From: a bacterium | GTDB taxonomy: Bacteria; Planctomycetota; UBA1135; UBA2386 | Reading direction: 5' to 3' | Assembly: GCA_030432695.1 (NCBI GenBank) | Contig: JAUILN010000010.1 | Span: 114,910 to 178,909, forward strand | Length of the DNA stretch: 64,000 nucleotides | Position numbers and translations under genes: made by a program | The notes under the pieces: generated by a model | Seen by the model: the letters and a program-made list of their open reading frames with translations, nothing else | The model's database searches: none | What the model was told of the DNA's origin: nothing | Shown here: in pieces, positions 1-64,000 of the stretch | How positions within the stretch are numbered: the stretch's first letter is position 1 | Layout: the number at the start of each line of letters is the position of its first letter

Positions 1-242
1 ACTTCCCGAACATCAAGGCCTACTGGATCATGCTGACCGCCGAGAGCGCCCAGACCGCCCTGTCGTTCGGCGCCAACGACATCGACGGCACGGTGACCGA
101 GGAGAAGATCACCCACGACGCCGGCACCACCGCACCCGAGCGGATGAACATCGAGGACCTGCAGAACCTCATCCGCGAGGCCGGCTACACCCCCGTCCAG
201 CGCACCACCACCTACGAAGAACTCGAGGCGGTGGGGGGTTAA
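1..242 (+). CDS. 3' end of futalosine-pathway radical SAM enzyme (MqnC/MqnE family, cyclic dehypoxanthinyl futalosine or aminofutalosine synthase); partial, starts upstream of window
   Basis: Frame 3 reads ...FPNIKAYWIMLTAESAQTALSFGANDIDGTV(T)EEKITHDAGT...NLIREAGYTPVQRTTTYEE, typical C-terminus of MqnC/MqnE. High GC3. Stop TAA at 240-242. Confidence 0.65.
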   Translation, partial: FPNIKAYWIMLTAESAQTALSFGANDIDGTVTEEKITHDAGTTAPERMNIEDLQNLIREAGYTPVQRTTTYEELEAVGG

Positions 243-272
243 CAACTCGACCCGGCCGGGTTGTGAACCCCC
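233..272. repeat. REP-like imperfect palindrome (left arm of REPtron); inverted copy of 1282-1320
   Basis: GGGGGGTTAACAACTCGACCCGGCCGGGTTGTGAACCCCC contains the central perfect palindrome CCCGGCCGGG and is ~93% identical to the reverse complement of 1282-1320. Its GTTAAC core supplies stop codons for both convergent genes. Confidence 0.6.
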
Positions 273-1240
273 TCTGCCTCGTCGACGAGAACCCGCTCCG
301 CGAACGCGGCGCACCAGGCCGAGTAGGCGGCGTCCACCTCGATGCGGACGCAGTGGCGCTTCCAGAGCGCATGGGCTCGCTCGGCCGAGATTCCCAGGCA
401 GAGGCCCACGCCGCGAAACGTCTGACCCGTGAGCGAGCGGAGCATTCCGACTAGCACGCAGCGGGACACGACCTCGTCCACATGGACGGCCAGTGGAAGC
501 GCCGCCTCATCCACCTCTCGCCACGCCTCCAGCAATAGCTCCGGCGGGATGAGTCGAGATCCCCGCGTGGCGTCACCGTCCGCCAACCTCGCACGGCGAC
601 GTAACCACCGTTCCGCGCCATCCGCAACGATGGCCCTGGCCCGGACTCCTGCCGCGATCGGCGTCCGATCCCAGAGGCTGTACTCGATGGAGTCGGACTG
701 GCGACCGGTCGGCCTGAAGAGCCGCGAGTATGGCCCCTCGTCGAGATCGCCATCCGGCAGCAGGCTGCGGATCCAATCCGAGCTGAGCCACTTCGGCGGC
801 CCGGCGACGAACCGCCGGGCGCTCCCATGTGGATACTGCACCGGACGATCACAGAGCCTTGCCTGCACCGGATTCCAATCGATGTAGCCGACGAGAACCC
901 GCCGATAGACCCGATCCCCGACGGAGTTCGAGAAGAACCCGTTCCGCACCAGCGGACCGTCCCGATCGTGAAGCTGGTTGAACGCCTGCACGTAGCGCGA
1001 CTGGATCCAGGCAAGCGAGTCGCTGATCCCGCGGGCTCGGGTTCTCACCAGCAGATGGAAGTGCGTGCGGAGGATCGCGAAGGCGTGAACCTCGAGCCAT
1101 CCGCGCCTGACGGCTCGCGCGACCAAGGAGAGGAACATGCGGATCTCGTGATCCGACTCGAAGAAGGGGCGGCGGCCCACCGCGCGATTCATCACGTGGT
1201 GCCAGGCCCCGGGATGGTCCCGACGATCGATCTTGGGCAT
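239..1240 (-). mobile_element. REP-associated tyrosine transposase (RayT / TnpA_REP, IS200-like HUH Y1 family) with ~190-aa C-terminal extension
   Basis: HUH motif THFHLLV and catalytic Tyr context GYIDWNPVQARL (compare RayT YIYINPVKHG). The N-terminal ~140 aa match the Y1 transposase fold. Flanked by inverted REP-like hairpins. Confidence 0.7.
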
Positions 1241-1281
1241 GCGGTCCGGTGCCCCGGCGCAGCCGCTCGGTCACGGTGCAT

Positions 1282-1320
1282 GGGGTTAACAACTCGGCCG
1301 GGTCGAGTTGTTAACCCCCC
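1282..1320. repeat. REP-like perfect hairpin (right arm of REPtron)
   Basis: GGGGTTAACAACTCG-GCCGGGT-CGAGTTGTTAACCCC: 15-bp perfect stem, 7-nt loop. Inverted copy of 233-272. Confidence 0.6.
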
Positions 1321-1450
1321 ATGACGGGTGGGAAAGGTCGGTGCGACCGGCGGAAAAGGGCTGGCCTCCCGAATTTCACTTTCCGTATAGTCGAGGAGTT
1401 CGGCCCGGCCTCGCTGCTCTCGAGGGCGGGCCGATTCGCTCGTTCCTTGG

Positions 1451-3403
1451 ATGCCAAGCGGATATCGCCCCATGCACCACGCCCCTGCTCTCTCCCTCTC
1501 CCTCCTCGCGGCCGCGACGCTGAGCGCGGCCCTCGGCGCGCAGGACGCGCTGCCTTCGATCGAGGTGAAGCCGATGCGTGACGTCACGCAGTTGCCGGCC
1601 CAGTCCTCGACCCGGGTCATCGTGAAGTTCGAGGCCCATGTCGACACCGCCCCGCTGGCGGGTGACCTCGCCGAGCTGCTCGCGCCGCTCGGCGTCCGCC
1701 TGGCCGACCGCGGCTACGCCGGCGCGTTCGAGGTGCTCGAGGTGCCCGCGAACAGCCAGGCGCTGTTCATCGACTGGCTGAACCGCCAGGACGCGGTCGC
1801 CTACGCCGAGCCCGATGGGATGGCCTACGCGTTCGGCAATCCGCCGAACGACACCTACTTCGCCTACCAGTGGCACCTGATGGACCACGGCATGACCAGC
1901 GTCAACGCGGTCAGCAACTTCGGGGTCCAGGCGCCCGAGGCATGGAGCACCGCGAACGGCTCCGGCGCGGTGGTCGCGGTGGTCGACACCGGCGTCGCCT
2001 ACGAGAACTTCGGCGGTTTCGCGCAGGCCCCCGACCTCGCCAACACGTCGTTCACCCCCGGCTACGACTTCGTCAACAACGACACCCACGCCAACGACGA
2101 CGAGGGCCACGGCACGCACGTGACCGGCACCATCGCCCAGTCGACGAACAACAACCTCGGCACGGCAGGCGTCGCCTACGGCGCGACGATCATGCCGGTG
2201 AAGGTGCTCGACAGCAGTGGCTCCGGCGCCATCTCCTGGGTCGCCAGCGGCATCATCTACGCGGCCGACAACGGCGCCGATGTCATCAACCTGAGCCTCG
2301 GCGGCGGCGCCTCGACCACCCTGCAGAGTGCCGTCGACTACGCCTGGAGCCAGGGTGCGGTGGTCGTCGCGGCCACCGGCAACAGCGGCGCCAGCAGCAT
2401 CAGCTACCCGGCCCGCTACACCAACGCCATCGCCGTCGGCGCGACCGACTTCGCCGGCAACCGCTCCTACTACTCCCAGTACGGCACCGGCATCGACGTC
2501 ACCGCACCCGGCGGCGACGTCACCGCCGACCTCAACGGCGACGGCTACGGCGACGGCGTGCTGCAGCAGACGATCGGCACCAGCGTCACCAGCTTCGGCT
2601 ACTACTTCTACCAGGGCACCTCGATGGCCACGCCGCACGCCGCCGGCGTCGCCGCGCTGATCAAGAGCGCCAACCCGAGTCTGAACAACGCCCAGATCCG
2701 CTCGATCCTCGAGTCGACCTGCGTCGACCGCGGGGCCGCTGGCTACGACACGACCTACGGCTACGGAATCGTCGACGCCGCAGCCGCGGTCGCGGCGGCA
2801 GGCGGCGGCGGAGGCGACCCTGCCCCGGGTGCCCCGACCGGCCTCGGCGCCACGGCCGGCGACGGCACCGTGAGCCTCGACTGGAACGACAACTCCGAGT
2901 CCGACCTCGACGGCTACCACGTCTACCGGTCGACCGGCGGCGGCTACACCCGACTGACGAGTTCCCCGATCTCGGCCAGCGCGTACACCGACAACGCGGT
3001 CACCAACGGCACGACCTACACATACGTCGTCACGGCGATCGATAACGCCGGCCAGGAGAGCGCCCAGAGCGGCTCCGCCTCGGCGAGCCCGCAGGGCAGT
3101 GGCGGTGGGGACACCACTCCTCCGGCTACCCCGACCGGCCTCACCGGGAGCAACAGCACGCGTGGAGTCGCCTCGCTCGACTGGAGCGACAACTCCGAGT
3201 CCGACCTCGCCGGCTACAACGTCTATCGGGCAACCAGCCGCAACGGCACCTACTCGCAGATCAACGGCGGCCTGGTGACCTCGAGCGACTACGTCGATTC
3301 CAACGTCAGCCGTCGGGTGCGCTACTACTACAAGGTGACCGCGGTCGACACCTCCGGCAACGAGAGTGGCCAGACCGGCTGGGTCTCGGTCCGCGTCCGC
3401 TGA
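1451..3403 (+). CDS. Secreted subtilisin-like serine peptidase (S8) with two C-terminal fibronectin type III-like domains
   Basis: Signal peptide. Catalytic triad motifs VVDTGV (Asp), HGTHVTGTIA (His), GTSMATPHAAGVAALI (Ser). Two FN3-like repeats (LDWNDNSESDLDGYHVYRS / LDWSDNSESDLAGYNVYRA). Alternative start at 1472. Confidence 0.9.
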   Translation: MPSGYRPMHHAPALSLSLLAAATLSAALGAQDALPSIEVKPMRDVTQLPAQSSTRVIVKFEAHVDTAPLAGDLAELLAPLGVRLADRGYAGAFEVLEVPANSQALFIDWLNRQDAVAYAEPDGMAYAFGNPPNDTYFAYQWHLMDHGMTSVNAVSNFGVQAPEAWSTANGSGAVVAVVDTGVAYENFGGFAQAPDLANTSFTPGYDFVNNDTHANDDEGHGTHVTGTIAQSTNNNLGTAGVAYGATIMPVKVLDSSGSGAISWVASGIIYAADNGADVINLSLGGGASTTLQSAVDYAWSQGAVVVAATGNSGASSISYPARYTNAIAVGATDFAGNRSYYSQYGTGIDVTAPGGDVTADLNGDGYGDGVLQQTIGTSVTSFGYYFYQGTSMATPHAAGVAALIKSANPSLNNAQIRSILESTCVDRGAAGYDTTYGYGIVDAAAAVAAAGGGGGDPAPGAPTGLGATAGDGTVSLDWNDNSESDLDGYHVYRSTGGGYTRLTSSPISASAYTDNAVTNGTTYTYVVTAIDNAGQESAQSGSASASPQGSGGGDTTPPATPTGLTGSNSTRGVASLDWSDNSESDLAGYNVYRATSRNGTYSQINGGLVTSSDYVDSNVSRRVRYYYKVTAVDTSGNESGQTGWVSVRVR

Positions 3404-3407
3404 TCTA

Positions 3408-3452
3408 CTCCTTCCGAGATTCGGCGCGCCCAGCGCAGATTCTCGGAAGGAG
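3408..3452 (+). terminator. Terminator-like hairpin immediately after the subtilase stop
   Basis: ctccttccgagattc-(19 nt)-gattctcggaaggag: ~14-bp stem with one mismatch, 4 nt after the TGA. No T-tract, as is common in high-GC genomes. Confidence 0.4.
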
Positions 3453-3765
3453 TCGATCCAAACAACACCGTCAGCGCGGCCGACTGCCTCGGGGCATGGC
3501 GAGCGCAGCGAGTCGTGCCCCTTCGGTCAAGGCAGGAGGCCGCACAGAGCGACTCCGGAGGAGTCGATCCAAACAACAACGTCAGCGCGGCCGACTGCCT
3601 CGGGGCATGGCGAGCGCAGCGAGTCGTGCCCCTTCGGTCAAGGCAGGAGGCCGCACAGAGCGACTCCGGAGGAGTCGATCCAAACAACAACGTCAGCGCG
3701 GCCGACTGCCTCGGGGCATGGCGAGCGCAGCGAGTCGTGCCCCTTCGGTCAAGGCAGGAGGCCGC
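3450..3765. repeat. Intergenic tandem repeat, 111-bp unit x ~2.9 copies, with nested palindromes
   Basis: The unit gagtcgatccaaacaacaacgtcagcgcggccgactgcctcggggcatggcgagcgcagcgagtcgtgccccttcggtcaaggcaggaggccgcacagagcgactccggag begins at 3450, 3561 and 3672; copy 1 differs by one base (aacaacAcc vs aacaacAAc). Each unit carries the palindrome gactccGGAggagtc and a GGGGCA...TGCCCC stem. Codon third positions are AT-rich in all frames. Confidence 0.85.
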
Positions 3766-3804
3766 GCTGAGCCCGTCGCGATCCTGACGGCTACGCTGGA
3801 ACGC

Positions 3805-5049
3805 GTGACCGGCCTGCGCATCCTCCAACTCCTCGCCCAGCGCCCGGGCCTGACCGGCTCGGGCGCGACCCTCGAAGCACTGACGCGCGAGCTGGAAGGT
3901 CTGGGCCACCGGGTCCACGCCGTCGTCGGTGTCCCCGCCGCGGATGCCCCGCCCCGGATCGCGGAACTCCCGGCCGAGCGCATCCACCCGCTGCGCTTCG
4001 GCCCCGGCGGCGACCTCCCGTTCCCGGTTCCGGGCATGAGCGACGTCATGCCCTACGAATCGACGGTCTTCGCGTCGATGGACGAGGACCAGTGGGCGAG
4101 CTACCGCGAAGCCTGGCGACACCACCTCGCGCGCGTCGTCGCCGACGTCCGACCGGACGTGATCCACTCTCACCACGTGTGGCTGTTGTCCGCACTGGTC
4201 AAGGACGTCGCCCCCGACACCCCTCAGCTGGTCCACTGCCACGCGACCGGCTTGCGTCAGCTCCAGCTCTGCCCTCGTCGTGCGGAAGAGGTCATCAGAG
4301 GAGTGCGCCGGGCCGATGCCTTCGCGACGCTGCAGCAGGAGCATGATGACCGGCTCACGCGCGAACTCGAGATCCCGGAGCACCGCATCCACCGCGTCGG
4401 CGCGGGCTACGACCAGCGGGTCTTCCACGACCGCGGCCGCGCGCCGTCCAAAGGCTCGGTGACCTACGCTGGAAAGATCGCGCTCGCCAAGGGACTGGCC
4501 CCGCTGCTCGACGCGTTCGAGCAGCTGCGCGCGAAGCACCCGAGCGCGCATCTGTTCGTCGCCGGCGGAGGTGCAGGGGCCGAGTCGGACGCCCTCCGCG
4601 CCCGCATCGACGCCGCCCCCTGGGCCACGAAACTCGGACACCTCACGCCCGACCAGCTCGCCGCCCAGCTCCGCACCACCGAGGTCTTCGTCCTGCCCTC
4701 GTTCTACGAGGGCCTGCCACTCGTTCTCGCCGAGGCCCGCGCCTGCGGATGCCGCCTGGTAGCCACCGCACTCCCCTCGATCCAGCAGCTCGCAGCCGCG
4801 TTCGGCGACGCGCTCCGACTGGTCGACCCACCGGAGCGGATCGACGTCGACCGGCCGGCTCCCACCAGCCACTGGACCTTCGTCCGCCGGTTGCAGCAGG
4901 CACTCGACGACTCCCTGTCCCGCCCCGCGGCCCCACCGCCAGACCCGGTATCCGGCCCTCCAGACTGGACTCGCGTGGCCAAACGCATTGCGGGGCTGCA
5001 CGCGAATCTGCTTCGCGAGGGACCCCAGCGAGGGCAAGCCACCGTCTGA
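3805..5049 (+). CDS. Glycosyltransferase family 4 (GT-B fold)
   Basis: N-terminus (M)TGLRILQLLAQRPGLTGSGA...GHRVHAVV matches the GT4 N-terminal pattern, and EGLPLVLAEARACGCRLVAT matches the GT4 catalytic motif. The track ORF starts at 3496 inside the repeat array; I prefer the GTG at 3805 because the repeat-encoded Arg-rich N-terminus has poor GC3. Confidence 0.75.
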   Translation: MTGLRILQLLAQRPGLTGSGATLEALTRELEGLGHRVHAVVGVPAADAPPRIAELPAERIHPLRFGPGGDLPFPVPGMSDVMPYESTVFASMDEDQWASYREAWRHHLARVVADVRPDVIHSHHVWLLSALVKDVAPDTPQLVHCHATGLRQLQLCPRRAEEVIRGVRRADAFATLQQEHDDRLTRELEIPEHRIHRVGAGYDQRVFHDRGRAPSKGSVTYAGKIALAKGLAPLLDAFEQLRAKHPSAHLFVAGGGAGAESDALRARIDAAPWATKLGHLTPDQLAAQLRTTEVFVLPSFYEGLPLVLAEARACGCRLVATALPSIQQLAAAFGDALRLVDPPERIDVDRPAPTSHWTFVRRLQQALDDSLSRPAAPPPDPVSGPPDWTRVAKRIAGLHANLLREGPQRGQATV

Positions 5050-5142
5050 ATCGCTATCCTGGAGCCTTCTCGTCGCGGAAGACCCGGCTGTCCTGCCCTT
5101 CCCACCCTTCCGCTCATCCTCCCCTCCGCAACCTCTCTGTCG

Positions 5143-6879
5143 ATGACCCGATCCCTCAGCGCATTGTGCGCCGTCCTTCTCGCCGCGTCCGTCGCCTCCC
5201 AGGGCATGCCCGGCCCCTGCTGGGAACCGAACCTCGGCACCGGCCTCGCGCTCGGTGACGACGCAGTCTCCCCGGCCCTCCAGCTCGGCTTCCCGTTCCA
5301 GCTGCCGGGCGGCGGCACCACGAACGACATCGAGGTGTCGTCGAACGGATTCATCTACCTGGTGACCGGCTCGAACGGCGGCAACGGCTGCTGTAGCGGC
5401 AACATCGCCACCTTTCTGTCGGGTGTGCCGCGCATCGCCGCAAGCTGGCAGGACCTGAACCCGAACGCCGGTGGTGGTGTCTACTTCAACGCGCTGCCCG
5501 GTAAGGCGGTCATCACCTGGGACCAGGTCCCCGAGTACTCCAGTCAGGGCCAGAACTCCGTCCAGGTGCAGATGTACGCCGACGGCTCGTTCAGCATCGC
5601 GATCCGCGAGTGGACCATGCCCGGCACCCACGACATCCTGGTCGGCGTGACTCCCGGCGGCGGCGTCGCCGACCCGGGCGAGGTCGACTTCACCGGCCCG
5701 AGCCCGGTGCTGAGCCTCAACGACCCGACCGTCTACGAGTTCTACGACAACCCGAACGACTCGCGCGACGTCGCCGGTCGCACCCTCTACTTCCTGCCCT
5801 CGGGCTCGAACGGCTGGGTGGTCTTCGACCAGCCGCAGTGCAGTGCCGCCGGGTTCTCGACCTACGGCACCGGCTGTCCGTTGCGTGGCCCCGTCGCCTA
5901 CGAGTGGTTCGACGTCAACGGCTCGAGCGACTTCCCCGACCTCGCCGCCAACACCGGCGTCGTGTTCACGCGCAACGCCGACGGCACCTACACCACCGGC
6001 CTGTGCCGGAGCAACTGCTTCGAGTCCAACTACCAGGGCCAGTCACTGCCGCTGACCGACGACTCGGTGTCGGCCCCGCTGCCGCTCGGCTTCACGCAGG
6101 ACTTCGCCGGGATACCGAGCGTCTCGCAGATCGTGGTCGCGTCCAACGGCTGGATCCACCTCGACACCACCGCCACGAACAGCCGCTGCTGCAACGGCAA
6201 CGTTCAACAGCTGCTCGACGAGGATCCGGGTCTCGCGCCCTACTGGACCGACCTCAATCCCGCCAGCGGCGGCACCGTGTGGTTCAACGCCCTGCCCGGC
6301 AAGGCGGTCATCACCTGGGATCAGGTTCCCGAGTACGGCGGCGGCAGCCCGCAGACCTTCCAGGCGCAGCTGTTCGCCAACGGCGACATCGTCTACGCCT
6401 ACCAGAGCATCAGCATCGCCACCCACGACGTGCTCGTCGGCCTGTCGGTCGGTGGCGGTGCCGATGATCCGGGCGAGATCGACTTCTCGGTCGGCCAGCC
6501 GTTCACCACCGGCACCTCGGGCACTCCGACCACCCTCGACGTGGTCCCGGGCGCGCTCCCGCAGATCGGTAGCACGCTGCAGGTCGAAGTCGGCTCGATC
6601 CCCAGCACGACCCTGCAGGGCATCCTGTCGTTCGGATTCACCAACCCGAACATCGACCTGACCCTGGCCGGAGCCCCGGGCTGCTGGCTCTACACCTCGA
6701 CCCTGGCGACGCTGCCGTTCAACGCGAACATGCCGACCGCCCAGGTCTCGCTGCCGATCCCGAACAACCCGATGTTCGTCGGCATCGACCTGTTCCTGCA
6801 GGGCGTCATGCTGGTGCCGAGCATCAACAGCCTCAACATCGCGTCGACCAACGGCGGTAACGCGCGCATCGGAACCTGA
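5143..6879 (+). CDS. Secreted protein with an internally duplicated Cys-containing domain plus the shared C-terminal domain
   Basis: Signal peptide. Two paralogous repeats (NGFIYL..GNGCCSGN..NALPGKAVITWDQVPEY and NGWIHLD..SRCCNGN..NALPGKAVITWDQVPEYGG). C-terminus ...GAPGCWLY...LPIPNNPMFVGIDLFLQGV...ARIGT matches the shared domain. Confidence 0.85.
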   Translation: MTRSLSALCAVLLAASVASQGMPGPCWEPNLGTGLALGDDAVSPALQLGFPFQLPGGGTTNDIEVSSNGFIYLVTGSNGGNGCCSGNIATFLSGVPRIAASWQDLNPNAGGGVYFNALPGKAVITWDQVPEYSSQGQNSVQVQMYADGSFSIAIREWTMPGTHDILVGVTPGGGVADPGEVDFTGPSPVLSLNDPTVYEFYDNPNDSRDVAGRTLYFLPSGSNGWVVFDQPQCSAAGFSTYGTGCPLRGPVAYEWFDVNGSSDFPDLAANTGVVFTRNADGTYTTGLCRSNCFESNYQGQSLPLTDDSVSAPLPLGFTQDFAGIPSVSQIVVASNGWIHLDTTATNSRCCNGNVQQLLDEDPGLAPYWTDLNPASGGTVWFNALPGKAVITWDQVPEYGGGSPQTFQAQLFANGDIVYAYQSISIATHDVLVGLSVGGGADDPGEIDFSVGQPFTTGTSGTPTTLDVVPGALPQIGSTLQVEVGSIPSTTLQGILSFGFTNPNIDLTLAGAPGCWLYTSTLATLPFNANMPTAQVSLPIPNNPMFVGIDLFLQGVMLVPSINSLNIASTNGGNARIGT

Positions 6880-6907
6880 TCCGCGATCGGCCGACCGACG
6901 ACGCCGC

Positions 6908-7771
6908 ATGAACGATCCTACCGGGCGCTCGCCCGACGACGAGCCCGAGGACGATCGCTGGTCTCCGGTCGCGGAGGGTTGGGGCCGCTGGGCACCGACC
7001 CTCGACGCCGCGACCGCGGAACTCGACCGCGCGCTGCTCGACACTGCCTGTGTCGGCCGCGGCTCCCACGTGGCCGACCTCGCCTGCGGAACCGGTGAGC
7101 CGGCGTTCGGCGCCGCCCGGCGCGTCGGCCCAGGCGGTCACGTCCTCGCCGTCGACAGCTCCTCGGGCATGCTGCGCGTCGCCCGGATCCGCGCCCGAGC
7201 CCAGGACCTTCCATGGTTGGAGTTCGTCGCGGGCAGCGCCGACGCCATCGCCGAGCGCGGACCGACCCACACCGCGGCACTGTGCCGCTTCGGAGTGATG
7301 CACTTCGACGATCCCCCGCGGGTCCTGGCCACGCTGCGCCAGGGTCTGACCCGAGGCGCACGTGTCGCGTGCGCGGTCTGGGGCACCCGCGCCGAAGTGC
7401 CTTTCCTGCGCCTGCCCCGCGAGGCCGCGCAGCGTCACGGGCTGCTCGACCCCGAGCCGCCAGACGAGGCGTCGGGGCCGTTCCGCTTCGGCGATCCCGC
7501 AGCCGCCAGCGCACTCCTGACCGACGCAGGCTTCGACGAGGTCGGGGTGTCGACGCACAGCGTGCCCCTGCGCTTCCACGGCCCGACCGAGTTCGCCCGC
7601 TTCCTGCTCGACGTCTCGCAGCTGGTCCGTGATGCCGCGCAGCGTGCCGCACCCCAGACCAGGGAGCGCTTCCTCGCCGATCTGGCGGAGACCGCGCTGG
7701 ACCACGCCAGCGCAGACCACGGACTCTGTCTGTCGAACATCGCGCGGATCGTCCACGGGAGAGCGCCTTGA
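6908..7771 (+). CDS. Class I SAM-dependent methyltransferase
   Basis: Motif I VADLACGTGEPA. Good coding bias. Stop overlaps the kefG TTG start (TTGA). Confidence 0.8.
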   Translation: MNDPTGRSPDDEPEDDRWSPVAEGWGRWAPTLDAATAELDRALLDTACVGRGSHVADLACGTGEPAFGAARRVGPGGHVLAVDSSSGMLRVARIRARAQDLPWLEFVAGSADAIAERGPTHTAALCRFGVMHFDDPPRVLATLRQGLTRGARVACAVWGTRAEVPFLRLPREAAQRHGLLDPEPPDEASGPFRFGDPAAASALLTDAGFDEVGVSTHSVPLRFHGPTEFARFLLDVSQLVRDAAQRAAPQTRERFLADLAETALDHASADHGLCLSNIARIVHGRAP

Positions 7772-8340
7772 CCGACAGGTCCTCACCGCAACATCGGACC
7801 CAGGTCCTCTACACGCATCCCGCCCCCGCCAAGTCACGACTCAACGTTGCGCTGCGCAACGCCCTGACCGGGCTGGAGAACGTCACCATCCGCGACCTCT
7901 ACGCCCACTACCCGGACTTCGACATCGACGTCGCCGCCGAGCAACGCGCGCTGCTCGAGCACGACTGCCTGGTGCTCCAGTTCCCGTTCTACTGGTACTC
8001 GAGCCCGGCGCTGCTCAAGCAGTGGCTCGACCTCGTGCTCGAATTCGGCTGGGCCTACGGACCCGGCGCCGACGCCCTGCACGGCAAGCGCGTGATGCTT
8101 GCGGTCACCACCGGCGGCCGCGCCGCCGCCTACCGACCGGACGGCACCAATCGGTTCACGATGACCGAGCTGCTGCGCCCGTTCGAACAGTCGTTCCACC
8201 TCTGCGGAATGCACTGGCTCGAGCCCTTCGTGATCCACGGCAGCCGCGCGGTCACCCACCACGACCTCGAGACCGTCCTGGCACCCGCCTATCGGGCCCG
8301 CGTGGCCGGACTGACCCTCGACGACGGAGTCCACCGTTGA
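7768..8340 (+). CDS. kefG: Glutathione-regulated K+ efflux system ancillary protein KefG-like (NAD(P)H quinone oxidoreductase fold)
   Basis: NVTIRDLYAHYPDFDIDV, LVLQFPFYWYSSPALLKQWLD and RPFEQSFHLCGMHWLEPFVIH align closely with E. coli KefG. TTG start at 7768 is confirmed in the sequence. Confidence 0.8.
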   Translation: MTDRSSPQHRTQVLYTHPAPAKSRLNVALRNALTGLENVTIRDLYAHYPDFDIDVAAEQRALLEHDCLVLQFPFYWYSSPALLKQWLDLVLEFGWAYGPGADALHGKRVMLAVTTGGRAAAYRPDGTNRFTMTELLRPFEQSFHLCGMHWLEPFVIHGSRAVTHHDLETVLAPAYRARVAGLTLDDGVHR

Positions 8341-10199
8341 TCCTCGCCGCCCAGGGGTTCCTCCCGCAGGCCGCGGTCTACCTGGCCGCCGCGGTCCTGG
8401 TCGTGCCGATCGCCCGCCGGCTCGGCCTCGGCTCGGTGCTCGGCTATCTGATCGCCGGCGTCGCGATCGGTCCGTTCGGCCTCGGTCTGGTCGGCGACAC
8501 CGAGAGCGGCGAGATGCTCCACGTCGCCGAGTTCGGCGTGGTGATGATGCTGTTCCTGATCGGCCTGGAGCTGCAGCCGCGCCTCTTGTGGCGCATGCGC
8601 ACGCCGATCCTCGGGCTGGGCGGGCTGCAGGTCGTCGCCACCACCGCGCTGCTGGGCGCTCTCGCGATGGCCGCCGGCCTGAGCTGGCAGGCCGCGTTGG
8701 CGGTCGGCATGACGCTGTCGCTGTCCTCCACGGCGATCGTCCTGCAATCCCTCGCCGAGAAGGGCATGTCCAACAGCGCGGCCGGTCGCTCGGCCTTCGC
8801 GGTGCTGCTGTTCCAGGACATCGCGGTGATCCCGATGCTCGCGCTCCTGCCGCTGTTGGCCAGCGAGTCCACCGCGAGCACGACCGGCGACGGCCAGCAC
8901 CCGCTGGTGGTACTCGGCACGGTCGCCGCCGTGGTGGTCGCCGGCCGCTACCTGTCGCGGCCGGTGTTCCGCTTCCTCGCCGCCTCGGAACTGCGCGAGA
9001 TCTTCACCGCCGCGGCCTTGCTGCTGGTGGTCGGAGTGTCGCTGGCCATGCTCGCGGTCGGCCTGTCGCCAGCGCTCGGCGCGTTCGTCGCCGGCGTGGT
9101 CTTGGCCGAGAACGAGTACCGCCACGAACTCGAGGCCGACATCGAGCCGTTCAAGGGCCTGCTGCTCGGCCTGTTCTTCCTGTCGGTCGGCGCCGGCATC
9201 GACTTCGGCCTGCTCGCCGAACGTCCGGCGACCATCGCCGCGATGGTGGCCGGGCTGGTCATCACCAAGCTCGCGGTCCTGGCGGTGCTCGGACGCGCCT
9301 TTCGGATGCCGGCCGGCGCCGGATTGCTGTTCACCTTCGCGCTGGCCCAGGGCGGCGAGTTCGCCTTCGTGCTGTTCGAGTTCGCGCGGCAGAACGGCGT
9401 CCTCGCGGCAGACACGACCGGCCCCTTGGTCGCCGCCGTCGCGCTCTCGATGCTGGCCACCCCGCTGCTGCTGATCCTCGAAGAGCGCTGGATCCGACCG
9501 CGGCTCCGCTCGGCTGCGTCCTCCGCACCAACCGAAGCGCCGGCCGGCCCCGACGGCCACGCCCGCCGCGTGATCCTCGCCGGCCATGGTCGATACGGTC
9601 ATATCGTCTCGCGCCTGCTCAAGGCCCAGCGGCTGGAACCGACGGTCCTGGAACTCGACCCCACGCAGATCACCCTGCTGTCGCGCTTCGGACTGCAGTC
9701 GTTCTACGGCGACGCCTCGCGCGCCGATCTCCTCGAGGCCGCCGGGGCCCGCGACGCCGAGCTGCTGATCGTCGCCGTCGACGCCCCCGATGCCGCCCTC
9801 GCGATCGTCCGCGAGGCCCGCCGCAGCTTCCCGCATCTGCGCATCCTGGCGCGGGCCCGCGGCCGCGCGTCGGCCTACGACCTGCTCGATGCCGGCGCCG
9901 AGGAGGTGTTCCGCGAGACCCTGGAGAGCTCCCTGGCCCTCGGGGCACGCGCACTCACCGCGTTGGGTCGGCACCCGCACGAGTCCCACCGCGCCGCGCA
10001 GACCTTCGGCCGCCACGACCGCCGCAACTTCCACGAGCTGCACGCGCACCGCCACGACCAGGCGAAGTACGTCTCCGAAGCGCGCGCGCGGATCCAGGCC
10101 CTCGAACAGGTCCTGGAAGCCGACCGGTCCGACGAGTCGCCCGCGGTCGATGGCGCCTGGGACCCACCGGGCCCTCCCGCGCCTCAACCTCCCGCCTGA
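8337..10199 (+). CDS. kefB: Glutathione-regulated K+/H+ antiporter KefB/KefC (CPA2) with C-terminal RCK/TrkA-N domain
   Basis: N-terminus [50 protein letters not shown] matches the KefB/KefC start. RCK domain [18 protein letters not shown]. TTG start overlaps the kefG stop (GTTGA), matching the kefGB operon layout. Confidence 0.85.
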   Translation: [620 protein letters not shown]

Positions 10200-10239
10200 T
10201 CGGTACTCGCGCCGAGCCGGCGTCGCGCGTTGTCCGCCC

Positions 10240-11535
10240 ATGCGCTCACCGTCGATGTCACCGTTCGCCTGTCTGCTCACGGCCTGTGTGATCGCCGGAG
10301 CAGGAGCGTCGCAGGATCGTCCGCCCTCGCGCCGCGAGACCACCGAAATGGTCCGCAGCTTCCTGCAGATCGACGGGAAGACCGCCGACGGCCGCAAGGC
10401 GCAGCGCGAGATCCTGACCCGGCTGGAACTGGTCGCGGGACTGCGCGCGCGCGACGTCCGCGACTGGCGCAAGACCCTGGAGAAGGAGCAGCGCCGCCTG
10501 CGGACCCTCGAAGACGGCCACCGCAACTTCTGGTGGCCCGACGAGGAGCGCGGCCTCTACATGGTCGGCGGCGAGACCCGACGGCCGCGCGGCATCCTGA
10601 TCGCGATGCACGGCGGCGGGGTCGGCTCCGGGGACGCAGCCTCGGCGCACGGCTCCTACGCGCCGGCCGCTGCCGAACTCGACTGGGTGTGCATCAGCCC
10701 CGAGGTGCTGGAGAAGACCGAGCGCGGCTGGACCGACTCCGGCACCGAGGAGTGGGTGATGGACCTCGTCGACGCGGCACTCCGCACCTGGAAGGTCGAC
10801 CCGGCCCACGTCTACCTCGCCGGCCACTCGATGGGCGGCTACGGCAGCTGGACGCTCGGCGCGCACCACGCCGACCGCTGCGCCGGCCTCGCGCCGTCGG
10901 CCGGTGCTCCCACCCCGATCCTGGACCGCGCGACCGGCAAGGTGACCGACCTGGTCGAAGGCGTGATCCCCAACCTCCGGAACGTGCGGATCGCGATCTT
11001 CCAGAGCACCGACGATCCGCGGGTCCCGCCCGGTCCCAACCAGAAGGGCGTCGAGCTGCTCGGCGCGGCACGCGAGCGCTGGGGCGGCTTCGACTTCGAA
11101 TACTGGGAGGTCAGCAACCGTGGCCACGGCTTCCCCGAAGGTGGCGTGGTCGAACTGCTGCGAAGGGTCGAGGAATCGGTTCGCGAGCCGCTCCCCGAGC
11201 GCGTCGTCTGGCAGCCGGCGGTCGCCTGGAAGCGACAGTTCTACTGGCTGCACTGGGAGCGGCCGGCACTCGAGGCCATCGTGGTCGCCGACCTCGACCG
11301 CGAACACAACACCATCGCGATCCAGTCGAACGGCGCCGATCTCGCGGGCCTGTCGGTCTTGCTCGACGAGCGGCTGGTCGACCTCGACGAGGAGGTCGTG
11401 ATCACCGTCGACGGCAAGGAGACCCGCCGCGAGCTGTGCGCGGCGCGGCTGGCCGACCTGCTCGACACCTCGGTGCACCCCGACCCCGCACTCGGCTTCG
11501 CGGCGCGGCTGTCGGTGCTGGCCGACGACGACTGA
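10240..11535 (+). CDS. Secreted alpha/beta-hydrolase (esterase family)
   Basis: Signal peptide. IAMHGGGVG and nucleophile elbow GHSMGGYG. Paralogous to the C-terminal half of the 57305-59674 protein. Confidence 0.8.
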   Translation: MRSPSMSPFACLLTACVIAGAGASQDRPPSRRETTEMVRSFLQIDGKTADGRKAQREILTRLELVAGLRARDVRDWRKTLEKEQRRLRTLEDGHRNFWWPDEERGLYMVGGETRRPRGILIAMHGGGVGSGDAASAHGSYAPAAAELDWVCISPEVLEKTERGWTDSGTEEWVMDLVDAALRTWKVDPAHVYLAGHSMGGYGSWTLGAHHADRCAGLAPSAGAPTPILDRATGKVTDLVEGVIPNLRNVRIAIFQSTDDPRVPPGPNQKGVELLGAARERWGGFDFEYWEVSNRGHGFPEGGVVELLRRVEESVREPLPERVVWQPAVAWKRQFYWLHWERPALEAIVVADLDREHNTIAIQSNGADLAGLSVLLDERLVDLDEEVVITVDGKETRRELCAARLADLLDTSVHPDPALGFAARLSVLADDD

Positions 11536-11541
11536 TCGACG

Positions 11542-12717
11542 TCAGTCTCGCGAGCGCAGCAGCACCGTAAGGTGCGGGCGCGGCGCCTTGCGGATCAGCG
11601 CGTCGGAAGCCTGCTGACGGAGTTCGGCGACCACCGCACGCGGACCCGCCGCCCACTGCTCCAACTCCTCGCGCCGCGCCGCGCGACGCGCCATCGCCTC
11701 GCGATCGGCGCGCTGCGGACGACTCCGATTGAGCTGCTCCAGTTCGGCCTCGATGGTCCGGAGCACCGCGCGCGCCGCGTCGAGGCGCTGCTCCTGCTCG
11801 AGGTCGAGCGGCTGGGCGCCCGGCGCGACCGACTGCCACACGGTCTCGGCGAGCAGCAGGTCGCTGCGCCCATCGCCGTCCCAGTCCAGCGCCGCGAGCC
11901 AGGCCGACTGGTCGTCGGCGCGGAGTTCCTCGAGCGGCTCGGGGGCCGTGAAGCCTGCACCGTCCGCCGCCGCGCGGTGGAGCCGGACCGCGCCGTCGTG
12001 CAGCGTGAACAGATCGATCCGGCCATCGCCGTCCCAGTCGACCGCGACCGGGCCGTGGCCGCGGACTCCGTCGAGTTCCGCGACCTTCCCCGAGTCGGGA
12101 TCGAGCACCGCGAGACGACGCGGGTAGGAGCCGTCGTACTCCAGCAGGTACTCGAGCCGGCCGTCGCCATCCAGGTCGAACGGCATGATGCCGGCCAGGG
12201 TGGTCTCCGACTTCCAGTCCTTGCCGTCCACCTGCAGCAACTGCCGCGCGCCGAAGCCCTCGGGTCCACCGCGGAACCAGGCGATGCAGTCGGGAAGCAG
12301 CAGCGAGAACCCGAGGTTTGCGGCCGCCTGCACGGCGTCGGCGGCGACCAGGTCGAGGAAGCCATCGCCATCGACGTCCACGAGGTGCGGCTGGCCGGCG
12401 TGCTCGCAGGAGGCGGTGACCCGCGGACTCGACAGGTCCCCCGCCCCCGGCAAGGGCGCCAGCGCCGCGAACCGCCGCTCGGGCGCGCCGGCGAGGCCGC
12501 GCTGCCACGCCATCCCGCCGTTCAGGCCGAGGACCAGGTCCTCGATGCCGTCCCCGTCGACGTCGCCGAGCGCGGCTCCCACTCGACCGCTCGGCTCGCC
12601 GGTGTCCGGGGCCTGCAGTCGCAGGCGGGTGAGGGCGGCCTCGGCAGCCTCCTGGGCCGGCAAGGCCGATCCGGCGACGAGGGCAGCGATGAGGACCGTC
12701 AGGCTTCGATTCGGCAT
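11542..12717 (-). CDS. Secreted FG-GAP/VCBS-repeat protein with C-terminal coiled-coil
   Basis: Signal peptide. Repeated DGDGxxDL Ca-binding FG-GAP motifs (DVDGDGIEDL, DVDGDGFLDL, DLDGDGRLEY, DWDGDGRIDL, DWDGDGRSDL). Confidence 0.8.
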   Translation of the reverse strand: MPNRSLTVLIAALVAGSALPAQEAAEAALTRLRLQAPDTGEPSGRVGAALGDVDGDGIEDLVLGLNGGMAWQRGLAGAPERRFAALAPLPGAGDLSSPRVTASCEHAGQPHLVDVDGDGFLDLVAADAVQAAANLGFSLLLPDCIAWFRGGPEGFGARQLLQVDGKDWKSETTLAGIMPFDLDGDGRLEYLLEYDGSYPRRLAVLDPDSGKVAELDGVRGHGPVAVDWDGDGRIDLFTLHDGAVRLHRAAADGAGFTAPEPLEELRADDQSAWLAALDWDGDGRSDLLLAETVWQSVAPGAQPLDLEQEQRLDAARAVLRTIEAELEQLNRSRPQRADREAMARRAARREELEQWAAGPRAVVAELRQQASDALIRKAPRPHLTVLLRSRD

Positions 12718-12992
12718 GGGCTCTCCAGTCTACGAGGGCGGGGCGCTGGGGCGCGGCAGCGTCCGACGCCCACGCCGTTCACGAACTCCGCAGGCTCGAC
12801 GAAAGCCGCCTGCCCCGCTACCTCTTTGGAACGTGGCCCCCTCCAAGCGATCCTCCTCCGCGCCCGACCTGTCGATCGCGATCCCCGACAAGCCTTCGCC
12901 TTCGACGCTGACCGCGCGCATCGCCGGTTCGATCCGTGACCTGCGCCTCGACGTCTCTCCGAGGTCCGCCGGCGAGACCGTGGCACTGCGGA

Positions 12993-13492
12993 ACATGGCA
13001 AAGGCACTCAACCTGGCGCTGCAGGGCGACTTCCTGGAGACCCGGCTAGAGCCGGTCTACGAGGTCGCACGGGTGCGCAAGGGCACGGTCAAACTGCTGC
13101 ACCGCGAGTACATCGGACTCGGCGACGGGATCATGGCGTCGGTCGGCAAGGCCGCGAAGTCGTTCACGCTCACGCTGCGCGGCCCGGACCCGGTGTCGCC
13201 GGCGAATGTCGACGACGAGGGCTTCCGACCGATCCGTGGCACGCTGAGCCTGCTGGCCCGCAAACTCGACCTGGTGCAGGAGTTCGAGGACATGGTGCCG
13301 GGCTACGTCGAGCAGGCGCTGGACCGGCTGGAGAGCGTCGCGGTGATCGTCAACTGGCACCGCGACGAATGGCACATCGAGACCACCGTGGTCGGTCTCG
13401 ACGCCGTGCTCACGCCGGTCGGCGAAGACGAGGAGTCGCGGACGAAGCGCCTCGAGAACGCACCGCGCCGCCGCCGCGGCAAGAAGGGCTGA
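12993..13492 (+). CDS. Conserved hypothetical protein (may start at GTG 12833)
   Basis: Very strong GC3 bias and no internal stops. No family recognised. Coding bias continues upstream to a GTG at 12833. Confidence 0.6.
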
Positions 13493-13522
13493 GCGAGCGC
13501 ACTCTTCAGCGGCCTGCACACG

Positions 13523-15397
13523 TCAGCGAGCCTCGGGCAGCAGCCGGATCGACCGCAGGTTTGCCAGCGCCTTGCCCTCGGGGATCGCCGCTGCCGAGAC
13601 CCGCAGGGTCGCGCCGCCCTCCGGGACCTCGTCGAGGGTCAGCGTGCCGAGCGCGACGCTGCGGTACGCCTGCCAGCCCGCAGTGGCCTCGCCGAGCTTG
13701 CGCTGCACCCTCGCGCCACCGACCTCGACCTGCAGCGTGCCGCCCTCGTTACCCGGCTGGATCGCGACGTCGGCCCAGACCTGGTAGCGCCGCCCCGCCT
13801 CGACGACCAACCCGTCCCACGCCGCACCGTCGCCGACCGTGGTCCAGTAGCCGAGGTTGCTGCGCGCGCCGCCGGCAGCGCGGTCGTCGTGCGACTCGAC
13901 CTGCAGGTCCTTGGCCGGCCCGAGTGCGGCGTCGCCCGCGTCGAGGACGAACGATCCGTCGGCCGCCGGGAAGCGCCGCGGGTCGACGGCCGGCGGCTCG
14001 CGGAAGTCGAGCGCGACCACCGCCGCGTGGGGATCGGGGAACAGGCCCTGCTGGAGCGCGCGGGACAGGTCGATGCCGAGTCCCCGGTCGTTCCACTGGA
14101 ACTCCAGCTGCGGGTCGTCCGCGGGCCCCTTGCCGGTGACCCACCGCACCCGCTTCAGACTGCCCTGCAGCCCCGCGACGTGCAGCCAACCGCGCTCCGG
14201 CCAGTCGTAGAGCTGCAGGTAGACGGTGCCGCCCTTGGCCGTCGCGTTGCCCCAGGGCGTCCGCGTGAACGGCGCGCGCGTGGTGCCATAGATCGACTCG
14301 CCGTACGTCTCCAGCCAGCGCCCGATCGCCAGGAGCCGATCGACCTGGATCAGCGGGATGCGGCCATCGGCAGTCGGCCCGACGTCGAGCAACAAGTTGC
14401 CGCCGCGCGCCACGGTGTCGATCAACAGGCGGACCGCGGCGGTCCTCGAGATGTAGTCGTCGTAGCCCTCGGCGCGGTTGAAGGCGAACGAGCCGGCGGT
14501 GCCGCGACACTCCTCGAAGGGCTTCCTGCCGGCGAAGGTGTCATGGCCACCGTGGTGGCCGTACTCGGTGGTGTAGAAGTCACCGACCCGCCCACGCAGC
14601 CCCTTGCCCCAGCGGTCGTTGATCACCAGCCGCTCGGCGTCGGGGTGATTGGCGCGGATCCAGTCGACGATCTCCAGCGCGCGCCAGCTCGAGTCCGGGT
14701 GGTTCCACTCGCCGTCCGGCCAGAACACCGTCGGCCGGTAGCGTTCGACGAGTTCACGGATCTGCGGGAACATCACCCGCTCGACGTAGGCCGCGCGGTC
14801 GCCGTCGTACAGCGGGCTGTGCCACTCCATGAACGAGTAGTAGAGGCCCATGTCGAGACCGGCCGCGCGCACCGCCTCGGACAGCTCGCCGACCAGATCG
14901 CGCCGCGGCCCGGTCGCCGCACTGTTCCACGCGTAGCCGCGCACCTCGCTCGCCACCTCGCTCGGCCACAGGCAGTAGCCGTCGTGGTGCTTGCTGGTCA
15001 GCACCACGTAGCGCGCGCCGGCCCGCCGGAAGATGTCGGCCCACTCCGCGGGATCGAACAGCTCGGCCCGGAACAGCGGTGCGAACTCGCGGTACTCGAA
15101 GTCCTCGCCATAGTTCGCGGCGTGGAAGCGGCGCTCGAGACCGTCGTGGGCGTTGGTGTCCAGCCAGTGTTGGTACCACTCCGAGTAGGTGCTGGTGTCG
15201 CAGAACGACGGCACCGAGTAGACCCCCCAGTGGATGAAGATCCCGAACTTCGCGTCGGCGAACCACCCGGGCGTCGCGCGGGCGTTGCGCGACTCCCAGC
15301 TGGGATCGAGATCCTGCGCGGGCACCGCGGCGGAGGATCCGGCGATGGCTGCGGCGACCGCCGACACGAACGGGAGGAGCTTGCGAAACAGGGCCAT
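13523..15397 (-). CDS. Secreted alpha-L-fucosidase (GH29) with C-terminal carbohydrate-binding domain
   Basis: FGIFIHWGVYSVP, YVVLTSKHHDGYCLWPS and FWPDGEW are GH29 signatures. Signal peptide MALFRKLLPFVSAVAAAIAGSSAAVPA. The track ORF extends spuriously to 15556. Confidence 0.9.
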   Translation of the reverse strand: MALFRKLLPFVSAVAAAIAGSSAAVPAQDLDPSWESRNARATPGWFADAKFGIFIHWGVYSVPSFCDTSTYSEWYQHWLDTNAHDGLERRFHAANYGEDFEYREFAPLFRAELFDPAEWADIFRRAGARYVVLTSKHHDGYCLWPSEVASEVRGYAWNSAATGPRRDLVGELSEAVRAAGLDMGLYYSFMEWHSPLYDGDRAAYVERVMFPQIRELVERYRPTVFWPDGEWNHPDSSWRALEIVDWIRANHPDAERLVINDRWGKGLRGRVGDFYTTEYGHHGGHDTFAGRKPFEECRGTAGSFAFNRAEGYDDYISRTAAVRLLIDTVARGGNLLLDVGPTADGRIPLIQVDRLLAIGRWLETYGESIYGTTRAPFTRTPWGNATAKGGTVYLQLYDWPERGWLHVAGLQGSLKRVRWVTGKGPADDPQLEFQWNDRGLGIDLSRALQQGLFPDPHAAVVALDFREPPAVDPRRFPAADGSFVLDAGDAALGPAKDLQVESHDDRAAGGARSNLGYWTTVGDGAAWDGLVVEAGRRYQVWADVAIQPGNEGGTLQVEVGGARVQRKLGEATAGWQAYRSVALGTLTLDEVPEGGATLRVSAAAIPEGKALANLRSIRLLPEAR

Positions 15398-15443
15398 GCC
15401 CCCCGTCGTATCCTCGCGGTCCGTCGAAGGCGACGATGACCCG

Positions 15444-16109
15444 ATGACCGCTCCCTCCTCCGAACCCTCGGCGTCCTCCGCGCACCGGCTGGTGGCCTTG
15501 GGAGCGAGCAACCTCACCCGGCTCCTGCCCGCACTGACCCGCGCCGGCGGCTTCACCGAAGTGCGCGCCGCCTGCGGCTACGGCCGCTCCTACGGAGCAC
15601 CGAGCTGGTTCCTGCTGCGGCGGCGCGGCGGCATCGACACCTGCGGCCTGTGGAACGACCTGACGGCAGGCCCCGGTCGCGGCGGGCTCGGCCTCGTCAC
15701 CGATGTCGGCAACGACATCCTGTACGGCTTCGACGTGCCCTGGATCTTGGCGCGGGTCCGGAGCTGCGCGGAGCGGCTCCGCGCGCACTGCGACGAGCTG
15801 GTGGTGACCGGCCTGCCGCTCGACTCGATCGCCAAGGTCGGCCGGCTGCGCTGGCTGTTGCTCCGCACCGTCCTCGTCCCCGGCTGCCGCATCGGGCTCG
15901 CGGAGGCGAAACGTCGGGCACGGCAACTCGACGAGGAGTTGCGGGCGATGGCCGATGGGCTCGGCGCGCGCTTCGTCGAGCTGCCCGGGACGTGGTACGG
16001 AGTCGACCCGATCCACGTGGTCCGCCGCCGCTTCCCCGAGTACTGCACAGCGGTGCTCGGTGGCAGGTCCGCACCGGCCGGCCCGGCGCCGGTCCCGCGC
16101 CAGTTCTGA
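15444..16109 (+). CDS. SGNH/GDSL-like hydrolase family protein
   Basis: Block I GASN, block III VGNDILYG, block V DPIH. Confidence 0.65.
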   Translation: MTAPSSEPSASSAHRLVALGASNLTRLLPALTRAGGFTEVRAACGYGRSYGAPSWFLLRRRGGIDTCGLWNDLTAGPGRGGLGLVTDVGNDILYGFDVPWILARVRSCAERLRAHCDELVVTGLPLDSIAKVGRLRWLLLRTVLVPGCRIGLAEAKRRARQLDEELRAMADGLGARFVELPGTWYGVDPIHVVRRRFPEYCTAVLGGRSAPAGPAPVPRQF

Positions 16110-16129
16110 CCGGACCGCGCCGGCATGCG

Positions 16130-17227
16130 TCAGACGTTGAACAGGAAGTGCACGATGTCGCCGTCGCGCATCACGTACTCCTTGCCCTCCGAACGCATCT
16201 TGCCCGCCGCCTTGATCGCCGCCTCGGTCTTGTGCTGACGCAGGTCGTCGATGCCGTAGACGTTGGCCCGGATGAAGCCGCGCTCGAAGTCGGTGTGGAT
16301 CACGCCGGCAGCCTGCGGTGCGGTCGCTCCCGCCGGAATGGTCCAGGCGCGGATCTCCTTCTCGCCCGCGGTGAAGTAGCTCTGCAGGCCGAGCAACTGA
16401 TAGCAGCCACGGATCAGCTTGTTGAGCGCCGGCTCTTCGAGGCCGTAGGCGCCGAGCATCTCCTTCAGGTCGTCGCCTTCGAGACCGACCAGCTCCTCCT
16501 CGATCTTGGCGCAGACCACCACGCACTCGGCGCCGCGCTCCTTGGCATACTCCGCGACGCGCGCTGCCATCTCGTTGCCGTCCGGCAGCCCGGCCTCGTC
16601 GACGTTGCAGCAGTAGAGCACCGGCTTGGCGGTGAGCAGGCAGAGCTCGCGGAGGATGGCCCGCTGGCCGTCGTTCTTCGCCTCGACGGTGCGCGCCGGG
16701 TGACCGTCGCCCAGCACTGCGCTCAGCTTCTCGACGAACTCCAGCTCGGCCTTCGCCTCCGGCTTGCCGGTGCGGGCATTCTTGCGCGCCCGATCGACCC
16801 GCTTCTCGACCGTCTCCAGGTCGGCGTAGATCAGCTCGAGTTCGATGACCTCGACGTCGCGGAGCGGATCGACCGTGCCGTCGACGTGGATCACGTCGTC
16901 GTCCTCGAAGCAGCGGACCATCATCAGCACGGCATCGGTCTCGCGGATGTTGGCCAGGAACTTGTTCCCGAGGCCCTCTCCCTTCGACGCACCCTTCACC
17001 AGACCGGCGATGTCGACCAGGTCGACCGCGGCCGGGATCACCGCCCGGGTCTTGATGAAGCTCTGGATCTCCGCCAGCCGGCCATCGGGCACCGGCACCA
17101 CGCCGACGTTCGGGTCGATCGTGCAGAAGGGATAGTTGGCGCTCTCGGCGCCTGCCTTGGTGAGGGCATTGAAGAGCGTCGACTTGCCGACGTTCGGCAG
17201 GCCGACGATGCCGACGCTGAGACCCAT
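16130..17227 (-). CDS. ychF: Ribosome-binding ATPase YchF
   Basis: [23 protein letters not shown] (G1), [14 protein letters not shown]-terminal domain. Near full-length match to the YchF/OLA1 family. Confidence 0.95.
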
Positions 17228-17377
17228 GAAGTGCTGCTCCGCTGGAGATTTCGGGGCAAGGGAGATACCGGATCGGCGCGGGACCGGCAAGACCGCTCCG
17301 GGCCCGCGCGATTGCGGCCGGGGAGGCGCGCGGCGAAGATCCCGTCCCCGGGGCTCCTACCCCGCCAAGGTTCCGCC

Positions 17378-17836
17378 ATGTTCCACCACCTCTTCCGCGT
17401 CGTCGCCGCAGCGACGCTCCTCGCCCTCGCCGCCCCCGCCCAGGTCGCCCCGGTCAACAACACCGGCTGCCCGAACTATGCGCCGCCGCAGTGGAACGGC
17501 GCTCCGCGGCTCGGCACGACCCTGACGTTCACGTACCAGCGCCGGCCCACGCCGGGTGGCCTGGCGTTCCTGGCGCTCGGCTACTCCTCGGGTGGCGGCA
17601 TCGACTTCAACCAGCCCGACACCTGCGTGCCGGGTCCCTGCCGCCTCTACGTCGCCCCGCTGGCCGCCGGCTACCTCACGGTCACGGACACCTTCCAGGC
17701 CAACATGCCGATCCCGATTCCCAACGACCGCGCGCTGCTGTTCTCGACCTTCGCGGTCCAGGGCGGCACCTACGACACGCTGGGCGGCGCGTGCTTCACG
17801 CTCAGCCAGGCCGTGAGCTTCGCGATCCAGCCATGA
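17378..17836 (+). CDS. Small secreted protein consisting only of a signal peptide plus the shared C-terminal domain
   Basis: MFHHLFRVVAAATLLALAAPAQV signal. The rest (NTGCP...GPCRLYVAP...MPIPIPNDRALLFSTFAVQGG...FAIQP) aligns with the C-termini of eight other secreted proteins. Stop overlaps the next start (ATGA). Confidence 0.8.
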   Translation: MFHHLFRVVAAATLLALAAPAQVAPVNNTGCPNYAPPQWNGAPRLGTTLTFTYQRRPTPGGLAFLALGYSSGGGIDFNQPDTCVPGPCRLYVAPLAAGYLTVTDTFQANMPIPIPNDRALLFSTFAVQGGTYDTLGGACFTLSQAVSFAIQP

Positions 17837-18585
17837 TCGACCGCTCGTCTCGCCTCGTTCCGCTCCTGCTGCTCGGCAGCCTCGCACTGCTGGCAGCCGG
17901 CTGCGGCACCGGCCCCGCTCCGGCCGACGAGCACGCCGACCTGGTGTTCACGTTCATCCGGACCGGCCCGACGCCTCCTGCCGACCTCGGCGCCGAACGC
18001 ACCTCCGAGCTGTTCGCGGGTCACTTCGCCAACATGACCACGATGGCCGAAGCCGGACAGCTGTTGCTGGCCGGTCCCTTCGGCAGGCCGCCGGTCACCC
18101 CGGACCTCCGCGGCATCTTCGTGTTCGACACCGCCGACCTCGACCAGGGCCATCGCTGGGCCGAGACCGACCCGCCGTCGCAGGCCGGCCTGTTCCGCCT
18201 GGAGAGCTACCATTGGCACGCCGATGCCGACGTCCGCGAGGTGCCGGCGCGCGACCAGGCGATGCTCGCGGCACTCACCGAGGACGAGCGCGAGAACCCC
18301 GGCGCCACCGCCCGCTCCTACGTGCTCTGCATCGGAGCCGACGCGGCGGCGCTCGAGCCGCGCCTCGCGCCCTTCCGCGATGCCGGCGAACTCGGCCTGT
18401 TCGGCGTGCTCGGTGAAGGCACCGAGGGCGCACCCGACCGGACCGGCCAGGCTTTGTTCATCCTGGTGGCGGACACACCCGACGCGGCGCGGGCTCGCGC
18501 CGAGCAACTCGGCGTGGACCTCGACGGCGTCGAGATCCACCCCTGGTTCGCCAGCAAGGCGGTGCAGCAGCTCGCGCGCAACTGA
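17833..18585 (+). CDS. Lipoprotein with two YciI-like (DGPF) domains
   Basis: Lipobox LLAAGC. YciI-like motifs LFAGHFANMTTMAEAGQLLLAGPFG, with a second copy in the C-terminal half. Confidence 0.7.
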   Translation: MIDRSSRLVPLLLLGSLALLAAGCGTGPAPADEHADLVFTFIRTGPTPPADLGAERTSELFAGHFANMTTMAEAGQLLLAGPFGRPPVTPDLRGIFVFDTADLDQGHRWAETDPPSQAGLFRLESYHWHADADVREVPARDQAMLAALTEDERENPGATARSYVLCIGADAAALEPRLAPFRDAGELGLFGVLGEGTEGAPDRTGQALFILVADTPDAARARAEQLGVDLDGVEIHPWFASKAVQQLARN

Positions 18586-18616
18586 GCTCGCGGATTCGCG
18601 GGCTGCGGCGAAGGGC

Positions 18617-19684
18617 TCACGTCCCGAAGCGGACGATCACCTGCTGCGGCGTGACCGGCACGAGCCCGGTGCTCGCCGTCACCGGCGTGCAGATCACCTG
18701 GTGCGCCGGGATCCGCGGCGACGGGCCCGGCGGCAGCTTCAGGTGGAGACCGCGGGTCAGCGTCGCCGGACCGTTGATGCGGAAGCTCACGCCCTGCACG
18801 TAGACCTCGCCGTCGGCCATCGACGGCAGCCAGGGGAAGGTCCAGGACTGGAAGAACACGCCGTTGCGATCCGGGTTGCCGAGGACCACGGTGAGACCGT
18901 CCGTGTAGAGATCGGTCACGCAGCCGGCGGTCGGCACCGGCGCGGCCGGGTTCCGCAAGCCCAGGAGCAGGCCCGCCCAGTTGTCGCCCGGCGCGACCCG
19001 CGTATCGAGGACCATGGTCATCTCGGTGCCGGTGGGCAGGGTGGCGATCGGCGCGCTGATCCCGATCTCCCCCGCGGCGCAGGCCGGGCCGAAGCTGTAG
19101 CTCTGGGCCTGGTTGGGCACCGTGTAGCCCGTCGACTGCACCGCGTAGTCGCTGCCGAAGAAGCCGCCGAAGATCGGGCCGCCGGTGCGCGCGAAGGCCC
19201 GCGACTCCCACACCAGGTCGTGGCTGCCGCTGTGCGCGTACGGCGCATCGAGCGGGATCGTGATGTCCCAGGGCTCCACGAAGGGCTGCGAGATGCCGCC
19301 GCGCGCCGGCAGACTGACGATACGTCGCGCGACCACCGTGCTCGGGGAACCGAGGTAGTTCGCCGCGACGTCGTTGCCGGCGGTGGCGCGATCGCCATCG
19401 CCCATCCACAGCTCGAAGTCGACCGTCCCTGCCGGCACCGCCACCGCATCCTCGTGCGGCCGGAACGACAGGCTGCGGATCGTCATGGGTACGCCACGCA
19501 GGTCGTCGTGGATCTGCTGGTAGCGGATCGTCCCGGGCCAGTTGAACCCGCCACCGAAGGGCAGATCGTTGGCGGCATTGCCGCGGAAGTCGCGGTGGTA
19601 GGACGGCGAGACGAAGTCTTGGGCCGGCGTCGTCACGGCGAGCAGCGACGTGACGACTCCGGCGACGGCGGCGCGGCGGAACAT
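18617..19684 (-). CDS. Secreted hypothetical protein carrying the shared C-terminal domain
   Basis: Signal peptide. C-terminus ...PTAGCVTDLYTD...GEVYVQGVSF...VRFGT. Confidence 0.8.
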   Translation of the reverse strand: MFRRAAVAGVVTSLLAVTTPAQDFVSPSYHRDFRGNAANDLPFGGGFNWPGTIRYQQIHDDLRGVPMTIRSLSFRPHEDAVAVPAGTVDFELWMGDGDRATAGNDVAANYLGSPSTVVARRIVSLPARGGISQPFVEPWDITIPLDAPYAHSGSHDLVWESRAFARTGGPIFGGFFGSDYAVQSTGYTVPNQAQSYSFGPACAAGEIGISAPIATLPTGTEMTMVLDTRVAPGDNWAGLLLGLRNPAAPVPTAGCVTDLYTDGLTVVLGNPDRNGVFFQSWTFPWLPSMADGEVYVQGVSFRINGPATLTRGLHLKLPPGPSPRIPAHQVICTPVTASTGLVPVTPQQVIVRFGT

Positions 19685-19728
19685 CGAAGGAGGCTAGCCC
19701 GCCGCGAGCCCGAAGGCCGAAGGTCGTC

Positions 19729-20652
19729 TCAGCGCGGGACTCCGCTCCGACCGCGGGGCAGTCCTCCCGCGCCCAGTTCGTTCATCATGCGATACCCGAA
19801 GGGATCGACGAAGACGACCAGCACCTCGCCGGACTCCGGCAGCTGAATCCCGGTGACGACCAGAACCCGGGAGCGCTGGAGGATCGCATCGGCGCGCAGC
19901 TCCTGATGCAGGAACACCGGAACCTGCAATGCCAGCCGTCCCCCACCTGGCAGGCGACTGGAGACCTCGTGCATCCCACCGACGAGTTCCGAGGTCCGCA
20001 GTTCGAGATGGCAATCGAACTCGAGCAGACCGGTCTCGGAGTCGTGGGTCGCGACCTGCAGCAGCATCTGCAGGCCGCTACGCGCCTGGTCGACCCGCGG
20101 GTCGGCCATGAAACGCGCGCCATCGACCGTCAGGTCGAAGCCCTCCAGGTAGGAGACCTGGCTGAGCGCGTTGAAGCGCCCCGGGATCCCGTCGCTGACC
20201 ACCAGCGACGGACTCGCGAGTTCGGTCGCGTGTCCGGTCTCGAGAAGCGCGTCGATGCGCTCGTCGAGGCCGTCCCACGCCAACGTGCCGCCGGCGGGTG
20301 TCGCGCCCGCCAACGACGGCAGCGAGTCGAAGCCGAGGAAGCGCGACGCGACGTCGGGCGACATCGCCAGCATCCGCGTGTTCACCTCGTAGCTGTTGGT
20401 GGGAGCCACCGACGCACCGGTGCCCGCATCCAGTTCGACCGCCGGAACCGATCGCGCCAGCAGCGTGCCGCCCTCCGACCGCAACTCCTCGGTCCGGCCC
20501 GAAGTCAGGTTGCCCGAGTAGTCGACCGGGAACCGCTCCATCAACTCGAGGGGTTCCAGCGCAGCCTCGCGTGCGGCGTCAGGCGGCGACGCGCACCCGC
20601 TGAGCAAGAGGAGAGCGACCGGCCATCGGCCGGGACCACGGAGGACGCGCAT
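19729..20652 (-). CDS. Hypothetical lipoprotein
   Basis: MRVLRGPGRWPVALLLLSGCAS lipobox. Good coding bias. No confident family call. Confidence 0.65.
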   Translation of the reverse strand: MRVLRGPGRWPVALLLLSGCASPPDAAREAALEPLELMERFPVDYSGNLTSGRTEELRSEGGTLLARSVPAVELDAGTGASVAPTNSYEVNTRMLAMSPDVASRFLGFDSLPSLAGATPAGGTLAWDGLDERIDALLETGHATELASPSLVVSDGIPGRFNALSQVSYLEGFDLTVDGARFMADPRVDQARSGLQMLLQVATHDSETGLLEFDCHLELRTSELVGGMHEVSSRLPGGGRLALQVPVFLHQELRADAILQRSRVLVVTGIQLPESGEVLVVFVDPFGYRMMNELGAGGLPRGRSGVPR

Positions 20653-20763
20653 GGATTCGTGAGACTGCCGGGACCGCAGGAGGGGGTGGCCTTGCTCCTG
20701 CATGGTCGCCGGCCACGGCCACCGCCACAAGAGCAGGCCGGGCCCTGGCCCCGGCCCTGCAGG

Positions 20764-22146
20764 TCACCGGATTCCGATCACTGCGGTCCCGCCGTCCGAA
20801 GTCGTCGCGTTGCCGGGATTGGCACCCGGATCGAGTGCGAGAGCTTGCGTGTAGAAGCCGAGCCCCAGTGCCGCCGGATCGGTGGGCATCGTCAACGTGA
20901 ATGCTGCACGGCCATTGTTGCTGGGGATGCCTTGGTTCACGAACGGCTCGACCCGCAGCGAGCAACCGGTCAGGCCGAAGGCATCGAGAGCGAACGGCAG
21001 CTGAAAGCCACCCCAGTTGGTGTTCGAGAAGCCGATGAACGCCACCGTGGTCGTCGCCGGGATCCGCAGGTTGGTGAACGCGACCTCGAACGGCTCGCCG
21101 GCCCACGGCAGACCACCGACGTCGTGCAGTGGCGCCCGCCCATTCGAACCGACGCAACCGCCCCCGAAGGCTGCCCAACGAGCCGGGTGATCGGTCGAGA
21201 ACTCCCACAGGTCCGGGTTGCCGGTGAGGCCACCGAACATCACCACGCGCTCGCGCAGCGAGTCCCACACCATGTAGTCGTCGTAGCGGGCCGGCGGCAG
21301 GCTGACCGGCATCCGCTGCACCCAGTCGGCACCATCCCACTCCCAGGTGTCGGCGGTGCCGGTGCCGCCGAACATCACGATTCGTCGGCGCAGCAGGTCG
21401 GTGGCCATCGTGTGGTCGTAGCGCTGCGGCGGCGTGGTCACGGGCTGCAGCTGACGCCAGTCGACGCCGTCGAAGTACCAGGTGTCGGGGCCCTGCTGGT
21501 AACCGCTGAACAGCAGCACGCCGCCCCCCACCGGGTCCCACGCCATGTCGCTGGCGCGCCGGGCTGGCGGTGCGTTCTGGGTGTTGATCTGCCGCCAGTT
21601 CACGCCATCCCACTCCCAGGTGTCGTTCACGTCGGCGTTCGCGTCGATACCACCCCACATCACGGTGGTACCGCGGATCGGATGGAACACCATGCAGTGC
21701 GAGCGGCGCGCCGGCGGCGAGATGGCGGGAGACATCAACGACCAGTCCTGACCATCCCACTCCCAGGTATCGCTGGTGACCCCACTGGCGTCGAGCCCAC
21801 CGAACAGGACGACCCGGTTGCGGATCGAGTCGTAGACCATCGGGTGCGCGACCCGGATGCCCGGCGAGTTCAGCGGCTGGACCTGGGTCCAGTCGTTGCC
21901 GTCGTAGACCCAGGTATCCGCCAGCCGCTGTGTGCCGTCGTATCCACCGTGCAAGACGATGCGGTCATTGACGGTGTCGTAGGCCATTCCATGGCCGGCG
22001 CGACCGGTCGGAGTATTGGCCGGCGTCAGCGGCCGCCAGTCGACCTGCCCGGCGAGAGGGAGCGCCACGCCGGCGAAGACGCAGAACGTCGTGAGGCCGA
22101 GACGGAACGAAACGGACGAAGAGATCGAAGAGCGTGTCTGGGGCAT
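20764..22146 (-). CDS. Secreted Kelch-repeat beta-propeller protein with the shared C-terminal domain
   Basis: Signal peptide. Six or more Kelch-like blades (DTWVYDGNDW, DTWEWDGQDW, DTWEWDGVNW, DTWYFDGVDW, DTWEWDGADW, DLWEF). C-terminus FGGGCVG...LTGCSLRVEP...LGFYTQALALD...VIGIR. Confidence 0.85.
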   Translation of the reverse strand: MPQTRSSISSSVSFRLGLTTFCVFAGVALPLAGQVDWRPLTPANTPTGRAGHGMAYDTVNDRIVLHGGYDGTQRLADTWVYDGNDWTQVQPLNSPGIRVAHPMVYDSIRNRVVLFGGLDASGVTSDTWEWDGQDWSLMSPAISPPARRSHCMVFHPIRGTTVMWGGIDANADVNDTWEWDGVNWRQINTQNAPPARRASDMAWDPVGGGVLLFSGYQQGPDTWYFDGVDWRQLQPVTTPPQRYDHTMATDLLRRRIVMFGGTGTADTWEWDGADWVQRMPVSLPPARYDDYMVWDSLRERVVMFGGLTGNPDLWEFSTDHPARWAAFGGGCVGSNGRAPLHDVGGLPWAGEPFEVAFTNLRIPATTTVAFIGFSNTNWGGFQLPFALDAFGLTGCSLRVEPFVNQGIPSNNGRAAFTLTMPTDPAALGLGFYTQALALDPGANPGNATTSDGGTAVIGIR

Positions 22147-22264
22147 GCTTTCCTCCTCCGGGCCGCGGGAATCGCCGCCCGGGGAGGGGCACGGTAGCGC
22201 CGCGGAGCCCCGACCGCAGGTGCTCAGGCGTTCACGCGACGCCGCGCTCGTCTCGAAGCCTGCG

Positions 22265-22379
22265 CCACCGCTTCAGCGGCCCAGGACCCACCGCTTCAGC
22301 GGCCCAGGACCCACCGCTTCAGCGGCCCAGGACCCACCGCTTCAGCGGCCCAGGACCCACCGCTTCAGCGGCCGAGGAC
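22265..22379. repeat. 23-bp direct tandem repeat x5 (ccaccgcttcagcggcccaggac) in the intergenic region upstream of the Kelch gene
   Basis: Units at 22265, 22288, 22311, 22334 and 22357, the last with a G variant. Period is not a multiple of 3. Overlaps the stop of the 22365 gene. Confidence 0.85.
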
Positions 22380-23528
22380 CCATTGCTCTCCGGCGGTGTA
22401 GGAGAACGGGAAGGTCCCCTGCACCGAGTCGTCCACGACGAATCCCTGCCAGTAGATCAGCTCCGCGCAGAACGACAGCGACGCGGGCACCGGGACCTGC
22501 AGCGTCGAGACTCCCTGTGGATCGGTGACGCCGGTCAAGAAATCGAACTGGAGACCGCGTGGACCCGGCTGGATCAGGAAGGTCAGGTTGTCGACGACGG
22601 TGTTGGCGCGGTCGAAGCCGAACAACCAGATCACGAACGACCGCGGGCGGCCGAACGACAGTTCCAACTCGGCAGTCTCACCGATGCGCGGCAACGCCGA
22701 GGTGGCGATCTCCGGCACTCCGAGAACACCGGGCGCACCCTGGCCATAGGTGATCGACCGCGCCGCACCACACGGACCCGAATCGTGGTCGAGTCGCACC
22801 ACCAGAACGATCGGCAGGTCGGGCGGAACCGTCCGCTTCCAGCAGAAGCACGCGCTCTGGTCGCCGCGCAGCAGCGGGAGACCGGAGTTCGCGAGCCGCA
22901 GTCGACCGGGGTCGAGCAGCCCACATTCCGAGTCGCTGCTCGGCTGGACCTCCCAACGGTCGAGCTGGGTGGCGCGCACCCGCACCTGCTGCAAGGCGCA
23001 CTCGCCCACGATCGTCTGGTCGGGCCCGGAGCCGAAGGTCACGTCGGTCTCGGGGATGCAGGCATCGACATCCACGTAATGGAAGATCGTGATGCCGATC
23101 GGCTCGGAGGTGCGGTTGGTCAGCGTGAGCCGCGACTGCACCACGCCGGAAGCGCTACCGGTCGACAGGACCTCGATCCCCATCCGCGCACGCAGCCGGT
23201 CGCGGCCGCCGAGGTCGTCCCAGGCGAGATCGGCGCGTGGCCCGACGTAGGACTGCACCACGGTGCCGTCGTCGTGGAACGGCGTCTCCTCGGTCTCGTC
23301 GTCGAACCGGTACCACCAGCCCTGCTCGCGCAACACGTCGGGAGCGAACAGCGGATCGGCGGTGAAGTCGCAGTCCACCGTGTCGCCATCGGCACTCGGC
23401 AGCGCGTGGATGGTGTACTGGACGTTGCCGTCCTGGATGGTCCCCTGCGCATGGGCACAGGGGATCGCTACAGCGAGCCAGACGGCGAGCAGGACTGGCC
23501 TGGGGGTTCGAGCAGTCTCCTGGGACAT
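22365..23528 (-). CDS. Secreted hypothetical protein with a divergent copy of the shared C-terminal domain
   Basis: Signal peptide MSQETARTPRPVLLAVWLAVAIPCAHA. C-terminus LTGVTDPQGVSTLQVPVPASLSFCAELIYWQGF...WVLGR. The track ORF upstream of 23528 is spurious. Confidence 0.75.
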   Translation of the reverse strand: MSQETARTPRPVLLAVWLAVAIPCAHAQGTIQDGNVQYTIHALPSADGDTVDCDFTADPLFAPDVLREQGWWYRFDDETEETPFHDDGTVVQSYVGPRADLAWDDLGGRDRLRARMGIEVLSTGSASGVVQSRLTLTNRTSEPIGITIFHYVDVDACIPETDVTFGSGPDQTIVGECALQQVRVRATQLDRWEVQPSSDSECGLLDPGRLRLANSGLPLLRGDQSACFCWKRTVPPDLPIVLVVRLDHDSGPCGAARSITYGQGAPGVLGVPEIATSALPRIGETAELELSFGRPRSFVIWLFGFDRANTVVDNLTFLIQPGPRGLQFDFLTGVTDPQGVSTLQVPVPASLSFCAELIYWQGFVVDDSVQGTFPFSYTAGEQWVLGR

Positions 23529-23850
23529 CCCCTGATCATGTACGACCCGAGGAATCCCACCATCCCTCCCCCACGAACACGCGCCGCGGAAGGCCCTGAT
23601 CCGGCCCGCCGGGCCGCATCTCCGGGAGCCTCGCTCTCGTTCCGAGACGATCCGTCCCCGATCCGACCGCGCGCGCCAACCCGGGCTACCCTTCCTCGAA
23701 GTCCGCGCCTCCCCGCAGACCGACTCGACTGCCTCCGGGTGGTCGCGAGACCCTCTCCACGAGTCTCCCTCCCCTTCCCTCCCTGCCGGCCCGGGCCGCG
23801 CCGCTCCCCTCCGCGGCCCGGGCGACGGCTTTTCTCGCGGGCCGCGCGCA

Positions 23851-24468
23851 TCATTCGGAACGCGCGGCCTCGAGCAACGCGATCCAGGCCCCGACGTAGT
23901 GGCCGTGGTCGTGGTAGGTCCTGCCGCTGACCAGGTTGCCGTCCACGACACACGGCGCGTCGACGAACACACCACCACAGACTTCGAGATCGAAGCGGCA
24001 CTTCGGTACCGTCGCCATCCTCCGACCCGCGACGCAGCCGGCCGCCGCCGGGATCTCGACGCCGTGGCAGACGCTCGCGATCGGCGCACTCCGCTCGAAG
24101 AAGCGCCGCGTGATGCGCAGCAGGTGCTCGTCGTAGCGGAGGTACTCCGGCGCTCGGCCACCCGAGAAGAAGATGCCCAGGTAGTCGTCGGGCTCGATCT
24201 CGGCGAACGCCACGTCGGCGTCGATCGTGTAGCCCTCGAACTCGCGCGTGACCTCCCAGCCCGCGGCGAGTTCGTGCAGCACCATGTGGTAGCGCTTGCG
24301 CTGCGGTGCGGCGACCACGGGCTGGAAGCCGGCCTCCTGGAGCCGATAGTACGGATACAGCGTGTCGACCGTCTCGGTGGCATCACCGACGACGATCAGG
24401 ACCTCGGACTTCGTGGCGGCGCTCACCCCGCCATCGAACGCGGCACGCGATACCGGCACAAGCTGCAC
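23851..24468 (-). CDS. DJ-1/PfpI family protein (class I glutamine amidotransferase-like)
   Basis: VLIVVGD...IASVCHG nucleophile Cys elbow. GTG start immediately follows the upstream gene's stop. Confidence 0.8.
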   Translation of the reverse strand: MQLVPVSRAAFDGGVSAATKSEVLIVVGDATETVDTLYPYYRLQEAGFQPVVAAPQRKRYHMVLHELAAGWEVTREFEGYTIDADVAFAEIEPDDYLGIFFSGGRAPEYLRYDEHLLRITRRFFERSAPIASVCHGVEIPAAAGCVAGRRMATVPKCRFDLEVCGGVFVDAPCVVDGNLVSGRTYHDHGHYVGAWIALLEAARSE

Positions 24469-24999
24469 TCACTTGTCCTGCGACGGGAAGCGGCCGGTGA
24501 TCCGACCCTCGGTGTCGTAGAACGTGAGCCGGCCCTCGTCCTTCCAGTACAGTACCGCGGCACCCTTGGACTCCCGGCCGTGCAGCGCGAAGCCCGCGCC
24601 GCCGTGCTCGAAGAGAGCGGCCCCGAGTCGCGTGACGCCCTCGGGGTCTTCCAGGTAGAGGCCTCCACCGTCGTCGGTCCAGAACAACCGTACGCGGCCG
24701 CGCTGCTGGTCGTCGAGGAGGCGCAGGACCGGGTCACCGTCCTCGAAACCGAGTCTCGCGCGGACCGAGCCTCCTCCGTCGACGAGTTCGAAGGCCGAGG
24801 CCCGCAAGACCTGCTGCGGTTCTCGCTGCGGGTCCACCGCAGCGGCCGCGGGATCCGGACTCGGGTCCTGCCGCCAGCCAGCCGCGGCGAGCAGCCCCAC
24901 GCTCAGGGTGACGATCCACAACGCGAGCGAACCACGCGCCAGCGTCTCGAGGCGACGCAGGCGACGGTCATCGATTGCCACGGTGTCGGAAGTGTCCAT
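24469..24999 (-). CDS. Hypothetical single-pass membrane protein
   Basis: TM helix LALWIVTLSVGLLAAAGW. Strong GC3. Contiguous with the PfpI gene, so probably co-transcribed. Confidence 0.6.
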   Translation of the reverse strand: MDTSDTVAIDDRRLRRLETLARGSLALWIVTLSVGLLAAAGWRQDPSPDPAAAAVDPQREPQQVLRASAFELVDGGGSVRARLGFEDGDPVLRLLDDQQRGRVRLFWTDDGGGLYLEDPEGVTRLGAALFEHGGAGFALHGRESKGAAVLYWKDEGRLTFYDTEGRITGRFPSQDK

Positions 25000-25142
25000 C
25001 CGGGAATCGGAAGGTCACGCACTCCGGCTGGCAATGTCCGTCCCCTCGATTCGCGGCGCCGGAACCGAGCCCTGGGATCGAAGGAGAGACCTGCGGAAAA
25101 GTCCGGCGAGCGTCGCGCCCCCTGGCGCATGACCACATTGCC

Positions 25143-26087
25143 ATGCTCAACACGAAGAAGTGGACCCTCCTCGCGGCCTCGACCGCATTCCTCGCCGTCA
25201 GCTCGACCGTGGGGGCGCAGGGGACGCCCGCGCGGTTCAACACCAACATCTGGTATCGCCTCCAGACCCAGTTCCAGGGACCCGGCAAGGCGCTCGACGT
25301 GATCAACGACGGCGTCAACAACGACCGTCTGCACATGGTCGATGTCGGCCCTTACAGCGGCCAGTACTGGCGGTTGACGCCGGTTCAGGGCTTCCCCGGT
25401 GCCTACCGGATCTCCTCGCTCTGGCAAGGCGAGAACCTGCCGATCGACATCATCAACGGCGGCCCGAACGACAACGAGCCCATCCTGGCTCCGTTCGGCT
25501 CCACCAACGGGCAGTTCTGGTGGATGTACGAGATCCTGCCTCAGGCGCCGGGCCATTACTGGATGACCACGGGCTTCCGCGGACCGAACATGGCACTGGA
25601 AGGTGCGGCCATCAACGGCAACCAACCGCGGCTCGACCCGCGCGGGTTGTTCTCCGGTCAGGCGTGGCGCTTCGTGCCGATCATCTCGATCGACCCGGCC
25701 AGGACCACGCCATTCGGCACCGGCTGCAATGCCGGCAGCGGCAATCTGACCCTGACCACGAACGACCCATGGGTCGGGGAACGCCTGACCGGCGCGGTGC
25801 GCAACCTGCCCGCCGATGCCCCGGCCTGCGAGCTGTTCTTCGGACTGCGCCTGAGCGCGCCGTTGCCGATCTACCAGTCCCCTGGATGCAGCCTGCTCGT
25901 CGATCCGGCCGTCCAGGTGACCCTGCCAGCCGTGAACGGCACCTGCACGATCGACCTGCCGATCCCAGGTGACTCCAACCTGGTCGGCGGAGTGCTGCCG
26001 ATCCAGGCCCTGGCGATCCGACCGCGCGGCGCCGCACCACGGATCCCGGCGACCAACGGCGTCGAGCTGAAGTTCGGGCTCCGCTGA
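25143..26087 (+). CDS. Secreted ricin-B-like (beta-trefoil) lectin with the shared C-terminal domain
   Basis: Signal peptide. Three QxW repeats (GQYWRL, GQFWWM, GQAWRF). C-terminus FGTGCNAG...SPGCSLLVDP...LPIPGDSNLVGGVLPIQALAIRP...KFGLR. Confidence 0.85.
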   Translation: MLNTKKWTLLAASTAFLAVSSTVGAQGTPARFNTNIWYRLQTQFQGPGKALDVINDGVNNDRLHMVDVGPYSGQYWRLTPVQGFPGAYRISSLWQGENLPIDIINGGPNDNEPILAPFGSTNGQFWWMYEILPQAPGHYWMTTGFRGPNMALEGAAINGNQPRLDPRGLFSGQAWRFVPIISIDPARTTPFGTGCNAGSGNLTLTTNDPWVGERLTGAVRNLPADAPACELFFGLRLSAPLPIYQSPGCSLLVDPAVQVTLPAVNGTCTIDLPIPGDSNLVGGVLPIQALAIRPRGAAPRIPATNGVELKFGLR

Positions 26088-26418
26088 AGGCAAACCCCAG
26101 TCCGGGCTCGATTCGCCTGGGAGGTCGGGTCACGGGACCCGTTCCGATCCAGTGCGTGCCAAGACTCCAGAAACACGAGTGCTCAGCTCGAAGCCGCGAA
26201 TCCCAGCCGAATCGGTGGATTGGGCGAGCCTGCGCACCGAGGAGCACTGTACGGGGAGATCCTGGGTGCGAGGGCGCGTGCTGGGCGGAACGGTCTGCCG
26301 TGACACGGCCTCCCAGGGCCGGGGTGCACGCCGCCCCGTCCACGCGACCGCGCCACGCCGCATCGCGAGAGCCTCGGATCTGTGCACCCACTCTCGGCCC
26401 CTGGGCTACCATCCCTGC

Positions 26419-27204
26419 GTGACTGCACCACTCGACGACAGCCCGGTCGCTCCGGACATGGTGGAACGGCTCCGCAGCTTGGCTCCTTGGCATATGGACC
26501 TCGTGCTGCGGTGCGGCACACGGACGGTAGCCGGCAACCTGTGCAACTACGCGGAAGCCGACCACGAACACGTGATCGCGATCGACCCCGACGAGCTTCG
26601 CTCGACGCTCGAACACCTCTACCCCGAGGGCCTGGCTGGCAGGAGCTTCCTCGACGTCGGCTGCAATGCGGGCGGCTACAGCTTCCTCGCCCGGAGCCTC
26701 GGCGCGAGCCGGACCCTCGGCTTCGACGTCCGCGAGCACTGGATCAGGCAGGCCCGCTTCGTTGGCGAACACTGGGATGGTGACACCTCCAACATGCGCT
26801 TCGAGGTCGCCCACATCCATGACGTCGACCTGAGCGACGGCTTCGACCTGACGCTGTTCAAGGGCGTGTTCTACCACCTGCCGGCGCCGATCCACGCGCT
26901 GCTGCGGCTGTGCGACGCGACCCGCGACGTGATCATCGTGGACACGGCCTCACGTAGCGACATCCCCGAGAACGCGCTCGTCACCAACTTCGAGAGCCGT
27001 AGCCACGTGATGTCGGGTGTCGATGGCCTGGCGTGGATGCCCGGCGGACCTCGCGCGGTGATCGACATCCTGACCCACGCGGGTTTCCAGGACTGCCACG
27101 TCGCCTTCTGGCTGAAGGAACTGGCAATGGGTCCGCGCCCGGAGCTGGGTCGGTTCCGGGTGATCGCCGCGCGGCAACCAGGGCGTCTGGCGGCACCGAG
27201 CTGA
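26419..27204 (+). CDS. Class I SAM-dependent methyltransferase
   Basis: Motif I FLDVGCNAGGYSF. Start is GTG 26419 or ATG 26458. The region upstream in the track ORF has AT-rich third positions. Confidence 0.75.
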   Translation: MTAPLDDSPVAPDMVERLRSLAPWHMDLVLRCGTRTVAGNLCNYAEADHEHVIAIDPDELRSTLEHLYPEGLAGRSFLDVGCNAGGYSFLARSLGASRTLGFDVREHWIRQARFVGEHWDGDTSNMRFEVAHIHDVDLSDGFDLTLFKGVFYHLPAPIHALLRLCDATRDVIIVDTASRSDIPENALVTNFESRSHVMSGVDGLAWMPGGPRAVIDILTHAGFQDCHVAFWLKELAMGPRPELGRFRVIAARQPGRLAAPS

Positions 27205-27235
27205 GGATCACGGACCGCGGTGGCAGAATCCTCGC

Positions 27236-30200
27236 ATGGATTCCCGGACCGCGGCGAACCGGGCCTCGATGACCGACTCGAATCCGCTCGACAGACGCTT
27301 CGCCGCCTTCGTACGAACCGGCGATCCCGACCACCTCGCCGCGGTCTTCGACGTGGCGGCGCCGAGGCTGCTGCTGGTGGCGATGCACCTCACCCGCGAC
27401 GTCGCGGAGGCCGAGGACCTGGTGCAGACCACGTTCCTGGAGGCGATCCGCGGTGCGGACCGCTTCGAGGCAGGGCGATCGGTGCTGCCCTGGCTGGTGA
27501 CGATCCTGAGCAGGCGGGCGCAGGACGCGCGGCGACGGCGGCGCGCCGCTGGTGCGGCCGACGAACCCGCGGCCGACGCAGCGGAGCCTCTGGCCGCGCT
27601 CGCGCACGAGGAGACGCTGCGCGCCGTCTCGCAAGCCCTCGACGGACTGCCCGCCCACTACCACGAGGTCGTGAGCCTGCGCTTCGTGCACGGGCTCAAA
27701 GTGGTCGAGATCGCCCGGGCGCTGCGCCGTCCGGTGGGCACGGTGCAGGCGCAGTTGCATCGGGGGTTGGCGATGCTACGGCGAGCGCTGCCGAAGAGCG
27801 TGGCGCTGTCGATGGCGGCGCTGTTGGCGGGGACCGAGCGCGGGCTGGCAGCGGTGCGAACGGAGGTGCTGCGAGCTGCGGGCGCCGGACTGGTCGCCTC
27901 GACCGCGTTCGGCAAGCTCGTGATGTTGGGACTGCTCGTACTCGCCACTGGCGTAGGGTTGTGGTGGATGCTGCCGAGCAGCGCGGCCCCGTCGCAGCTG
28001 CAGGATCGGTCCGCAGCGGCAGGCCCGATCTTCGAAGAGTCGGATCCGCGCGAAGAGCAGCGCATCGCGGTGGCGTCTTCTGGCAGCACCGCTCCGGTGC
28101 ACGAGCGCACCGGCGATCCGGAACCCGCGGCCGACGATCCGAACGTGGTGCGCTTCTCGGGGCGCGTGGTCGCGGCGGAGTCGGGGGAGCCGCTCGAGGG
28201 GGTGGAGATGTGGTTCCGGCAGAGCTGGACCAACCAGGACTACACCTACATCTTCGGGGACGGCCGCTACTGGTTGGTCGAGGACCACTTCGTCACCGGC
28301 ACGGACGGGCGGTTCGCATTCGCCGCGCGTCTGCTCCACGAGACCGGATACCAGCTCAACATGCAGGCCGACCGGCGGATCGGCCGATCGGGGTCCATCA
28401 CGAGGCTCACCGACCCCCTCCATGCCGACTTCGGCGACGTCGCGCTCCACCGTGGCACGCGCGTCACCGGCCGCATACGGAACCGGAACGGCGAAGGGAT
28501 CGAAGCCGGCCTGCACGCCGAAGCCCCGCTCCCGGAACTCCGAGGGCTGCCCGGGCTCGACGGATTCGACCTGATCGGGATCGCGTGGTCGGACGACGAC
28601 GGCCGCATCCGCGAGGGCCACACGACCGCCGCGGGAACGTGGCGACTCCTGTCGACCAGCGGTGAGGTGCTCGAACCGCGCGAGATCGTGGTGCGCGAAG
28701 GCCAGGATCACATCGACCTGAGCGTCCGCCTCGCCACCGCCGGGCCGATCGCCGAACTCGCCGGTCGCGTGATCGATCGCGCGGGCAACCCGGTCGCGAG
28801 GCAAGCAGTGCGCGCCTGGTTCCCTGGATCCGAAGACGCCTTCGACTCCGACTCGACGGACGAGGCCGGCCGATTCGTGATCACGGCGCGGCGCGAGGAA
28901 CAGCTGCAGCCGTTCCACCTCGGGTTGGCGAAGGGCAGGATCTTCTCGCGCTTCGCGGGTGGCGCTCCGGAACGGCTGTGGAACTGGAACGGGAGCGAGC
29001 CCGTGTTGACCGCGCAGCCGGCGTCGACGACCGACCTCGTGGTCGTCGATGCAGCCGGCACACCGATCGAGTCCTTCGGCCTCTGGCTGAAGGCCTCCGA
29101 CGAGCGGCGCTCGTGCTATGCCCACTTCGGCCACCATTCCGAGGGTCGACTCTCCTTGCCTGGACTGACCGACGACGTGCTCTCGCTCACGGTGATCCCC
29201 GAGCGGCGCGACCTCCGCTTCGCCACGATCCACCCCACCGCGGAACCGCAACCGCGTGACTGCGACGTCGCTCTCGTCCGCGGATCACCGCTCGAGATCG
29301 CCCTGCGCAGTGAGAATCGTCCCGTCTCCGGCGCGGACGTGGCGATGACCAGAGTCTCCCCCGTACTTCGCTACCTGAGTGACGACTCGACGGCTCCGCT
29401 CGCGGACGCGCGCGCCTGGTTCCAGACCGGCATCGGCTCCGGAGGCCAGTTCGTCTTCGACGACCGAGCGACCAGCGACGCTTCGGGAAGGGCGACCCTG
29501 TTCGTCGACTCCCGGTGGGAGCCCGAAGAAGGCGAGTTCGCACTCGTGATCCAACACCTCACCCACGAGAGCCAGGTGGTGCCACTCAGCGCCGAGCAGA
29601 TCGTCACCGGACGCGTGGAGGTCGAACTCGTGGCCGGCGGGGCGATCCTCGGCAGGGTCGTGCAACCCGACCTCGCCGGACGCTTCGCGGATCGGGTCGG
29701 CGCCGGCCGGCAACGAGACGATGGGACCTTCAGCCGTCCAGAACACGGTGGCCCGCGGAACACGCCGGCGTGGTGGGCCGAAAGCCCGATCGCCGCAGAT
29801 GGGTCGTTCGAGTTCCGGGGACTGCCGCCGGGCCGCTGGAGGCTCTCGCTGGAGCGGCACGGCCGCAACTTCGTCCACCCGGACATGCCGATCCTCGACA
29901 TCGAAGCGGGCGACACGACGACGGCGATCCTCGATCCGACCTCCCTGGCACCCGCCACGGTGCGCCTCCACGTCACCTTGGATGGACGACCCGCTCCGGA
30001 AGGCCGCTACGCATCCCTGACCCTCCTCGAAGACCACCCCCTCCTGAACCTCACCAGCCTCGACTCCGAGAAGTTCGACCGCGACGGATCCGTGTGCTTC
30101 CTCGACGTGCCAGCCGGATCCTACGCGCTGTTCAGCGGCGGCGTCGTCAACGGCGTCAACGACCACCGCTACTCGGCAGACGTGATCGTGGTCGCGCCGG

Positions 30201-30484
30201 GTCACGATGTGGAACAGCGCGTCGACCTCCCGCGACGCCGGCTGACCCTGGACCTCCGCGCTGCCGACGGGTCACCCACCGGGCTGTGGTCCGGCGCACG
30301 CTACACGGGCGGCGCACACCCCGACATCGGCCCCGACGGCAGGACCTTCGCTCCGCTCCCCGGCTTCGACGGCGTCACCCTCCACCTCCCCCGCCCCGAC
30401 GGCGGCGCCCCCCTCGTCCTCGGCCCCTTCCGGATCCCGGACGGCCAGACCACCCACCACCAGATCGTCCAACTCCCCGACTGA
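27236..30484 (+). CDS. ECF sigma-70 factor fused to a transmembrane segment and large extracytoplasmic beta-sandwich domain (one-component transmembrane sigma factor)
   Basis: Region 2 DLVQTTFLEAIRGADRF. Region 4 HTH YHEVVSLRFVHGLKVVEIARALRRPVGTVQAQLHRGL. TM helix FGKLVMLGLLVLATGVGLWWML. About 850 aa of carboxypeptidase-regulatory-like repeats (FSGRVVAAESGEPLEGVEMW). Single uninterrupted ORF. Confidence 0.8.
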   Translation: MDSRTAANRASMTDSNPLDRRFAAFVRTGDPDHLAAVFDVAAPRLLLVAMHLTRDVAEAEDLVQTTFLEAIRGADRFEAGRSVLPWLVTILSRRAQDARRRRRAAGAADEPAADAAEPLAALAHEETLRAVSQALDGLPAHYHEVVSLRFVHGLKVVEIARALRRPVGTVQAQLHRGLAMLRRALPKSVALSMAALLAGTERGLAAVRTEVLRAAGAGLVASTAFGKLVMLGLLVLATGVGLWWMLPSSAAPSQLQDRSAAAGPIFEESDPREEQRIAVASSGSTAPVHERTGDPEPAADDPNVVRFSGRVVAAESGEPLEGVEMWFRQSWTNQDYTYIFGDGRYWLVEDHFVTGTDGRFAFAARLLHETGYQLNMQADRRIGRSGSITRLTDPLHADFGDVALHRGTRVTGRIRNRNGEGIEAGLHAEAPLPELRGLPGLDGFDLIGIAWSDDDGRIREGHTTAAGTWRLLSTSGEVLEPREIVVREGQDHIDLSVRLATAGPIAELAGRVIDRAGNPVARQAVRAWFPGSEDAFDSDSTDEAGRFVITARREEQLQPFHLGLAKGRIFSRFAGGAPERLWNWNGSEPVLTAQPASTTDLVVVDAAGTPIESFGLWLKASDERRSCYAHFGHHSEGRLSLPGLTDDVLSLTVIPERRDLRFATIHPTAEPQPRDCDVALVRGSPLEIALRSENRPVSGADVAMTRVSPVLRYLSDDSTAPLADARAWFQTGIGSGGQFVFDDRATSDASGRATLFVDSRWEPEEGEFALVIQHLTHESQVVPLSAEQIVTGRVEVELVAGGAILGRVVQPDLAGRFADRVGAGRQRDDGTFSRPEHGGPRNTPAWWAESPIAADGSFEFRGLPPGRWRLSLERHGRNFVHPDMPILDIEAGDTTTAILDPTSLAPATVRLHVTLDGRPAPEGRYASLTLLEDHPLLNLTSLDSEKFDRDGSVCFLDVPAGSYALFSGGVVNGVNDHRYSADVIVVAPGHDVEQRVDLPRRRLTLDLRAADGSPTGLWSGARYTGGAHPDIGPDGRTFAPLPGFDGVTLHLPRPDGGAPLVLGPFRIPDGQTTHHQIVQLPD

Positions 30485-30565
30485 CCGAACCCGCGCGTGT
30501 CCCTCTCGCCCCCCGGGTGAATAATCCGGGCCGGGCCGATCACTCGGCCCAGCACGGAGCCGCAC

Positions 30566-31120
30566 ATGGACACGCTGTTCTTCTACATGGCCGTCGTCGG
30601 CGGGACCTTCCTCGCCATCCAGACCCTGATGCTGGTCCTCGGCATCGGGGTCGACGCCGACGTCGACGTCGATTCGGACTTCGACATCGACGCCGACCAC
30701 GGCGACTCCACCATCCTCAAGAAGCTGTCGCTGCAGGCGATCGTCGCCTTCGTGACCTTCTTCGGGCTCACCGGCCTGGCGATGCGCCATGCCGAGATCG
30801 GCATCGGCGCAGCCTCGGCTGGCGCGGTCGCCGCTGGCGTCGGCGCGATCTGGGTGGTCGGCTCGCTGATGGCGTCGCTCGCGAAGCTGCAGTCGAAGGG
30901 CAACCTCGACCTGCAGAACGCGGTCGGCCAGCGCGCGCGGGTCTACGTGAAGATCCCGAGCGCCGACGCCGGCACCGGCCTGGTCCACGTCGCGGTGCAG
31001 GGCCGCCGCGCCGAGTGCAAGGCGCGCACTGCCGGGCCCGAGATCCCCAGCGGCGCCGAGGTCCAGGTGCTGAGCGTCGCCGCCGATGGCGTGCTCGAGG
31101 TCGCGCTACAAGCTTCCTGA
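30566..31120 (+). CDS. NfeD-like membrane protein (YuaF-type, flotillin-associated)
   Basis: N-terminal TM helices, C-terminal OB-fold-like beta domain. Immediately upstream of the flotillin gene, matching the yuaF-floT arrangement. Confidence 0.7.
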   Translation: MDTLFFYMAVVGGTFLAIQTLMLVLGIGVDADVDVDSDFDIDADHGDSTILKKLSLQAIVAFVTFFGLTGLAMRHAEIGIGAASAGAVAAGVGAIWVVGSLMASLAKLQSKGNLDLQNAVGQRARVYVKIPSADAGTGLVHVAVQGRRAECKARTAGPEIPSGAEVQVLSVAADGVLEVALQAS

Positions 31121-31168
31121 CCGGCCGCCACTCCCCCACACGTCCCCTCGAAGGAGAGTCCCCAGTCG

Positions 31169-32833
31169 ATGCCCGACAATCCGTTCCTGACCTTTCTGGC
31201 GATCGCGGCCACCGCGATCGTCTTCGGCTTCCTGGTCCTCATCGTCAAACGCTACAAGCGCTGCCCCTCGAACCGGATCCTGGTGATCTACGGCAAGGTG
31301 CAGGAAGGTCGCTCGGCGCGCTGCCTGCATGGTGGCGGCGCGTTCGTGTGGCCGCTGATCCAGGACTACGAGTACCTGTCGCTGGATCCGATGCAGATCG
31401 AGATCCCGCTGCGGGGTGCACTCTCGAGCGAGAACATCCGCGTCAACGTGCCGAGCGTGTTCACGGTCGCCGTAGGCACCGAAGAAAGCGTGATGCAGAG
31501 CGCTGCCGAGCGCCTGCTCGGACTGAAGACCGGCGAGATCATCAAGCAGGCCGAGGACATCATCTTCGGCCAGCTCCGCCAGGTGATCGCGTCGATGGCG
31601 ATCGAGGACATCAACCGCGACCGCGACAAGTTCCTCGAGAGCATCCACAGCTCGTTGGCGCCGGAGCTCGAGAAGATCGGTCTGGTGCTGCTCAACGTGA
31701 ACATCACCGACATCACCGACGAGTCGGGCTACATCGAGGCGATCGGTCGGAAGGCCGCCAGCGAGGCGATCCAGCAGGCCGAGATCGACGTCGCGCAGCA
31801 GCAGAAGCATGGTGCGATCGGCGTCGCCGAAGCCAACCGTGAACAGATGATCATGGTCGCGCAGGCCGAGAAGGCTCGCGAGATCGGCACCAAGGAGGCC
31901 GAGCGCGACAAGCTGGTGCGGATCGCCGACATGCAGCGCGAGACCGAGGTCGGCCAGCAGACCGCGATGCTCCAGCAGCAGGCGCAGATCGCCGACGCCG
32001 AGCGGCAGAAGCGCGTCCAGGTCGCCGAGGCCAACGCCCACGCGGTCACCGGCGAGAACGAGGCCAAGAAGACCATCGCCGACACCAACGCGGCACTGCG
32101 GGTCCGTGAGGCCGAGGCGTTCCAGCTCGCCGAGACCCGCCACCGCGAGGCCGATGCGGCGGTCCGCGAGGCCCAGTACATCGCCGAAGCGCGCGCCGCC
32201 GAGGCACTGGCGCAGAAGATCGAGAAGGAGAAGCGCGCCGAACTCGAGGCGGTCGCCAAGGCCGAGAAGGCCAAGCAGATCGTCGACGCCGAGGCGGCCG
32301 CGGAGAAGGTGCGGATCGATGCCAACGCGCGGGCCGCGGCGACCTTCGCCCAGCTCGAGGCCGAGGCGCGCGGTGAGTACGAGATGCTGGCCAAGAAGGC
32401 GGATGGTCTGGAGCGGATCGTCCAGGGCTGCGGTGGCGCGCAGCAGGCCTTCCAGATGCTGATGCTCGAGCAGCTTCCCAAGCTGTCCGAGACCGCCGCA
32501 CAGGCGATCTCCAACATCCGCTTCGACAAGATCGTCGTCTGGGACAACGGCCAGGGCGGCAAGGACGGGCAGGGCGGCACGGCCGGCTTCCTGCGCGGTC
32601 TGGCCGGCGCGCTGCCGCCGATGCTCCACATGATGAAGGACGTCGGCGGCGTCGAGATGCCGGAGTTCCTCGGCAAGTTGGTCGGCCCGGACAGCGCCGC
32701 CGACGACGAGGAGACCTCGACTCTCGCCGAGGCAGGAGACGAGGCCGGTTCGAGCGGCTCGAAGGGGCGATCCTCAGCGCAGCGCGGCAAGCAGGCCAAG
32801 CGCGGAAGCAGTGACGGCGGAGCCGCCGGCTGA
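31169..32833 (+). CDS. floT: Flotillin (SPFH/band 7 family, FloT/YuaG-like)
   Basis: N-terminal TM segment, SPFH domain, and a long Ala/Glu-rich coiled coil (EAERDKLVRIADMQRETEVGQQTAMLQQQAQIADAERQKR...). Confidence 0.85.
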   Translation: MPDNPFLTFLAIAATAIVFGFLVLIVKRYKRCPSNRILVIYGKVQEGRSARCLHGGGAFVWPLIQDYEYLSLDPMQIEIPLRGALSSENIRVNVPSVFTVAVGTEESVMQSAAERLLGLKTGEIIKQAEDIIFGQLRQVIASMAIEDINRDRDKFLESIHSSLAPELEKIGLVLLNVNITDITDESGYIEAIGRKAASEAIQQAEIDVAQQQKHGAIGVAEANREQMIMVAQAEKAREIGTKEAERDKLVRIADMQRETEVGQQTAMLQQQAQIADAERQKRVQVAEANAHAVTGENEAKKTIADTNAALRVREAEAFQLAETRHREADAAVREAQYIAEARAAEALAQKIEKEKRAELEAVAKAEKAKQIVDAEAAAEKVRIDANARAAATFAQLEAEARGEYEMLAKKADGLERIVQGCGGAQQAFQMLMLEQLPKLSETAAQAISNIRFDKIVVWDNGQGGKDGQGGTAGFLRGLAGALPPMLHMMKDVGGVEMPEFLGKLVGPDSAADDEETSTLAEAGDEAGSSGSKGRSSAQRGKQAKRGSSDGGAAG

Positions 32834-32932
32834 GGCCGGAGTCGGAACCACGCGCGGGGCGACGACCGGAAAACGCGGCGTGCGCCGGCCCGCCCCCTGG
32901 ATGCGGACCGCGGCAGGTCTTCAGATCTCTGC

Positions 32933-34003
32933 ATGCTCCGTCGACTCCGCTCCGCTCCCGCCGCCCTCTCCGTGTCCGTGCTGCTGTGCGCGCTGCCGGC
33001 AGTGCCGGGCCAGGACGATCAGGCCCCCGAGGCCGGTGCCGTATCACTCGCGGAGGAGACCGCGCCGAACGACGAGAGCCCTTGGCTCACCCTCCGCGGC
33101 ACCGACGACTCCGCACTCGGCGCCGGCCGCCACGTCGTGTTCGTCACTGGCGACGAGGAGTACCGCTCCGAAGAGGGCATGCCGCAGATCGCCAGGATCC
33201 TGGCCCATCGCCACGGCTTCGACTGCACCGTCCTGTTCGCGGTCGACCCGGAGACCGGCGCCTTCGACCCGAACCACCAGGAGCACATCCCCGGTCTCGA
33301 AGCCCTCGACGACGCCGACCTGATGGTGGTGTTCACGCGCTTCCGGGATCTGCCCGACGAGCAGATGGCGCACTTCGTCGACTACGTCGAATCAGGCCGC
33401 CCCTTGCTCGGCCTGCGCACCGCCACCCACGCCTTCGACATCCGCGAAGACTCCACCTACCGCCGCTGGTCGTGGCGCAATCCGGAATGGGAGGGCGGCT
33501 TCGGCCGGCAGGTCCTCGGCGAGACCTGGATCGCCCATCACGGCGGACACGGCAGCGAGAGCACCCGTGGGCGCATCCCGGAAGATGCCGCCGAGCACGC
33601 CATCCTGCGTGGCATCGACGACGGCGCGGTCTGGGACCCGTCGGACGTGTATCGGGTGCGACTGCCGCTCCCCGAAGGCTGCGAGACCCTGCTGTTCGGC
33701 GAGGTGGTCGCCGGCATGTCGCCCACCGACGACGCGGTCGAAGGCCCCAAGAACGATCCGATGATGCCCGTCGCCTGGGTGCGCGAGCGGACGGTCGAAG
33801 CCGCCGAGGCCCCGCAGCGGGTGTTCGCGACCACCATCGGTGCGTCGCAGGCCTTCGCGCAGGAGGCCAGCCGCCGCCTGGTCGTCAACGCCTGCCTGTG
33901 GGCCATGGGCCTCGACGACCGGATCTCCGCCGACCTCGACGTGCGCCTGGTGGGCGACTACCAGCCGACGCGCTTCGGCTTCCGCCGCCCGAAGAAGGAC
34001 TGA
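32933..34003 (+). CDS. Secreted ThuA-like protein (class I glutamine amidotransferase-like fold)
   Basis: Signal peptide. ThuA-family motifs PVAWVRE...RVFATTIGAS and RRLVVNACLWAMG. Confidence 0.7.
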   Translation: MLRRLRSAPAALSVSVLLCALPAVPGQDDQAPEAGAVSLAEETAPNDESPWLTLRGTDDSALGAGRHVVFVTGDEEYRSEEGMPQIARILAHRHGFDCTVLFAVDPETGAFDPNHQEHIPGLEALDDADLMVVFTRFRDLPDEQMAHFVDYVESGRPLLGLRTATHAFDIREDSTYRRWSWRNPEWEGGFGRQVLGETWIAHHGGHGSESTRGRIPEDAAEHAILRGIDDGAVWDPSDVYRVRLPLPEGCETLLFGEVVAGMSPTDDAVEGPKNDPMMPVAWVRERTVEAAEAPQRVFATTIGASQAFAQEASRRLVVNACLWAMGLDDRISADLDVRLVGDYQPTRFGFRRPKKD

Positions 34004-34016
34004 CCGCGCGCCGGCG

Positions 34017-35894
34017 TCAGTTCCTCTCGAGAACCCAGACCCAGTCGTTCCAGGTCGGGCTCGGCGCCGCCGGGACATTGCGGATGCCGCCACCCCAACG
34101 GGCCTCGGCCGCCCCCTCGAACACCCCGTCCCGCGGATTGAACCAGCGGCCGACGAAGCGCGCGTCACTCGGCTCCTGCCGCAGGTCGATGCGACCGGTC
34201 GTGGTCGCCTCCGGGTAGTAGACCAGATAGACGGATCCCGGCAGCCCGAAGACCTCGGCCTCACCGTAGTTGGAATGGACGGTCTCGTTGGTGACCAGGC
34301 CGTCCGCGGGAAGCATCAGCGGGAACGGGTACCGCTCCAGCAAGCTGCGGGCGTGCCGAGACTGCCGCCACATCGTGTCGCGCGAGCGAAAGTCCTCGAG
34401 GCGGATGTCGCCACCACCGTCCAGGACCGAGTAGTAGCCGCAGTACCACGACAGGTTGCCGCCCGACAACAGCACGTCCCAGAGCACCTTGCGGCGCATC
34501 TCGGCGTGGTTCGAACGCGACAGACCGATCAGCGCCGGACCCTGCTCGTCGACGTCGACGATCGCGTGGCGCCGGAACTGCTCGAACAGCTCGTGCGCCG
34601 CCTCGGTCGCCGGGTTGTAGTCGGCCCGATTGATCTGCAACGAGGCCGAGGTCAGCCACGACGAGTCGTTGGCGTTGGTGAGGATCTGCCGGTAGATGCT
34701 CTGGTCGTCCGGATCGGTGTGCACCGCCATCGGATGCTCGAACGACTGCCAGCGGCGGATCCACTGCGCGATCGCCTCGAGCTCGTTCACGGTGAACTGC
34801 GTGGTCGGCTCGGGCGCGTTCTCCTCGCAGAGGATCCACCGCAGCCCGGGATGGTGACCGAACATCGCCACCATCATCTTGAGGTAGAGCCGCCGCTGGA
34901 CCGACTGGGCTCCACCGAGCCAACTGATGTTCTCCAGCTCCCGCTCCGCCAGCACGAACTCCAGCAGGATGCCGAGCCGCTGCGCGTGCTCGAACACGGT
35001 GTCCCACTGCTCCATCCGGCCGACGTCGTAGTGGGTGACCTTGCCGAACTCGCTGCCGCTCGGATCGACGAAGGGGAACACGTCCTGACCGTCGCCCCCC
35101 AGGTTGTTGGCAAGGAAGTAGACCGAGTTCACCCCCACGTCGTGCAGGTAGTTGAGCGCGCCGACGATGCCCCGGCCGGCGTGAGGGTCCCCTCCGGACC
35201 GCCACTCGGGATCGCCCGGCCGCCAATCGGCCACGTGGTTCGGGTAGTCGTGCAGGAAGGTCTCGCCCAACGGGATGTTGCCCGAGTCGAACGCGCCATC
35301 GAAGCCGCTGTACGCCAGCAGGTTCTCGGGGCTATTGGTCCCGGTCTTCAGGAACCAGGTGCCATCGCGGTGACGTAGGTAGCGAGCGCCGACCGCCTCC
35401 AGCGGGCCATGTCGATGGAAGCCGGTCGCGGCGGGGTCCGGCATCGTCACCTGGAACAGCTGGATCTCGCCGTGCGGAGCGAGCGGCGTGCCCGGAGTCG
35501 CCAGTCCGGCGACGTTGAGGCGCGGCCCCTTCTCGAAGGACACGACCATCGCCCACTGACCGACCTCGTCGGGCGTGAACCGGACCTTCCAGACGCTGCC
35601 GGCATCTCCGCCGAGGCCGTCCGCGGCATAGAACCCGGGCGTGTTCAGGACGCGTCCGCTCGGCGAGACGAACCATCCATGCATCCTGTAGTCGAGGAAC
35701 GGGTGGTCGGGCGACGCGGTGGTCTCCGACAGTCCACCGGGCGCGCGCGCGGCGGTGGAGTAGGCGAATTCGATCGGTTGGAACGCTGCGACGAGTCGAT
35801 GCACGGCGCGACGCGGGCCAGGGTTCACCTGGGCGTCGACGGGGGAGAGGAGCATCGGCACGCCGAAGATCCCGAGGAGGATCGCGGTGCGCAT
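34017..35894 (-). CDS. Secreted putative glycoside hydrolase (DUF5060 N-domain plus DUF4038/GH140-like TIM barrel)
   Basis: Signal peptide MRTAILLGIFGVPMLLSPVDA. Domain architecture resembles GH140 apiosidase-like proteins. The track ORF upstream of 35894 is spurious. Confidence 0.6.
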   Translation of the reverse strand: MRTAILLGIFGVPMLLSPVDAQVNPGPRRAVHRLVAAFQPIEFAYSTAARAPGGLSETTASPDHPFLDYRMHGWFVSPSGRVLNTPGFYAADGLGGDAGSVWKVRFTPDEVGQWAMVVSFEKGPRLNVAGLATPGTPLAPHGEIQLFQVTMPDPAATGFHRHGPLEAVGARYLRHRDGTWFLKTGTNSPENLLAYSGFDGAFDSGNIPLGETFLHDYPNHVADWRPGDPEWRSGGDPHAGRGIVGALNYLHDVGVNSVYFLANNLGGDGQDVFPFVDPSGSEFGKVTHYDVGRMEQWDTVFEHAQRLGILLEFVLAERELENISWLGGAQSVQRRLYLKMMVAMFGHHPGLRWILCEENAPEPTTQFTVNELEAIAQWIRRWQSFEHPMAVHTDPDDQSIYRQILTNANDSSWLTSASLQINRADYNPATEAAHELFEQFRRHAIVDVDEQGPALIGLSRSNHAEMRRKVLWDVLLSGGNLSWYCGYYSVLDGGGDIRLEDFRSRDTMWRQSRHARSLLERYPFPLMLPADGLVTNETVHSNYGEAEVFGLPGSVYLVYYPEATTTGRIDLRQEPSDARFVGRWFNPRDGVFEGAAEARWGGGIRNVPAAPSPTWNDWVWVLERN

Positions 35895-36151
35895 GGAGGG
35901 TAGGGGATGGAGAGTCGTGAGGCGGGGAGAGCCTTGGTGGGTGGAGCCGCCGCTACGATTCCTTTCCACCCACCGGCTATCAGAATCGTCGGAAACTCCG
36001 AGTATGGCAAGCTCGGATCCGAGACGTCCAAAAATTGGCCTGGCCAATATTCGCGACGACACAGAGCCGCATACATCCCCGCAGCCGATAGAAACATCCC
36101 CCAATCAAGTCGTGGGCGGACACACCCCCCGGAGCGCCCGCCCCCGCCGAC

Positions 36152-36847
36152 TCAGCGCAGCGGCACGCCGCTCTCGTCGACAGGCACAGTCTCGCGCGGA
36201 GCGGTCACGATCGCGTCGACCTCGGCCTGGCTCAGAAACACCCCGAACCAGTGGAAGCCGCGCAGCCTCAGCAGCCCATCGAAGCTGCGCAGGTGGTTGC
36301 GCGAGCCGCGCGCCAGGTTCTGCCACACGGTCGCGAGGTCCCGGTTGTCGGTGCGAGCGATCGCGTGCTGCAGGTCGACGATGTCGAGGTCCTCGATGAG
36401 CGCCCCCACCACCTCGGCATGCAAGGGCGACATCCGACCGAACGAGACCAACATCAAGTAGAGGTCTCGGAAGACCACGTCGCGGTAGACACCGGGCTGG
36501 TCGGACGGCAGTGGATCAGGGATGCGGTAGCGGACGAGCATCGCGGCGACCAGGTCCATGTGCGACTGCTCGGAGTCGGCGATGTTGGCGAAGGCCGGAG
36601 TGCCGTGGACCTGGAACAGCGCCAGGTAGACGTCGCGAGCCAGCTTCTCCTCCTGACGCATGTGCTCCAGGTCGGCGCGCTCGACCGCGTCGACGACCTG
36701 CAACGGCAGCGACGCCAGGTAGCGGTCCAGCAACCCCTGGCCGTTGCCGCCGCCGCCATTGCCGTTGCCCGGCCCACCCTGCGCAACGGCGACGGGTGCC
36801 AGAACCAGCAGGATCCACAGGAGACGGACAGGGGAACGGATCTTCAT
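36152..36847 (-). CDS. Secreted DUF2202 (ferritin-like) domain protein
   Basis: Signal peptide, Gly/Asn linker, then HMRQEEKLARDVYLALF, which is characteristic of DUF2202. Confidence 0.6.
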   Translation of the reverse strand: MKIRSPVRLLWILLVLAPVAVAQGGPGNGNGGGGNGQGLLDRYLASLPLQVVDAVERADLEHMRQEEKLARDVYLALFQVHGTPAFANIADSEQSHMDLVAAMLVRYRIPDPLPSDQPGVYRDVVFRDLYLMLVSFGRMSPLHAEVVGALIEDLDIVDLQHAIARTDNRDLATVWQNLARGSRNHLRSFDGLLRLRGFHWFGVFLSQAEVDAIVTAPRETVPVDESGVPLR

Positions 36848-36993
36848 GGGTCACCTCGGAGTCGGTCGCCGGCGACGACGCCGGCTTCGTCCCCGAGCGA
36901 GGGCAACGGCCATGCCACCCCGCGATGGTGGAGTTCTTCGGCACCACCTTGCGCACTCCGGTGCCCGTCTGCGCAGGATGTGCGCACTCGCGA

Positions 36994-38370
36994 TCAATCC
37001 CGCCCCGACCGCTCGTCGCTGCGGTACTCCTTGAGCCGGTAGAGCAGCTTCCGGCGACTGATCCCCAGTTGCCGCGCCGCCGCGCTACGGTTGCCCCCGG
37101 TGCGACGGAGGGCCTCGAGGATCGCCGTCTTCTCGAGATCGGCGAGCGGTGCGGCCCACGAGGTCATGGTCTCCGCGGGAACGGACGCCCCACTCGACGA
37201 GCGCCCGCGGAGCGCCGGCGGCAGATGTTCGGCGAGCACCACCTCCCCTGCGGAGAGCACCGCGGCCCGCTTCATCGCATTGGCGAGTTCGCGCACGTTC
37301 CCGGGCCACGCGGCGTCGAGCAGCACTCGCTCGGCATCGGGCGACAGGCGCTTGCGCCCCGCTCCGGCCTCGACGAGGAACCGCCGCGCCAGCGGCAGCA
37401 CGTCCTCGGGCCGCTCGCGCAGCGGTGGGATCTCCACGGTCAGCACGGCCAGCCGGTAGTAGAGGTCCTGGCGGAACGAGCCCTCCTCGACCATCCGCTC
37501 GAGATCGCGATGGGTCGCGCTGACCAATCGGAAGTCGATCTGCCGACCGTTCGACTCGCCCAGCCGCACGACCTGTCGTGACTCGACGACCCGGAGGAGC
37601 TTGGGCTGTAGATCGAGCGCGAGCTCACCCAACTCGTCGAGGAACAGCGTCCCGCCGTCGGCCGCCTGGAAGCGGCCGTCGCGAGCCGCGCCGGCGCCGG
37701 TGTACGCACCCCGCGCGACACCGAACAGCTCGCTCTCGACCAGCGTCTCCGGCAATGCCGCGACGTTGACCGGCACGAACGGGCCGGCGTCGGCTCGCGG
37801 GCTCCAACGGTGCACGAGTCCAGCGAGCACGTCCTTGCCCGTGCCGGTCTCGCCCAACAGGAGCACCGGCACCTCGCTGCGCGCTGCGCGACCGAGCTCG
37901 CGTAGGACGTCGCGGATCAGCGGCGACTCGGCAACCAGACCGGGCGGCAGATCGGGCAGCTCGTCGGCTGGAGCACGGGCCACGACACGCCCACCGCACA
38001 CCCCGTCGAGCAGGTCCTCCAGGCTGGCGAGATCGATCGGTTTGCGCAGGTAGTCGAGCGCACCCAGTTTCAGCACGTCGACCGCGTCGTCGAGATCGGC
38101 GTGGGCGGTCATCACCACGACCGGCGGCAGGTCACCGCGCTCACGCAGCAACCGCAAGGTTGACGGGCCGTCGAGACCCGGCATCCGCACGTCGAGCAGG
38201 CACAGCGCCGGAGGGTGGGCTGCGATCTCCTGCAGGGCCGCGTGACCATCGTCGGCAGTGCGCACCTCGCAGCCGAGGTCTTCGAGGAGCCCCCGCAGCA
38301 TGCGGCGCTGGCCGGGATCGTCGTCGACCACCAGGATCGGCCCGCTGCGTCGGGTTCCGTGCCCACTCAT
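36994..38370 (-). CDS. Sigma-54-dependent response regulator (NtrC family: REC + AAA+ + Fis HTH)
   Basis: REC ILVVDDDPGQRRML...LLDVRMPGLDG. Walker A LLLGETGTGKDVLA. GAFTGA-like GAYTGA and ESELFG. HTH AARQLGISRRKLLYRLKEY. Confidence 0.9.
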   Translation of the reverse strand: MSGHGTRRSGPILVVDDDPGQRRMLRGLLEDLGCEVRTADDGHAALQEIAAHPPALCLLDVRMPGLDGPSTLRLLRERGDLPPVVVMTAHADLDDAVDVLKLGALDYLRKPIDLASLEDLLDGVCGGRVVARAPADELPDLPPGLVAESPLIRDVLRELGRAARSEVPVLLLGETGTGKDVLAGLVHRWSPRADAGPFVPVNVAALPETLVESELFGVARGAYTGAGAARDGRFQAADGGTLFLDELGELALDLQPKLLRVVESRQVVRLGESNGRQIDFRLVSATHRDLERMVEEGSFRQDLYYRLAVLTVEIPPLRERPEDVLPLARRFLVEAGAGRKRLSPDAERVLLDAAWPGNVRELANAMKRAAVLSAGEVVLAEHLPPALRGRSSSGASVPAETMTSWAAPLADLEKTAILEALRRTGGNRSAAARQLGISRRKLLYRLKEYRSDERSGRD

Positions 38371-39653
38371 GCGATCTTCTCCGCCATCCCGAACAGCTCC
38401 AGGAGGAAGCGGCTGCCATGCGGGCTACGCGGCTCGTAGCTCAGCGCGAAGCCGTGGTCGACCGCGATCCGTCGAGCGATCGCCAGACCGAGCCCGGAGC
38501 CGCCTTCCCGACCGCTGACGTACGGTTCGAACAGGGTCTCCCGGATCTCCGGCGGCACACCGGGACCGTCATCCTCCACCACGAACCTCCCGCCACCGTC
38601 CGACTCGAACGCGAGCCTGACATGGCCGCGTCCGCCGAGCGCACGCGCCGCGTTGAGCAGCAGGTTGAGCAGCAACCGCCGGAGCTGCTCGGGGTCGGCG
38701 TCGACGCTCCAGCCGGTCGGCACGTCGACCTCGAGACGTCCGCCGTCCGCAGTGAACTCACCTCCGCACAGCGCCGCGAGATCGGCGGCCAGTGCATCGA
38801 CCGCCACCTGCGCACGTCGCAGCGAAGCCGGCCGACTCAACAACAGGAACTCGTCGAGCCGGGCGACCAGGCGATCCGACTCCTCGACGATGCTCCGCGC
38901 CACCGCCGGTCGCTCGCCGTCGGGGACCCGCCCACCGTGCAGCCGTTCGGCCAGGCCTCGGATGACCCCGAGTGGGTTGCGGGTCTCGTGCGCCAGACCG
39001 GCGCCGAGTCGGCGCAGCGTCTCCAGCCCCTCCAGCTCGGTCCGGCTGCGGGCGAGGTCGGCGCGCAGGCGGGCGGCGCGGGCCCGCCACCCCACCCCGA
39101 TCCCGAACCCGGCCACCAACAACGAGAGGACCGCCGCGACCGACCAGCCCCGGAACCGCGCCCGCGACCGCGCCTCCCGACGCGGCTCGGGATCCAGATC
39201 GACCAGCAGCTCCAGCTCGGCCGCGAGTTCGACCAGGTCGGCGTTGCGGCGCCCGCCGAACAGGCCGAACCCCGGCCCCAGCGGACGCAGCGGCCGGAAC
39301 CGGCGGCGGAACCGCTCCGGTCCCTCACCGACCGGTTCGCCGCTCGCAGCGAGCGACCCGACCGCCGCTCCCGGCTCCCCGATCGCGATCCAGGCCACGT
39401 CCAGCACCTCGCGGGTCTCGGTGATCGCGGCCGCGAGTTCGCGAAGATCGGCCCGCCCGCCCCGGCACTCGCGGATCGCCACCGCCTCGGCCGCCCCGGC
39501 GAGCGCATCACCGAGACGGCTCTGCTCGGCGTCGATGCGCCGCAGCTCTCGCCGCACCGCGACGATCTGCCAGACCACGATCGCGAGCACCAGCGCCGAG
39601 ACCCCCGCCAGCAATCCCCAAGGTCGATCGATGGACCTCCCGTCGCCGTTCAT
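38367..39653 (-). CDS. Sensor histidine kinase (NtrB/AtoS-like)
   Basis: TM helix. H-box LAHETRNPL. HATPase G2 box GSGLGLAIARRIAVDHGF. ATGA overlap with the downstream response regulator. Confidence 0.85.
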   Translation of the reverse strand: MNGDGRSIDRPWGLLAGVSALVLAIVVWQIVAVRRELRRIDAEQSRLGDALAGAAEAVAIRECRGGRADLRELAAAITETREVLDVAWIAIGEPGAAVGSLAASGEPVGEGPERFRRRFRPLRPLGPGFGLFGGRRNADLVELAAELELLVDLDPEPRREARSRARFRGWSVAAVLSLLVAGFGIGVGWRARAARLRADLARSRTELEGLETLRRLGAGLAHETRNPLGVIRGLAERLHGGRVPDGERPAVARSIVEESDRLVARLDEFLLLSRPASLRRAQVAVDALAADLAALCGGEFTADGGRLEVDVPTGWSVDADPEQLRRLLLNLLLNAARALGGRGHVRLAFESDGGGRFVVEDDGPGVPPEIRETLFEPYVSGREGGSGLGLAIARRIAVDHGFALSYEPRSPHGSRFLLELFGMAEKIA

Positions 39654-41104
39654 CGATCGAGCAGCTCGACCGCGTAGCGGATCGGCACTCCGAAGTTGGA
39701 GCCGTCGAAGCCTCGGGTGATGGCGAAGTTCACGCCGAGGACCTTGCCGGTCGAACCGAACACCGGGCCGCCCGAGCCGCCGCTGGTGGTCTCCGCGTCG
39801 TAGACCAGCCGGGACTCGCGCACCTCGCTGAGCACACCGCGGGTGATGATCGGCGAGACCGCGCCGCGCGCCGCGAGGCCGTCGATGATGCGGCCCAGAT
39901 CACCGGCCGACGCCGTGAGCACCTCGCGCGCCACGGCGGGATCGGTCTTGGCGAGCAGCGCATTCACACCGGTCGGATAGCCGACGACCAAGACCGTCTC
40001 GCCGCCCAGCTCCTCGGCATCGCGCGCATCGACCTCGAGCACCGGCACGTCGGCGGGGACGTCGGCGCGGAGCACCGCGACGTCGATGTCGTCCCCGGGC
40101 CTGAGCCGGGTCGACGCCGGATCCACCAACAGCGGCGAACCGCCCGGGAAGGTCGCGCTCAAGGCCAGCATCTGCGGCTCGAAGCCGCGCTCGATCAGAC
40201 CGGAGAAGGTCTCGTCGGCATCCCAGGGCACGGCGACGTGGCGGTTGGTGACGATGCGCCCTTCGCCGAGGTGGAAACCGGAACCGGTGTAGTCGATGCG
40301 CAGCGGCTTGCCGGACGCGTCGGTCAGCACGTCGGCACCGGGACTGCGCGCCGCCTCGGGCAGCTTCATGCCCCACACGCCATGGATCAGACAGGCCGCA
40401 CGGCTCTGGCGGAGCAGCACGTCGCGGACCACGTCACGGACCGCCGCCAGCTCGTCGACCTCGGCGGAACGCTCGGCGAGTTCGACGCGGAGTTCGTCGA
40501 TCTCGGCCTGCAGCACCGGTCCGAGGTCGCGCTCGCGCAACTCGGCGAGCTCGGTGCGCAGGGCCTCGAGCTCCGGGCCCAGCCGCTTCGACGCCGAACG
40601 GCCGCCGCCGAGCCATCCGAACCCGAACCCCAGCCCGACCAAGGCCACCACGAGCAGCGGGAAGCCGATCTTCAGGGTAAGCGTCGCCTGGGTCAGCAGG
40701 TCTCGGACCAGGCTCTGTCCCGACGCGACCACCCCGCTACTGCGACCGACCGCCACCGCGTCCTCGACCATCCGCCGGACCGGCTTGCACGCGCGGCCAT
40801 TGCCCTGCCACACCCGGAAGCGGGCCTTCGGCCCCCCGACGCCGAACTCGATCAGGTCGCCGCTCTTCAGGATCGCCTCCTCGACCTGACGGTGTTCGAC
40901 GAACACCTGGCCACCGCGCGCCTCGATCAGGAAGTCGCAGCCGCAGTCGTCGAAGCGGATCACCGCGTGCTCGGCGGCGACCCCCGAGTGGGTCGGGAAG
41001 CGCACGTCCGCATCCACCGCCGAGCCGATGCGGATCGTCGGGCCGGCCGGCGTGTCGGTCCGGCCACGGCGCGAGCCGGAGAGATGCAGGAGCTGGGCGC
41101 GCAT
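39650..41104 (-). CDS. FHA-domain-containing membrane-anchored trypsin-like serine protease (S1C/DegP-like)
   Basis: N-terminal FHA (TIRIGSAVDADVRFP...GDLIEFG). TM helix. Coiled coil. Protease His GRIVTNRHV and Ser TTSGGSGGPVF. The stop overlaps the HK start. The track ORF extension to 41740 is spurious. Confidence 0.8.
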   Translation of the reverse strand: MRAQLLHLSGSRRGRTDTPAGPTIRIGSAVDADVRFPTHSGVAAEHAVIRFDDCGCDFLIEARGGQVFVEHRQVEEAILKSGDLIEFGVGGPKARFRVWQGNGRACKPVRRMVEDAVAVGRSSGVVASGQSLVRDLLTQATLTLKIGFPLLVVALVGLGFGFGWLGGGRSASKRLGPELEALRTELAELRERDLGPVLQAEIDELRVELAERSAEVDELAAVRDVVRDVLLRQSRAACLIHGVWGMKLPEAARSPGADVLTDASGKPLRIDYTGSGFHLGEGRIVTNRHVAVPWDADETFSGLIERGFEPQMLALSATFPGGSPLLVDPASTRLRPGDDIDVAVLRADVPADVPVLEVDARDAEELGGETVLVVGYPTGVNALLAKTDPAVAREVLTASAGDLGRIIDGLAARGAVSPIITRGVLSEVRESRLVYDAETTSGGSGGPVFGSTGKVLGVNFAITRGFDGSNFGVPIRYAVELLDR

Positions 41105-41140
41105 CGACCAGGATGCTACGGCCCGCGCTATCCTGCCGCC

Positions 41141-42625
41141 ATGCGACCGATCGGAGCCCTCCTGATTTGCGGCCTGCTCGCCGTCCTGCTGCCGGCCCAG
41201 TCGTCGCGCGAGCCCTTCGAGGAATGCTCGGTCGGCGTGGCCTGTGGCCGGGCCACAGCCGACGGCCGACCGCTGCTCTGGAAGAACCGCGACGCGACGG
41301 CCCGCGACAACGTGATCCGCGCCTTCGACGACGGGAAGCACCGATACGTCGCGCTGTGCAACGCCGGCAGCACGGGCAGCAGCGTGTGGGGCGGCGCCAA
41401 CGCGGCAGGGTTCTGCATCATGAACTCGGTGTCCCGCGACCTCGCGGGTGACAACGGCGAAGGGCCGGGCAACGGACCGTTCATGAAGCTCGCGCTGCAG
41501 AGCTGTGCCAGCGTGGAAGAGTTCGAGGAGCTGCTCGAGAGCACCGCGACCAGCGGGCGACGGACCCGGGCCAACTTCGGGGTGATCGACGCTCGCGGCG
41601 CCGCGGCCGTCTTCGAGACCGGCCATGCGCACCACGTCCGCTTCGACGCCGACGATGTGGAGTCCGGCATCCTGCTGCGCACCAACTTCGCGACCACCGC
41701 CGACGGCGACCGGGGCCGCGAGCGCTTCGCCAGGGCCCACGCGATCTGTCGGTCACTGCCCGGACCCGAGGGCCTCGACCACCGCTTCCTGCTGCGCCGG
41801 TTCCAGCGCGACCTGACCCCGCCGCCGAGCGCGCTCGCGAGCCAGGATGAACGACAGGACGTACGCGAGACGATCCACCGCCAGACCACCGTCGCGTCGA
41901 TGGTCTTCCACGGGGTCCGCGCCGACGAAGCGCCTGAGGTGACGACGATGTGGGCCGTCCTCGGTCAGCCGCTGTTCTCGATCGCGGTGCCCTGCTGGCC
42001 GGGCGAGGTCGGTGTCTCCCCGCTCCTCTCCGGAACCCGGAAGCAGCCGCGCAGCCCGCTCTGCGACGCGGCGATCGGCCTGCAGACGGGCTTCTACGAG
42101 GAGCCGCGCGATGCCCTTGCCGAGGCGAACCGCGACGACGAGGTGGCCGGCGCGGTGCGTTGGCTGCACGTCGGCGACGAACTGGCGGCACTCGGCAGGG
42201 AGCGGGACGCGGTCGAGGACGAGATCCTCTCGATGGTCGAGACCCGACGCACGACCGACGTCGAGCGCCTTCGTGCAATGCACGACCACGCGGCCCGGCG
42301 CGCGCTCGATGCGCTCCGCGCGTTCGACAGCCGCTTCGACCCCCTCGACGTGGTGCGGGTCCACGGCCGCATCGCGGTCGGCGGCGAGATCGAGGAGCCG
42401 TGGATCCTCGAGATCAACCACGCGCGGTTCCGGATCGCGGCGGAGAGCTTCGACGTCACCGTGCCGACGGCACCGGAGTACCGCCTCCGCGTGGAGCTGC
42501 CCGGGCATGCGCCGCTGACCAAATCCCTGCCGGCCCAGGACGTCGTGGACGACGCGCTGCAGGTTCCGACGTTGCGCCCGCGGGCGCTGCCGGAGCCCGC
42601 GCTCGGCACAGGTGGCAGGCGTTAG
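41141..42625 (+). CDS. Secreted Ntn-hydrolase family protein (choloylglycine hydrolase / peptidase C45 / NAAA-like)
   Basis: Signal peptide followed by CSVGVACGRATADGRPLLWKNRD, the Ntn nucleophile-Cys pattern C-[ST]-x...DG...G-[KR]-N-x-D. Confidence 0.65.
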   Translation: MRPIGALLICGLLAVLLPAQSSREPFEECSVGVACGRATADGRPLLWKNRDATARDNVIRAFDDGKHRYVALCNAGSTGSSVWGGANAAGFCIMNSVSRDLAGDNGEGPGNGPFMKLALQSCASVEEFEELLESTATSGRRTRANFGVIDARGAAAVFETGHAHHVRFDADDVESGILLRTNFATTADGDRGRERFARAHAICRSLPGPEGLDHRFLLRRFQRDLTPPPSALASQDERQDVRETIHRQTTVASMVFHGVRADEAPEVTTMWAVLGQPLFSIAVPCWPGEVGVSPLLSGTRKQPRSPLCDAAIGLQTGFYEEPRDALAEANRDDEVAGAVRWLHVGDELAALGRERDAVEDEILSMVETRRTTDVERLRAMHDHAARRALDALRAFDSRFDPLDVVRVHGRIAVGGEIEEPWILEINHARFRIAAESFDVTVPTAPEYRLRVELPGHAPLTKSLPAQDVVDDALQVPTLRPRALPEPALGTGGRR

Positions 42626-42807
42626 CGCACGCAGCCTACCGTCTCCTCTGCGCCCCTGCGGGAATCCGGGCCCGCTGTCACCGCCACGAACCCGTCGGTC
42701 GCGACGACTACGTACCGCGGAACCCGCGGAATTGTCGAACCGCGCAGGCGAGGCTGGACCCTCTCCCCATCAGCACTCGGACTCCATCCGGCCCCGTCCT
42801 TCCAGCG

Positions 42808-44352
42808 ATGACCCTCCCCCACACTCCGCGCGCCACATGGCGGATCTCCGCGGCGGTAGCGACAGCGCTCGCCGCTCCGTTCGCAGCGGGCCAAGCTCCG
42901 GAACTATTCCGGGTCTACCCGACGCGCACGCAACCCCTGACCGGCACTCCCTTCGCCGTGGTCGCTGCCGACTTCGACGGCGACGGTGACCGGGACGTCG
43001 CGGCGTCGAGCGACAGCGCCGGCCTCCGGCTGTTCCGCAATGACGGCCTCGGCAACCTGCCGATCGATCTGCTCGCCACGGTCCTGACCGGCCGGATGCT
43101 CGATCTGCACGCCGTGGATGTGGATGGCGACGGCGACCTCGACATCGTCGGTGCAGAGGCTTCGATCGTGCTCCGCAACGACGGACGGGGTCGGTTCACG
43201 AACGACACCGCGGCGATCCCCTCGGGGGCACTCGCGCGGACCACCGAACTGGCGGTCGTCGACCTCGACGGCGACGGCGATCTCGATCTGGTCCACACCG
43301 GACAGGACGCGCCCAAGGGCGCGCTGTTCAACGACGGCGCCGGGCGGTTCCTCGATCTGGGACCCAGGTTCGCGGCCGACCCGTTCGTCTCCCGTACCGT
43401 CGCAGTGGGCGACGTCGATGGGGACGGCGACGTCGACGTGGTGTTCGCCGGCTACCGGCCGACGCCCCCCTACACAGAGTCGTCGTCGTTGCACCTGAAC
43501 GACGGCACCGGCCACTTCACGATGGCCAACGGCCACGGCCTGCGGACGTTCGAGGTCGGTGCCTCCAGCTCCGCGTTGACCGACGTCGATGGCGACGGCG
43601 ACCTCGACTACCTGATCGCGCAGTGGTCGGGATTCGGCACCTCCCAACCGGGAGTGCGCATGCTGCTGAACGACGGTTCCGGTCACTACACCGAAGCGCC
43701 GGCGGGCATGCTTCCGGCCGATCAACCGAGCTTCGCAGGCGAGCTCCGCGCAGCCGACGCGGATCGGGACGGCGACATCGACCTGCTGGTGTTCTTCAAC
43801 CGCGACCCGGCCCTTTGGCTGAACGACGGACGGGGTGCCTACACGATCGCCAGCAACGGTGTGGTCCCAGCGATGCCCGATCCCGACGCCGTGCTCTACG
43901 ACGCGGTCTGGGGCGATCTCGACGACGACGGCGACCACGACCTCGTGTTCACGACCAGCACCAACGGCAGCGGGATCGTGCCCTGGTTCAACCAGTCCGT
44001 GCAGATCGACGCCACGACCGAGCCGCGACTCGGACAGTCCTTCGGCATGCAGATCTCGCGGCGCCCCCTGGGCAGCGCCAACCTTGCGGTCGCCGTGCCG
44101 CTGGTTGCCGACACCCGGACCCGCATCGAGCTGCCCTCGCTCGGCGTGCTCGGTCTGATGCCCGGCCGGGCCCTGGCGCTTCCTCCGGTGCTGCTGGCCC
44201 CGAACGGTGGCGCGACCGGCTTCTCGATCGCGGTACCCGACGATCCCGACCTCGAGGGTGTCGAGATGTTCTGGCAGGCCGCCATCCTCGAGAGCGGGCC
44301 CGGCGCCGCCGACCGGCTCACCAACGTCTGGCCGAGCCGCATCCTCCGCTGA
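42808..44352 (+). CDS. Secreted FG-GAP/VCBS-repeat protein with the shared C-terminal domain
   Basis: Signal peptide. Seven DxDGDGDxD repeats. C-terminus LGVLGLMPGRALALPPVLLAPNGGATGFSIAVPDDPDLEGVEMFWQAAILE...SRILR. Confidence 0.85.
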   Translation: MTLPHTPRATWRISAAVATALAAPFAAGQAPELFRVYPTRTQPLTGTPFAVVAADFDGDGDRDVAASSDSAGLRLFRNDGLGNLPIDLLATVLTGRMLDLHAVDVDGDGDLDIVGAEASIVLRNDGRGRFTNDTAAIPSGALARTTELAVVDLDGDGDLDLVHTGQDAPKGALFNDGAGRFLDLGPRFAADPFVSRTVAVGDVDGDGDVDVVFAGYRPTPPYTESSSLHLNDGTGHFTMANGHGLRTFEVGASSSALTDVDGDGDLDYLIAQWSGFGTSQPGVRMLLNDGSGHYTEAPAGMLPADQPSFAGELRAADADRDGDIDLLVFFNRDPALWLNDGRGAYTIASNGVVPAMPDPDAVLYDAVWGDLDDDGDHDLVFTTSTNGSGIVPWFNQSVQIDATTEPRLGQSFGMQISRRPLGSANLAVAVPLVADTRTRIELPSLGVLGLMPGRALALPPVLLAPNGGATGFSIAVPDDPDLEGVEMFWQAAILESGPGAADRLTNVWPSRILR

Positions 44353-44382
44353 CCTCCCGCCGCATCCAGGAGTCTCGATCCC

Positions 44383-46041
44383 ATGAACTTCGTCCGTCTC
44401 ACCCGATGCGTGCTGACCACCGCTGCGGCGTCGCTCTGTCCGACCGACGCCGTGGCCCAGCTGAATCTCCTCGCCGACCTGCTGCCCGGTAGCCAGCCGA
44501 GCAATCCGCGAGACTTCTTCGAACTCGACGGTCGCACGCTGTTCCTCACCGCGGAGTACAACGGCCCCGCCCGGCTCTGGCGGACCAACGGCACCACCCA
44601 GAGCACGCGGGAGGTCGCGACGCTGGGCACGTTCGGATCGCCGCGAGCCTTCGTGCTCGGCTCGCGTGGCGTGCTGGTCCTGGGATCGAACGTCGCCCCG
44701 CTCGAGATCTGGCGCACCGACGGCACCGCGTCCGGGACCCAGGCCATCGAGACCATCGGGACCGAGTTCGGGCGCATCGACCAGGCCCACGCGGTCGGTG
44801 GCCGGGTGTTCTTCGTGCACGAGGTGTTCGCGCCGGGGTCGCCTCGCCTGCAGGTCCTTCATGCCACCGACGGCCAGCTCGGCGGGACTGTCCGCCTCGG
44901 CGAGTTCCTGGAAATCGGCGAACTGCTGGTGTTCGACGACGAGGTGGTGTTCCTCGGCCGAACGCTCACCGAGGGCCGCGAGCTGTGGCGCTCCGACGGG
45001 ACGGTCTCCGGCACGCAGATGCTGGTCGATCTCGCGCCCGGCGCCGCCGACGGTCTGGAGACCGACCCGATCGCGTTCCGCGGCCGCATCTACTTCGTGA
45101 AGCGCGATGGACAGGACGACGACGCGGTGTGGATCAGCGACGGGACCGCCGCCGGCACGCGTGAGTTCGCCCGCGTCTTCTCGCTGGCGCAGCAGATCGA
45201 ACTGGTCGGCGGGGCCACCGACTTCGTGTTCCTCCGCGCCAACCACGGCGGCTCCTACAACGACTACCACGCGATCCACCGCCTCGACGGCACGACCCGA
45301 TACGTCGGTGTCGAGGAGCGTCTGCACAGCGGCTTCGAGTTCCGTGACCGTCTGCTCGCCCGTGGCAGCGTCCAGGGAGCGAACGGCCTGTACGAACTCG
45401 ACGAGACGGCGACGAGTCCGCGCTTCCTGGCGGCACTGGGAACGTACCGACCCGAGGACGAGACCCTGGTGAGCGGTTCGCGACGCGTCTACCTGACCTC
45501 CGGAGGCCAGGTCTGGCTGACGGGCACCGACGTGCCGACGATCCCGCTGAACCAGGACGTGTCCGGAGCGTCCGACCTGACGATCATCGATCGATCGCTC
45601 TACTGCACGGGACGGACGACCAACTCGCTGTGGGAACCCTACGTCGGCCCGGTCGGGGCCTACGCGATCCCGGCGGGCTCCGGCGTGGGAAGCGGTCTGC
45701 GGGTGCCGGAACTCCGCAGCGAGGATCCCTTGCCCGGCGCGACGATCACGATCTCACTGCGCGACGCCACTCCCGACACCCCGGTCGGTCTCGCCGTCGG
45801 CTTCCACCCACCCGCGCCGCTGAGCCTAGACCGCGACGCGACGATCTACGTCGACCCGAACCGTTCCACGACCATCCTGGGTCGCACCGACGCGACGGCA
45901 CATTGGAGCACGACTGTCCAGGTCCCCGACGATCCGTCGCTGATCGGACTGCGCCTGACCCTGCAAGCGCTGGTGCAAGGCTCTCCCAGCCCGCGTGGCT
46001 ACGAGCTGAGCAACGGCCTGGTGCTCCGCATCGGGCGCTGA
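44383..46041 (+). CDS. Secreted ELWxxDG-repeat protein with the shared C-terminal domain
   Basis: Repeats RLWRTNGT, EIWRTDGT, ELWRSDGT, AVWISDGT. C-terminus ATIYVDP...VQVPDDPSLIGLRLTLQALVQG...LRIGR. Confidence 0.8.
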   Translation: MNFVRLTRCVLTTAAASLCPTDAVAQLNLLADLLPGSQPSNPRDFFELDGRTLFLTAEYNGPARLWRTNGTTQSTREVATLGTFGSPRAFVLGSRGVLVLGSNVAPLEIWRTDGTASGTQAIETIGTEFGRIDQAHAVGGRVFFVHEVFAPGSPRLQVLHATDGQLGGTVRLGEFLEIGELLVFDDEVVFLGRTLTEGRELWRSDGTVSGTQMLVDLAPGAADGLETDPIAFRGRIYFVKRDGQDDDAVWISDGTAAGTREFARVFSLAQQIELVGGATDFVFLRANHGGSYNDYHAIHRLDGTTRYVGVEERLHSGFEFRDRLLARGSVQGANGLYELDETATSPRFLAALGTYRPEDETLVSGSRRVYLTSGGQVWLTGTDVPTIPLNQDVSGASDLTIIDRSLYCTGRTTNSLWEPYVGPVGAYAIPAGSGVGSGLRVPELRSEDPLPGATITISLRDATPDTPVGLAVGFHPPAPLSLDRDATIYVDPNRSTTILGRTDATAHWSTTVQVPDDPSLIGLRLTLQALVQGSPSPRGYELSNGLVLRIGR

Positions 46042-46100
46042 GCAACCCGCGGTTGCCGGGAGCGGGCAAGTGGGCACCCGATGACGATCGGGTGATCCCT

Positions 46101-46146
46101 CGAATCTGTCGTGGTCGGTGCCTGGCACCAACTACGACAGATTCTG
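46101..46146. terminator. Bidirectional terminator-like hairpin between convergent genes
   Basis: cgaatctgtcgtggtcggtgcc / tggcaccaactacgacagattctg: ~21-bp imperfect stem. Confidence 0.45.
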
Positions 46147-47592
46147 TCAGGCCAGGATGCCGTGGACGACGCGCGCCGGCTCCACTCCGGTCAGCCGCTG
46201 GTCGAGGCCCTGGAACGGGAACACCAGGCGCTCATGGTCGATGCCGAGCTGGTGGAGGATCGTCGCGTGCAGGTCACGGACGTGGACCGGGTCCTTGGCG
46301 ATGTTGTAGGAGAAGTCGTCGGTCTCGCCGTAGTCGATGCCGCCCTGGATGCCGCCGCCGGCCAGCCAGGCGGAGAAGCAACGCGGGTGGTGGTCGCGGC
46401 CGTAGTCGTCGCGCTCGAGTCGACCCTGGCAGTAGACCGTGCGACCGAACTCGCCAGTACAGACGATCAGCGTGTCGTCGAGCAGGCCGCGGCGCTCGAG
46501 GTCGAGGATCAGCGCGGCGGCCGGTTGGTCGACGTCGTAGCACTGGCCGGGTAGCTGCTGCGGCAGGATCGAGTGGTGGTCCCAGCCGCGGTGGAAGATC
46601 TGCACGAAGCGCACGTCGCGCTCGATCAGCCGGCGCGCGAGCAGGCAGTTGCGCGCGAACGAGCCGTTCTTCTCGACCTCGGGTCCGTACAGCTCCTTGA
46701 TGTGCCGCGGCTCGCTGTCGATGTCGGTCACCTCGGGCACCGACATCTGCATCCGGAACGCCATCTCCTGCTGGGCGATGGTCGTCGCGATCTCCGGATC
46801 GCCGATCTCGGCGCGGTGCTTGGCGTTGAGCTCGCCGAGGCTGTCGAGCATGCGACGCCGCACGCCACGGTCGATGCCCGCCGGGTTCGACAGGAACAGC
46901 ACCGGATCGCCGTTGGTCTGGAACGCCACGCCCTGGTGACGCGAGGGCAGGAAGCCGCTGCCCCACAGTCGACTGTAGAGGCCTTGGACGTTGCGCTTGC
47001 CGCCGGTCCAGAACGCCGAGGTCAGCACCACGAAGTCCGGCAGGTCGCGGTTCAACGAGCCGAGGCCGTAGCTCAGCCATGCCCCCATGCTGGCCTTGCC
47101 CGGGATCTCGGCACCGGTGCACAGCGAGGTCTTGCCCGGGTCGTGGTTGATCGCGTTGGTGTGCATCGACTTCACCACGCAGACCCGGTCCTGCACCGCG
47201 GCCAGATGCGGGAACAGCTCGCACCACCACACGCCGTTCTGACCCTTCTGCTCGAAGCGGTACATCGACGGCGCGACCCGCTGCTCGCGGCCGCGCGTCA
47301 TCGCGGTGACCCGCTGCCCCATGCTGACGCTCGGCGGCAACGGCTCCTGGAAGCGCTTGGCGAGGTCGGGTTTGTGGTCGAAGGTGTCGAGCTGGCTCGG
47401 TGCACCGGCCATGAACAGGAAGATGACCCGCTTGGCGCGGGCCCGGTGGGTCCGCGCGTCGCCAGGTCTTTCCTCACGCCGGACACCGGGCAGCAGCGAC
47501 GCCATCGCCGGCAGGCCGAGGCCCACGCCGGCGTTCTGCAGGAAGCGCCGCCGATCCTGCAGCACGTCGAACTCGATGCGTGGATCGCTCAT
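46147..47592 (-). CDS. DUF1501 domain protein (sulfatase-like fold, Tat-secreted)
   Basis: Tat motif RRRFLQNAGVGLGLPAMA. Full-length DUF1501 architecture, typically paired with DUF1549/DUF1553 proteins. Confidence 0.8.
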   Translation of the reverse strand: MSDPRIEFDVLQDRRRFLQNAGVGLGLPAMASLLPGVRREERPGDARTHRARAKRVIFLFMAGAPSQLDTFDHKPDLAKRFQEPLPPSVSMGQRVTAMTRGREQRVAPSMYRFEQKGQNGVWWCELFPHLAAVQDRVCVVKSMHTNAINHDPGKTSLCTGAEIPGKASMGAWLSYGLGSLNRDLPDFVVLTSAFWTGGKRNVQGLYSRLWGSGFLPSRHQGVAFQTNGDPVLFLSNPAGIDRGVRRRMLDSLGELNAKHRAEIGDPEIATTIAQQEMAFRMQMSVPEVTDIDSEPRHIKELYGPEVEKNGSFARNCLLARRLIERDVRFVQIFHRGWDHHSILPQQLPGQCYDVDQPAAALILDLERRGLLDDTLIVCTGEFGRTVYCQGRLERDDYGRDHHPRCFSAWLAGGGIQGGIDYGETDDFSYNIAKDPVHVRDLHATILHQLGIDHERLVFPFQGLDQRLTGVEPARVVHGILA

Positions 47593-47595
47593 GGC

Positions 47596-50019
47596 TCAGT
47601 CCTTGGTCCGGGTGATGTCGAGGTTGTAGATCGTGTTGGCGACCACGGTCAGCGCCGCGTGCACCGCCAACGGTGGGGCGACCGGCGAGCTGGCCGCCTC
47701 GGCATCGAGCGCGAGCAACGCCCGGGCCGCCGCCTCGTCGGCGAGGTAGTGATCCCGCAGATCCTCGAACAGTGCGGTGAGCACCCGCAACTCGTCGCGG
47801 TCGGTAGGCCGACTCGTCACCGTCTCGTAGATCCAGCCGATCCGATACTCGTTGCTCGGCGCGGCGATCTCGGTGCAGGCCCGCGTCGCGACGTGCCGTG
47901 CCGCCTCCACGCACTGCTGCTCGTTGAACTGCAGCAATGCCTGCAACGGCGTGTTGGTCCGCTCGCGCCGCGCCACGCAGGACTCGCGACCCGGCGCGTC
48001 GAAGATCGTCATCTGCGGCGGCGGCAGGCCGCGCTTCCAGAAGGTGTAGACGCTGCGCCGGTAGGCGTCGCGGCCGGGCGAGGTCTGGTGGACCCGCGGG
48101 TAGGAGTCCGGCAGCGCCACCGCCTCCCAGAGTCCGGCCGGCTGCGGCGGCTTGACGCTCGGCCCGTAGAGCCGCTCCTCCAGGAGCCCGCTGGTGGACA
48201 GCATCGAGTCGCGGATCACCTCGGCGTCGAGACGGAACCGCGGGCCGCGGGCCAGCAGGCGGTTCTCCGGGTCGCTCGCGAATGCCTCGGGAGCGGCGCG
48301 CGAGGCCTGCTTGTAGGTGTCCGAGCAGACGATCCGACGCACCAGCTCCTTCACGTCCCACCCCGACCGCACGAACGACCGCGCCAGGAAGTCGAGCAGC
48401 TCCGGATGGCTCGGCACCTCGCCCTGGCTGCCGAGGTCCTCGGAGGTCTTCACCAGACCCACGCCGAAGAACTGCTGCCAGGTCCGGTTGACCATCACGC
48501 GCGCGGTGAGCGGGTGGTCGGGCCGGACGGTCCAACGGGCGAGGTCCATGCGCGTCGGCAGGTCGTCCCCCGTCTCGAGCGGCGGTAGAAACGCCGGCGT
48601 GCCGCGCGGGACCTCGGCACCCGGCCGGTCGTACTGGCCTCGGATCAACACGTGCGCCGGCCGCGGCTCGGCGCGCTCGCGCATCACCATCGCGCCAGGG
48701 ATCGTGGTACGGAACTGGTTGAACTCGCGACGCAGCGCCCCGAGCCGCTGTTCGGCCGCCTTGCGCGCGGCCTCGTGCGTGGCCTTCGCATCGCCCTCGG
48801 CCGACGACTCCGCGGCCCTGGCCTCGGCGACCGCCCGCTCGGCCGACGCGATCTGCTGCTCCAGCTCGGTGCGTCGCGCCGCCTGCTCCTCGCTCGGGAA
48901 CTCCAGGTAGGGCGGCTGCAGGCCACGCACGAAGTCGGGCCCGCTGCGTCCGCCGGTCTCCGGCGCGCCGTCGAGGTTGTTGAAGAACGCCGACAGCGAG
49001 AAGAAGTCGGCCTGGGTGACCGGGTCGAACTTGTGGTCGTGGCAGACCGCGCAGCCGAGCGTCAGGCCGAGGAACGCGGTGCCGTAGGCGCTGGTCCGGT
49101 CGATGACGTTCCGACTCAGGCTCTCCTCGGGCAGCATCGTGCCGACGTCGATGATCAGGTGCAGGCGGTGGAAGCCCGACGCGATCAACTGGTCGGTGGT
49201 CGGCTCGGGATACAGATCGCCGGCGATCTGGTCGGTCGCGAAGCGGTCGTACGGCAGGTTGTCGTTGAAGGCCCGGATCACCCAATCGCGGTACGGGCTC
49301 GAGTCGCGGAAGTGGTCGTGGTGGATGCCGTTGGTGTCCGCGAAGCGCACCAGGTCGAGCCAGTAGCGCGCCATGTGCTCGCCGTAGCGCGGGCTGGCAA
49401 GGAGCCGGTCGACGAGGCGCTGCCAGGCCAGCGGCGAGTCGTCGGCGAGGAAGCGGGTGACCTCCAGCGAGGTCGGTGGCAGGCCGGTGAGGTCGAGCGT
49501 GACCCGGCGGATCAGCGTGCCTTTGTCGGCCTCGGGAGCAGGCTCGAGTCCCTCGGCGCGCAGCCGGCGCAGCACGTAGCCGTCGAGGTCCCGCGGCGCG
49601 TCGGCGGCGACGCTCGGCGGCACGAACGACCAGTGGGTCTGGTACTCGGCGCCGCTCTCGATCCAGCGCCGGATCAACGCGCGCTGGGCTTCGTCGAACG
49701 GCTGCTCGTGCGAATCCGCGGGCGGCATGCGGTCGCCCTCGTCGGCCTCGGCGATGCGGAACCAGAGTTCGCTGGCCGCGAGATCACCGGGCACCACCGC
49801 CGCCACGCCGTCGCGTGGCGTCAACGCCCCGTGCTCGCCGTCGGGCACGTCGAGCCGCAGGTCGGCCTTGCGGTCCTCGGCGTCGGGGCCGTGGCAGGCG
49901 AAGCACCGATCGGCCAGGAGCGGCCGGATGTCGCGGTTGAACGACGGGGCAGGCGCGCCGTCCTGGCTCGCGACAGCGCAGCACAGGATCGGCAGGAACA
50001 GGAGCGCGAGACGGGTCAC
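47596..50019 (-). CDS. Planctomycete-type cytochrome c domain protein (PSCyt + DUF1549 + DUF1553)
   Basis: Signal peptide. N-terminal heme motif CFACHGPD. DUF1549 and DUF1553 regions. 3 bp downstream of the DUF1501 gene, the classic pair. Confidence 0.8.
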   Translation of the reverse strand: MTRLALLFLPILCCAVASQDGAPAPSFNRDIRPLLADRCFACHGPDAEDRKADLRLDVPDGEHGALTPRDGVAAVVPGDLAASELWFRIAEADEGDRMPPADSHEQPFDEAQRALIRRWIESGAEYQTHWSFVPPSVAADAPRDLDGYVLRRLRAEGLEPAPEADKGTLIRRVTLDLTGLPPTSLEVTRFLADDSPLAWQRLVDRLLASPRYGEHMARYWLDLVRFADTNGIHHDHFRDSSPYRDWVIRAFNDNLPYDRFATDQIAGDLYPEPTTDQLIASGFHRLHLIIDVGTMLPEESLSRNVIDRTSAYGTAFLGLTLGCAVCHDHKFDPVTQADFFSLSAFFNNLDGAPETGGRSGPDFVRGLQPPYLEFPSEEQAARRTELEQQIASAERAVAEARAAESSAEGDAKATHEAARKAAEQRLGALRREFNQFRTTIPGAMVMRERAEPRPAHVLIRGQYDRPGAEVPRGTPAFLPPLETGDDLPTRMDLARWTVRPDHPLTARVMVNRTWQQFFGVGLVKTSEDLGSQGEVPSHPELLDFLARSFVRSGWDVKELVRRIVCSDTYKQASRAAPEAFASDPENRLLARGPRFRLDAEVIRDSMLSTSGLLEERLYGPSVKPPQPAGLWEAVALPDSYPRVHQTSPGRDAYRRSVYTFWKRGLPPPQMTIFDAPGRESCVARRERTNTPLQALLQFNEQQCVEAARHVATRACTEIAAPSNEYRIGWIYETVTSRPTDRDELRVLTALFEDLRDHYLADEAAARALLALDAEAASSPVAPPLAVHAALTVVANTIYNLDITRTKD

Positions 50020-50068
50020 GCTCCGGAGTGTACGGGGCTGGGTCGGTCGCGGTCGAGGTGCCTTCGGA

Positions 50069-51052
50069 TCATCGCAGCGTGCCCGCCGGAGCGTCGAGCA
50101 GCAGCGAGTTGGAGACCGAGTTGCCGAAGTCGTCGAAGCGGTCGAAGGTCCAGACGACCTCCTTGCTGGCCGGATCGACCTCGATCAGCAGGGGCTGACC
50201 CGGACCCGCGTGGCAGTTGCCGAGCACGTAGTGGCCGTTCGGCAGGACCTCGAGCGTCGTGACCCAGGCCAGTCGGATCCCCTCCAGATCGTCCTGGTGC
50301 AGCGCCCAGACGATCTCCTGCTCCGGGGTGACCTCGAGCACCGAGTGGCCGTTGCCGGTGGCGACCAGGGTGTTGCCCGAGGCGAGCCGCAGCGCCGCGA
50401 AGACCTGGTTGCCGAACGCCTCGGGACCGTGGCCGGGCTTGGGTTCGTGGTCGAAGAGCGGCACTGCGAACGACCACACCACCTCGCCACTGTCGCCGTC
50501 GTACTCGCGCACCACCCCGTCGCCCTCGTGACAGACGAGGTAGTTGCCGCCGGGCAGCTTGCGCGCGAGGCGGGTATCGCGGTGCGGGTGCGGGTGCTCG
50601 ACCACCAGCTCCACCTCCTTCAGGACCTTCCCCTCGCGATCGATCTCGAGGATCCGCGCCGGCCCGCTCTCGACCACCATCAGCCGGCCGTCGCCCAGCG
50701 GCTGGAAGGCATGGACCTCGACCTTGCGACCCTCGTTGCCGTTCCGCTGCGCGGCGTCGTAGCTCCAGACCACCGCTTTGGTCTCGGGATCGAGCTCGCA
50801 GATCCGCCGCATCCGCTCCTGCACCAGGATGTGGCCGTTCGGCAGGCGGTGCAGATCGTGGATGCCGTCCCAAGGCATCTCCCATTCGATCGTGCCGTCG
50901 ACGGCGACCACCGCGAGGCGGCCCTTGCCCTGCAGCAACACGCGGTGACCGGGGGCGGGAGGCGTTTCGGGCGCGGGGTCCTGTGCACGGATCGCGGCCA
51001 GGGGGAGGGCCACGACGAGCGCGGCAGAGAGCAGATCGCGGAGCTGGAGCAT
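50069..51052 (-). CDS. Secreted PQQ-like beta-propeller repeat protein
   Basis: Signal peptide MLQLRDLLSAALVVALPLAAIRA. Repeated blade motifs KAVVWSYD, EVVWSFA, EIVWALH, EVVWTFD. The track ORF upstream of 51052 is spurious. Confidence 0.7.
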   Translation of the reverse strand: MLQLRDLLSAALVVALPLAAIRAQDPAPETPPAPGHRVLLQGKGRLAVVAVDGTIEWEMPWDGIHDLHRLPNGHILVQERMRRICELDPETKAVVWSYDAAQRNGNEGRKVEVHAFQPLGDGRLMVVESGPARILEIDREGKVLKEVELVVEHPHPHRDTRLARKLPGGNYLVCHEGDGVVREYDGDSGEVVWSFAVPLFDHEPKPGHGPEAFGNQVFAALRLASGNTLVATGNGHSVLEVTPEQEIVWALHQDDLEGIRLAWVTTLEVLPNGHYVLGNCHAGPGQPLLIEVDPASKEVVWTFDRFDDFGNSVSNSLLLDAPAGTLR

Positions 51053-51149
51053 CGTCGCGACGCATCGTAGCCCCCCGAACACGCCGGACCCGACTTCCGA
51101 CTCGTCGATCCTCCCGCGCTGGGCCAGCGGGTACAGTCCCCGGCCGACC

Positions 51150-54100
51150 ATGATGCGACCCCTCTCTCCCCTGGTTCTCCTCTGCTCGCTCGGCGCGGCG
51201 GCCCATCCGGTGGCGCTGCCCGCCCAGGGCGGTGGCTCGACGGCTCGATCCCTGTTCGACGGCGAGACCCTCGCCGGCTGGCGCGGCGACCAACGCCTGT
51301 GGACGGTCGAGGACGGCGCCATCAAGGGTTCGACCCTCGACCACAAGATCGACTCCAACACCTTCCTGATCTGGGAGGGCGGCGAGGTCGAGGACTTCGA
51401 ACTGCGCTTCGAGGCGAAGTTCACCCCGGCGAACAACTCGGGCGTGCAGTATCGGTCGCGACCGCTCGACTCGAACCCGTACGGCGTGGCCGGCAACCAG
51501 TTCGACCTGCACCCGAGTCCCAACTACCTCGCGATGCTCTACGGCGAGCGCGAGCGTGGGATCGTCGCACAGCGCGGCCAGCAGGTGGTGGTCGGCGAGA
51601 ACGGCAAGTCGAAGGTGGTGGGCGCGACCAATCCGACCACGCCGATCGACGTGTCGCAGTGGCACGACTACCGCATCGTGGCGCGCGGCAACCACCTGAT
51701 CCACGAGGTCGACGGGGTGGTCGCGGTGGACATCACCGACAACGATCCGAAGGCGCGGCGCAGTGGCGTGATCGCCTTGCAGCTCCATCAGGGCGCACCG
51801 ATGAACGTCTGGTTCCGCAACCTGGAGCTGACGGCGTTCGCGCCCGACGGCGCCGAGGTGAGCGCCGCACCGGCAGCCGCCGGGACGCCGGACGAACCGG
51901 AGACGGCACCCCACTGGATCTGGAGTGGCGCCAGTGACGGCGAGCGGGCGTCGTTCCGCCACGCGTTCGAGGTCTCCGGCGACGTCGCCCTCGCCTCGCT
52001 GCACACGGCGGCCGACAACCACTGCGAAGTCTGGCTCAACGGCAAGCGGGTGCTGAAGAACGACGACTGGGCCGGGCCGAGCCGGGCCGACGTGAAGGAC
52101 GCACTGCGCGCCGGCCGCAACCAGCTCGCGGTCCACGCCTGGAACGACGGCGGACCGGCGGCCCTGGCGCTGCGCCTGTGGATCCGCGGCAGCGACGAGC
52201 AGGACACGGTGGTCGTCAGCGACGGTTCGTGGCGGGCGATCGCCGCTCAGGGGGCCGACGGCTGGCGAGACGGCTCGTTCGACGACTCGTCGTGGGGCAC
52301 GGCGACCGACCTCGGCGAGGTCGGCAGCTCCGGTCTGCCGTGGTCGGGCTCGGTGGGAGCCACCTCGTTCGGCGCTCGGCCGACACCGCCGAAGCCGCAG
52401 ACGGTGCGCGACGCCGAGATCCAGACGCTGCCGGGCTTCGTCGCCGAACTGGTCTACGAGGTGCCGCGCGACAGCCAGGGCTCGTGGGTCAGCCTCGGCA
52501 CGCTGCCCGACGGCAGCCTGATCGCCTCCGACCAGGCCGACAAGGGGCTGTTCCGGATCCGGCCGGCCGCGGTGGGCGTGCCCGGCGCGACCACCAGCGT
52601 GACGCGGATCCCGGTAGAGATCGGCGGCGCGCAGGGGCTCCTGTGGGCGTTCGACAGCCTGTACGTGATGGTCAACGGCCGCGGCTCGGGGCTCTACCGG
52701 ATCACCGACCAGGACGGCGACGGCGAACTCGACGACGTGAAGCTGCTGCGCAAGCTCGAGGGCGCGGGTGAGCACGGGCCGCACGCGGTCCGCCTGTCGC
52801 CCGACGGCGAGGCCCTGGTGGTCTGCGCCGGCAACCACACCAACCCGCCGGAGTTCGACGGCTCGCGGATCCCGACCAACTGGGGCGAAGACCTGCTGCT
52901 GCCGCGGCAGTGGGACGCACGCGGCCACGCCCGCGGGCGGATGGCGCCCGGTGGCTGGATCGCGCGGGTGTCTCCCGACGGCGAACACTGGGAGATGCTG
53001 AGCGTCGGCTACCGGAACGAGTACGACTTCGCGTTCGACCGGAGCGGCGAGATGTTCGCCTACGACGCCGACATGGAGTGGGACATGGGCATGCCCTGGT
53101 ACCGCCCCACCCGGATCTCCCACGCGACGAGCGGCAGCGAATTCGGCTGGCGCTCGGGAACCGGCAAGTGGCCGACCGACTACCCGGATTCGCTGCCGCC
53201 GCTGCTGGAGATCGGTCCCGGCTCGCCGACCGGCCTGACCTTCGGCTACGGCGCACGGTTCCCGGCCCGCTACGAGCAGGCGCTCTACGCGTGCGACTGG
53301 ACCTTCGGCACGATCTGGGCCGTCCACCTCGAGCCCGACGGCGCGACGTACCGGGCGACCAGCGAGGAGTTCGCCAGCGGCAAGCCGCTCGCGCTCACCG
53401 ACGTGGTGGTCGGCGCGGACGGCGCGATGTACCTCACGGTCGGCGGACGCGGTACGCAGTCGAAGCTGTACCGCATCCGCCACGAGTCGGCGCAGGCGGG
53501 TCCGGCCGGGCCGGCACTCGCGCTGACCACGCCCGAGGCCACGCTGCGCAAGCAGCTCGAGGCGTTCCACGGCAAGGCAGACCCCAAGGCGGTCGACACG
53601 GCCTGGCCGGCGCTCGGCCACCAGGACCGCTTCGTCGCCTACGCGGCCCGGATCGCACTCGAGTCCCAGACGGTCGCCGAGTGGCGGGAGCGGGCGATCG
53701 CCGAGACCGACCCGGCCATCGCCAGCAACGCGATGCTGGCCCTGGCCCGCCAGGGCTCCGGTGCCGAGGACCGCGACGCCGTGCTCCGCAAGCTGATGGG
53801 CCTGCGCGGTCCGTTCGGTGGCGAGTTCGGGGTGATCTCGCGGCTGCGCACCGCCGGGGTCGCGATGGCCCGCCACGGCATGCCGGACGAGCAACTCCGC
53901 CAGCAGATGATCGAGCTGTTGAGCAACAACCTCCGGCCGCGCAACAAGCGCATCTTCGTCGAGATGGTCAAGCTGCTGGCCTACCTCGGCGCGCCAACGG
54001 TGGTCGAGCAGGCGATGCCGATGCTGGTCGCGGCCGAGCCGTCGCCGGCCCCGGCGTGGTCGGAGCTGATCCAGCGGAACGACGGCTACGGCGGCCCGAT

Positions 54101-54887
54101 CGCCAAGATGCTCGCCGACATGCCGCCGCTCGAAGGCATCGACCTGGCCTTCGCACTGCGCAACGTGCGCTACGGCTGGACCCTGCCGCTGCGGCGCCAG
54201 TACTTCGAGTTCATCAACCGCGCCGCGAAGCACCCCGGCGGCGCCAGCTACGCCGGCTTCCTGACCAACTGCCGCAACGAGGCGCTGGAGAACTGCTCGT
54301 TCTTCGAGCGCGCCGCCTGCGCGGACCTGACCGGTGAGGAGCTGGCCGCGAAGCCCGACTTCGAGATCACGCCGCCGCAGGGACCGGGCCGGGCCTGGAC
54401 GATCGACGCCGCGGTGGAGGCCATCGAGGCCGGTCAGGGGCCACGCGACTTCGCCGCGGGTCGCAACCTGTTCCACGCGGTCGCCTGCGTGGCCTGCCAC
54501 CGCTTCGACGGCGCGGGTGGCGACATCGGCCCGGACCTGACCACGGTCGCCAACAAGTTCTCCACCCGCGACCTGCTGACCTCGATCGTGGAGCCGAGCC
54601 AGGTGATCTCCGACCAGTACGGCTCGTCGATCGTCACCCGCAGGAACGGCACCGAGGTGTTCGGCCGCGTCAACGAGAAGGACGGCGGCGACCTCGAGGT
54701 CTACCCGATGGACCCGAAGGCCGACCCGGTGCTGATCCCCGCCGCCGACGTCGCCGCGGTGAAGGCCTCACCGATCTCGCAGATGCCGCAGGGCCTGATC
54801 AACTCGCTGAACGCCGACGAGCTCCGCGACCTGATCGCCTACCTGATGTCGCGCGGCGACGAGAACGCCCCGGCCTACCGCCGCTGA
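51150..54887 (+). CDS. Giant Pirellula/Verrucomicrobium-type putative membrane-bound dehydrogenase: DUF1080 (3-keto-disaccharide hydrolase-like) + PA14/F5-8-like + glucose/sorbosone dehydrogenase-like beta-propeller + HEAT repeats + C-terminal cytochrome c
   Basis: Signal peptide. DUF1080 N-domain. HEAT-like region. C-terminal CVACH heme motif within a TIGR02603-like block (PDLTTVANKFSTRDLLTSIVEPS...ISQMPQGLINSLNADELRDLIAYL). Confidence 0.8.
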   Translation: MMRPLSPLVLLCSLGAAAHPVALPAQGGGSTARSLFDGETLAGWRGDQRLWTVEDGAIKGSTLDHKIDSNTFLIWEGGEVEDFELRFEAKFTPANNSGVQYRSRPLDSNPYGVAGNQFDLHPSPNYLAMLYGERERGIVAQRGQQVVVGENGKSKVVGATNPTTPIDVSQWHDYRIVARGNHLIHEVDGVVAVDITDNDPKARRSGVIALQLHQGAPMNVWFRNLELTAFAPDGAEVSAAPAAAGTPDEPETAPHWIWSGASDGERASFRHAFEVSGDVALASLHTAADNHCEVWLNGKRVLKNDDWAGPSRADVKDALRAGRNQLAVHAWNDGGPAALALRLWIRGSDEQDTVVVSDGSWRAIAAQGADGWRDGSFDDSSWGTATDLGEVGSSGLPWSGSVGATSFGARPTPPKPQTVRDAEIQTLPGFVAELVYEVPRDSQGSWVSLGTLPDGSLIASDQADKGLFRIRPAAVGVPGATTSVTRIPVEIGGAQGLLWAFDSLYVMVNGRGSGLYRITDQDGDGELDDVKLLRKLEGAGEHGPHAVRLSPDGEALVVCAGNHTNPPEFDGSRIPTNWGEDLLLPRQWDARGHARGRMAPGGWIARVSPDGEHWEMLSVGYRNEYDFAFDRSGEMFAYDADMEWDMGMPWYRPTRISHATSGSEFGWRSGTGKWPTDYPDSLPPLLEIGPGSPTGLTFGYGARFPARYEQALYACDWTFGTIWAVHLEPDGATYRATSEEFASGKPLALTDVVVGADGAMYLTVGGRGTQSKLYRIRHESAQAGPAGPALALTTPEATLRKQLEAFHGKADPKAVDTAWPALGHQDRFVAYAARIALESQTVAEWRERAIAETDPAIASNAMLALARQGSGAEDRDAVLRKLMGLRGPFGGEFGVISRLRTAGVAMARHGMPDEQLRQQMIELLSNNLRPRNKRIFVEMVKLLAYLGAPTVVEQAMPMLVAAEPSPAPAWSELIQRNDGYGGPIAKMLADMPPLEGIDLAFALRNVRYGWTLPLRRQYFEFINRAAKHPGGASYAGFLTNCRNEALENCSFFERAACADLTGEELAAKPDFEITPPQGPGRAWTIDAAVEAIEAGQGPRDFAAGRNLFHAVACVACHRFDGAGGDIGPDLTTVANKFSTRDLLTSIVEPSQVISDQYGSSIVTRRNGTEVFGRVNEKDGGDLEVYPMDPKADPVLIPAADVAAVKASPISQMPQGLINSLNADELRDLIAYLMSRGDENAPAYRR

Positions 54888-54894
54888 CGTGCCA

Positions 54895-54936
54895 GAGGGG
54901 TGAACATCTCGGCCCGGCCGAGAGGTTCACCCCCTC
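54895..54936. terminator. Near-perfect palindrome / bidirectional terminator between convergent genes
   Basis: gaggggtgaacatctcggcc|cggccgagaggttcaccccctc: ~19-bp stem. Confidence 0.45.
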
Positions 54937-54949
54937 GCAACGGACGAGG

Positions 54950-56290
54950 TCAGCCCCCTCGGGGTGAGAGCAGCGGGCGCAGCGCGATGCGCTTGAAGTG
55001 GATCTCGGCGCCCTCGGACTGGAAGCAGAGCGGGCCCGCGACGTCGTCGCACGACCAGGCCTCGTTCACGACCTCGCCGTTGACCCGCAGGCTGACCCAA
55101 CCGTCGTCGCAGACGATCTCGTAGCGGTTCCACTCGCCGAGCGGCTTCTCGTTGCCGTGGGTCTTCTTGGTGTTGCGACCCTTGGTCCGCGACGCGTCGA
55201 CCTGCATGCCGAACTGGTCGATGTTCCAGAAGTCGCCGGCCTGGCCCGACTGGAGCTGCGCCTCGATGCTCTTCGGCCAGACCTTGTGCGGCCCGACCTG
55301 TCGCAGCAGCACGCCGCTGTTGCCAGGCCCCTTCGCGGGGTCGAAGCGCCACTCGACCTCGAGCACGAAGTCCTCGAACGAATCCTTCGAGTAGAGGTAG
55401 CCGACCGGCTGGCCCTTGCAGACCAGCACCCCGTCCCGCACCGTCCAGATCGCGGCCAGCGGCGCATCGGTGTCGCCGCGCAGGTGGTATCCGAAAGCCG
55501 CGAGGTTGGCGTGGTTCTCGCTCGTGCCGTCGAACAGCACCACCTCCTCGCCGCGCCGCGCTTCCTCGGGCACCAGCTCGCGGATCTTGATGTTGCGGAA
55601 CGCGACCTCGTCACCGTGGTCCTGCAGGCAGATCAGACCGCGCGGATGGACGCCGAAGCCCTCCCACTTGGCGAACTTGCTGGCCGCGACGCGCTCCTTC
55701 CAGTCGTCCGAACCGAACTCGGCCTCGACGACCTTCGTGCCGTTCAGCCAATGCTCGACGCGGGCACCGTCGAGGACGATCCGCGTCTCGTTCCACTCCC
55801 CGGCCGGCTTCGGCTCCGCGCCCTCCGCGGCGTAGAGCGCGTACAGCGCCCCGACCCGGTGCTTCGGGTCGGCGTTGCCCGGATCGTCGAACACCTGGTA
55901 CTCCGGCCCGGTGTGGTAGCTCGGCCCGTCGGTCTCGACCACGCGGTACATGATCCCGCTGTTGCCCCCCGCCGCGATCCGCCACTCCAGCTGCAACTCG
56001 AAGTTGCGGTAGTCGCGTCGGGTGACCAGATCACCGCCACCCCCGCCGGCCCCGTGCCGCAGTTCGCCGGCGACCACCCGCCAGCCCCGATCGGGCATCT
56101 CCTCTCGCCGGTAGCCGCGCCAGGCATCGGTCGAGCGGCCGTCGAACAACACGTGCCAGCCCTGCGCGATCTCCTCCTGCGTCAGGCGGAAGGTCGGCTC
56201 GGGACTCCTGGTGGTCACGACCTCTTGCGCGGACGCGGTGAGGAGCAGCGACGCGGCGGCAACCGCGGGGAACAGGGATCGGACGGGCAT
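54950..56290 (-). CDS. Secreted protein with two DUF1080 (3-keto-disaccharide hydrolase / LamG-like) domains
   Basis: Signal peptide MPVRSLFPAVAAASLLLTASA. Two tandem DUF1080 domains (the WHVLFDG...FRNIKIREL pattern twice). Confidence 0.75.
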   Translation of the reverse strand: MPVRSLFPAVAAASLLLTASAQEVVTTRSPEPTFRLTQEEIAQGWHVLFDGRSTDAWRGYRREEMPDRGWRVVAGELRHGAGGGGGDLVTRRDYRNFELQLEWRIAAGGNSGIMYRVVETDGPSYHTGPEYQVFDDPGNADPKHRVGALYALYAAEGAEPKPAGEWNETRIVLDGARVEHWLNGTKVVEAEFGSDDWKERVAASKFAKWEGFGVHPRGLICLQDHGDEVAFRNIKIRELVPEEARRGEEVVLFDGTSENHANLAAFGYHLRGDTDAPLAAIWTVRDGVLVCKGQPVGYLYSKDSFEDFVLEVEWRFDPAKGPGNSGVLLRQVGPHKVWPKSIEAQLQSGQAGDFWNIDQFGMQVDASRTKGRNTKKTHGNEKPLGEWNRYEIVCDDGWVSLRVNGEVVNEAWSCDDVAGPLCFQSEGAEIHFKRIALRPLLSPRGG

Positions 56291-56342
56291 GCTGCGGGTC
56301 TCCAGCGGATCGGGGGAACGAGGGGGTATCTTGACCCTCGTG

Positions 56343-56987
56343 CCCGCTCCGACGCCACCGCCACCCCGCCTCGCCTGGCTGCCGAACGCCATCTCGGTGC
56401 TGCGCCTCGTGCTGGTTCCGGTGTGGTTCCTCGCGGCGGAGCGCACGCTCGTGCCCTCGAGCGATCCCGAGGGGTCCCTCGCCGGCCGGGACCTGACTCC
56501 GCTGCTGATCTGGCTCGCCATTGGCATCAGCGACGTGCTGGACGGTCACCTCGCCCGCCGTTGGCACGTCGAGAGCCGGGCCGGCGCGACCATCGACGCG
56601 GTCGCCGACAAGGCCGCCCAGATCGTCGCCTTCACCTGGCTCGCGCTGCGCGCGCCGGGCCACGCGTGGATGACCGCCGTCCCGCTGTGGTTCCTGCTGC
56701 TCCTGATCGCCCGCGACGCCGTGCTGCTGACCGGCTCGCTGTACGTCCGCGCCCGCCGGGGCGGTGTCGCGGTGGTCCACCGGTGGCACGGCAAGCTCGC
56801 CAGCCTGTTGCTGTTCGCGGTCGTCCCGGTCGCCACCAGCCTCGATGTGCCGTCGGCCGAGCTGGCCCTGTTCGCGCCACTCGCCCTGCTGGTGACCCTG
56901 AGCACCGTCGACTACTTCCGCGACGGACTCCGGCAGCTCCCGCGCGGCAGGCACCCGCCCCAGGGCACCCCGGAGAGCCCGCGGTAA
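56343..56987 (+). CDS. CDP-alcohol phosphatidyltransferase (PgsA-like)
   Basis: LPNAISVLRLVLVP N-terminus. Motif ISDVLDGHLAR...GATIDAVADK (D-x2-DG-x2-AR...G-x3-D-x3-D). Start uncertain (ATG 56289, TTG 56331 or GTG 56343); 56289 would collide with the divergent gene's start. Confidence 0.7.
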   Translation, partial: PAPTPPPPRLAWLPNAISVLRLVLVPVWFLAAERTLVPSSDPEGSLAGRDLTPLLIWLAIGISDVLDGHLARRWHVESRAGATIDAVADKAAQIVAFTWLALRAPGHAWMTAVPLWFLLLLIARDAVLLTGSLYVRARRGGVAVVHRWHGKLASLLLFAVVPVATSLDVPSAELALFAPLALLVTLSTVDYFRDGLRQLPRGRHPPQGTPESPR

Positions 56988-57304
56988 CCGTGGGCACGCC
57001 GACGATCGACGCCCGCGGGGCAGTCGGTGGCCCTGCGCTGCCGGTGTTCACGCTGGACCATGTCGCCGGCTCCCGACCTGCGGTTGGTCCCCGCCGCCGA
57101 CGCGGCGTTGCCACTCGCGGCCGGCGGCGCACCGTGGCAGATCGACGCCACCGTGCTCACCGGCATGCCCAGCGGCCAGGACCTCTACGCGCAGGCGCTG
57201 TTCCTCGACCCGGCGGTGCCTGGAGGCTTGACGCCCTCCACACGCGGATGCCCTGAAGGCCCGGCAGTCCTGAACGACCGGATGCCCGCCCTCCGCGGCG
57301 CGAC

Positions 57305-59674
57305 TCACCCGTCCCCCGGCACGCGGACCACCACCGGCACCGCGTAGCCGGGATCGCCGCGCCGCAGCAGCTCGGCGCAGAGCAGCGCCGCCGACACGGA
57401 GATCGGCAGGGCCGACTCGCGGCCGTCCCGCACCACCTTCAGCTCGTGTGCACCGAGGTCGATCAGCCGCTCGTCGAGATGGAGGACGATCTCGCCCGCC
57501 CCGCCTTCGGTGTCGAGCGTCACCACGCCGTCCGCCACGCTGCCTGCGAGCCGTAGCCCGGCGCGCGGCTCCGCCAGACCGAGCCAGTAGCTGTCGGCCA
57601 GCCGGTCGTCGCTGGTCCACCACACGACCCGCGACGGCATCGGTTCGCGCACCGCATCCCGCAGGCTCGCCAACTTGTCGCGGTCGGGCAGGCCGCCGTG
57701 ACCCACGCCCTGCTGCTCTTCGAAGACCACCCGCCGGTAGCCCCCCGGGTCGCGGCTCGCGAGTTCCTCCATCCGCTTCGCGAACGCGACGCAGCGCGGA
57801 TGGCGGCCGTAGGCGGTGTCCTTGGTTCCGACCATGAACGAGAACGCCAGGTTGCGCAGGTTCTCGCCGATGGTCTCGCCGTCGGTCGGCGCGGCGGCCG
57901 AGGCGTGCACCGCGGCGAAGCGGTCGGCCATCTTCGGGCCGATCACGAACGCGCCGTAGCCGCCGTGCGAGTAGCCGAGCGCGTAGACGCGGTTCGCGTC
58001 GACCTCGGCGAAGCACACGAACTGCGCGACCAGCCGGGCGAGCAGCGGGCAGATGGCGTCGTCGTAGAAGCCGTTCCACTCGTCGTTCGGGGCCCGCAGC
58101 GCGACGTAGTGGTAGCCGACCCCCTCGGCGTCGTCGCGGTAGTAGCGCCGCATGACCCGCCACTGCGAGTCGTTGACATCTTTGGGGACGCCGCCCCCGC
58201 CGTGCATCGCGATCACCAGCCCGTAGCCATCCGGACCGGGCTCGCCGACGGTCTTGACGGTGTAGGCGCTCTCCCGGTCGGCCGTCCGGACCACGTTCGC
58301 CTCGAACTCGGCGCGGGCCGCCGCGTGCTCGGCCTTCCGCCAGGCGGCCAACGCGAGTTCGCGGGCCCGGGCCGGATGCGCGGCCACGAACGCGTCCGCC
58401 GCCGCGGGGAAGTCCGCCGCCGCTACGGGGGCCGCGTCGAGCAGCGGCCGGGTGGCGAACCACGCCTCGGCGGCGGCGACGAACCCGGCTTCGCCCGCCA
58501 CGCCCGCCGGGGTGTCGGCAGCCTGCGCCGGGGCCTCCTCGGGGCCATCCAGGTGGACCACGACCAGCTCCTGCGGCGCACCCGCCTCGGTGGTGTGCGC
58601 GACCCGCAGCGAACCCGCGTCGTGCCGCACGCGTAGCTGCCAGTCACTCCCTGCCGGCACCACGAACTCGAGATGGTCGTTGGTGTCCGCGGTCTCGCCG
58701 CGACTCAGCCCGGCGTGCCGCACCACCCCCTCGCGATCGAGCAGGGCCACGTCCGCCGCGACCCGCGGCCCGCCGTCCGCGGCACGCACGTCGACCCACA
58801 GCCGCATCATCCCCGCCGGCAGCGCGTGCTCGCCTTCGCCGACGTAGCGATGGGTGACGTTCTCACCGCGGACGTCCCAGCCCGGTGCGAACACCAGCGG
58901 AAAGCGCGCCGCGTCCGGCTGCCAGGTGACCGCCCAGACCGCATGCCGCGGCTCGTCGGCGCGGGCCAGCGCGGCATCGGCCTGGAACCAGGTGTGGTCG
59001 AGGCCACGCGGATCGGGCTCGGCGGCGCCGAGGAAGTGCCAGCCGTCGAAGTCCCAGACCTCGACCCAGGTGTGATTGCCCGGCTTGTTGGGCCACTCGG
59101 CGATGCCGGCCAGACGCGCCGGCACGCCGACCGAACGGCAGGCGGAGGCGAGCAGGATCGACAGGCCGGTGCACGAGGCCAGGCCCTGCTCGATCGACTC
59201 GCTGGGACTCTGGTCGGCGCGCCGCCGCCCGGTCGAGTACTTCACCCCGACCGCTCCGAACAGCTTCGCGTTGATCGCCAACGCCGCCTCGCCGGGCGTG
59301 GTGCACTCGGCGATCCAGGGCAGGCAGCGCTCCCGGAGCGCGTCGTGCCAGCGTTCGCGGGTCTCCGAGACGTGGGCGTAGGGCAGCACCGCGTCGCGGA
59401 AGATCGACTCCGGGATCCGCGCGCCCCACGGTGCCGCAGCCCGCGCCGCGCGGGCCTCGCGCACCCGACCGACCAGGAACTCCGCGTCGAGCCGCTCGCG
59501 GTCGCGCGCCGGCATCCCCGCGAGCAGGAACTCGAGGGCCGGCAGTTCGTCCGCCGCGGCCTGGGCCCGCGCGCTTTCGGCGAGGCCGGAGTCCTGCGCG
59601 GCGAGATCGGGCGCCGCGCCCACGAGCGCGAGCAGCGAGAGGGCGGCGACGGCCGAAGCGGTGGTCCACTGCAT
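57305..59674 (-). CDS. Secreted two-domain protein: N-terminal transglutaminase-like cysteine protease domain fused to C-terminal alpha/beta-hydrolase (paralog of 10240-11535)
   Basis: Signal peptide. TGase-like core LASCTGLSILLASACRSVGVPARL...GNHTWVEVW. C-terminal IAMHGGGGV...GYSHGGYGAF...REPMPSRVVWW aligns with the 10240-11535 protein. Confidence 0.8.
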   Translation of the reverse strand: MQWTTASAVAALSLLALVGAAPDLAAQDSGLAESARAQAAADELPALEFLLAGMPARDRERLDAEFLVGRVREARAARAAAPWGARIPESIFRDAVLPYAHVSETRERWHDALRERCLPWIAECTTPGEAALAINAKLFGAVGVKYSTGRRRADQSPSESIEQGLASCTGLSILLASACRSVGVPARLAGIAEWPNKPGNHTWVEVWDFDGWHFLGAAEPDPRGLDHTWFQADAALARADEPRHAVWAVTWQPDAARFPLVFAPGWDVRGENVTHRYVGEGEHALPAGMMRLWVDVRAADGGPRVAADVALLDREGVVRHAGLSRGETADTNDHLEFVVPAGSDWQLRVRHDAGSLRVAHTTEAGAPQELVVVHLDGPEEAPAQAADTPAGVAGEAGFVAAAEAWFATRPLLDAAPVAAADFPAAADAFVAAHPARARELALAAWRKAEHAAARAEFEANVVRTADRESAYTVKTVGEPGPDGYGLVIAMHGGGGVPKDVNDSQWRVMRRYYRDDAEGVGYHYVALRAPNDEWNGFYDDAICPLLARLVAQFVCFAEVDANRVYALGYSHGGYGAFVIGPKMADRFAAVHASAAAPTDGETIGENLRNLAFSFMVGTKDTAYGRHPRCVAFAKRMEELASRDPGGYRRVVFEEQQGVGHGGLPDRDKLASLRDAVREPMPSRVVWWTSDDRLADSYWLGLAEPRAGLRLAGSVADGVVTLDTEGGAGEIVLHLDERLIDLGAHELKVVRDGRESALPISVSAALLCAELLRRGDPGYAVPVVVRVPGDG

Positions 59675-60110
59675 GCCGCGGATTGTGCGGCCGCGCCCCG
59701 CCATCGGTAGGGAAACCGTACAAGAAGAGACCCGCGGTCCGGTCTCCCGGGCCGCGGGCCTCGCTCCCTCTCGTCTCTCTAGTCTCTGGAGCCCGCCGGG
59801 CTTGGTTCCGGCCCTCCCCTCTCGAGTGCCGGGCCTGACGGGTTCCTTCCCTCACTTCCTTGATCGGACCGAGGGGAGGGCGACTGGAGGCCGCAGGGCA
59901 GAAAAACTGCGACAGCGGGCGGCGGGCAGGAGATGCCGCCCAGACGACGGCGCCCTCAGCGTGGCCGGCGTGCGCGATGCCGCTGACGGCCGCCGCCGAC
60001 CGGCCGGCGGTCGCCACCGCTCGTCCTGGATCGAGGCTTCCCCGCCGGCATGATGGGAGCCCCGGCGCCCACCCCACGGCGCCCGCCCCCCTCTCCCGAG
60101 ACCCGAACCG

Positions 60111-61244
60111 ATGCGCACAGAGACGCTCGTCCTCGCCGCCGCCGCACTCGCGCTCGCCGGCTGCCAGTCCACCGACACCTCCCTTCCCCAGGTCCGCACG
60201 ATGTCCTTCGGCAAGACCGCGGCGGGCGAGCCCGCCACCCTGTTCGAACTCCGGAGCCCGAGCGGTGCGATCGCGCGGCTGACCGACTACGGCGCCACGC
60301 TGGTCGAGATGTGGGCGCCCGACCGCGACGGCAAGCTCGCCGACGTGATCCTCGGCTTCGACGACGTCTCGGGCTACCAATCGGACCGCAACCAGTACTT
60401 CGGCTGCACCACCGGCCGGGTCGCCAACCGCATCGACGGGGCGATGTTCGAGCTCGACGGCGAGATCTACCGGCTCGAGGCCAACGACAACGGCAAGAAC
60501 ACCCTGCACGGCGGCGGGGACCGAGCACTGAGCCGGGTGATGTGGCAGGCCGAGCCGTTCGAGGAGACCGACCGGATGGGTGTTCGCTTCCGCTACACCA
60601 GTCCGGACGGCGAGGAGGGCTTCCCGGGCAATCTGCAGATGGAGGTCGTCTACACGCTCGACCTGCGCGGCGACCTCACGGTCGACTACACGGCGACCAC
60701 CGACCAGGACACGCCGGTCAACCTGACCAACCACGCGTACTGGAACCTGTCGGGCCACGGCTCCCCGACCGTGCTCGACCATGTGCTGACCCTCGAGGCC
60801 TCGCACTACACGCCGACCAACGACGATCTGATCCCGATCGGGTCGGTCGCACCCGTGGCGGGGACGGCACTGGACTTCCGGACCCCGCACGTGATCGGCG
60901 AGCGCATCGCACCCCTGATCGAGAGCCCGGCGCTGGGCTACGACCACAACTTCGTGCTCGACAGCCCCGGCGGCTCGATGGCCAAGGCCGCCGAGCTGTA
61001 CGACCCCGCCTCGGGCCGGGTCCTCGGGGTCTGGACGACCGAGCCCGGTATCCAGTTCTACAGCGGCAACTTCCTGTTCGGGCAGATCGGCAAGGGTGGC
61101 CGCGAATACGCCAACCGCAGCGCCTGCTGCCTGGAGACCCAGCACTTCCCGGACTCGGTCAACCAGCCGGCGTTCCCGGACACCGTGCTGCGGCCGGGCA
61201 AGACCTACCGGCACACCACGGTGCACCGGTTCGGGGTCCGCTGA
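60111..61244 (+). CDS. galM: Aldose 1-epimerase (galactose mutarotase), lipoprotein
   Basis: Lipobox LALAGC. Mutarotase motifs TNHAYWNL and HGG. Full-length family match. Confidence 0.9.
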   Translation: MRTETLVLAAAALALAGCQSTDTSLPQVRTMSFGKTAAGEPATLFELRSPSGAIARLTDYGATLVEMWAPDRDGKLADVILGFDDVSGYQSDRNQYFGCTTGRVANRIDGAMFELDGEIYRLEANDNGKNTLHGGGDRALSRVMWQAEPFEETDRMGVRFRYTSPDGEEGFPGNLQMEVVYTLDLRGDLTVDYTATTDQDTPVNLTNHAYWNLSGHGSPTVLDHVLTLEASHYTPTNDDLIPIGSVAPVAGTALDFRTPHVIGERIAPLIESPALGYDHNFVLDSPGGSMAKAAELYDPASGRVLGVWTTEPGIQFYSGNFLFGQIGKGGREYANRSACCLETQHFPDSVNQPAFPDTVLRPGKTYRHTTVHRFGVR

Positions 61245-61289
61245 GGCCCGTCGCGGCAGCGCGTAGCCGCCCACCGCGAAGCACGGGCT

Positions 61290-62750
61290 TCACGGCTGGA
61301 AGATCGTGAACTCGCGACCAGCCGACGCGGCGAGACCCAGCGGGCCACCGGCATCGAGGCACAGGCCCTGCACGTCGATCGTCGCGCCGACGAGCGCCAT
61401 GTCGTTCGGCATCGCGAACGGGAAGCGGCCCTGACCGTTCGTGTCGGTCGCGGCTCCGACCACGCTGCTCAGGGTCAGGTCGACCAGGATCTCGAGACCC
61501 TGGACGTTGGTGCTCGTGCGCCCCGCGCCGACGATCAGCCACGCCGACGAGGACGGCGTCGCGTCGTCGATCTCGAACGCGAAGTTCGCGTTGCCGATCC
61601 AAGGCGCGCCGAACAGGTGGATCTCCGGCGTGGTGTTGCCCGCGGTCGGCTGCCCGTAGTTGGCGCTGCTCGCCGCCGGCTTGAACACGAACAGGCCGTA
61701 GTCCATGTCGGTGATCAGCACGTTGCCCGACGGCAGGAACGGATAGCAGCCCCAATTGCCCTCGTAGCCCGAGGTATGGGTCGGGGCGGTGTCGTACCAG
61801 CCGACCCGCACCGGGTTGGCCGGGTCGGAAGCGTCGAGCACCTGATAGCCCTCCGAGTAGTAGGAGGCGTGGACCACGCGGTCGAGGAAGAACGCGTTGT
61901 GCACGATCGCCTGCGTGCTCCCGGTCTTCCAGGTGCCGAGACTGATCGGGTTCAGCTTGTTGCGGACGTCGACGAAGGTCATGCCGACATTGGTCGTCTC
62001 CGAGGTCGCGACCGCATACTGGTTGTCGCGGGACGGGAACGACGTGTGGCAGACGGCGACCGGAATCGACGCGCCGCTGCTCGGAATCGTCGGCAGGTTC
62101 GAGACGTCGAGGACGCGCATGGTCCCGCGGTTGATCTCCGCCAGGTACGCCCAGCCGTCCTGGGCCTGCATGTCGTGCACGTACTCCGCGGTGTAGCTGC
62201 CGATGAGCGGCGGGTCGGTCGGGTTGGCGTTCAGATCGAACAGGTGCATGCCGCCGCGGGTGCCGACCACGTAGCAGACCCCGGTGTCGGTATCGATCGA
62301 GATGTTGTGGGTGTTCCGCCACGTGACGCTCGCAGTGTCGGTGCGCACGAACTGCGGATTGTCCGGGTCAGCCAGATCGATGACCTGCATGCCGCTACCG
62401 CCCTCGGTGACGACGTAGGCGTAGTGGCCGTAGGTCCGCGCGTCGCGCCACAGCGAGCTGCGCCAACCCGACAGGCTGGCGCTGAACTGGCCGCGGACGG
62501 CGGGCGCCCCGGGGTTCGTCACGTCGACGACGATGGTCCGCGACTGGGTCAGGACGAGGGCGTACTCCTTGCCGTTCGCAGGGTTGGTGTAGCCCCAGAC
62601 ATCGTTGGTGAACTCGGAGGGGTTGTAGGTGCCTAGAAGGGTGACGTTGCGGCTCTGGGCACCGAGCGCACCCGCGAGAGCGAGGCTGCCGGCGGTCCAG
62701 AGGAGGGTTCGCCAAGCAGGGGATCGACTGAGAAGCATGGAAAGGTCCAT
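61290..62750 (-). CDS. Secreted LVIVD-repeat beta-propeller (choice-of-anchor B-like) protein with the shared C-terminal domain
   Basis: Signal peptide. LVIVD-like blades (YAYVVTEGGSGMQVIDLADP, CYVVGTRGGMHLFDLNANP, AYLAEINRGTMRVLDVSNLP, ASYYSEGYQVLDASDP). C-terminus ...GLEILVDLTL...FAMPNDMALVGATIDVQGLCLD...TIFQP. Confidence 0.8.
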   Translation of the reverse strand: MDLSMLLSRSPAWRTLLWTAGSLALAGALGAQSRNVTLLGTYNPSEFTNDVWGYTNPANGKEYALVLTQSRTIVVDVTNPGAPAVRGQFSASLSGWRSSLWRDARTYGHYAYVVTEGGSGMQVIDLADPDNPQFVRTDTASVTWRNTHNISIDTDTGVCYVVGTRGGMHLFDLNANPTDPPLIGSYTAEYVHDMQAQDGWAYLAEINRGTMRVLDVSNLPTIPSSGASIPVAVCHTSFPSRDNQYAVATSETTNVGMTFVDVRNKLNPISLGTWKTGSTQAIVHNAFFLDRVVHASYYSEGYQVLDASDPANPVRVGWYDTAPTHTSGYEGNWGCYPFLPSGNVLITDMDYGLFVFKPAASSANYGQPTAGNTTPEIHLFGAPWIGNANFAFEIDDATPSSSAWLIVGAGRTSTNVQGLEILVDLTLSSVVGAATDTNGQGRFPFAMPNDMALVGATIDVQGLCLDAGGPLGLAASAGREFTIFQP

Positions 62751-62948
62751 TGAGCAGGGCGTGCGGACCGGGGCTGCGGACGCACGAGGAACGAGCAGGC
62801 GCAGGGTAGGCCCGGGCAGAATAGGGCACGCGTCCGGAACATGGAACGCCCCGATCACTGAGGCTCCCAGGGCTGACCGAGGATGCGATCCGCGCCGGGG
62901 GCACACCCCCGCCCCATCACACCTCCGACCCGCCGAACTCCCGACCGG

Positions 62949-63449
62949 TCACGCCTCCGGCACGACCCGCACCACGCCCCGCTGCCCCGGAGTCTCCTCC
63001 ACCCCGACCTGCACCGCAGCCGGCCGGACAGTCGGCAACCGCTCCCGCAGGCGCTCCAATAGCTGCTGCGCGACGTAGCCCGCGAGGTTCTCGGCGCTCG
63101 AGTTCGAGATCGGAAGCACCCTGATCTCGTTGCTGGGGACCAGATAGCGCCGCTCGCGGTAGCGGATCTCGGACAGCCCGTCGCCACGCGCCTCGCAGGT
63201 CAACACGGGATGGAGGCCGGGGATCAGCAGGTACTCGTCCAACTCATCACAGATCGAGCGGACGATCGGCTTGATCTCCTTGAAGTTGATCACCAGCCCG
63301 TGCTCGTCGAGCGGCGTCTCCACCTCGACGAAGACCTTGTAGTTGTGTCCGTGCAGCCGCTCCGCCTCCCCGTCGGGGAAGATCAGGAAGTGCGCGGCGG
63401 AGAACTTCAGGTAGTCCTTGTGGATCTGGATCGACCAGGTCTTCGTCAC
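62949..63449 (-). CDS. queD: 6-carboxy-5,6,7,8-tetrahydropterin synthase (QueD / PTPS family)
   Basis: FSAAHFL and HGHNYKVFVEV are PTPS signatures. The track start at 63506 is not ATG; a GTG near 63449 gives the canonical N-terminus. Confidence 0.8.
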   Translation of the reverse strand: MTKTWSIQIHKDYLKFSAAHFLIFPDGEAERLHGHNYKVFVEVETPLDEHGLVINFKEIKPIVRSICDELDEYLLIPGLHPVLTCEARGDGLSEIRYRERRYLVPSNEIRVLPISNSSAENLAGYVAQQLLERLRERLPTVRPAAVQVGVEETPGQRGVVRVVPEA

Positions 63450-63511
63450 GTGTGCCGTCTCCTCGCTGTGGTGTGAGCCACGTCGCAACAAGCGTCCTCG
63501 GAACAAGCGTC

Positions 63512-63880
63512 TTGATCGACCTCGATGCCGTCCCGTTCAAGTCGACCCGCTACCGGGGCGTCTCGATCCACTTCTACCGGACCGACCGGGAAACCGGCCG
63601 CGCCGCGGTGCTGATCCGGATGGAGCCGGGCTGCAGCTATCCGCGCCACCGACACACCGGACCGGAGGAACTGCTGGTCTTGCAGGGCGGCTTCCGCGAC
63701 GAACGCGGCAGCTGGCGAGCCGGCGAATACGCCTGGTTCCCCGCCGGCTCACAGCATCACCCCGTCGCGCTGGAGGGCGACGAGGCCTGCGTGTTCTTCG
63801 CCGTCGCGCACGAAGGCATCGAGCTGTTCCAGGACGCCCACGATGGCGCACCCGGCGTCGATCCCTCCGGCGACGACTGA
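63512..63880 (+). CDS. Cupin-domain protein (ChrR-like cupin)
   Basis: LIDLDAVPF...YPRHRHTGPEELLVLQGGFRDERGSWRAGEYAWFPAGSQHHPV is the ChrR-cupin pattern. Start uncertain (63452-63512); I chose a downstream start to avoid a head-to-head overlap with queD. Confidence 0.55.
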   Translation: MIDLDAVPFKSTRYRGVSIHFYRTDRETGRAAVLIRMEPGCSYPRHRHTGPEELLVLQGGFRDERGSWRAGEYAWFPAGSQHHPVALEGDEACVFFAVAHEGIELFQDAHDGAPGVDPSGDD

Positions 63881-63926
63881 ATCAGCGACCCACGGATCAG
63901 CGCCCGACGGATCACCGAGCCTCGGA

Positions 63927-64000
63927 TCACTGACCTTCCTTGATCACCTTCTCGGCGACGTTCGGCGGCACGGCCTCGTAGCTGTGCGGCTCCATCGAGT
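63927..64000 (-). CDS. 3' end of an unidentified minus-strand gene continuing beyond the window
   Basis: Minus-strand frame reads ...SMEPHSYEAVPPNVAEKVIKEGQ* with GC-rich third positions. Too short to classify. Confidence 0.3.
   Translation of the reverse strand, partial: SMEPHSYEAVPPNVAEKVIKEGQ

Follow-up and report, generated by a model that had tools for sequence, protein, structure and literature searches.

The two-component system ZraSR of E. coli and Salmonella forms, together with ZraP, a sigma54-dependent envelope and zinc stress system whose main target, transcribed from a -24/-12 promoter, is a neighbouring gene encoding a small periplasmic protein (PMC4987338). For proteases, a 2008 survey of prokaryotic serine proteases listed an FHA-FHA-trypsin architecture in B. 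thetaiotaomicron (NP_811686.1) without functional study (PMC2605481), so the FHA-trypsin combination was already known as such; a literature search found no paper characterising the FHA-protease family considered here. We analysed a planctomycete locus in which genes for an FHA-protease, a sensor histidine kinase and an NtrC-family regulator follow one another on the minus strand of a 64,000-nt window, the whole stretch of DNA analysed (Table 1). Two units are probably joined here, a conserved regulatory circuit (Unit A) and a stand-alone protease (Unit B), which occur independently of each other at all related loci examined.

The ORF list, the sequence and Pfam bear out the three genes, domains and 4-bp ATGA overlaps described in the initial annotation, as well as its divergent Ntn-hydrolase (C45) ORF, which starts at 41141 and leaves a spacer of 36 bp (41105-41140) to the protease gene. 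The matches of this divergent ORF are weak (Pfam AAT, 24.2 bits, barely above the cutoff of 23.2; NCBIfam C45 proenzyme subfamily, 53 bits, below the cutoff of 85). Alignments revealed the same MRAQLLHLSG N-terminus at the protease start in 119 homologues, in support of the ATG at 41104, and GC3 is 0.86-0.91 across all the locus genes with no compositional break. The three minus-strand ORFs and the divergent ORF are real genes, and chance ORFs are excluded. Because the protease and kinase genes overlap by ATGA and leave no spacer for a separate kinase promoter, co-transcription of protease, kinase and regulator in this genome is plausible from the sequence.

Table 1. Features of the minus-strand locus, with positions in the window and parts of the encoded proteins (aa).
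Feature	Position	Strand	Description
FHA-protease gene	39650..41104	-	484 aa from ATG at 41104 (ORF list and sequence)
Sensor histidine kinase gene	38367..39653	-	428 aa (ORF list and sequence)
NtrC-family sigma54-dependent response regulator gene	36994..38370	-	458 aa (ORF list and sequence)
Protease stop/kinase start ATGA overlap	39650..39653	-	read from sequence; confined to this genome
Kinase stop/regulator start ATGA overlap	38367..38370	-	read from sequence; same 4-bp overlap in 7/8 orthologous loci
Predicted enhancer (UAS) for regulator	36950..36986	.	TGCGCA-N5-TGCGCA 36970-36986; third TGCGCA 36950-36955
Predicted sigma54 -24/-12 element TGGCATGGCCGTTGC	36903..36917	-	55 nt upstream of DUF2202 ATG
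Predicted target gene, secreted DUF2202 ferritin-like protein	36152..36847	-	231 aa; N-terminal signal-peptide-like segment
Protease parts			FHA-fold domain aa 1-100; helical linker with invariant CKP motif; TM ~aa 142-168; helical stalk aa 175-231
Protease domain			HtrA-like S1, without PDZ, aa 237-484; catalytic H289, D341, S444
Kinase parts			TM1 ~aa 12-34; periplasmic sensor ~130 aa with conserved RECRGG motif; TM2 ~aa 167-191; H-box His222; HATPase_c
Regulator parts			receiver Asp60; AAA+ with Walker A 173-179, GAYTGA 221-226, Walker B 242-246; C-terminal Fis-type HTH

The kinase matches HisKA and HATPase_c in Pfam, and its features were placed from alignment A2 of 24 orthologues and from hydropathy. 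Pfam matches of the regulator comprise Response_reg, Sigma54_activat (E 1.9e-62), AAA_lid_14 and HTH_8, and its motifs (REC, Walker A and B, GAYTGA and HTH_8) identify it as a complete bacterial enhancer-binding protein. The order kinase, regulator, DUF2202 is kept in 7 of the 8 orthologous kinase loci (L088, L089, L170, L171, L172, L173 and L175); as judged by this synteny, the conserved unit consists of the kinase, the sigma54 regulator and the downstream DUF2202 gene, and comparison of the junctions marks the kinase/regulator ATGA as ancestral. The DUF2202 protein was recognised by Pfam (DUF2202, E 1.3e-44) and in the PDB through MJ0754 (3Q4N, E 1.9e-43).

The initial annotation had suggested a search for -24/-12 sigma54 promoters upstream of neighbouring genes for secreted proteins, and one such element was found ahead of the downstream DUF2202 gene. 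The element TGGCATGGCCGTTGC differs from TGGCAC-N5-TTGC by one mismatch, and GG[CT]A[CT]G-N4-TTGC stands 25-55 nt before the DUF2202 ATG in 8/8 loci (the window and seven others), with a shuffle probability of <=0.002 per region; on the right strand of the 146-nt spacer, the expected number of chance matches is 2.86 x 146/128000 = ~0.003. The predicted enhancer starts 7 nt past the regulator stop codon, and its far end is 53 nt upstream of the GG that is conserved in the -24 element. It contains the sole exact TGCGCA-N5-TGCGCA of the window and is the only window cluster of three TGCGCA within 45 nt. For the enhancer motif, the shuffle probability is <=0.0001 per region. The same arrangement lies upstream of DUF2202 in L088, L089, L170, L171, L172 and L175 and is degenerate in L173, and in each of the 8 upstream regions the pair is followed downstream by another TGCGCA box; outside the -24/-12 element and the TGCGCA boxes, the spacer is not conserved among the 8 loci.

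The protease was matched by Pfam FHA at aa 24-88 (32.3 bits, cutoff 20.7) and Trypsin_2 at aa 274-458 (E 1.8e-15). Hydropathy analysis revealed a single hydrophobic segment (~aa 142-168), and with one TM segment and no signal peptide the topology would be N-in/C-out, placing the protease domain outside the cytoplasm. In the AlphaFold2 model (pLDDT 90), long helices (aa 175-231) precede the protease domain. H289, D341 and S444 are invariant in the homologue alignments, and this triad together with the HtrA-like fold of the model suggests that the protease is probably catalytically active. It belongs to a large family of stand-alone, membrane-anchored proteases, for which 660 matches were found and which occupies at least 585 loci among GTDB species representatives.

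The initial annotation had proposed that a signalling protease connects Ser/Thr phosphorylation with sigma54 transcription, to be judged by whether orthologous loci keep the FHA-protease linked to the two-component genes. Neither a kinase nor a regulator gene lies directly downstream of the protease in any of 80 related genome loci; a kinase- or regulator-like match falls within 8 kb of it in 11 of them, the nearest co-directional ones being 1.9 and 5.4 kb off. No kinase/regulator pair follows the protease in its three closest relatives (65, 63 and 60% identity), whose contexts are unrelated (after an ABC transporter operon, after a weak Cu-oxidase-like gene, and among genes without a Pfam match), and none of the 8 orthologous kinase loci has an FHA-protease upstream of the kinase. 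The MAG GCA_016716265.1 has orthologues of both the protease (P0004) and the kinase (P0123), which share one contig at a distance of ~3 Mb. All genomes compared lie outside the window's own genus, the closest protease being 65% and the closest kinase 51% identical, and among these loci gene order places the protease next to the kinase/regulator unit in this genome alone. Because the linkage is not conserved, the signalling-protease reading mostly fails. It is highly improbable that the FHA domain reads pThr marks of Ser/Thr kinases and signals through the protease to the NtrB/NtrC-type pair and sigma54 transcription. The FHA fold is genuine, as borne out by Foldseek (TMt, the TM-score normalised to target, <=0.90 and rmsd 1.3-2.1 A to GarA, OdhI and FhaA), and at other planctomycete loci a canonical FHA-GGDEF cyclase is encoded close to members of the protease family, which shows that some neighbourhoods of the family do include pThr signalling. 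However, the canonical pThr-contacting Arg after the invariant Gly was found in 0/119 homologues, Ser at position His-3 in 10/119 and Asn in the NG-loop columns (64-66) in 0/119, being in no residue listed; across the family, the alignment indicates loss of the canonical pThr-binding residues. The window ORFs scanned included no gene for a Ser/Thr kinase (Pkinase) or PP2C phosphatase. The domain is not necessarily inert, since FHA domains can also bind partners without phosphate.

Operon membership, which is weak evidence of shared function, counts against reading the locus as two units, and so does the precedent of DegP in the Cpx response, where an HtrA-like protease of the periplasm serves an envelope-stress circuit. 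The protease could thus have been recruited functionally in this lineage to act in the periplasm on the DUF2202 protein, the kinase sensor or damaged envelope proteins, comparable to the degradation of CpxP by DegP. We consider this unlikely, despite the ATGA overlap that leaves the kinase without separate promoter space, the intact catalytic triad of a protease domain predicted to be extracytoplasmic like the kinase sensor domain and DUF2202, and the parallel of ZraSR, a two-component system regulating the periplasmic protein ZraP (PMC4987338). The linkage occurs in no other locus (0/80, 0/3 and 0/8), the recurrent partner of the family is not a two-component system but a ParA/MinD-like ATPase, whose gene follows the protease-family gene in 14 loci, and the window sequence has no sigma54 promoter or TGCGCA cluster before the protease gene. 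Conversely, the genes might share no transcription: a promoter within the 3' part of the protease coding region would drive kinase and regulator, and rearrangement would have left the overlap as a by-product. In favour of this, the kinase N-terminus (MNGDGRSIDRPW...) exceeds those of its orthologues in length and does not resemble them (alignment of 24), as fits a new start made at the junction, and in all other places Unit A works without the protease. Yet a scan of 35800-42000 gave no sigma70-like promoter and no terminator-like site, planctomycete promoters being poorly defined, and 4-bp gene overlaps are the usual mark of co-transcribed genes, which makes separate transcription quite unlikely.

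On the two-unit reading that we prefer, the kinase would sense a cue in the periplasm through its ~130-aa sensor domain (metal or envelope stress being a guess), autophosphorylate on His222 and pass the phosphate to Asp60 of the regulator. The regulator would then assemble on the TGCGCA boxes that closely follow its own gene and, using ATP, open the sigma54 holoenzyme complex at 36903-36917 for transcription of DUF2202. In Unit B, a single TM segment and a helical stalk would connect the cytoplasmic FHA-fold domain to an HtrA-like protease domain that lacks PDZ and lies outside the cytoplasm. In this genome the Unit B gene came to lie directly before the kinase gene with an ATGA overlap, so that both units are probably transcribed together. 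Nothing points to a dedicated functional coupling of the protease to Unit A.

Compared with described proteases, the protein differs from NP_811686.1, which has two FHA domains, in having one degenerate FHA domain, a TM segment and a stalk. It resembles HtrA, DegP and DegS (S1C) in fold (Foldseek E ~1e-11, TMt ~0.7 to HtrA1, DegQ, Deg1 and AlgW) and in its His-Asp-Ser triad and GGSGGP motif, and shares with DegS an N-terminal membrane anchor and an outside protease domain. The initial label 'DegP-like' thus holds at the level of the protease fold and no further, as the protein lacks a PDZ domain and scores 33.9 bits against the cutoff of 416 for the Do family. Unlike HtrA proteins, it also carries a helical insertion (aa 380-412 of the AlphaFold2 model) as well as a ~140-aa cytoplasmic FHA-fold domain and a helical stalk. 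In its order of cytoplasmic FHA fold, single TM segment and extracytoplasmic part, the protein recalls membrane scaffold proteins of the YscD/EscD type with phospho-independent FHA-like domains (Pfam Yop-YscD_cpl), and YscD-type domains are also without canonical pThr residues. However, the Yop-YscD_cpl match is weak and under the gathering score (22.3 vs 33.2 bits), the nearest structures are the bacterial pThr-binding FHA domains GarA, OdhI and FhaA, and the extracytoplasmic part is a protease and not a secretion-system ring domain.

The two-component genes share with NtrB/NtrC and AtoS/AtoC a HisKA/HATPase_c kinase and a regulator with REC, AAA+ sigma54 domain and HTH_8, and AtoC and NtrC are the top NCBIfam models of the regulator, which stays under the equivalog cutoffs (393 vs 714 and 377 vs 559 bits). 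NtrB is cytoplasmic, whereas the kinase here has two TM segments and a periplasmic domain, and the target gene has no connection with nitrogen or acetoacetate metabolism. The best NCBIfam match of the kinase is ZraS, and both proteins score far under the equivalog cutoffs of their Zra models (130 vs 479 bits for ZraS, 349 vs 760 bits for ZraR); for the sensor domain of the kinase, no sequence relative was found in the PDB. ZraP belongs to the CpxP family, whereas the target here is a ferritin-like DUF2202 protein homologous to MJ0754, encoded in tandem downstream and not divergently, and no sigma54 element was found before this operon in the window. With a membrane kinase bearing a periplasmic sensor, an NtrC-family sigma54 activator and an adjacent main target, the kinase/regulator/DUF2202 logic resembles, by analogy, a ZraSR/ZraP-type circuit.

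Inspection of the ORF list and the minus-strand sequence revealed the three consecutive genes described in the initial annotation, encoding a protease with an FHA domain, a histidine kinase and a sigma54 response regulator by Pfam, and the 4-bp ATGA overlaps were read in the sequence at both junctions. The protease start at 41104 is correct, because 119 homologues (the alignment of the protease family) share the N-terminus MRAQLLHLSG. The divergent Ntn-hydrolase ORF does begin at 41141, 36 bp away, and gives a weak C45/AAT-type match; this gene (window 41105-42625) has a signal-peptide-like N-terminus followed by Cys. Since the two starts are only 36 bp apart, the promoter of either gene must overlap the coding sequence of the other, and no promoter was placed for the divergent pair. 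Scans of 35800-42000 for sigma70 promoters and terminators returned nothing, and the operon promoter stays unplaced. Autoregulation of the operon through a sigma54 promoter before the protease gene was considered and rejected, the 36-bp spacer having only a three-mismatch GG-N10-GC and no TGCGCA cluster.

Features of the three-gene locus, of the modelled protease and of comparison loci (window positions in nt, protease positions in aa, comparison loci in their own coordinates)
Feature	Position	Strand	Basis or remarks
Protease gene	39650-41104	minus	484 aa from ATG at 41104; Pfam FHA aa 24-88, Trypsin_2 aa 274-458
Kinase gene	38367-39653	minus	428 aa; Pfam HisKA and HATPase_c
Regulator gene	36994-38370	minus	458 aa; Pfam Response_reg, Sigma54_activat (E 1.9e-62), AAA_lid_14, HTH_8
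ATGA stop/start overlap, protease/kinase	39650-39653	minus	sequence
ATGA stop/start overlap, kinase/regulator	38367-38370	minus	sequence
Predicted enhancer TGCGCA-N5-TGCGCA	36970-36986		conservation
Third TGCGCA of predicted enhancer	36950-36955		conservation
Predicted -24/-12 element TGGCATGGCCGTTGC	36903-36917	minus	one-mismatch match, 55 nt from DUF2202 ATG
DUF2202 gene	36152-36847		N-terminal signal-peptide-like segment
Protease, beta-sandwich	aa 1-99		AlphaFold2 model
Protease, helices	aa 109-139		AlphaFold2 model
Protease, hydrophobic helix, sole TM candidate	~aa 142-163		AlphaFold2 model and hydropathy
Protease, linker after TM helix			AlphaFold2 model, low confidence
Protease, long helices	aa 175-231		AlphaFold2 model
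Protease, two-barrel protease domain	aa 237-484		AlphaFold2 model; helical insertion aa 380-412
Protease, last strand	aa 470-474		AlphaFold2 model; C-terminus
Protease, last helix	aa 476-483		AlphaFold2 model; C-terminus
Protease loci in ParA/MinD context	L005-L011, L013, L014, L017, L018, L020, L047, L061
ParA/MinD context, example L010	6673-7167, 8001-9425, 9429-10520, 10818-12023

The window has a GC content of ~70%, carries typical planctomycete genes (PSCyt1, PSCyt2, PSD1 and DUF1501), and its proteins have relatives in Planctomycetota MAGs and Saltatorellus ferox. GC3 is uniform and lends no support to the idea that the protease gene was acquired recently from foreign DNA. An anti-phage defence system was likewise rejected, PADLOC giving weak generic protease and AAA+ matches only and assigning no system. 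Elsewhere in the window, a 1106-codon stop-to-stop frame (27164-30484) has an ECF-type Sigma70_r2 and r4 at its N-terminal end and a weak CarboxypepD_reg match at ~aa 877-901, and is a sigma factor gene plus a second in-frame gene, or else an unusually long fusion.

An AlphaFold2 model of the protease built on the 119 sequences reached a mean pLDDT of 90. The FHA domain scores 32.3 bits in Pfam (cutoff 20.7), and residues 1-100 modelled alone (AlphaFold2) gave pLDDT >87 and superposed on GarA, OdhI and FhaA (Foldseek TMt 0.83-0.90, rmsd 1.3-2.1 Å), with EmbR also matched. Canonical phosphothreonine recognition uses the Arg of Gly-Arg (beta3-beta4), the Ser of Ser-x-x-His (beta4-beta5) and the Asn of Asn-Gly (beta6-beta7), the Arg and the Ser both contacting the phosphate. 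HMMER alignments against Rv1747 FHA-1 and Rv0020c set the residue register of the domain. On that register Gly27 is invariant, and among the 119 homologues it is followed by Thr (73), Ser (40), Ala (5) or Cys (1), and by Arg in none (0/119). His46 is also invariant; Ser stands at His-3 in 10/119, and the window protein has Ala there. Columns 64-66, corresponding to Asn-Gly, hold D/E/G, then G, then Q/R/E/P/D/K, and Asn is absent among the residues listed for every candidate column in the 119 homologues, so that of the canonical FHA residues the family keeps only the structural Gly and His. The phospho-Thr-binding module of the initial annotation is thus a genuine FHA fold, although Arg and Asn are absent and Ser is mostly absent across the alignment, and these residues favour reading the domain as an interaction module that is phospho-independent. 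A widespread, highly conserved family joining an FHA fold, a TM segment and an HtrA-like protease would accordingly have an FHA domain unable to bind phosphothreonine in the canonical way. The family has invariant or near-invariant residues of its own in the 119 homologues, namely His7, Cys56 and a Cys106-Lys-Pro motif. His7, His46 and Cys56, together with Cys106-Lys-Pro just past the domain (window 40787-41104, aa 1-106), could form a candidate metal or redox site.

The protease domain resembles HtrA1, DegQ, Deg1 and AlgW (Foldseek E ~1e-11, TMt ~0.7, 18-23% identity), and its triad H289, D341 and S444 is invariant in 119 sequences. No PDZ domain was matched by Pfam in the protease, which stops at the end of the protease domain, and the protein scores 33.9 bits against a cutoff of 416 for TIGR02037 (Do/HtrA family) and 32.6 bits against 250 for MarP NF033740. 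The label DegP-like is thus borne out for the HtrA-type fold and the His-Asp-Ser triad, but not for the PDZ domain or the curated cutoffs, and the protein is HtrA-like in fold yet, lacking PDZ and scoring below the cutoffs, outside the HtrA family proper. The protein lacks a signal peptide and has only one TM segment, from which the FHA-fold end is predicted to lie in the cytoplasm and the protease domain outside it; the flanking charges do not discriminate between this topology and the reverse. The insertion at aa 380-412 (window 39867-39965) forms three helices in the second barrel region and is conserved across the family, with the consensus NALLAKA...LAxRGAISP. In the Phycisphaera MAG CAZAMB01 two family members occur (L001 and L042), one full length and the other matching aa 148-482 only; as the latter spans the TM segment to the protease end, FHA-less paralogues exist. 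Many Acidobacteriota matches begin at ~aa 165-205. No study of this protease family was found in the literature searched.

The family is large, with 660 matches in the protein search and at least 585 confirmed loci among GTDB species representatives, mostly in Planctomycetota and also in Acidobacteriota, Nitrospirota, Gemmatimonadota and proteobacteria. The best 80 of the at least 585 loci were searched over 8 kb per side with the kinase, regulator, DUF2202, C45 and DUF5060 proteins of the window. A kinase or regulator lay directly downstream of the protease in 0/80 of these best loci; some kinase- or regulator-like match fell within 8 kb in 11/80, the nearest co-directional ones 1.9 and 5.4 kb off, roughly as expected from how common such genes are. 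Of the three closest relatives, one lies after an ABC-2 transporter operon (P0002, 65% identity), one after a gene weakly matching Cu-oxidase_2 (P0004, 63%) and one among genes without Pfam match (P0005, 60%), and a kinase/regulator pair is beside the protease in none of the three (60-65% identity).

A first clustering of the neighbours was swamped by spurious Arg-rich ORFs in this 70% GC DNA and was repeated with a GC3/GC2 frame filter, after which the commonest context proved to be a set of 14 planctomycete loci (43-46% identity; listed in the table). A MinD/ParA-family P-loop ATPase gene directly follows the protease in all 14, with a median gap of 4 bp (13 clustered loci), a divergent stand-alone GAF protein is upstream in 13/14, and a convergent diguanylate cyclase with canonical FHA and GGDEF domains follows in ~8/14. 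No homologue of the ATPase, GAF or FHA-GGDEF genes was found in the window. The recurrent neighbour of the protease family, where there is any, is therefore a ParA/MinD-like ATPase.

The kinase and regulator have the domain make-up of the NtrB/NtrC-type pair that they had been assigned to, a HisKA/HATPase_c kinase and a receiver/AAA+/HTH regulator. An alignment of 24 kinase orthologues shows no variation at His222 or at the residues of the N, G1 and G2 boxes; full-length orthologues are 35-51% identical and share the same two-TM topology, a ~130-aa periplasmic sensor and the sensor motifs RECRGG and F-x-P-L-R-P. Among cultured relatives, Saltatorellus ferox has a member of this kinase family. 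A sequence search of the PDB with the sensor domain gave no relative. The regulator has Asp60, Walker A (173-179), GAYTGA (221-226), LFLDE (Walker B, 242-246) and HTH_8, and so, judged by its motifs, every part that an enhancer-binding protein needs; GAYTGA is a Phe-to-Tyr variant of GAFTGA shared with L175, a locus of a kinase orthologue.

The context of the kinase was then compared in eight loci of its orthologues. The order kinase, sigma54 regulator, DUF2202 is found in 7/8 (L088, L089, L170, L171, L172, L173 and L175), DUF2202 not being called in L174, the most distant. The ATGA overlap of kinase and regulator is likewise kept in 7/8, which indicates that this junction is ancestral; the protease/kinase junction occurs only in the window among the loci compared, and an FHA-protease is upstream of the kinase in 0/8. 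In GCA_016716265.1, the genome of P0004, the protease orthologue (~0.64 Mb) and the kinase-regulator-DUF2202 genes (~3.63 Mb) lie ~3 Mb apart on one contig. A metagenome scan with the kinase alignment was unspecific because the patterns back-translated for it represented the generic catalytic core; its 80 loci were all unrelated kinases matching aa 170-424 only and are uninformative for synteny. Conserved linkage of the FHA-protease with the two-component system is thus absent (0/80, 0/3 and 0/8 loci), the very outcome by which the initial annotation would count as refuted, and the wiring of phosphothreonine signalling to sigma54 through the protease, the central proposal of the initial annotation, fails this comparison with related loci and should stay out of the annotation.

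Directly upstream of the kinase and overlapping its start, a small ORF is present in 3/8 loci (L089:5375-6034, L170:4549-5025 and L173:4669-5004), a position taken by the FHA-protease gene in the window. The three ORFs are mutually homologous (E 1e-16 to 1e-33) and match Ferritin, Rubrerythrin and DUF2202 below threshold; that of L089 has a signal-peptide-like N-terminus. They resemble a further partner of ferritin-like type. In L174 a GGCAC-N5-TTGC element (L174:4940-4965) precedes the kinase gene and hints at autoregulation, and the regulator is followed by a 676-nt spacer (L174:7625-8300) with two to three copies of a ~130-nt repeat and no DUF2202 gene.

The search for sigma54 -24/-12 elements before neighbouring secreted-protein genes, proposed along with that wiring, did yield a predicted element before DUF2202. 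The window has two one-mismatch copies of TGGCAC-N5-TTGC. One of them, TGGCATGGCCGTTGC, is inside the 146-nt spacer from the regulator stop to the DUF2202 ATG, where ~0.003 matches are expected by chance on that strand. In 7/7 orthologous loci GG[CT]A[CT]G-N4-TTGC precedes the ATG of DUF2202 by 25-55 nt; the element is invariant in the upstream alignment, in which other columns are poorly conserved. The exact pair TGCGCA-N5-TGCGCA stands 53-76 nt upstream of the GG in 7/8 loci, the window included, and six of those seven carry a third TGCGCA, 12-15 nt further down. L175 has a run of three TGCGCA and a fourth 15 nt on, and L173 a degenerate version farther off (138 nt). The paired motif is the sole exact copy in the window, as is the cluster of three TGCGCA within 45 nt. 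Shuffling gave per-region probabilities of <=0.002 (promoter) and <=0.0001 (enhancer motif); the enhancer pattern was formulated post hoc. The other sigma54 match, TGGCGCCGCTGTTGC (2379-2393, minus), is antisense in a subtilase (Peptidase_S8) gene, has no TGCGCA cluster and is most likely due to chance, the expectation being 2.9 such matches per window. rpoN was not found among the ORFs scanned in the 64-kb window.

The DUF2202 protein is close in sequence to MJ0754 (PDB 3Q4N, E 1.9e-43). DUF2202 has been described as a ferritin-like protein, and the literature searched mentions it solely among ferrosome (fez) clusters, where it is an accessory protein of ferritin-like type. Given the conserved genes and motifs, a ZraSR/ZraP-like circuit appears the best-supported model for kinase, regulator and DUF2202. 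The kinase would sense a periplasmic signal, possibly metal or envelope stress, and pass phosphate from His222 to Asp60 of the regulator, which would assemble on the TGCGCA boxes and activate the sigma54 holoenzyme at the -24/-12 element, so that the periplasmic ferritin-like DUF2202 protein would be induced. The conserved enhancer, promoter and DUF2202 target make up the most useful product of the locus, a regulon prediction for an uncharacterised planctomycete two-component system and a first entry point to the regulation of DUF2202 (MJ0754-like) proteins.

The place of the protease in such a circuit has to be weighed separately. In this genome its gene is probably co-transcribed with the kinase and regulator, and no evidence was found for the protease as a dedicated part of the circuit. 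DegP cleaves CpxP, and on this model a lineage-specific recruitment of the protease can be imagined, for which the translational overlap with the kinase would speak; the junction being confined to the window among the loci compared, we consider such a recruitment unlikely. Still more doubtful is its elaborated form, in which a ZraSR-like sigma54 circuit captured the membrane-anchored protease, HtrA-like and with an FHA-fold domain that works independently of phosphate, as its proteolytic arm, the protease cleaving DUF2202 or the kinase sensor, as DegP does CpxP, and the FHA-fold domain passing a cytoplasmic input across the membrane. The circuit of kinase, regulator and DUF2202 is preferred with the protease left outside it.

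ZraP is a CpxP-family periplasmic protein, and the likeness to ZraSR/ZraP lies in a sigma54 two-component circuit inducing a periplasmic protein. The logic of that circuit was taken as the template (PMC4987338). By the equivalog cutoffs, however, the window kinase is not a ZraS orthologue (130 bits vs 479) and the regulator not a ZraR orthologue (349 bits vs 760), and the target differs as well, ZraP being encoded divergently, whereas the target in the window is a DUF2202 ferritin-like protein encoded in tandem downstream. The pair belongs to the NtrB/NtrC-ZraSR-AtoSC class and, with all scores below cutoffs, is the equivalog of no named system. A 2008 survey had already recorded FHA-trypsin architectures, without functional work (PMC2605481). 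The locus leaves the understanding of these system classes unchanged and is composed of known kinds of parts, and the gene fusion in it is incidental or, at most, particular to the lineage.

Follow-up and report, generated by a model that had tools for sequence, protein, structure and literature searches.

A secreted planctomycete protein combining DUF1080 and CBM67-like modules with a PQQ dehydrogenase-like propeller and a heme c domain: predicted role in sugar oxidation

Described relatives

The PQQ sugar dehydrogenases built on a six-bladed beta-propeller include sGDH (1c9u), the Asd/YliI proteins (2g8s, 2ism, and 7cdy), and the fungal AA12 pyranose dehydrogenases (6jt5 and 6i1t), and the characterised propellers of the sGDH, Asd, and AA12 types are known to oxidise C1. 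A link to electron carriers has precedent both in the fungal AA12 quinohemoproteins, for which a nine-residue PQQ signature has been described, and in bacterial six-bladed PQQ propellers that are partnered or fused with cytochromes (bioRxiv 10.64898/2026.07.10.737718). A related propeller occurs in the "PVC-type heme-binding CxxCH" family, whose two NCBIfam models are named "putative membrane-bound dehydrogenase domain" (TIGR02604) and "putative heme-binding domain" (TIGR02603). This family is very large and uncharacterised in function; published planctomycete genomes each carry approximately 18-20 paralogs, and members go by the names "family 16 glycoside hydrolase" or "cytochrome c" in annotation pipelines. 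Its sole biochemistry concerns Lac161_ORF7 (AGW45552; TIGR02604, HEAT, and cytochrome c), which, after purification from E. coli, released glucose from lactose with a Km of 1.8 mM in one assay, unreplicated, whose read-out was coupled to glucose oxidase, and was named a "beta-propeller-type beta-galactosidase" (PMC5342196). Later planctomycete genome papers have taken the family as putative glycoside hydrolases.

Among DUF1080 (PF06439) proteins, BT2157 has been described, and its conserved channel residues are N134, E164, Q166, Y190, K245, Q273, and H275 (bioRxiv 10.1101/2024.03.25.586180). In the LacABC + DUF1080 lactose route, periplasmic DUF1080 proteins stand downstream of a sugar dehydrogenase.

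Architecture of gene A

The locus considered here belongs to a planctomycete and was analysed within a window of 64 kb (the whole stretch of DNA). Its larger gene, gene A, encodes a signal peptide followed by five modules, an architecture shared by more than 260 homologs.

51150..54887, + strand: gene A, an ORF of 1245 aa with a GC3 of 0.94
51243..51830, + strand: DUF1080 (PF06439) of a non-canonical subtype, residues 32-227, Pfam E 3.4e-39
51891..52352, + strand: CBM67-like/rhamnosidase-N-like lectin jelly roll, residues ~248-401
52422..53519, + strand: six-bladed beta-propeller, PQQ sugar dehydrogenase-like, residues ~425-790
53532..54344, + strand: all-alpha HEAT-like solenoid, residues ~795-1065
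54447..54851, + strand: class-I-type cytochrome c domain, residues 1100-1234, C-terminal

Translation from the ATG at 51150 yields a Sec-type signal peptide (MMRPLSPLVLLCSLGAAAHP...); the public gene call (P0001) starts at a GTG 20 codons downstream. The DUF1080 domain passes the PF06439 gathering score (135 bits) and finds its top PDB match in the N-terminal domain of 4jqt. With BT2157 positions assigned indirectly, by spacing on 4hxc and by alignments, it retains N96, Q117, Y131, and Q211-x-H213 of the BT2157-type site, has Gly115 at the position of Glu164, and is without the lysine of the SKF motif (the Lys245 equivalent). The following module, a putative sugar-binding lectin domain, matches the lectin 6kbj (E 1.6e-14) and residues 138-292 of the Streptomyces avermitilis rhamnosidase SaRha78A (E 1.1e-9), and an NCBIfam match (NF041573) spans residues 238-399. 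Its D289-N290 align with D179-N180 of SaRha78A, which reportedly have a role in the CBM67 of that enzyme.

By profile comparison, the propeller is clearly homologous to TIGR02604, though under the curated naming threshold (E 3e-20; 72.9 bits where the cut-off is 122.2, the match covering only positions 74-336 of the 367 in the profile). Pfam GSDH (PF07995) gave no match to gene A up to E 10, a weak match to DUF7133 being the sole Pfam hit on the propeller in that range, and a search of PDB sequences with the propeller HMM profile returned noise only; a relative (P0349) matches PF07995 at E 8e-5, under the gathering score. The AF2 model of the propeller (pLDDT 91) is closest to PQQ sugar dehydrogenases, and its five top structural matches are all sugar dehydrogenases.

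Approximately 20 polar propeller residues are invariant over 55 sequences. The hhalign comparison became convincing with a small Asd/sGDH alignment rebuilt from PDB alignments; YliI alone gave a probability of 4%, and a big-database search with YliI returned only near-identical enterobacterial proteins and so did not help. The R622-N623 pair of gene A, also invariant, falls on the RN of GHRNPQG/GIRNPQG and corresponds to the R228-N229 pair of sGDH that polarises PQQ C5. For the catalytic His (His144 of sGDH), an ungapped, PDG-anchored match of gene A "GEH542GPH545AVRLSPDG" to "LHSGGRIAFGPDG" of 2ism points to H542, whereas a three-residue gap in the hhalign alignment leaves H542 or H545; both are invariant among homologs. 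The PQQ-carboxylate RxR (R406/R408 of sGDH; "RIRDV" in YliI) aligns with "LTDVV", and the Ca/PQQ segment "EHGPRGGDE" (EHGP..DE) with "DADMEWD" plus a nine-residue insert. The invariant R652, R655, R668, and R767 might substitute for the RxR arginines.

The HEAT-like region is all-helical in the AF2 model (helices at model positions 391-657) and, in profile comparisons, matches structures of the alphaRep/HEAT type with E values between 4e-8 and 1e-2; Pfam HEAT gave no match within gene A itself. The cytochrome domain passes TIGR02603 (98.2 bits against a cut-off of 68.15), matches PF00034 (E 7.8e-8), and resembles the C-terminal domain of Kustd1711 (PDB 7zs0; E 1e-6 alone, 3.5e-26 with a profile). 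Its CxxCH (C1113-V-A-C1116-H1117, at 54486-54500) provides three residues that, together with M1212, the likely sixth heme ligand, are invariant in the 55 sequences, and in one homolog (P0101) a cupredoxin substitutes for the heme domain. Because the CxxCH and the Met are invariant and the cupredoxin can stand in, the C-terminus of gene A is best read as having a redox role.

A preliminary description of this DNA had listed a DUF1080, a sugar-dehydrogenase-like propeller, HEAT repeats, and a CxxCH heme domain in gene A. Domain-level HMM and fold matches uphold each of these: every DUF1080 region, in gene A and in its neighbour, passes the PF06439 model, and the propeller, sGDH/AA12-like in fold, has the Arg-Asn pair conserved along with a candidate for the catalytic His. 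Neither of the two refuting observations named in that description was made. The list had, however, overlooked the CBM67-like domain. By its sequence, gene A is an ordinary member of a very large secreted planctomycete and verrucomicrobial family whose function is predicted only.

Gene B and the genomic neighbourhood

Downstream of gene A, and convergent with it, lies a second secreted gene, gene B, across a gap of 62 bp that contains a hairpin.

54897..54933, no strand assigned: inverted repeat, GC-rich, lying between the A and B stop codons (GGGGTGAACATCTCGGCC / GGCCGAGAGGTTCACCCC, one mismatch)
54950..56290, - strand: gene B, 446 aa, secreted, PF06439 twice
55580..56161, - strand: DUF1080 domain 1 of gene B, canonical, mapped BT2157-type active-site residues intact
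54971..55543, - strand: DUF1080 domain 2 of gene B, divergent, N and E-A-Q kept

The inverted repeat is likely a bidirectional terminator hairpin. Gene B, in which a signal peptide (MPVRSLFPAVAAASLLLTASA) can be read in translation, had been proposed as a double-DUF1080 secreted protein encoded convergently with gene A, and this is confirmed: two PF06439 domains are found (E 3.2e-83, 279 bits, above the gathering score), with PDB matches to 4jqt (E 1.8e-47) and to 8tda, 3osd, and 8rr2 (~1e-32). Domain 1 carries GGNSG, PEYQ, ALY, SKF, and LQDHG, covering all mapped BT2157 channel positions, and domain 2 has Trp for Tyr, no SKF lysine, and Q-S-E instead of Q-D-H.

The two genes had further been joined, together with three carbohydrate-related genes of the window, into a possible 3-keto-glycoside pathway module.

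60111-61244: galM, 5 kb from A/B with three unrelated genes between
13523-15577: GH29, 36 kb away
34017-36104: GH140-like gene, 15 kb away

This module is not supported: A and B are convergent, separate units divided by the hairpin, their pairing is not conserved, the glycoside hydrolases are distant, and the scanned ORFs of the window include no canonical keto-pathway partner. Of 80 related loci, only approximately 6 have a distinct DUF1080 gene at a distance of up to 10 kb, and approximately 74 have none there; an ortholog of gene A with 67% identity has wholly different neighbours and no adjacent DUF1080 gene. Among the ORFs of the 64-kb window that were scanned with Pfam, there was no GFO/IDH/MocA or FAD/GMC-type 3-dehydrogenase and no TIM-barrel lyase. 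As cluster members, GH29, the GH140-like gene, and galM were dropped on distance and on the unrelated genes that intervene. On the same grounds of orientation, hairpin, and synteny, gene B is a separately transcribed, independent secreted DUF1080 enzyme that stands beside gene A as a chance neighbour and is not its conserved partner. PSCyt/DUF1501 genes recur next to related loci, and their enrichment, approximately 3-fold in small numbers, was too weak for adoption as a specific partner.

The recurrent feature is fusion to the core, not A/B gene pairing. With the propeller alone as query, approximately 3,800 clusters at 50% identity are retrieved, and the propeller-HEAT-cytochrome core carries interchangeable modules, namely DUF1080, CBM67-like, ThuA, NPCBM, and carbohydrate-esterase-type domains. 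Among the representative clusters closest to gene A, approximately 30% have DUF1080 fused to the core, in one case at the C-terminus, and the majority of family members are without it.

Predicted function and comparison with known systems

We propose, at a probability of roughly 0.6, that the product of gene A, a member of the PVC TIGR02604/TIGR02603 family, is exported by the Sec route and works in the periplasm as a carbohydrate-directed oxidoreductase, delivering electrons to the heme c that it carries itself. The carbohydrate-directed, electron-transfer-coupled function suggested earlier finds good support in the fusion pattern: in relatives, the modules identified on the core are all carbohydrate-related. 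In the proposed mechanism, the non-canonical DUF1080 and the CBM67-like beta-sandwiches would serve to bind a glycan or sugar or to hold it in position. The propeller, a structural relative of sGDH, Asd, and AA12, would oxidise a sugar hydroxyl with the help of a metal, presumably held by the invariant acidic cluster, and of an organic cofactor that is probably PQQ or a similar compound; by analogy, C1 would be the default position of attack. Electrons would then pass to the C-terminal His/Met c-type heme and on to the respiratory chain, with the HEAT solenoid as a scaffold linking propeller and heme. Counting against this proposal are the replaced RxR and EHGP..DE residues, the ambiguous register at the His motif, the missing Pfam GSDH match, the sub-cut-off TIGR02604 score, and the lactose hydrolysis reported for Lac161_ORF7.

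An unlikely variant, the earlier reading confined to gene A, is oxidation of a glycoside at C3 (or C2), after which the fused DUF1080 would cleave or hydrate the keto-glycoside, making the protein a respiration-coupled "oxidative glycosidase", perhaps with gene B and other secreted DUF1080 enzymes acting in trans; domain 1 of gene B does carry the mapped active-site residues expected of BT2157-type 3-keto-glycoside lyase/hydratases. DUF1080 enzymes are 3-keto-glycoside lyases/hydratases that partner periplasmic dehydrogenases, and the frequency of DUF1080 on the core, the intact site in gene B, and the glucose reportedly freed from lactose by a family member are in keeping with such a route. 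ThuA, also a recurrent fusion partner, is genetically tied to 3-ketotrehalose formation. However, the characterised sGDH/Asd/AA12 propellers are known to act on C1, not C3, the DUF1080 of gene A has Gly for Glu164 and no Lys245 equivalent, the domain is missing from most of the family, A and B are not adjacent in the great majority of related loci, and the scanned ORFs of the window include no TIM-barrel lyase or GFO/IDH/MocA partner. The generalisation that the DUF1080- and ThuA-fused members, with gene A among them, each work as a self-contained respiratory "oxidative glycosidase", in which a PQQ-type propeller would form a keto-glycoside, pass the electrons by way of its heme c to the respiratory chain, and leave the product to the fused DUF1080 for elimination or hydration, is distinctly doubtful; if true, it would mean a periplasmic, energy-conserving, non-Koshland mode of glycan breakdown with dozens of paralogs in PVC bacteria.

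We consider it very unlikely that the substrate is something other than a carbohydrate, or that electrons flow inward in a reductase or sensor with the N-terminal beta-sandwiches as generic binding or anchoring modules. The active site does depart from sGDH at the PQQ/Ca positions, and the recurring PSCyt/DUF1501 neighbours are functionally uncharacterised, but all identified accessory modules in relatives (CBM67-like, NPCBM, DUF1080, ThuA, and esterases) are carbohydrate-related and the top structural matches of the propeller are sugar dehydrogenases without exception. Least credible, and highly improbable, is a redox-independent glycoside hydrolase of the kind claimed for Lac161_ORF7, with an accessory or regulatory heme domain: the reported lactose hydrolysis is at odds with a PQQ-dependent redox mechanism because the E. 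coli host is not known to make PQQ, and the later genome papers adopt the putative hydrolase classification, but the assay was one unreplicated experiment with a glucose-oxidase-coupled read-out, and the invariant CxxCH..M and the cupredoxin swap would be difficult to account for if no electrons were transferred.

The locus is one representative of a known uncharacterised family and introduces no new principle. Should the family consist of cytochrome-linked sugar oxidoreductases with exchangeable carbohydrate modules, as we favour for gene A, a sizeable share of the "hidden" carbohydrate metabolism of PVC bacteria would move from hydrolysis to respiration-linked oxidation, and the quinohemoprotein/AA12 concept would reach bacteria.

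Compared with the 3-keto-glycoside clusters (BT2156-2160 type, or LacABC + DUF1080), the window shows neither the partner dehydrogenase nor the TIM-barrel lyase among its scanned ORFs. The DUF1080 of gene A is of a different subtype from that of BT2157 and resembles domain 1 of 4jqt, whereas domain 1 of gene B is close to BT2157 (PDB 8tda/3osd; E ~1e-32) and retains the N, E-x-Q, Y, K, and Q-x-H. The CBM67-like module shows sequence similarity along its entire length to the CBM67 of SaRha78A (3w5m) and to 6kbj, yet it sits on a dehydrogenase-like core and not, as in SaRha78A, on a GH78 catalytic domain. Relative to sGDH and Asd, gene A has the RxR and EHGP..DE residues replaced and no Pfam GSDH match; in contrast to PQQ sugar dehydrogenases generally, it has an inserted HEAT solenoid and its PQQ binding is putative; and, where fungal AA12 has an N-terminal cytochrome b, gene A carries a c-type heme at its C-terminus. 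With the TIGR02604/TIGR02603 "PVC-type heme-binding CxxCH" family of Planctomycetota and Verrucomicrobiota, gene A shares the propeller-HEAT-cytochrome c core, from which it differs by a sub-cut-off TIGR02604 match and by the added N-terminal DUF1080 and CBM67-like modules.

Architecture and propeller of gene A

Gene A (51150-54887, plus strand) probably encodes a periplasmic carbohydrate-directed oxidoreductase that would pass electrons to its own c-type heme, a reading to which we give a probability of about 0.6. Its translation of 1245 aa begins with a Sec-type signal peptide and continues as follows (NCBIfam, Pfam and PDB searches; residue numbers of gene A).

Residues 32-227: DUF1080 (PF06439; Pfam E 3.4e-39)
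Residues 238-399: rhamnosidase-type match (NCBIfam)
Residues ~248-401: lectin jelly roll (PDB, by sequence and by profile)
Residues 494-762: TIGR02604 propeller match (NCBIfam E 3e-20; 72.9 bits, under the cut-off of 122)
Residues ~770-885: HEAT-like region (profile match to designed HEAT-like alphaRep proteins in the PDB)
Residues 1100-1234: TIGR02603 (NCBIfam; 98 bits, above the cut-off of 68)
Residues 1102-1142: cytochrome c (Pfam)

The domains that a preliminary description had read from the sequence of gene A and of its neighbour, gene B, were recovered, together with the lectin domain, which it had overlooked. This domain has relatives in the PDB 6kbj lectin and in the CBM67 module carried by the rhamnosidase SaRha78A, and D289-N290 of gene A aligns with D179-N180 of SaRha78A, which we take to be its Ca/rhamnose-binding pair. 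At the C-terminus, residues 1099-1231 give a profile match to Kustd1711, a diheme cytochrome of Kuenenia, over its C-terminal domain.

Raw lists of open reading frames are noisy because the G+C content of the window is ~70%; a GC3 filter identified 51150-54887 (plus strand, GC3 0.94) and 54950-56545 (minus strand, GC3 0.92) as real genes. The identical protein in the public gene call (P0001) starts at a GTG 20 codons downstream of 51150, so that the signal peptide is lost, and the ATG called there for the upstream minus-strand propeller gene overlaps that of gene A by 2 nt (51149-51152). Signal peptides suggest that the true starts are 51082 (minus strand) and 51150 (plus strand), respectively. 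The best start of gene B, MPVRSLFPAVAAASLL... at 56290, likewise yields a signal peptide and agrees with the end coordinate of the preliminary description.

Sequence methods gave no direct link from the propeller to a solved structure. AlphaFold2 modelled residues 405-1245 with confidence from an alignment of 55 homologs (pLDDT 91, pTM 0.81), and Foldseek searches with this model ranked PQQ-dependent soluble glucose/aldose dehydrogenases first, led by 2ism (E 1.7e-11, TM 0.70 on the target, 21% identity) and followed by sGDH, 3das, 3a9g, 7cgz, and 2g8s. Compared profile to profile, the propeller alignment and a small alignment of Asd/sGDH reassembled from PDB alignments matched with a probability of 96.7% (E 4e-10). 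The invariant R622-N623 of gene A is aligned to the RN of 'GHRNPQG', and anchoring on PDG gives a gap-free match of the His motif 'GEH542GPH545AVRLSPDG' to 'LHSGGRIAFGPDG'; the register from hhalign is ambiguous between H542 and H545. With a conserved Arg-Asn pair and a candidate catalytic His, the propeller does not show the lack of catalytic residues that would have refuted the preliminary description. The 'GxNYGW' motif of Asd/sGDH appears as 'GSEFGW', their 'EHGP..DE' segment is replaced by an invariant acidic cluster (D639-A-D641-M-E643-W-D645) with a 9-residue insert, and their RxR pair, which holds the PQQ carboxylates, is aligned to L-T-D. PQQ is a putative cofactor of gene A.

DUF1080 domains and the gene neighbourhood

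The following features surround gene A.

34017-36104, minus strand: GH140-like gene (DUF5060 and Collagen_bind_2), 15 kb from gene A
46147-47592, minus strand: DUF1501 protein
47596-50019, minus strand: PSCyt1-PSCyt2-PSD1 protein
50069-51082, minus strand: BamB-like PQQ_2 propeller with its own signal peptide
54897-54933: GC-rich hairpin between the stops of genes A and B, with an 18-bp stem, one mismatch and no T-run after it
54950-56290, minus strand: gene B, 446 aa, two DUF1080 domains
galM: 5 kb from gene A, beyond gene B, a CDP-alcohol phosphatidyltransferase and a transglutaminase-like gene
GH29 gene: 36 kb from gene A

Genes A and B are convergent, with stop codons 62 bp apart and the hairpin, probably a bidirectional terminator in this high-GC genome, between them. 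Among 80 related loci sampled from GTDB species representatives (tblastn and a DUF1080 HMM), a separate DUF1080 gene was found within 10 kb in only ~6, which is roughly the chance expectation given ~20 DUF1080 genes per genome; published planctomycete genomes hold 17-20 DUF1080 proteins and 18-20 copies of the gene A family each (PMC7397252, PMC5352709). The neighbours of the closest ortholog (67% identity) are all different, namely thiolase, beta-lactamase-like, kinase, and FG-GAP genes. Gene B encodes a secreted DUF1080 enzyme of an ordinary kind and stands beside gene A by chance.

The preliminary description had joined genes A and B with galM, GH29, and the GH140-like gene into a possible 3-keto-glycoside module. 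Its reading of propeller and heme as carbohydrate-directed redox parts is supported, but the module is not: A and B are convergent and seldom paired, the glycosidases are distant, and Pfam scans of open reading frames across the 64-kb window revealed neither a GFO/IDH/MocA oxidoreductase nor a GMC dehydrogenase nor a xylose-isomerase-like TIM barrel. Nor do galM, GH29, and the GH140-like gene form one cluster with gene A, as unrelated genes intervene (sigma factor, Band-7, two-component, FHA-trypsin, and FG-GAP).

In Caulobacter, DUF1080 enzymes work together with the periplasmic LacABC dehydrogenase (PMC9007349). The conserved DUF1080 channel comprises N134, E164, Q166, Y190, K245, Q273, and H275 (bioRxiv 10.1101/2024.03.25.586180), and these residues of the lyase/hydratase BT2157 were placed by spacing on 4hxc and by alignments. 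All mapped residues are present in the first domain of gene B (GGNSG, PEYQ, ALY, SKF, LQDHG); the second keeps N and E-x-Q, has W for Y and Q-S-E for Q-D-H, and lacks the SKF lysine. The gene A domain is a separate subtype, nearest to the N-terminal domain of 4jqt, that retains N96, Q117, Y131, and Q211/H213, has Gly115 for Glu164 and no Lys245 equivalent, and conserves D119, H121, and E133 of its own; it may be differently catalytic, or a binding module. A role of gene A in a specific 3-keto-glycoside pathway is possible, with a low probability in our view.

A 67-bp gap separates gene A from the three minus-strand genes at 46147-51082, which are divergently transcribed. Of 79 gene A relatives, 27 have a PSCyt-type gene within 6 kb. 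Pairs of PSCyt and DUF1501 genes recur beside gene A relatives (27 and 14 of the 79 loci), and in several of these (related loci L027, L033, L051, and L060) they are contiguous and on the same strand. The density of PSCyt-type genes within 1 kb is ~3-fold that at 2-10 kb, in small numbers and for genes very abundant in PVC genomes, and the association is a lead only.

Elsewhere in the window, a ThuA-like gene (32834-34003, plus strand) adjoins and converges with the GH140-like gene; ThuA is also a fusion module in gene A relatives. In the 1106-aa open reading frame at 27164-30484 (plus strand), N-terminal sigma-70 regions 2 and 4 of ECF type precede ~900 residues in which CarboxypepD_reg-like repeats occur; the frame is either a sigma-factor fusion of unusual length or spans two genes. 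Near the window start, 239-1270 (minus strand) gives a weak IS200-like Y1 transposase match (E 1e-4, just under the gathering score).

Modular fusions and comparison with known systems

DUF1080 is tied to the dehydrogenase-like core by gene fusion and not by gene neighbourhood. Gene A belongs to a large, known, uncharacterised family: its full architecture occurs in >260 proteins (40-67% identity) of Planctomycetota and Verrucomicrobiota, which go by different names such as 'family 16 glycoside hydrolase', 'cytochrome c', or 'putative heme-binding domain-containing protein', and the propeller alone retrieved 3,827 clusters (50% identity) at E <=1e-3 and 1,291 at E <=1e-30. A survey of the 144 best representatives with HMMs cut from our own alignment shows an unchanging propeller-HEAT-heme core and a modular N-terminus.

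N-terminal modules among the 144 best representatives
Nothing or another module: ~40%
CBM67-like only: ~25%
DUF1080 and CBM67-like: ~22%
DUF1080 only: ~6%
DUF1080 located C-terminally: one case

By Pfam, the other N-terminal modules are ThuA, NPCBM, and BD-FAE or 'putative esterase' alpha/beta hydrolases. Variant modules on the propeller-HEAT core, the N-terminal ones standing where DUF1080/CBM67 would be, are found in the homologs P0101, P0033, P0370, P0349, P0246, P0308, and P0332, and P0101 has a cupredoxin at the position of the heme domain; this exchange of one small redox carrier for another points to the C-terminus as the electron-transfer part. The accessory modules, being uniformly carbohydrate-related, point to a core acting on sugars or glycans. 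Taken together, these architectures argue for a modular family of putative carbohydrate-directed redox proteins, and a role of gene A outside carbohydrates is correspondingly less likely, indeed improbable.

Least probable of all is a redox-independent hydrolase, against which the exchangeable redox carrier speaks. Glucose release from lactose was reported for Lac161_ORF7 (TIGR02604-HEAT-cytochrome c), measured in a coupled glucose-oxidase assay on protein produced in E. coli (PMC5342196), and on this basis planctomycete genome papers place the family among putative 'beta-propeller glycoside hydrolases'. A 2026 preprint describes ~22,000 bacterial six-bladed PQQ propellers, many predicted to be lanthanide-dependent, with cytochromes c as partners or fused (bioRxiv 10.64898/2026.07.10.737718).
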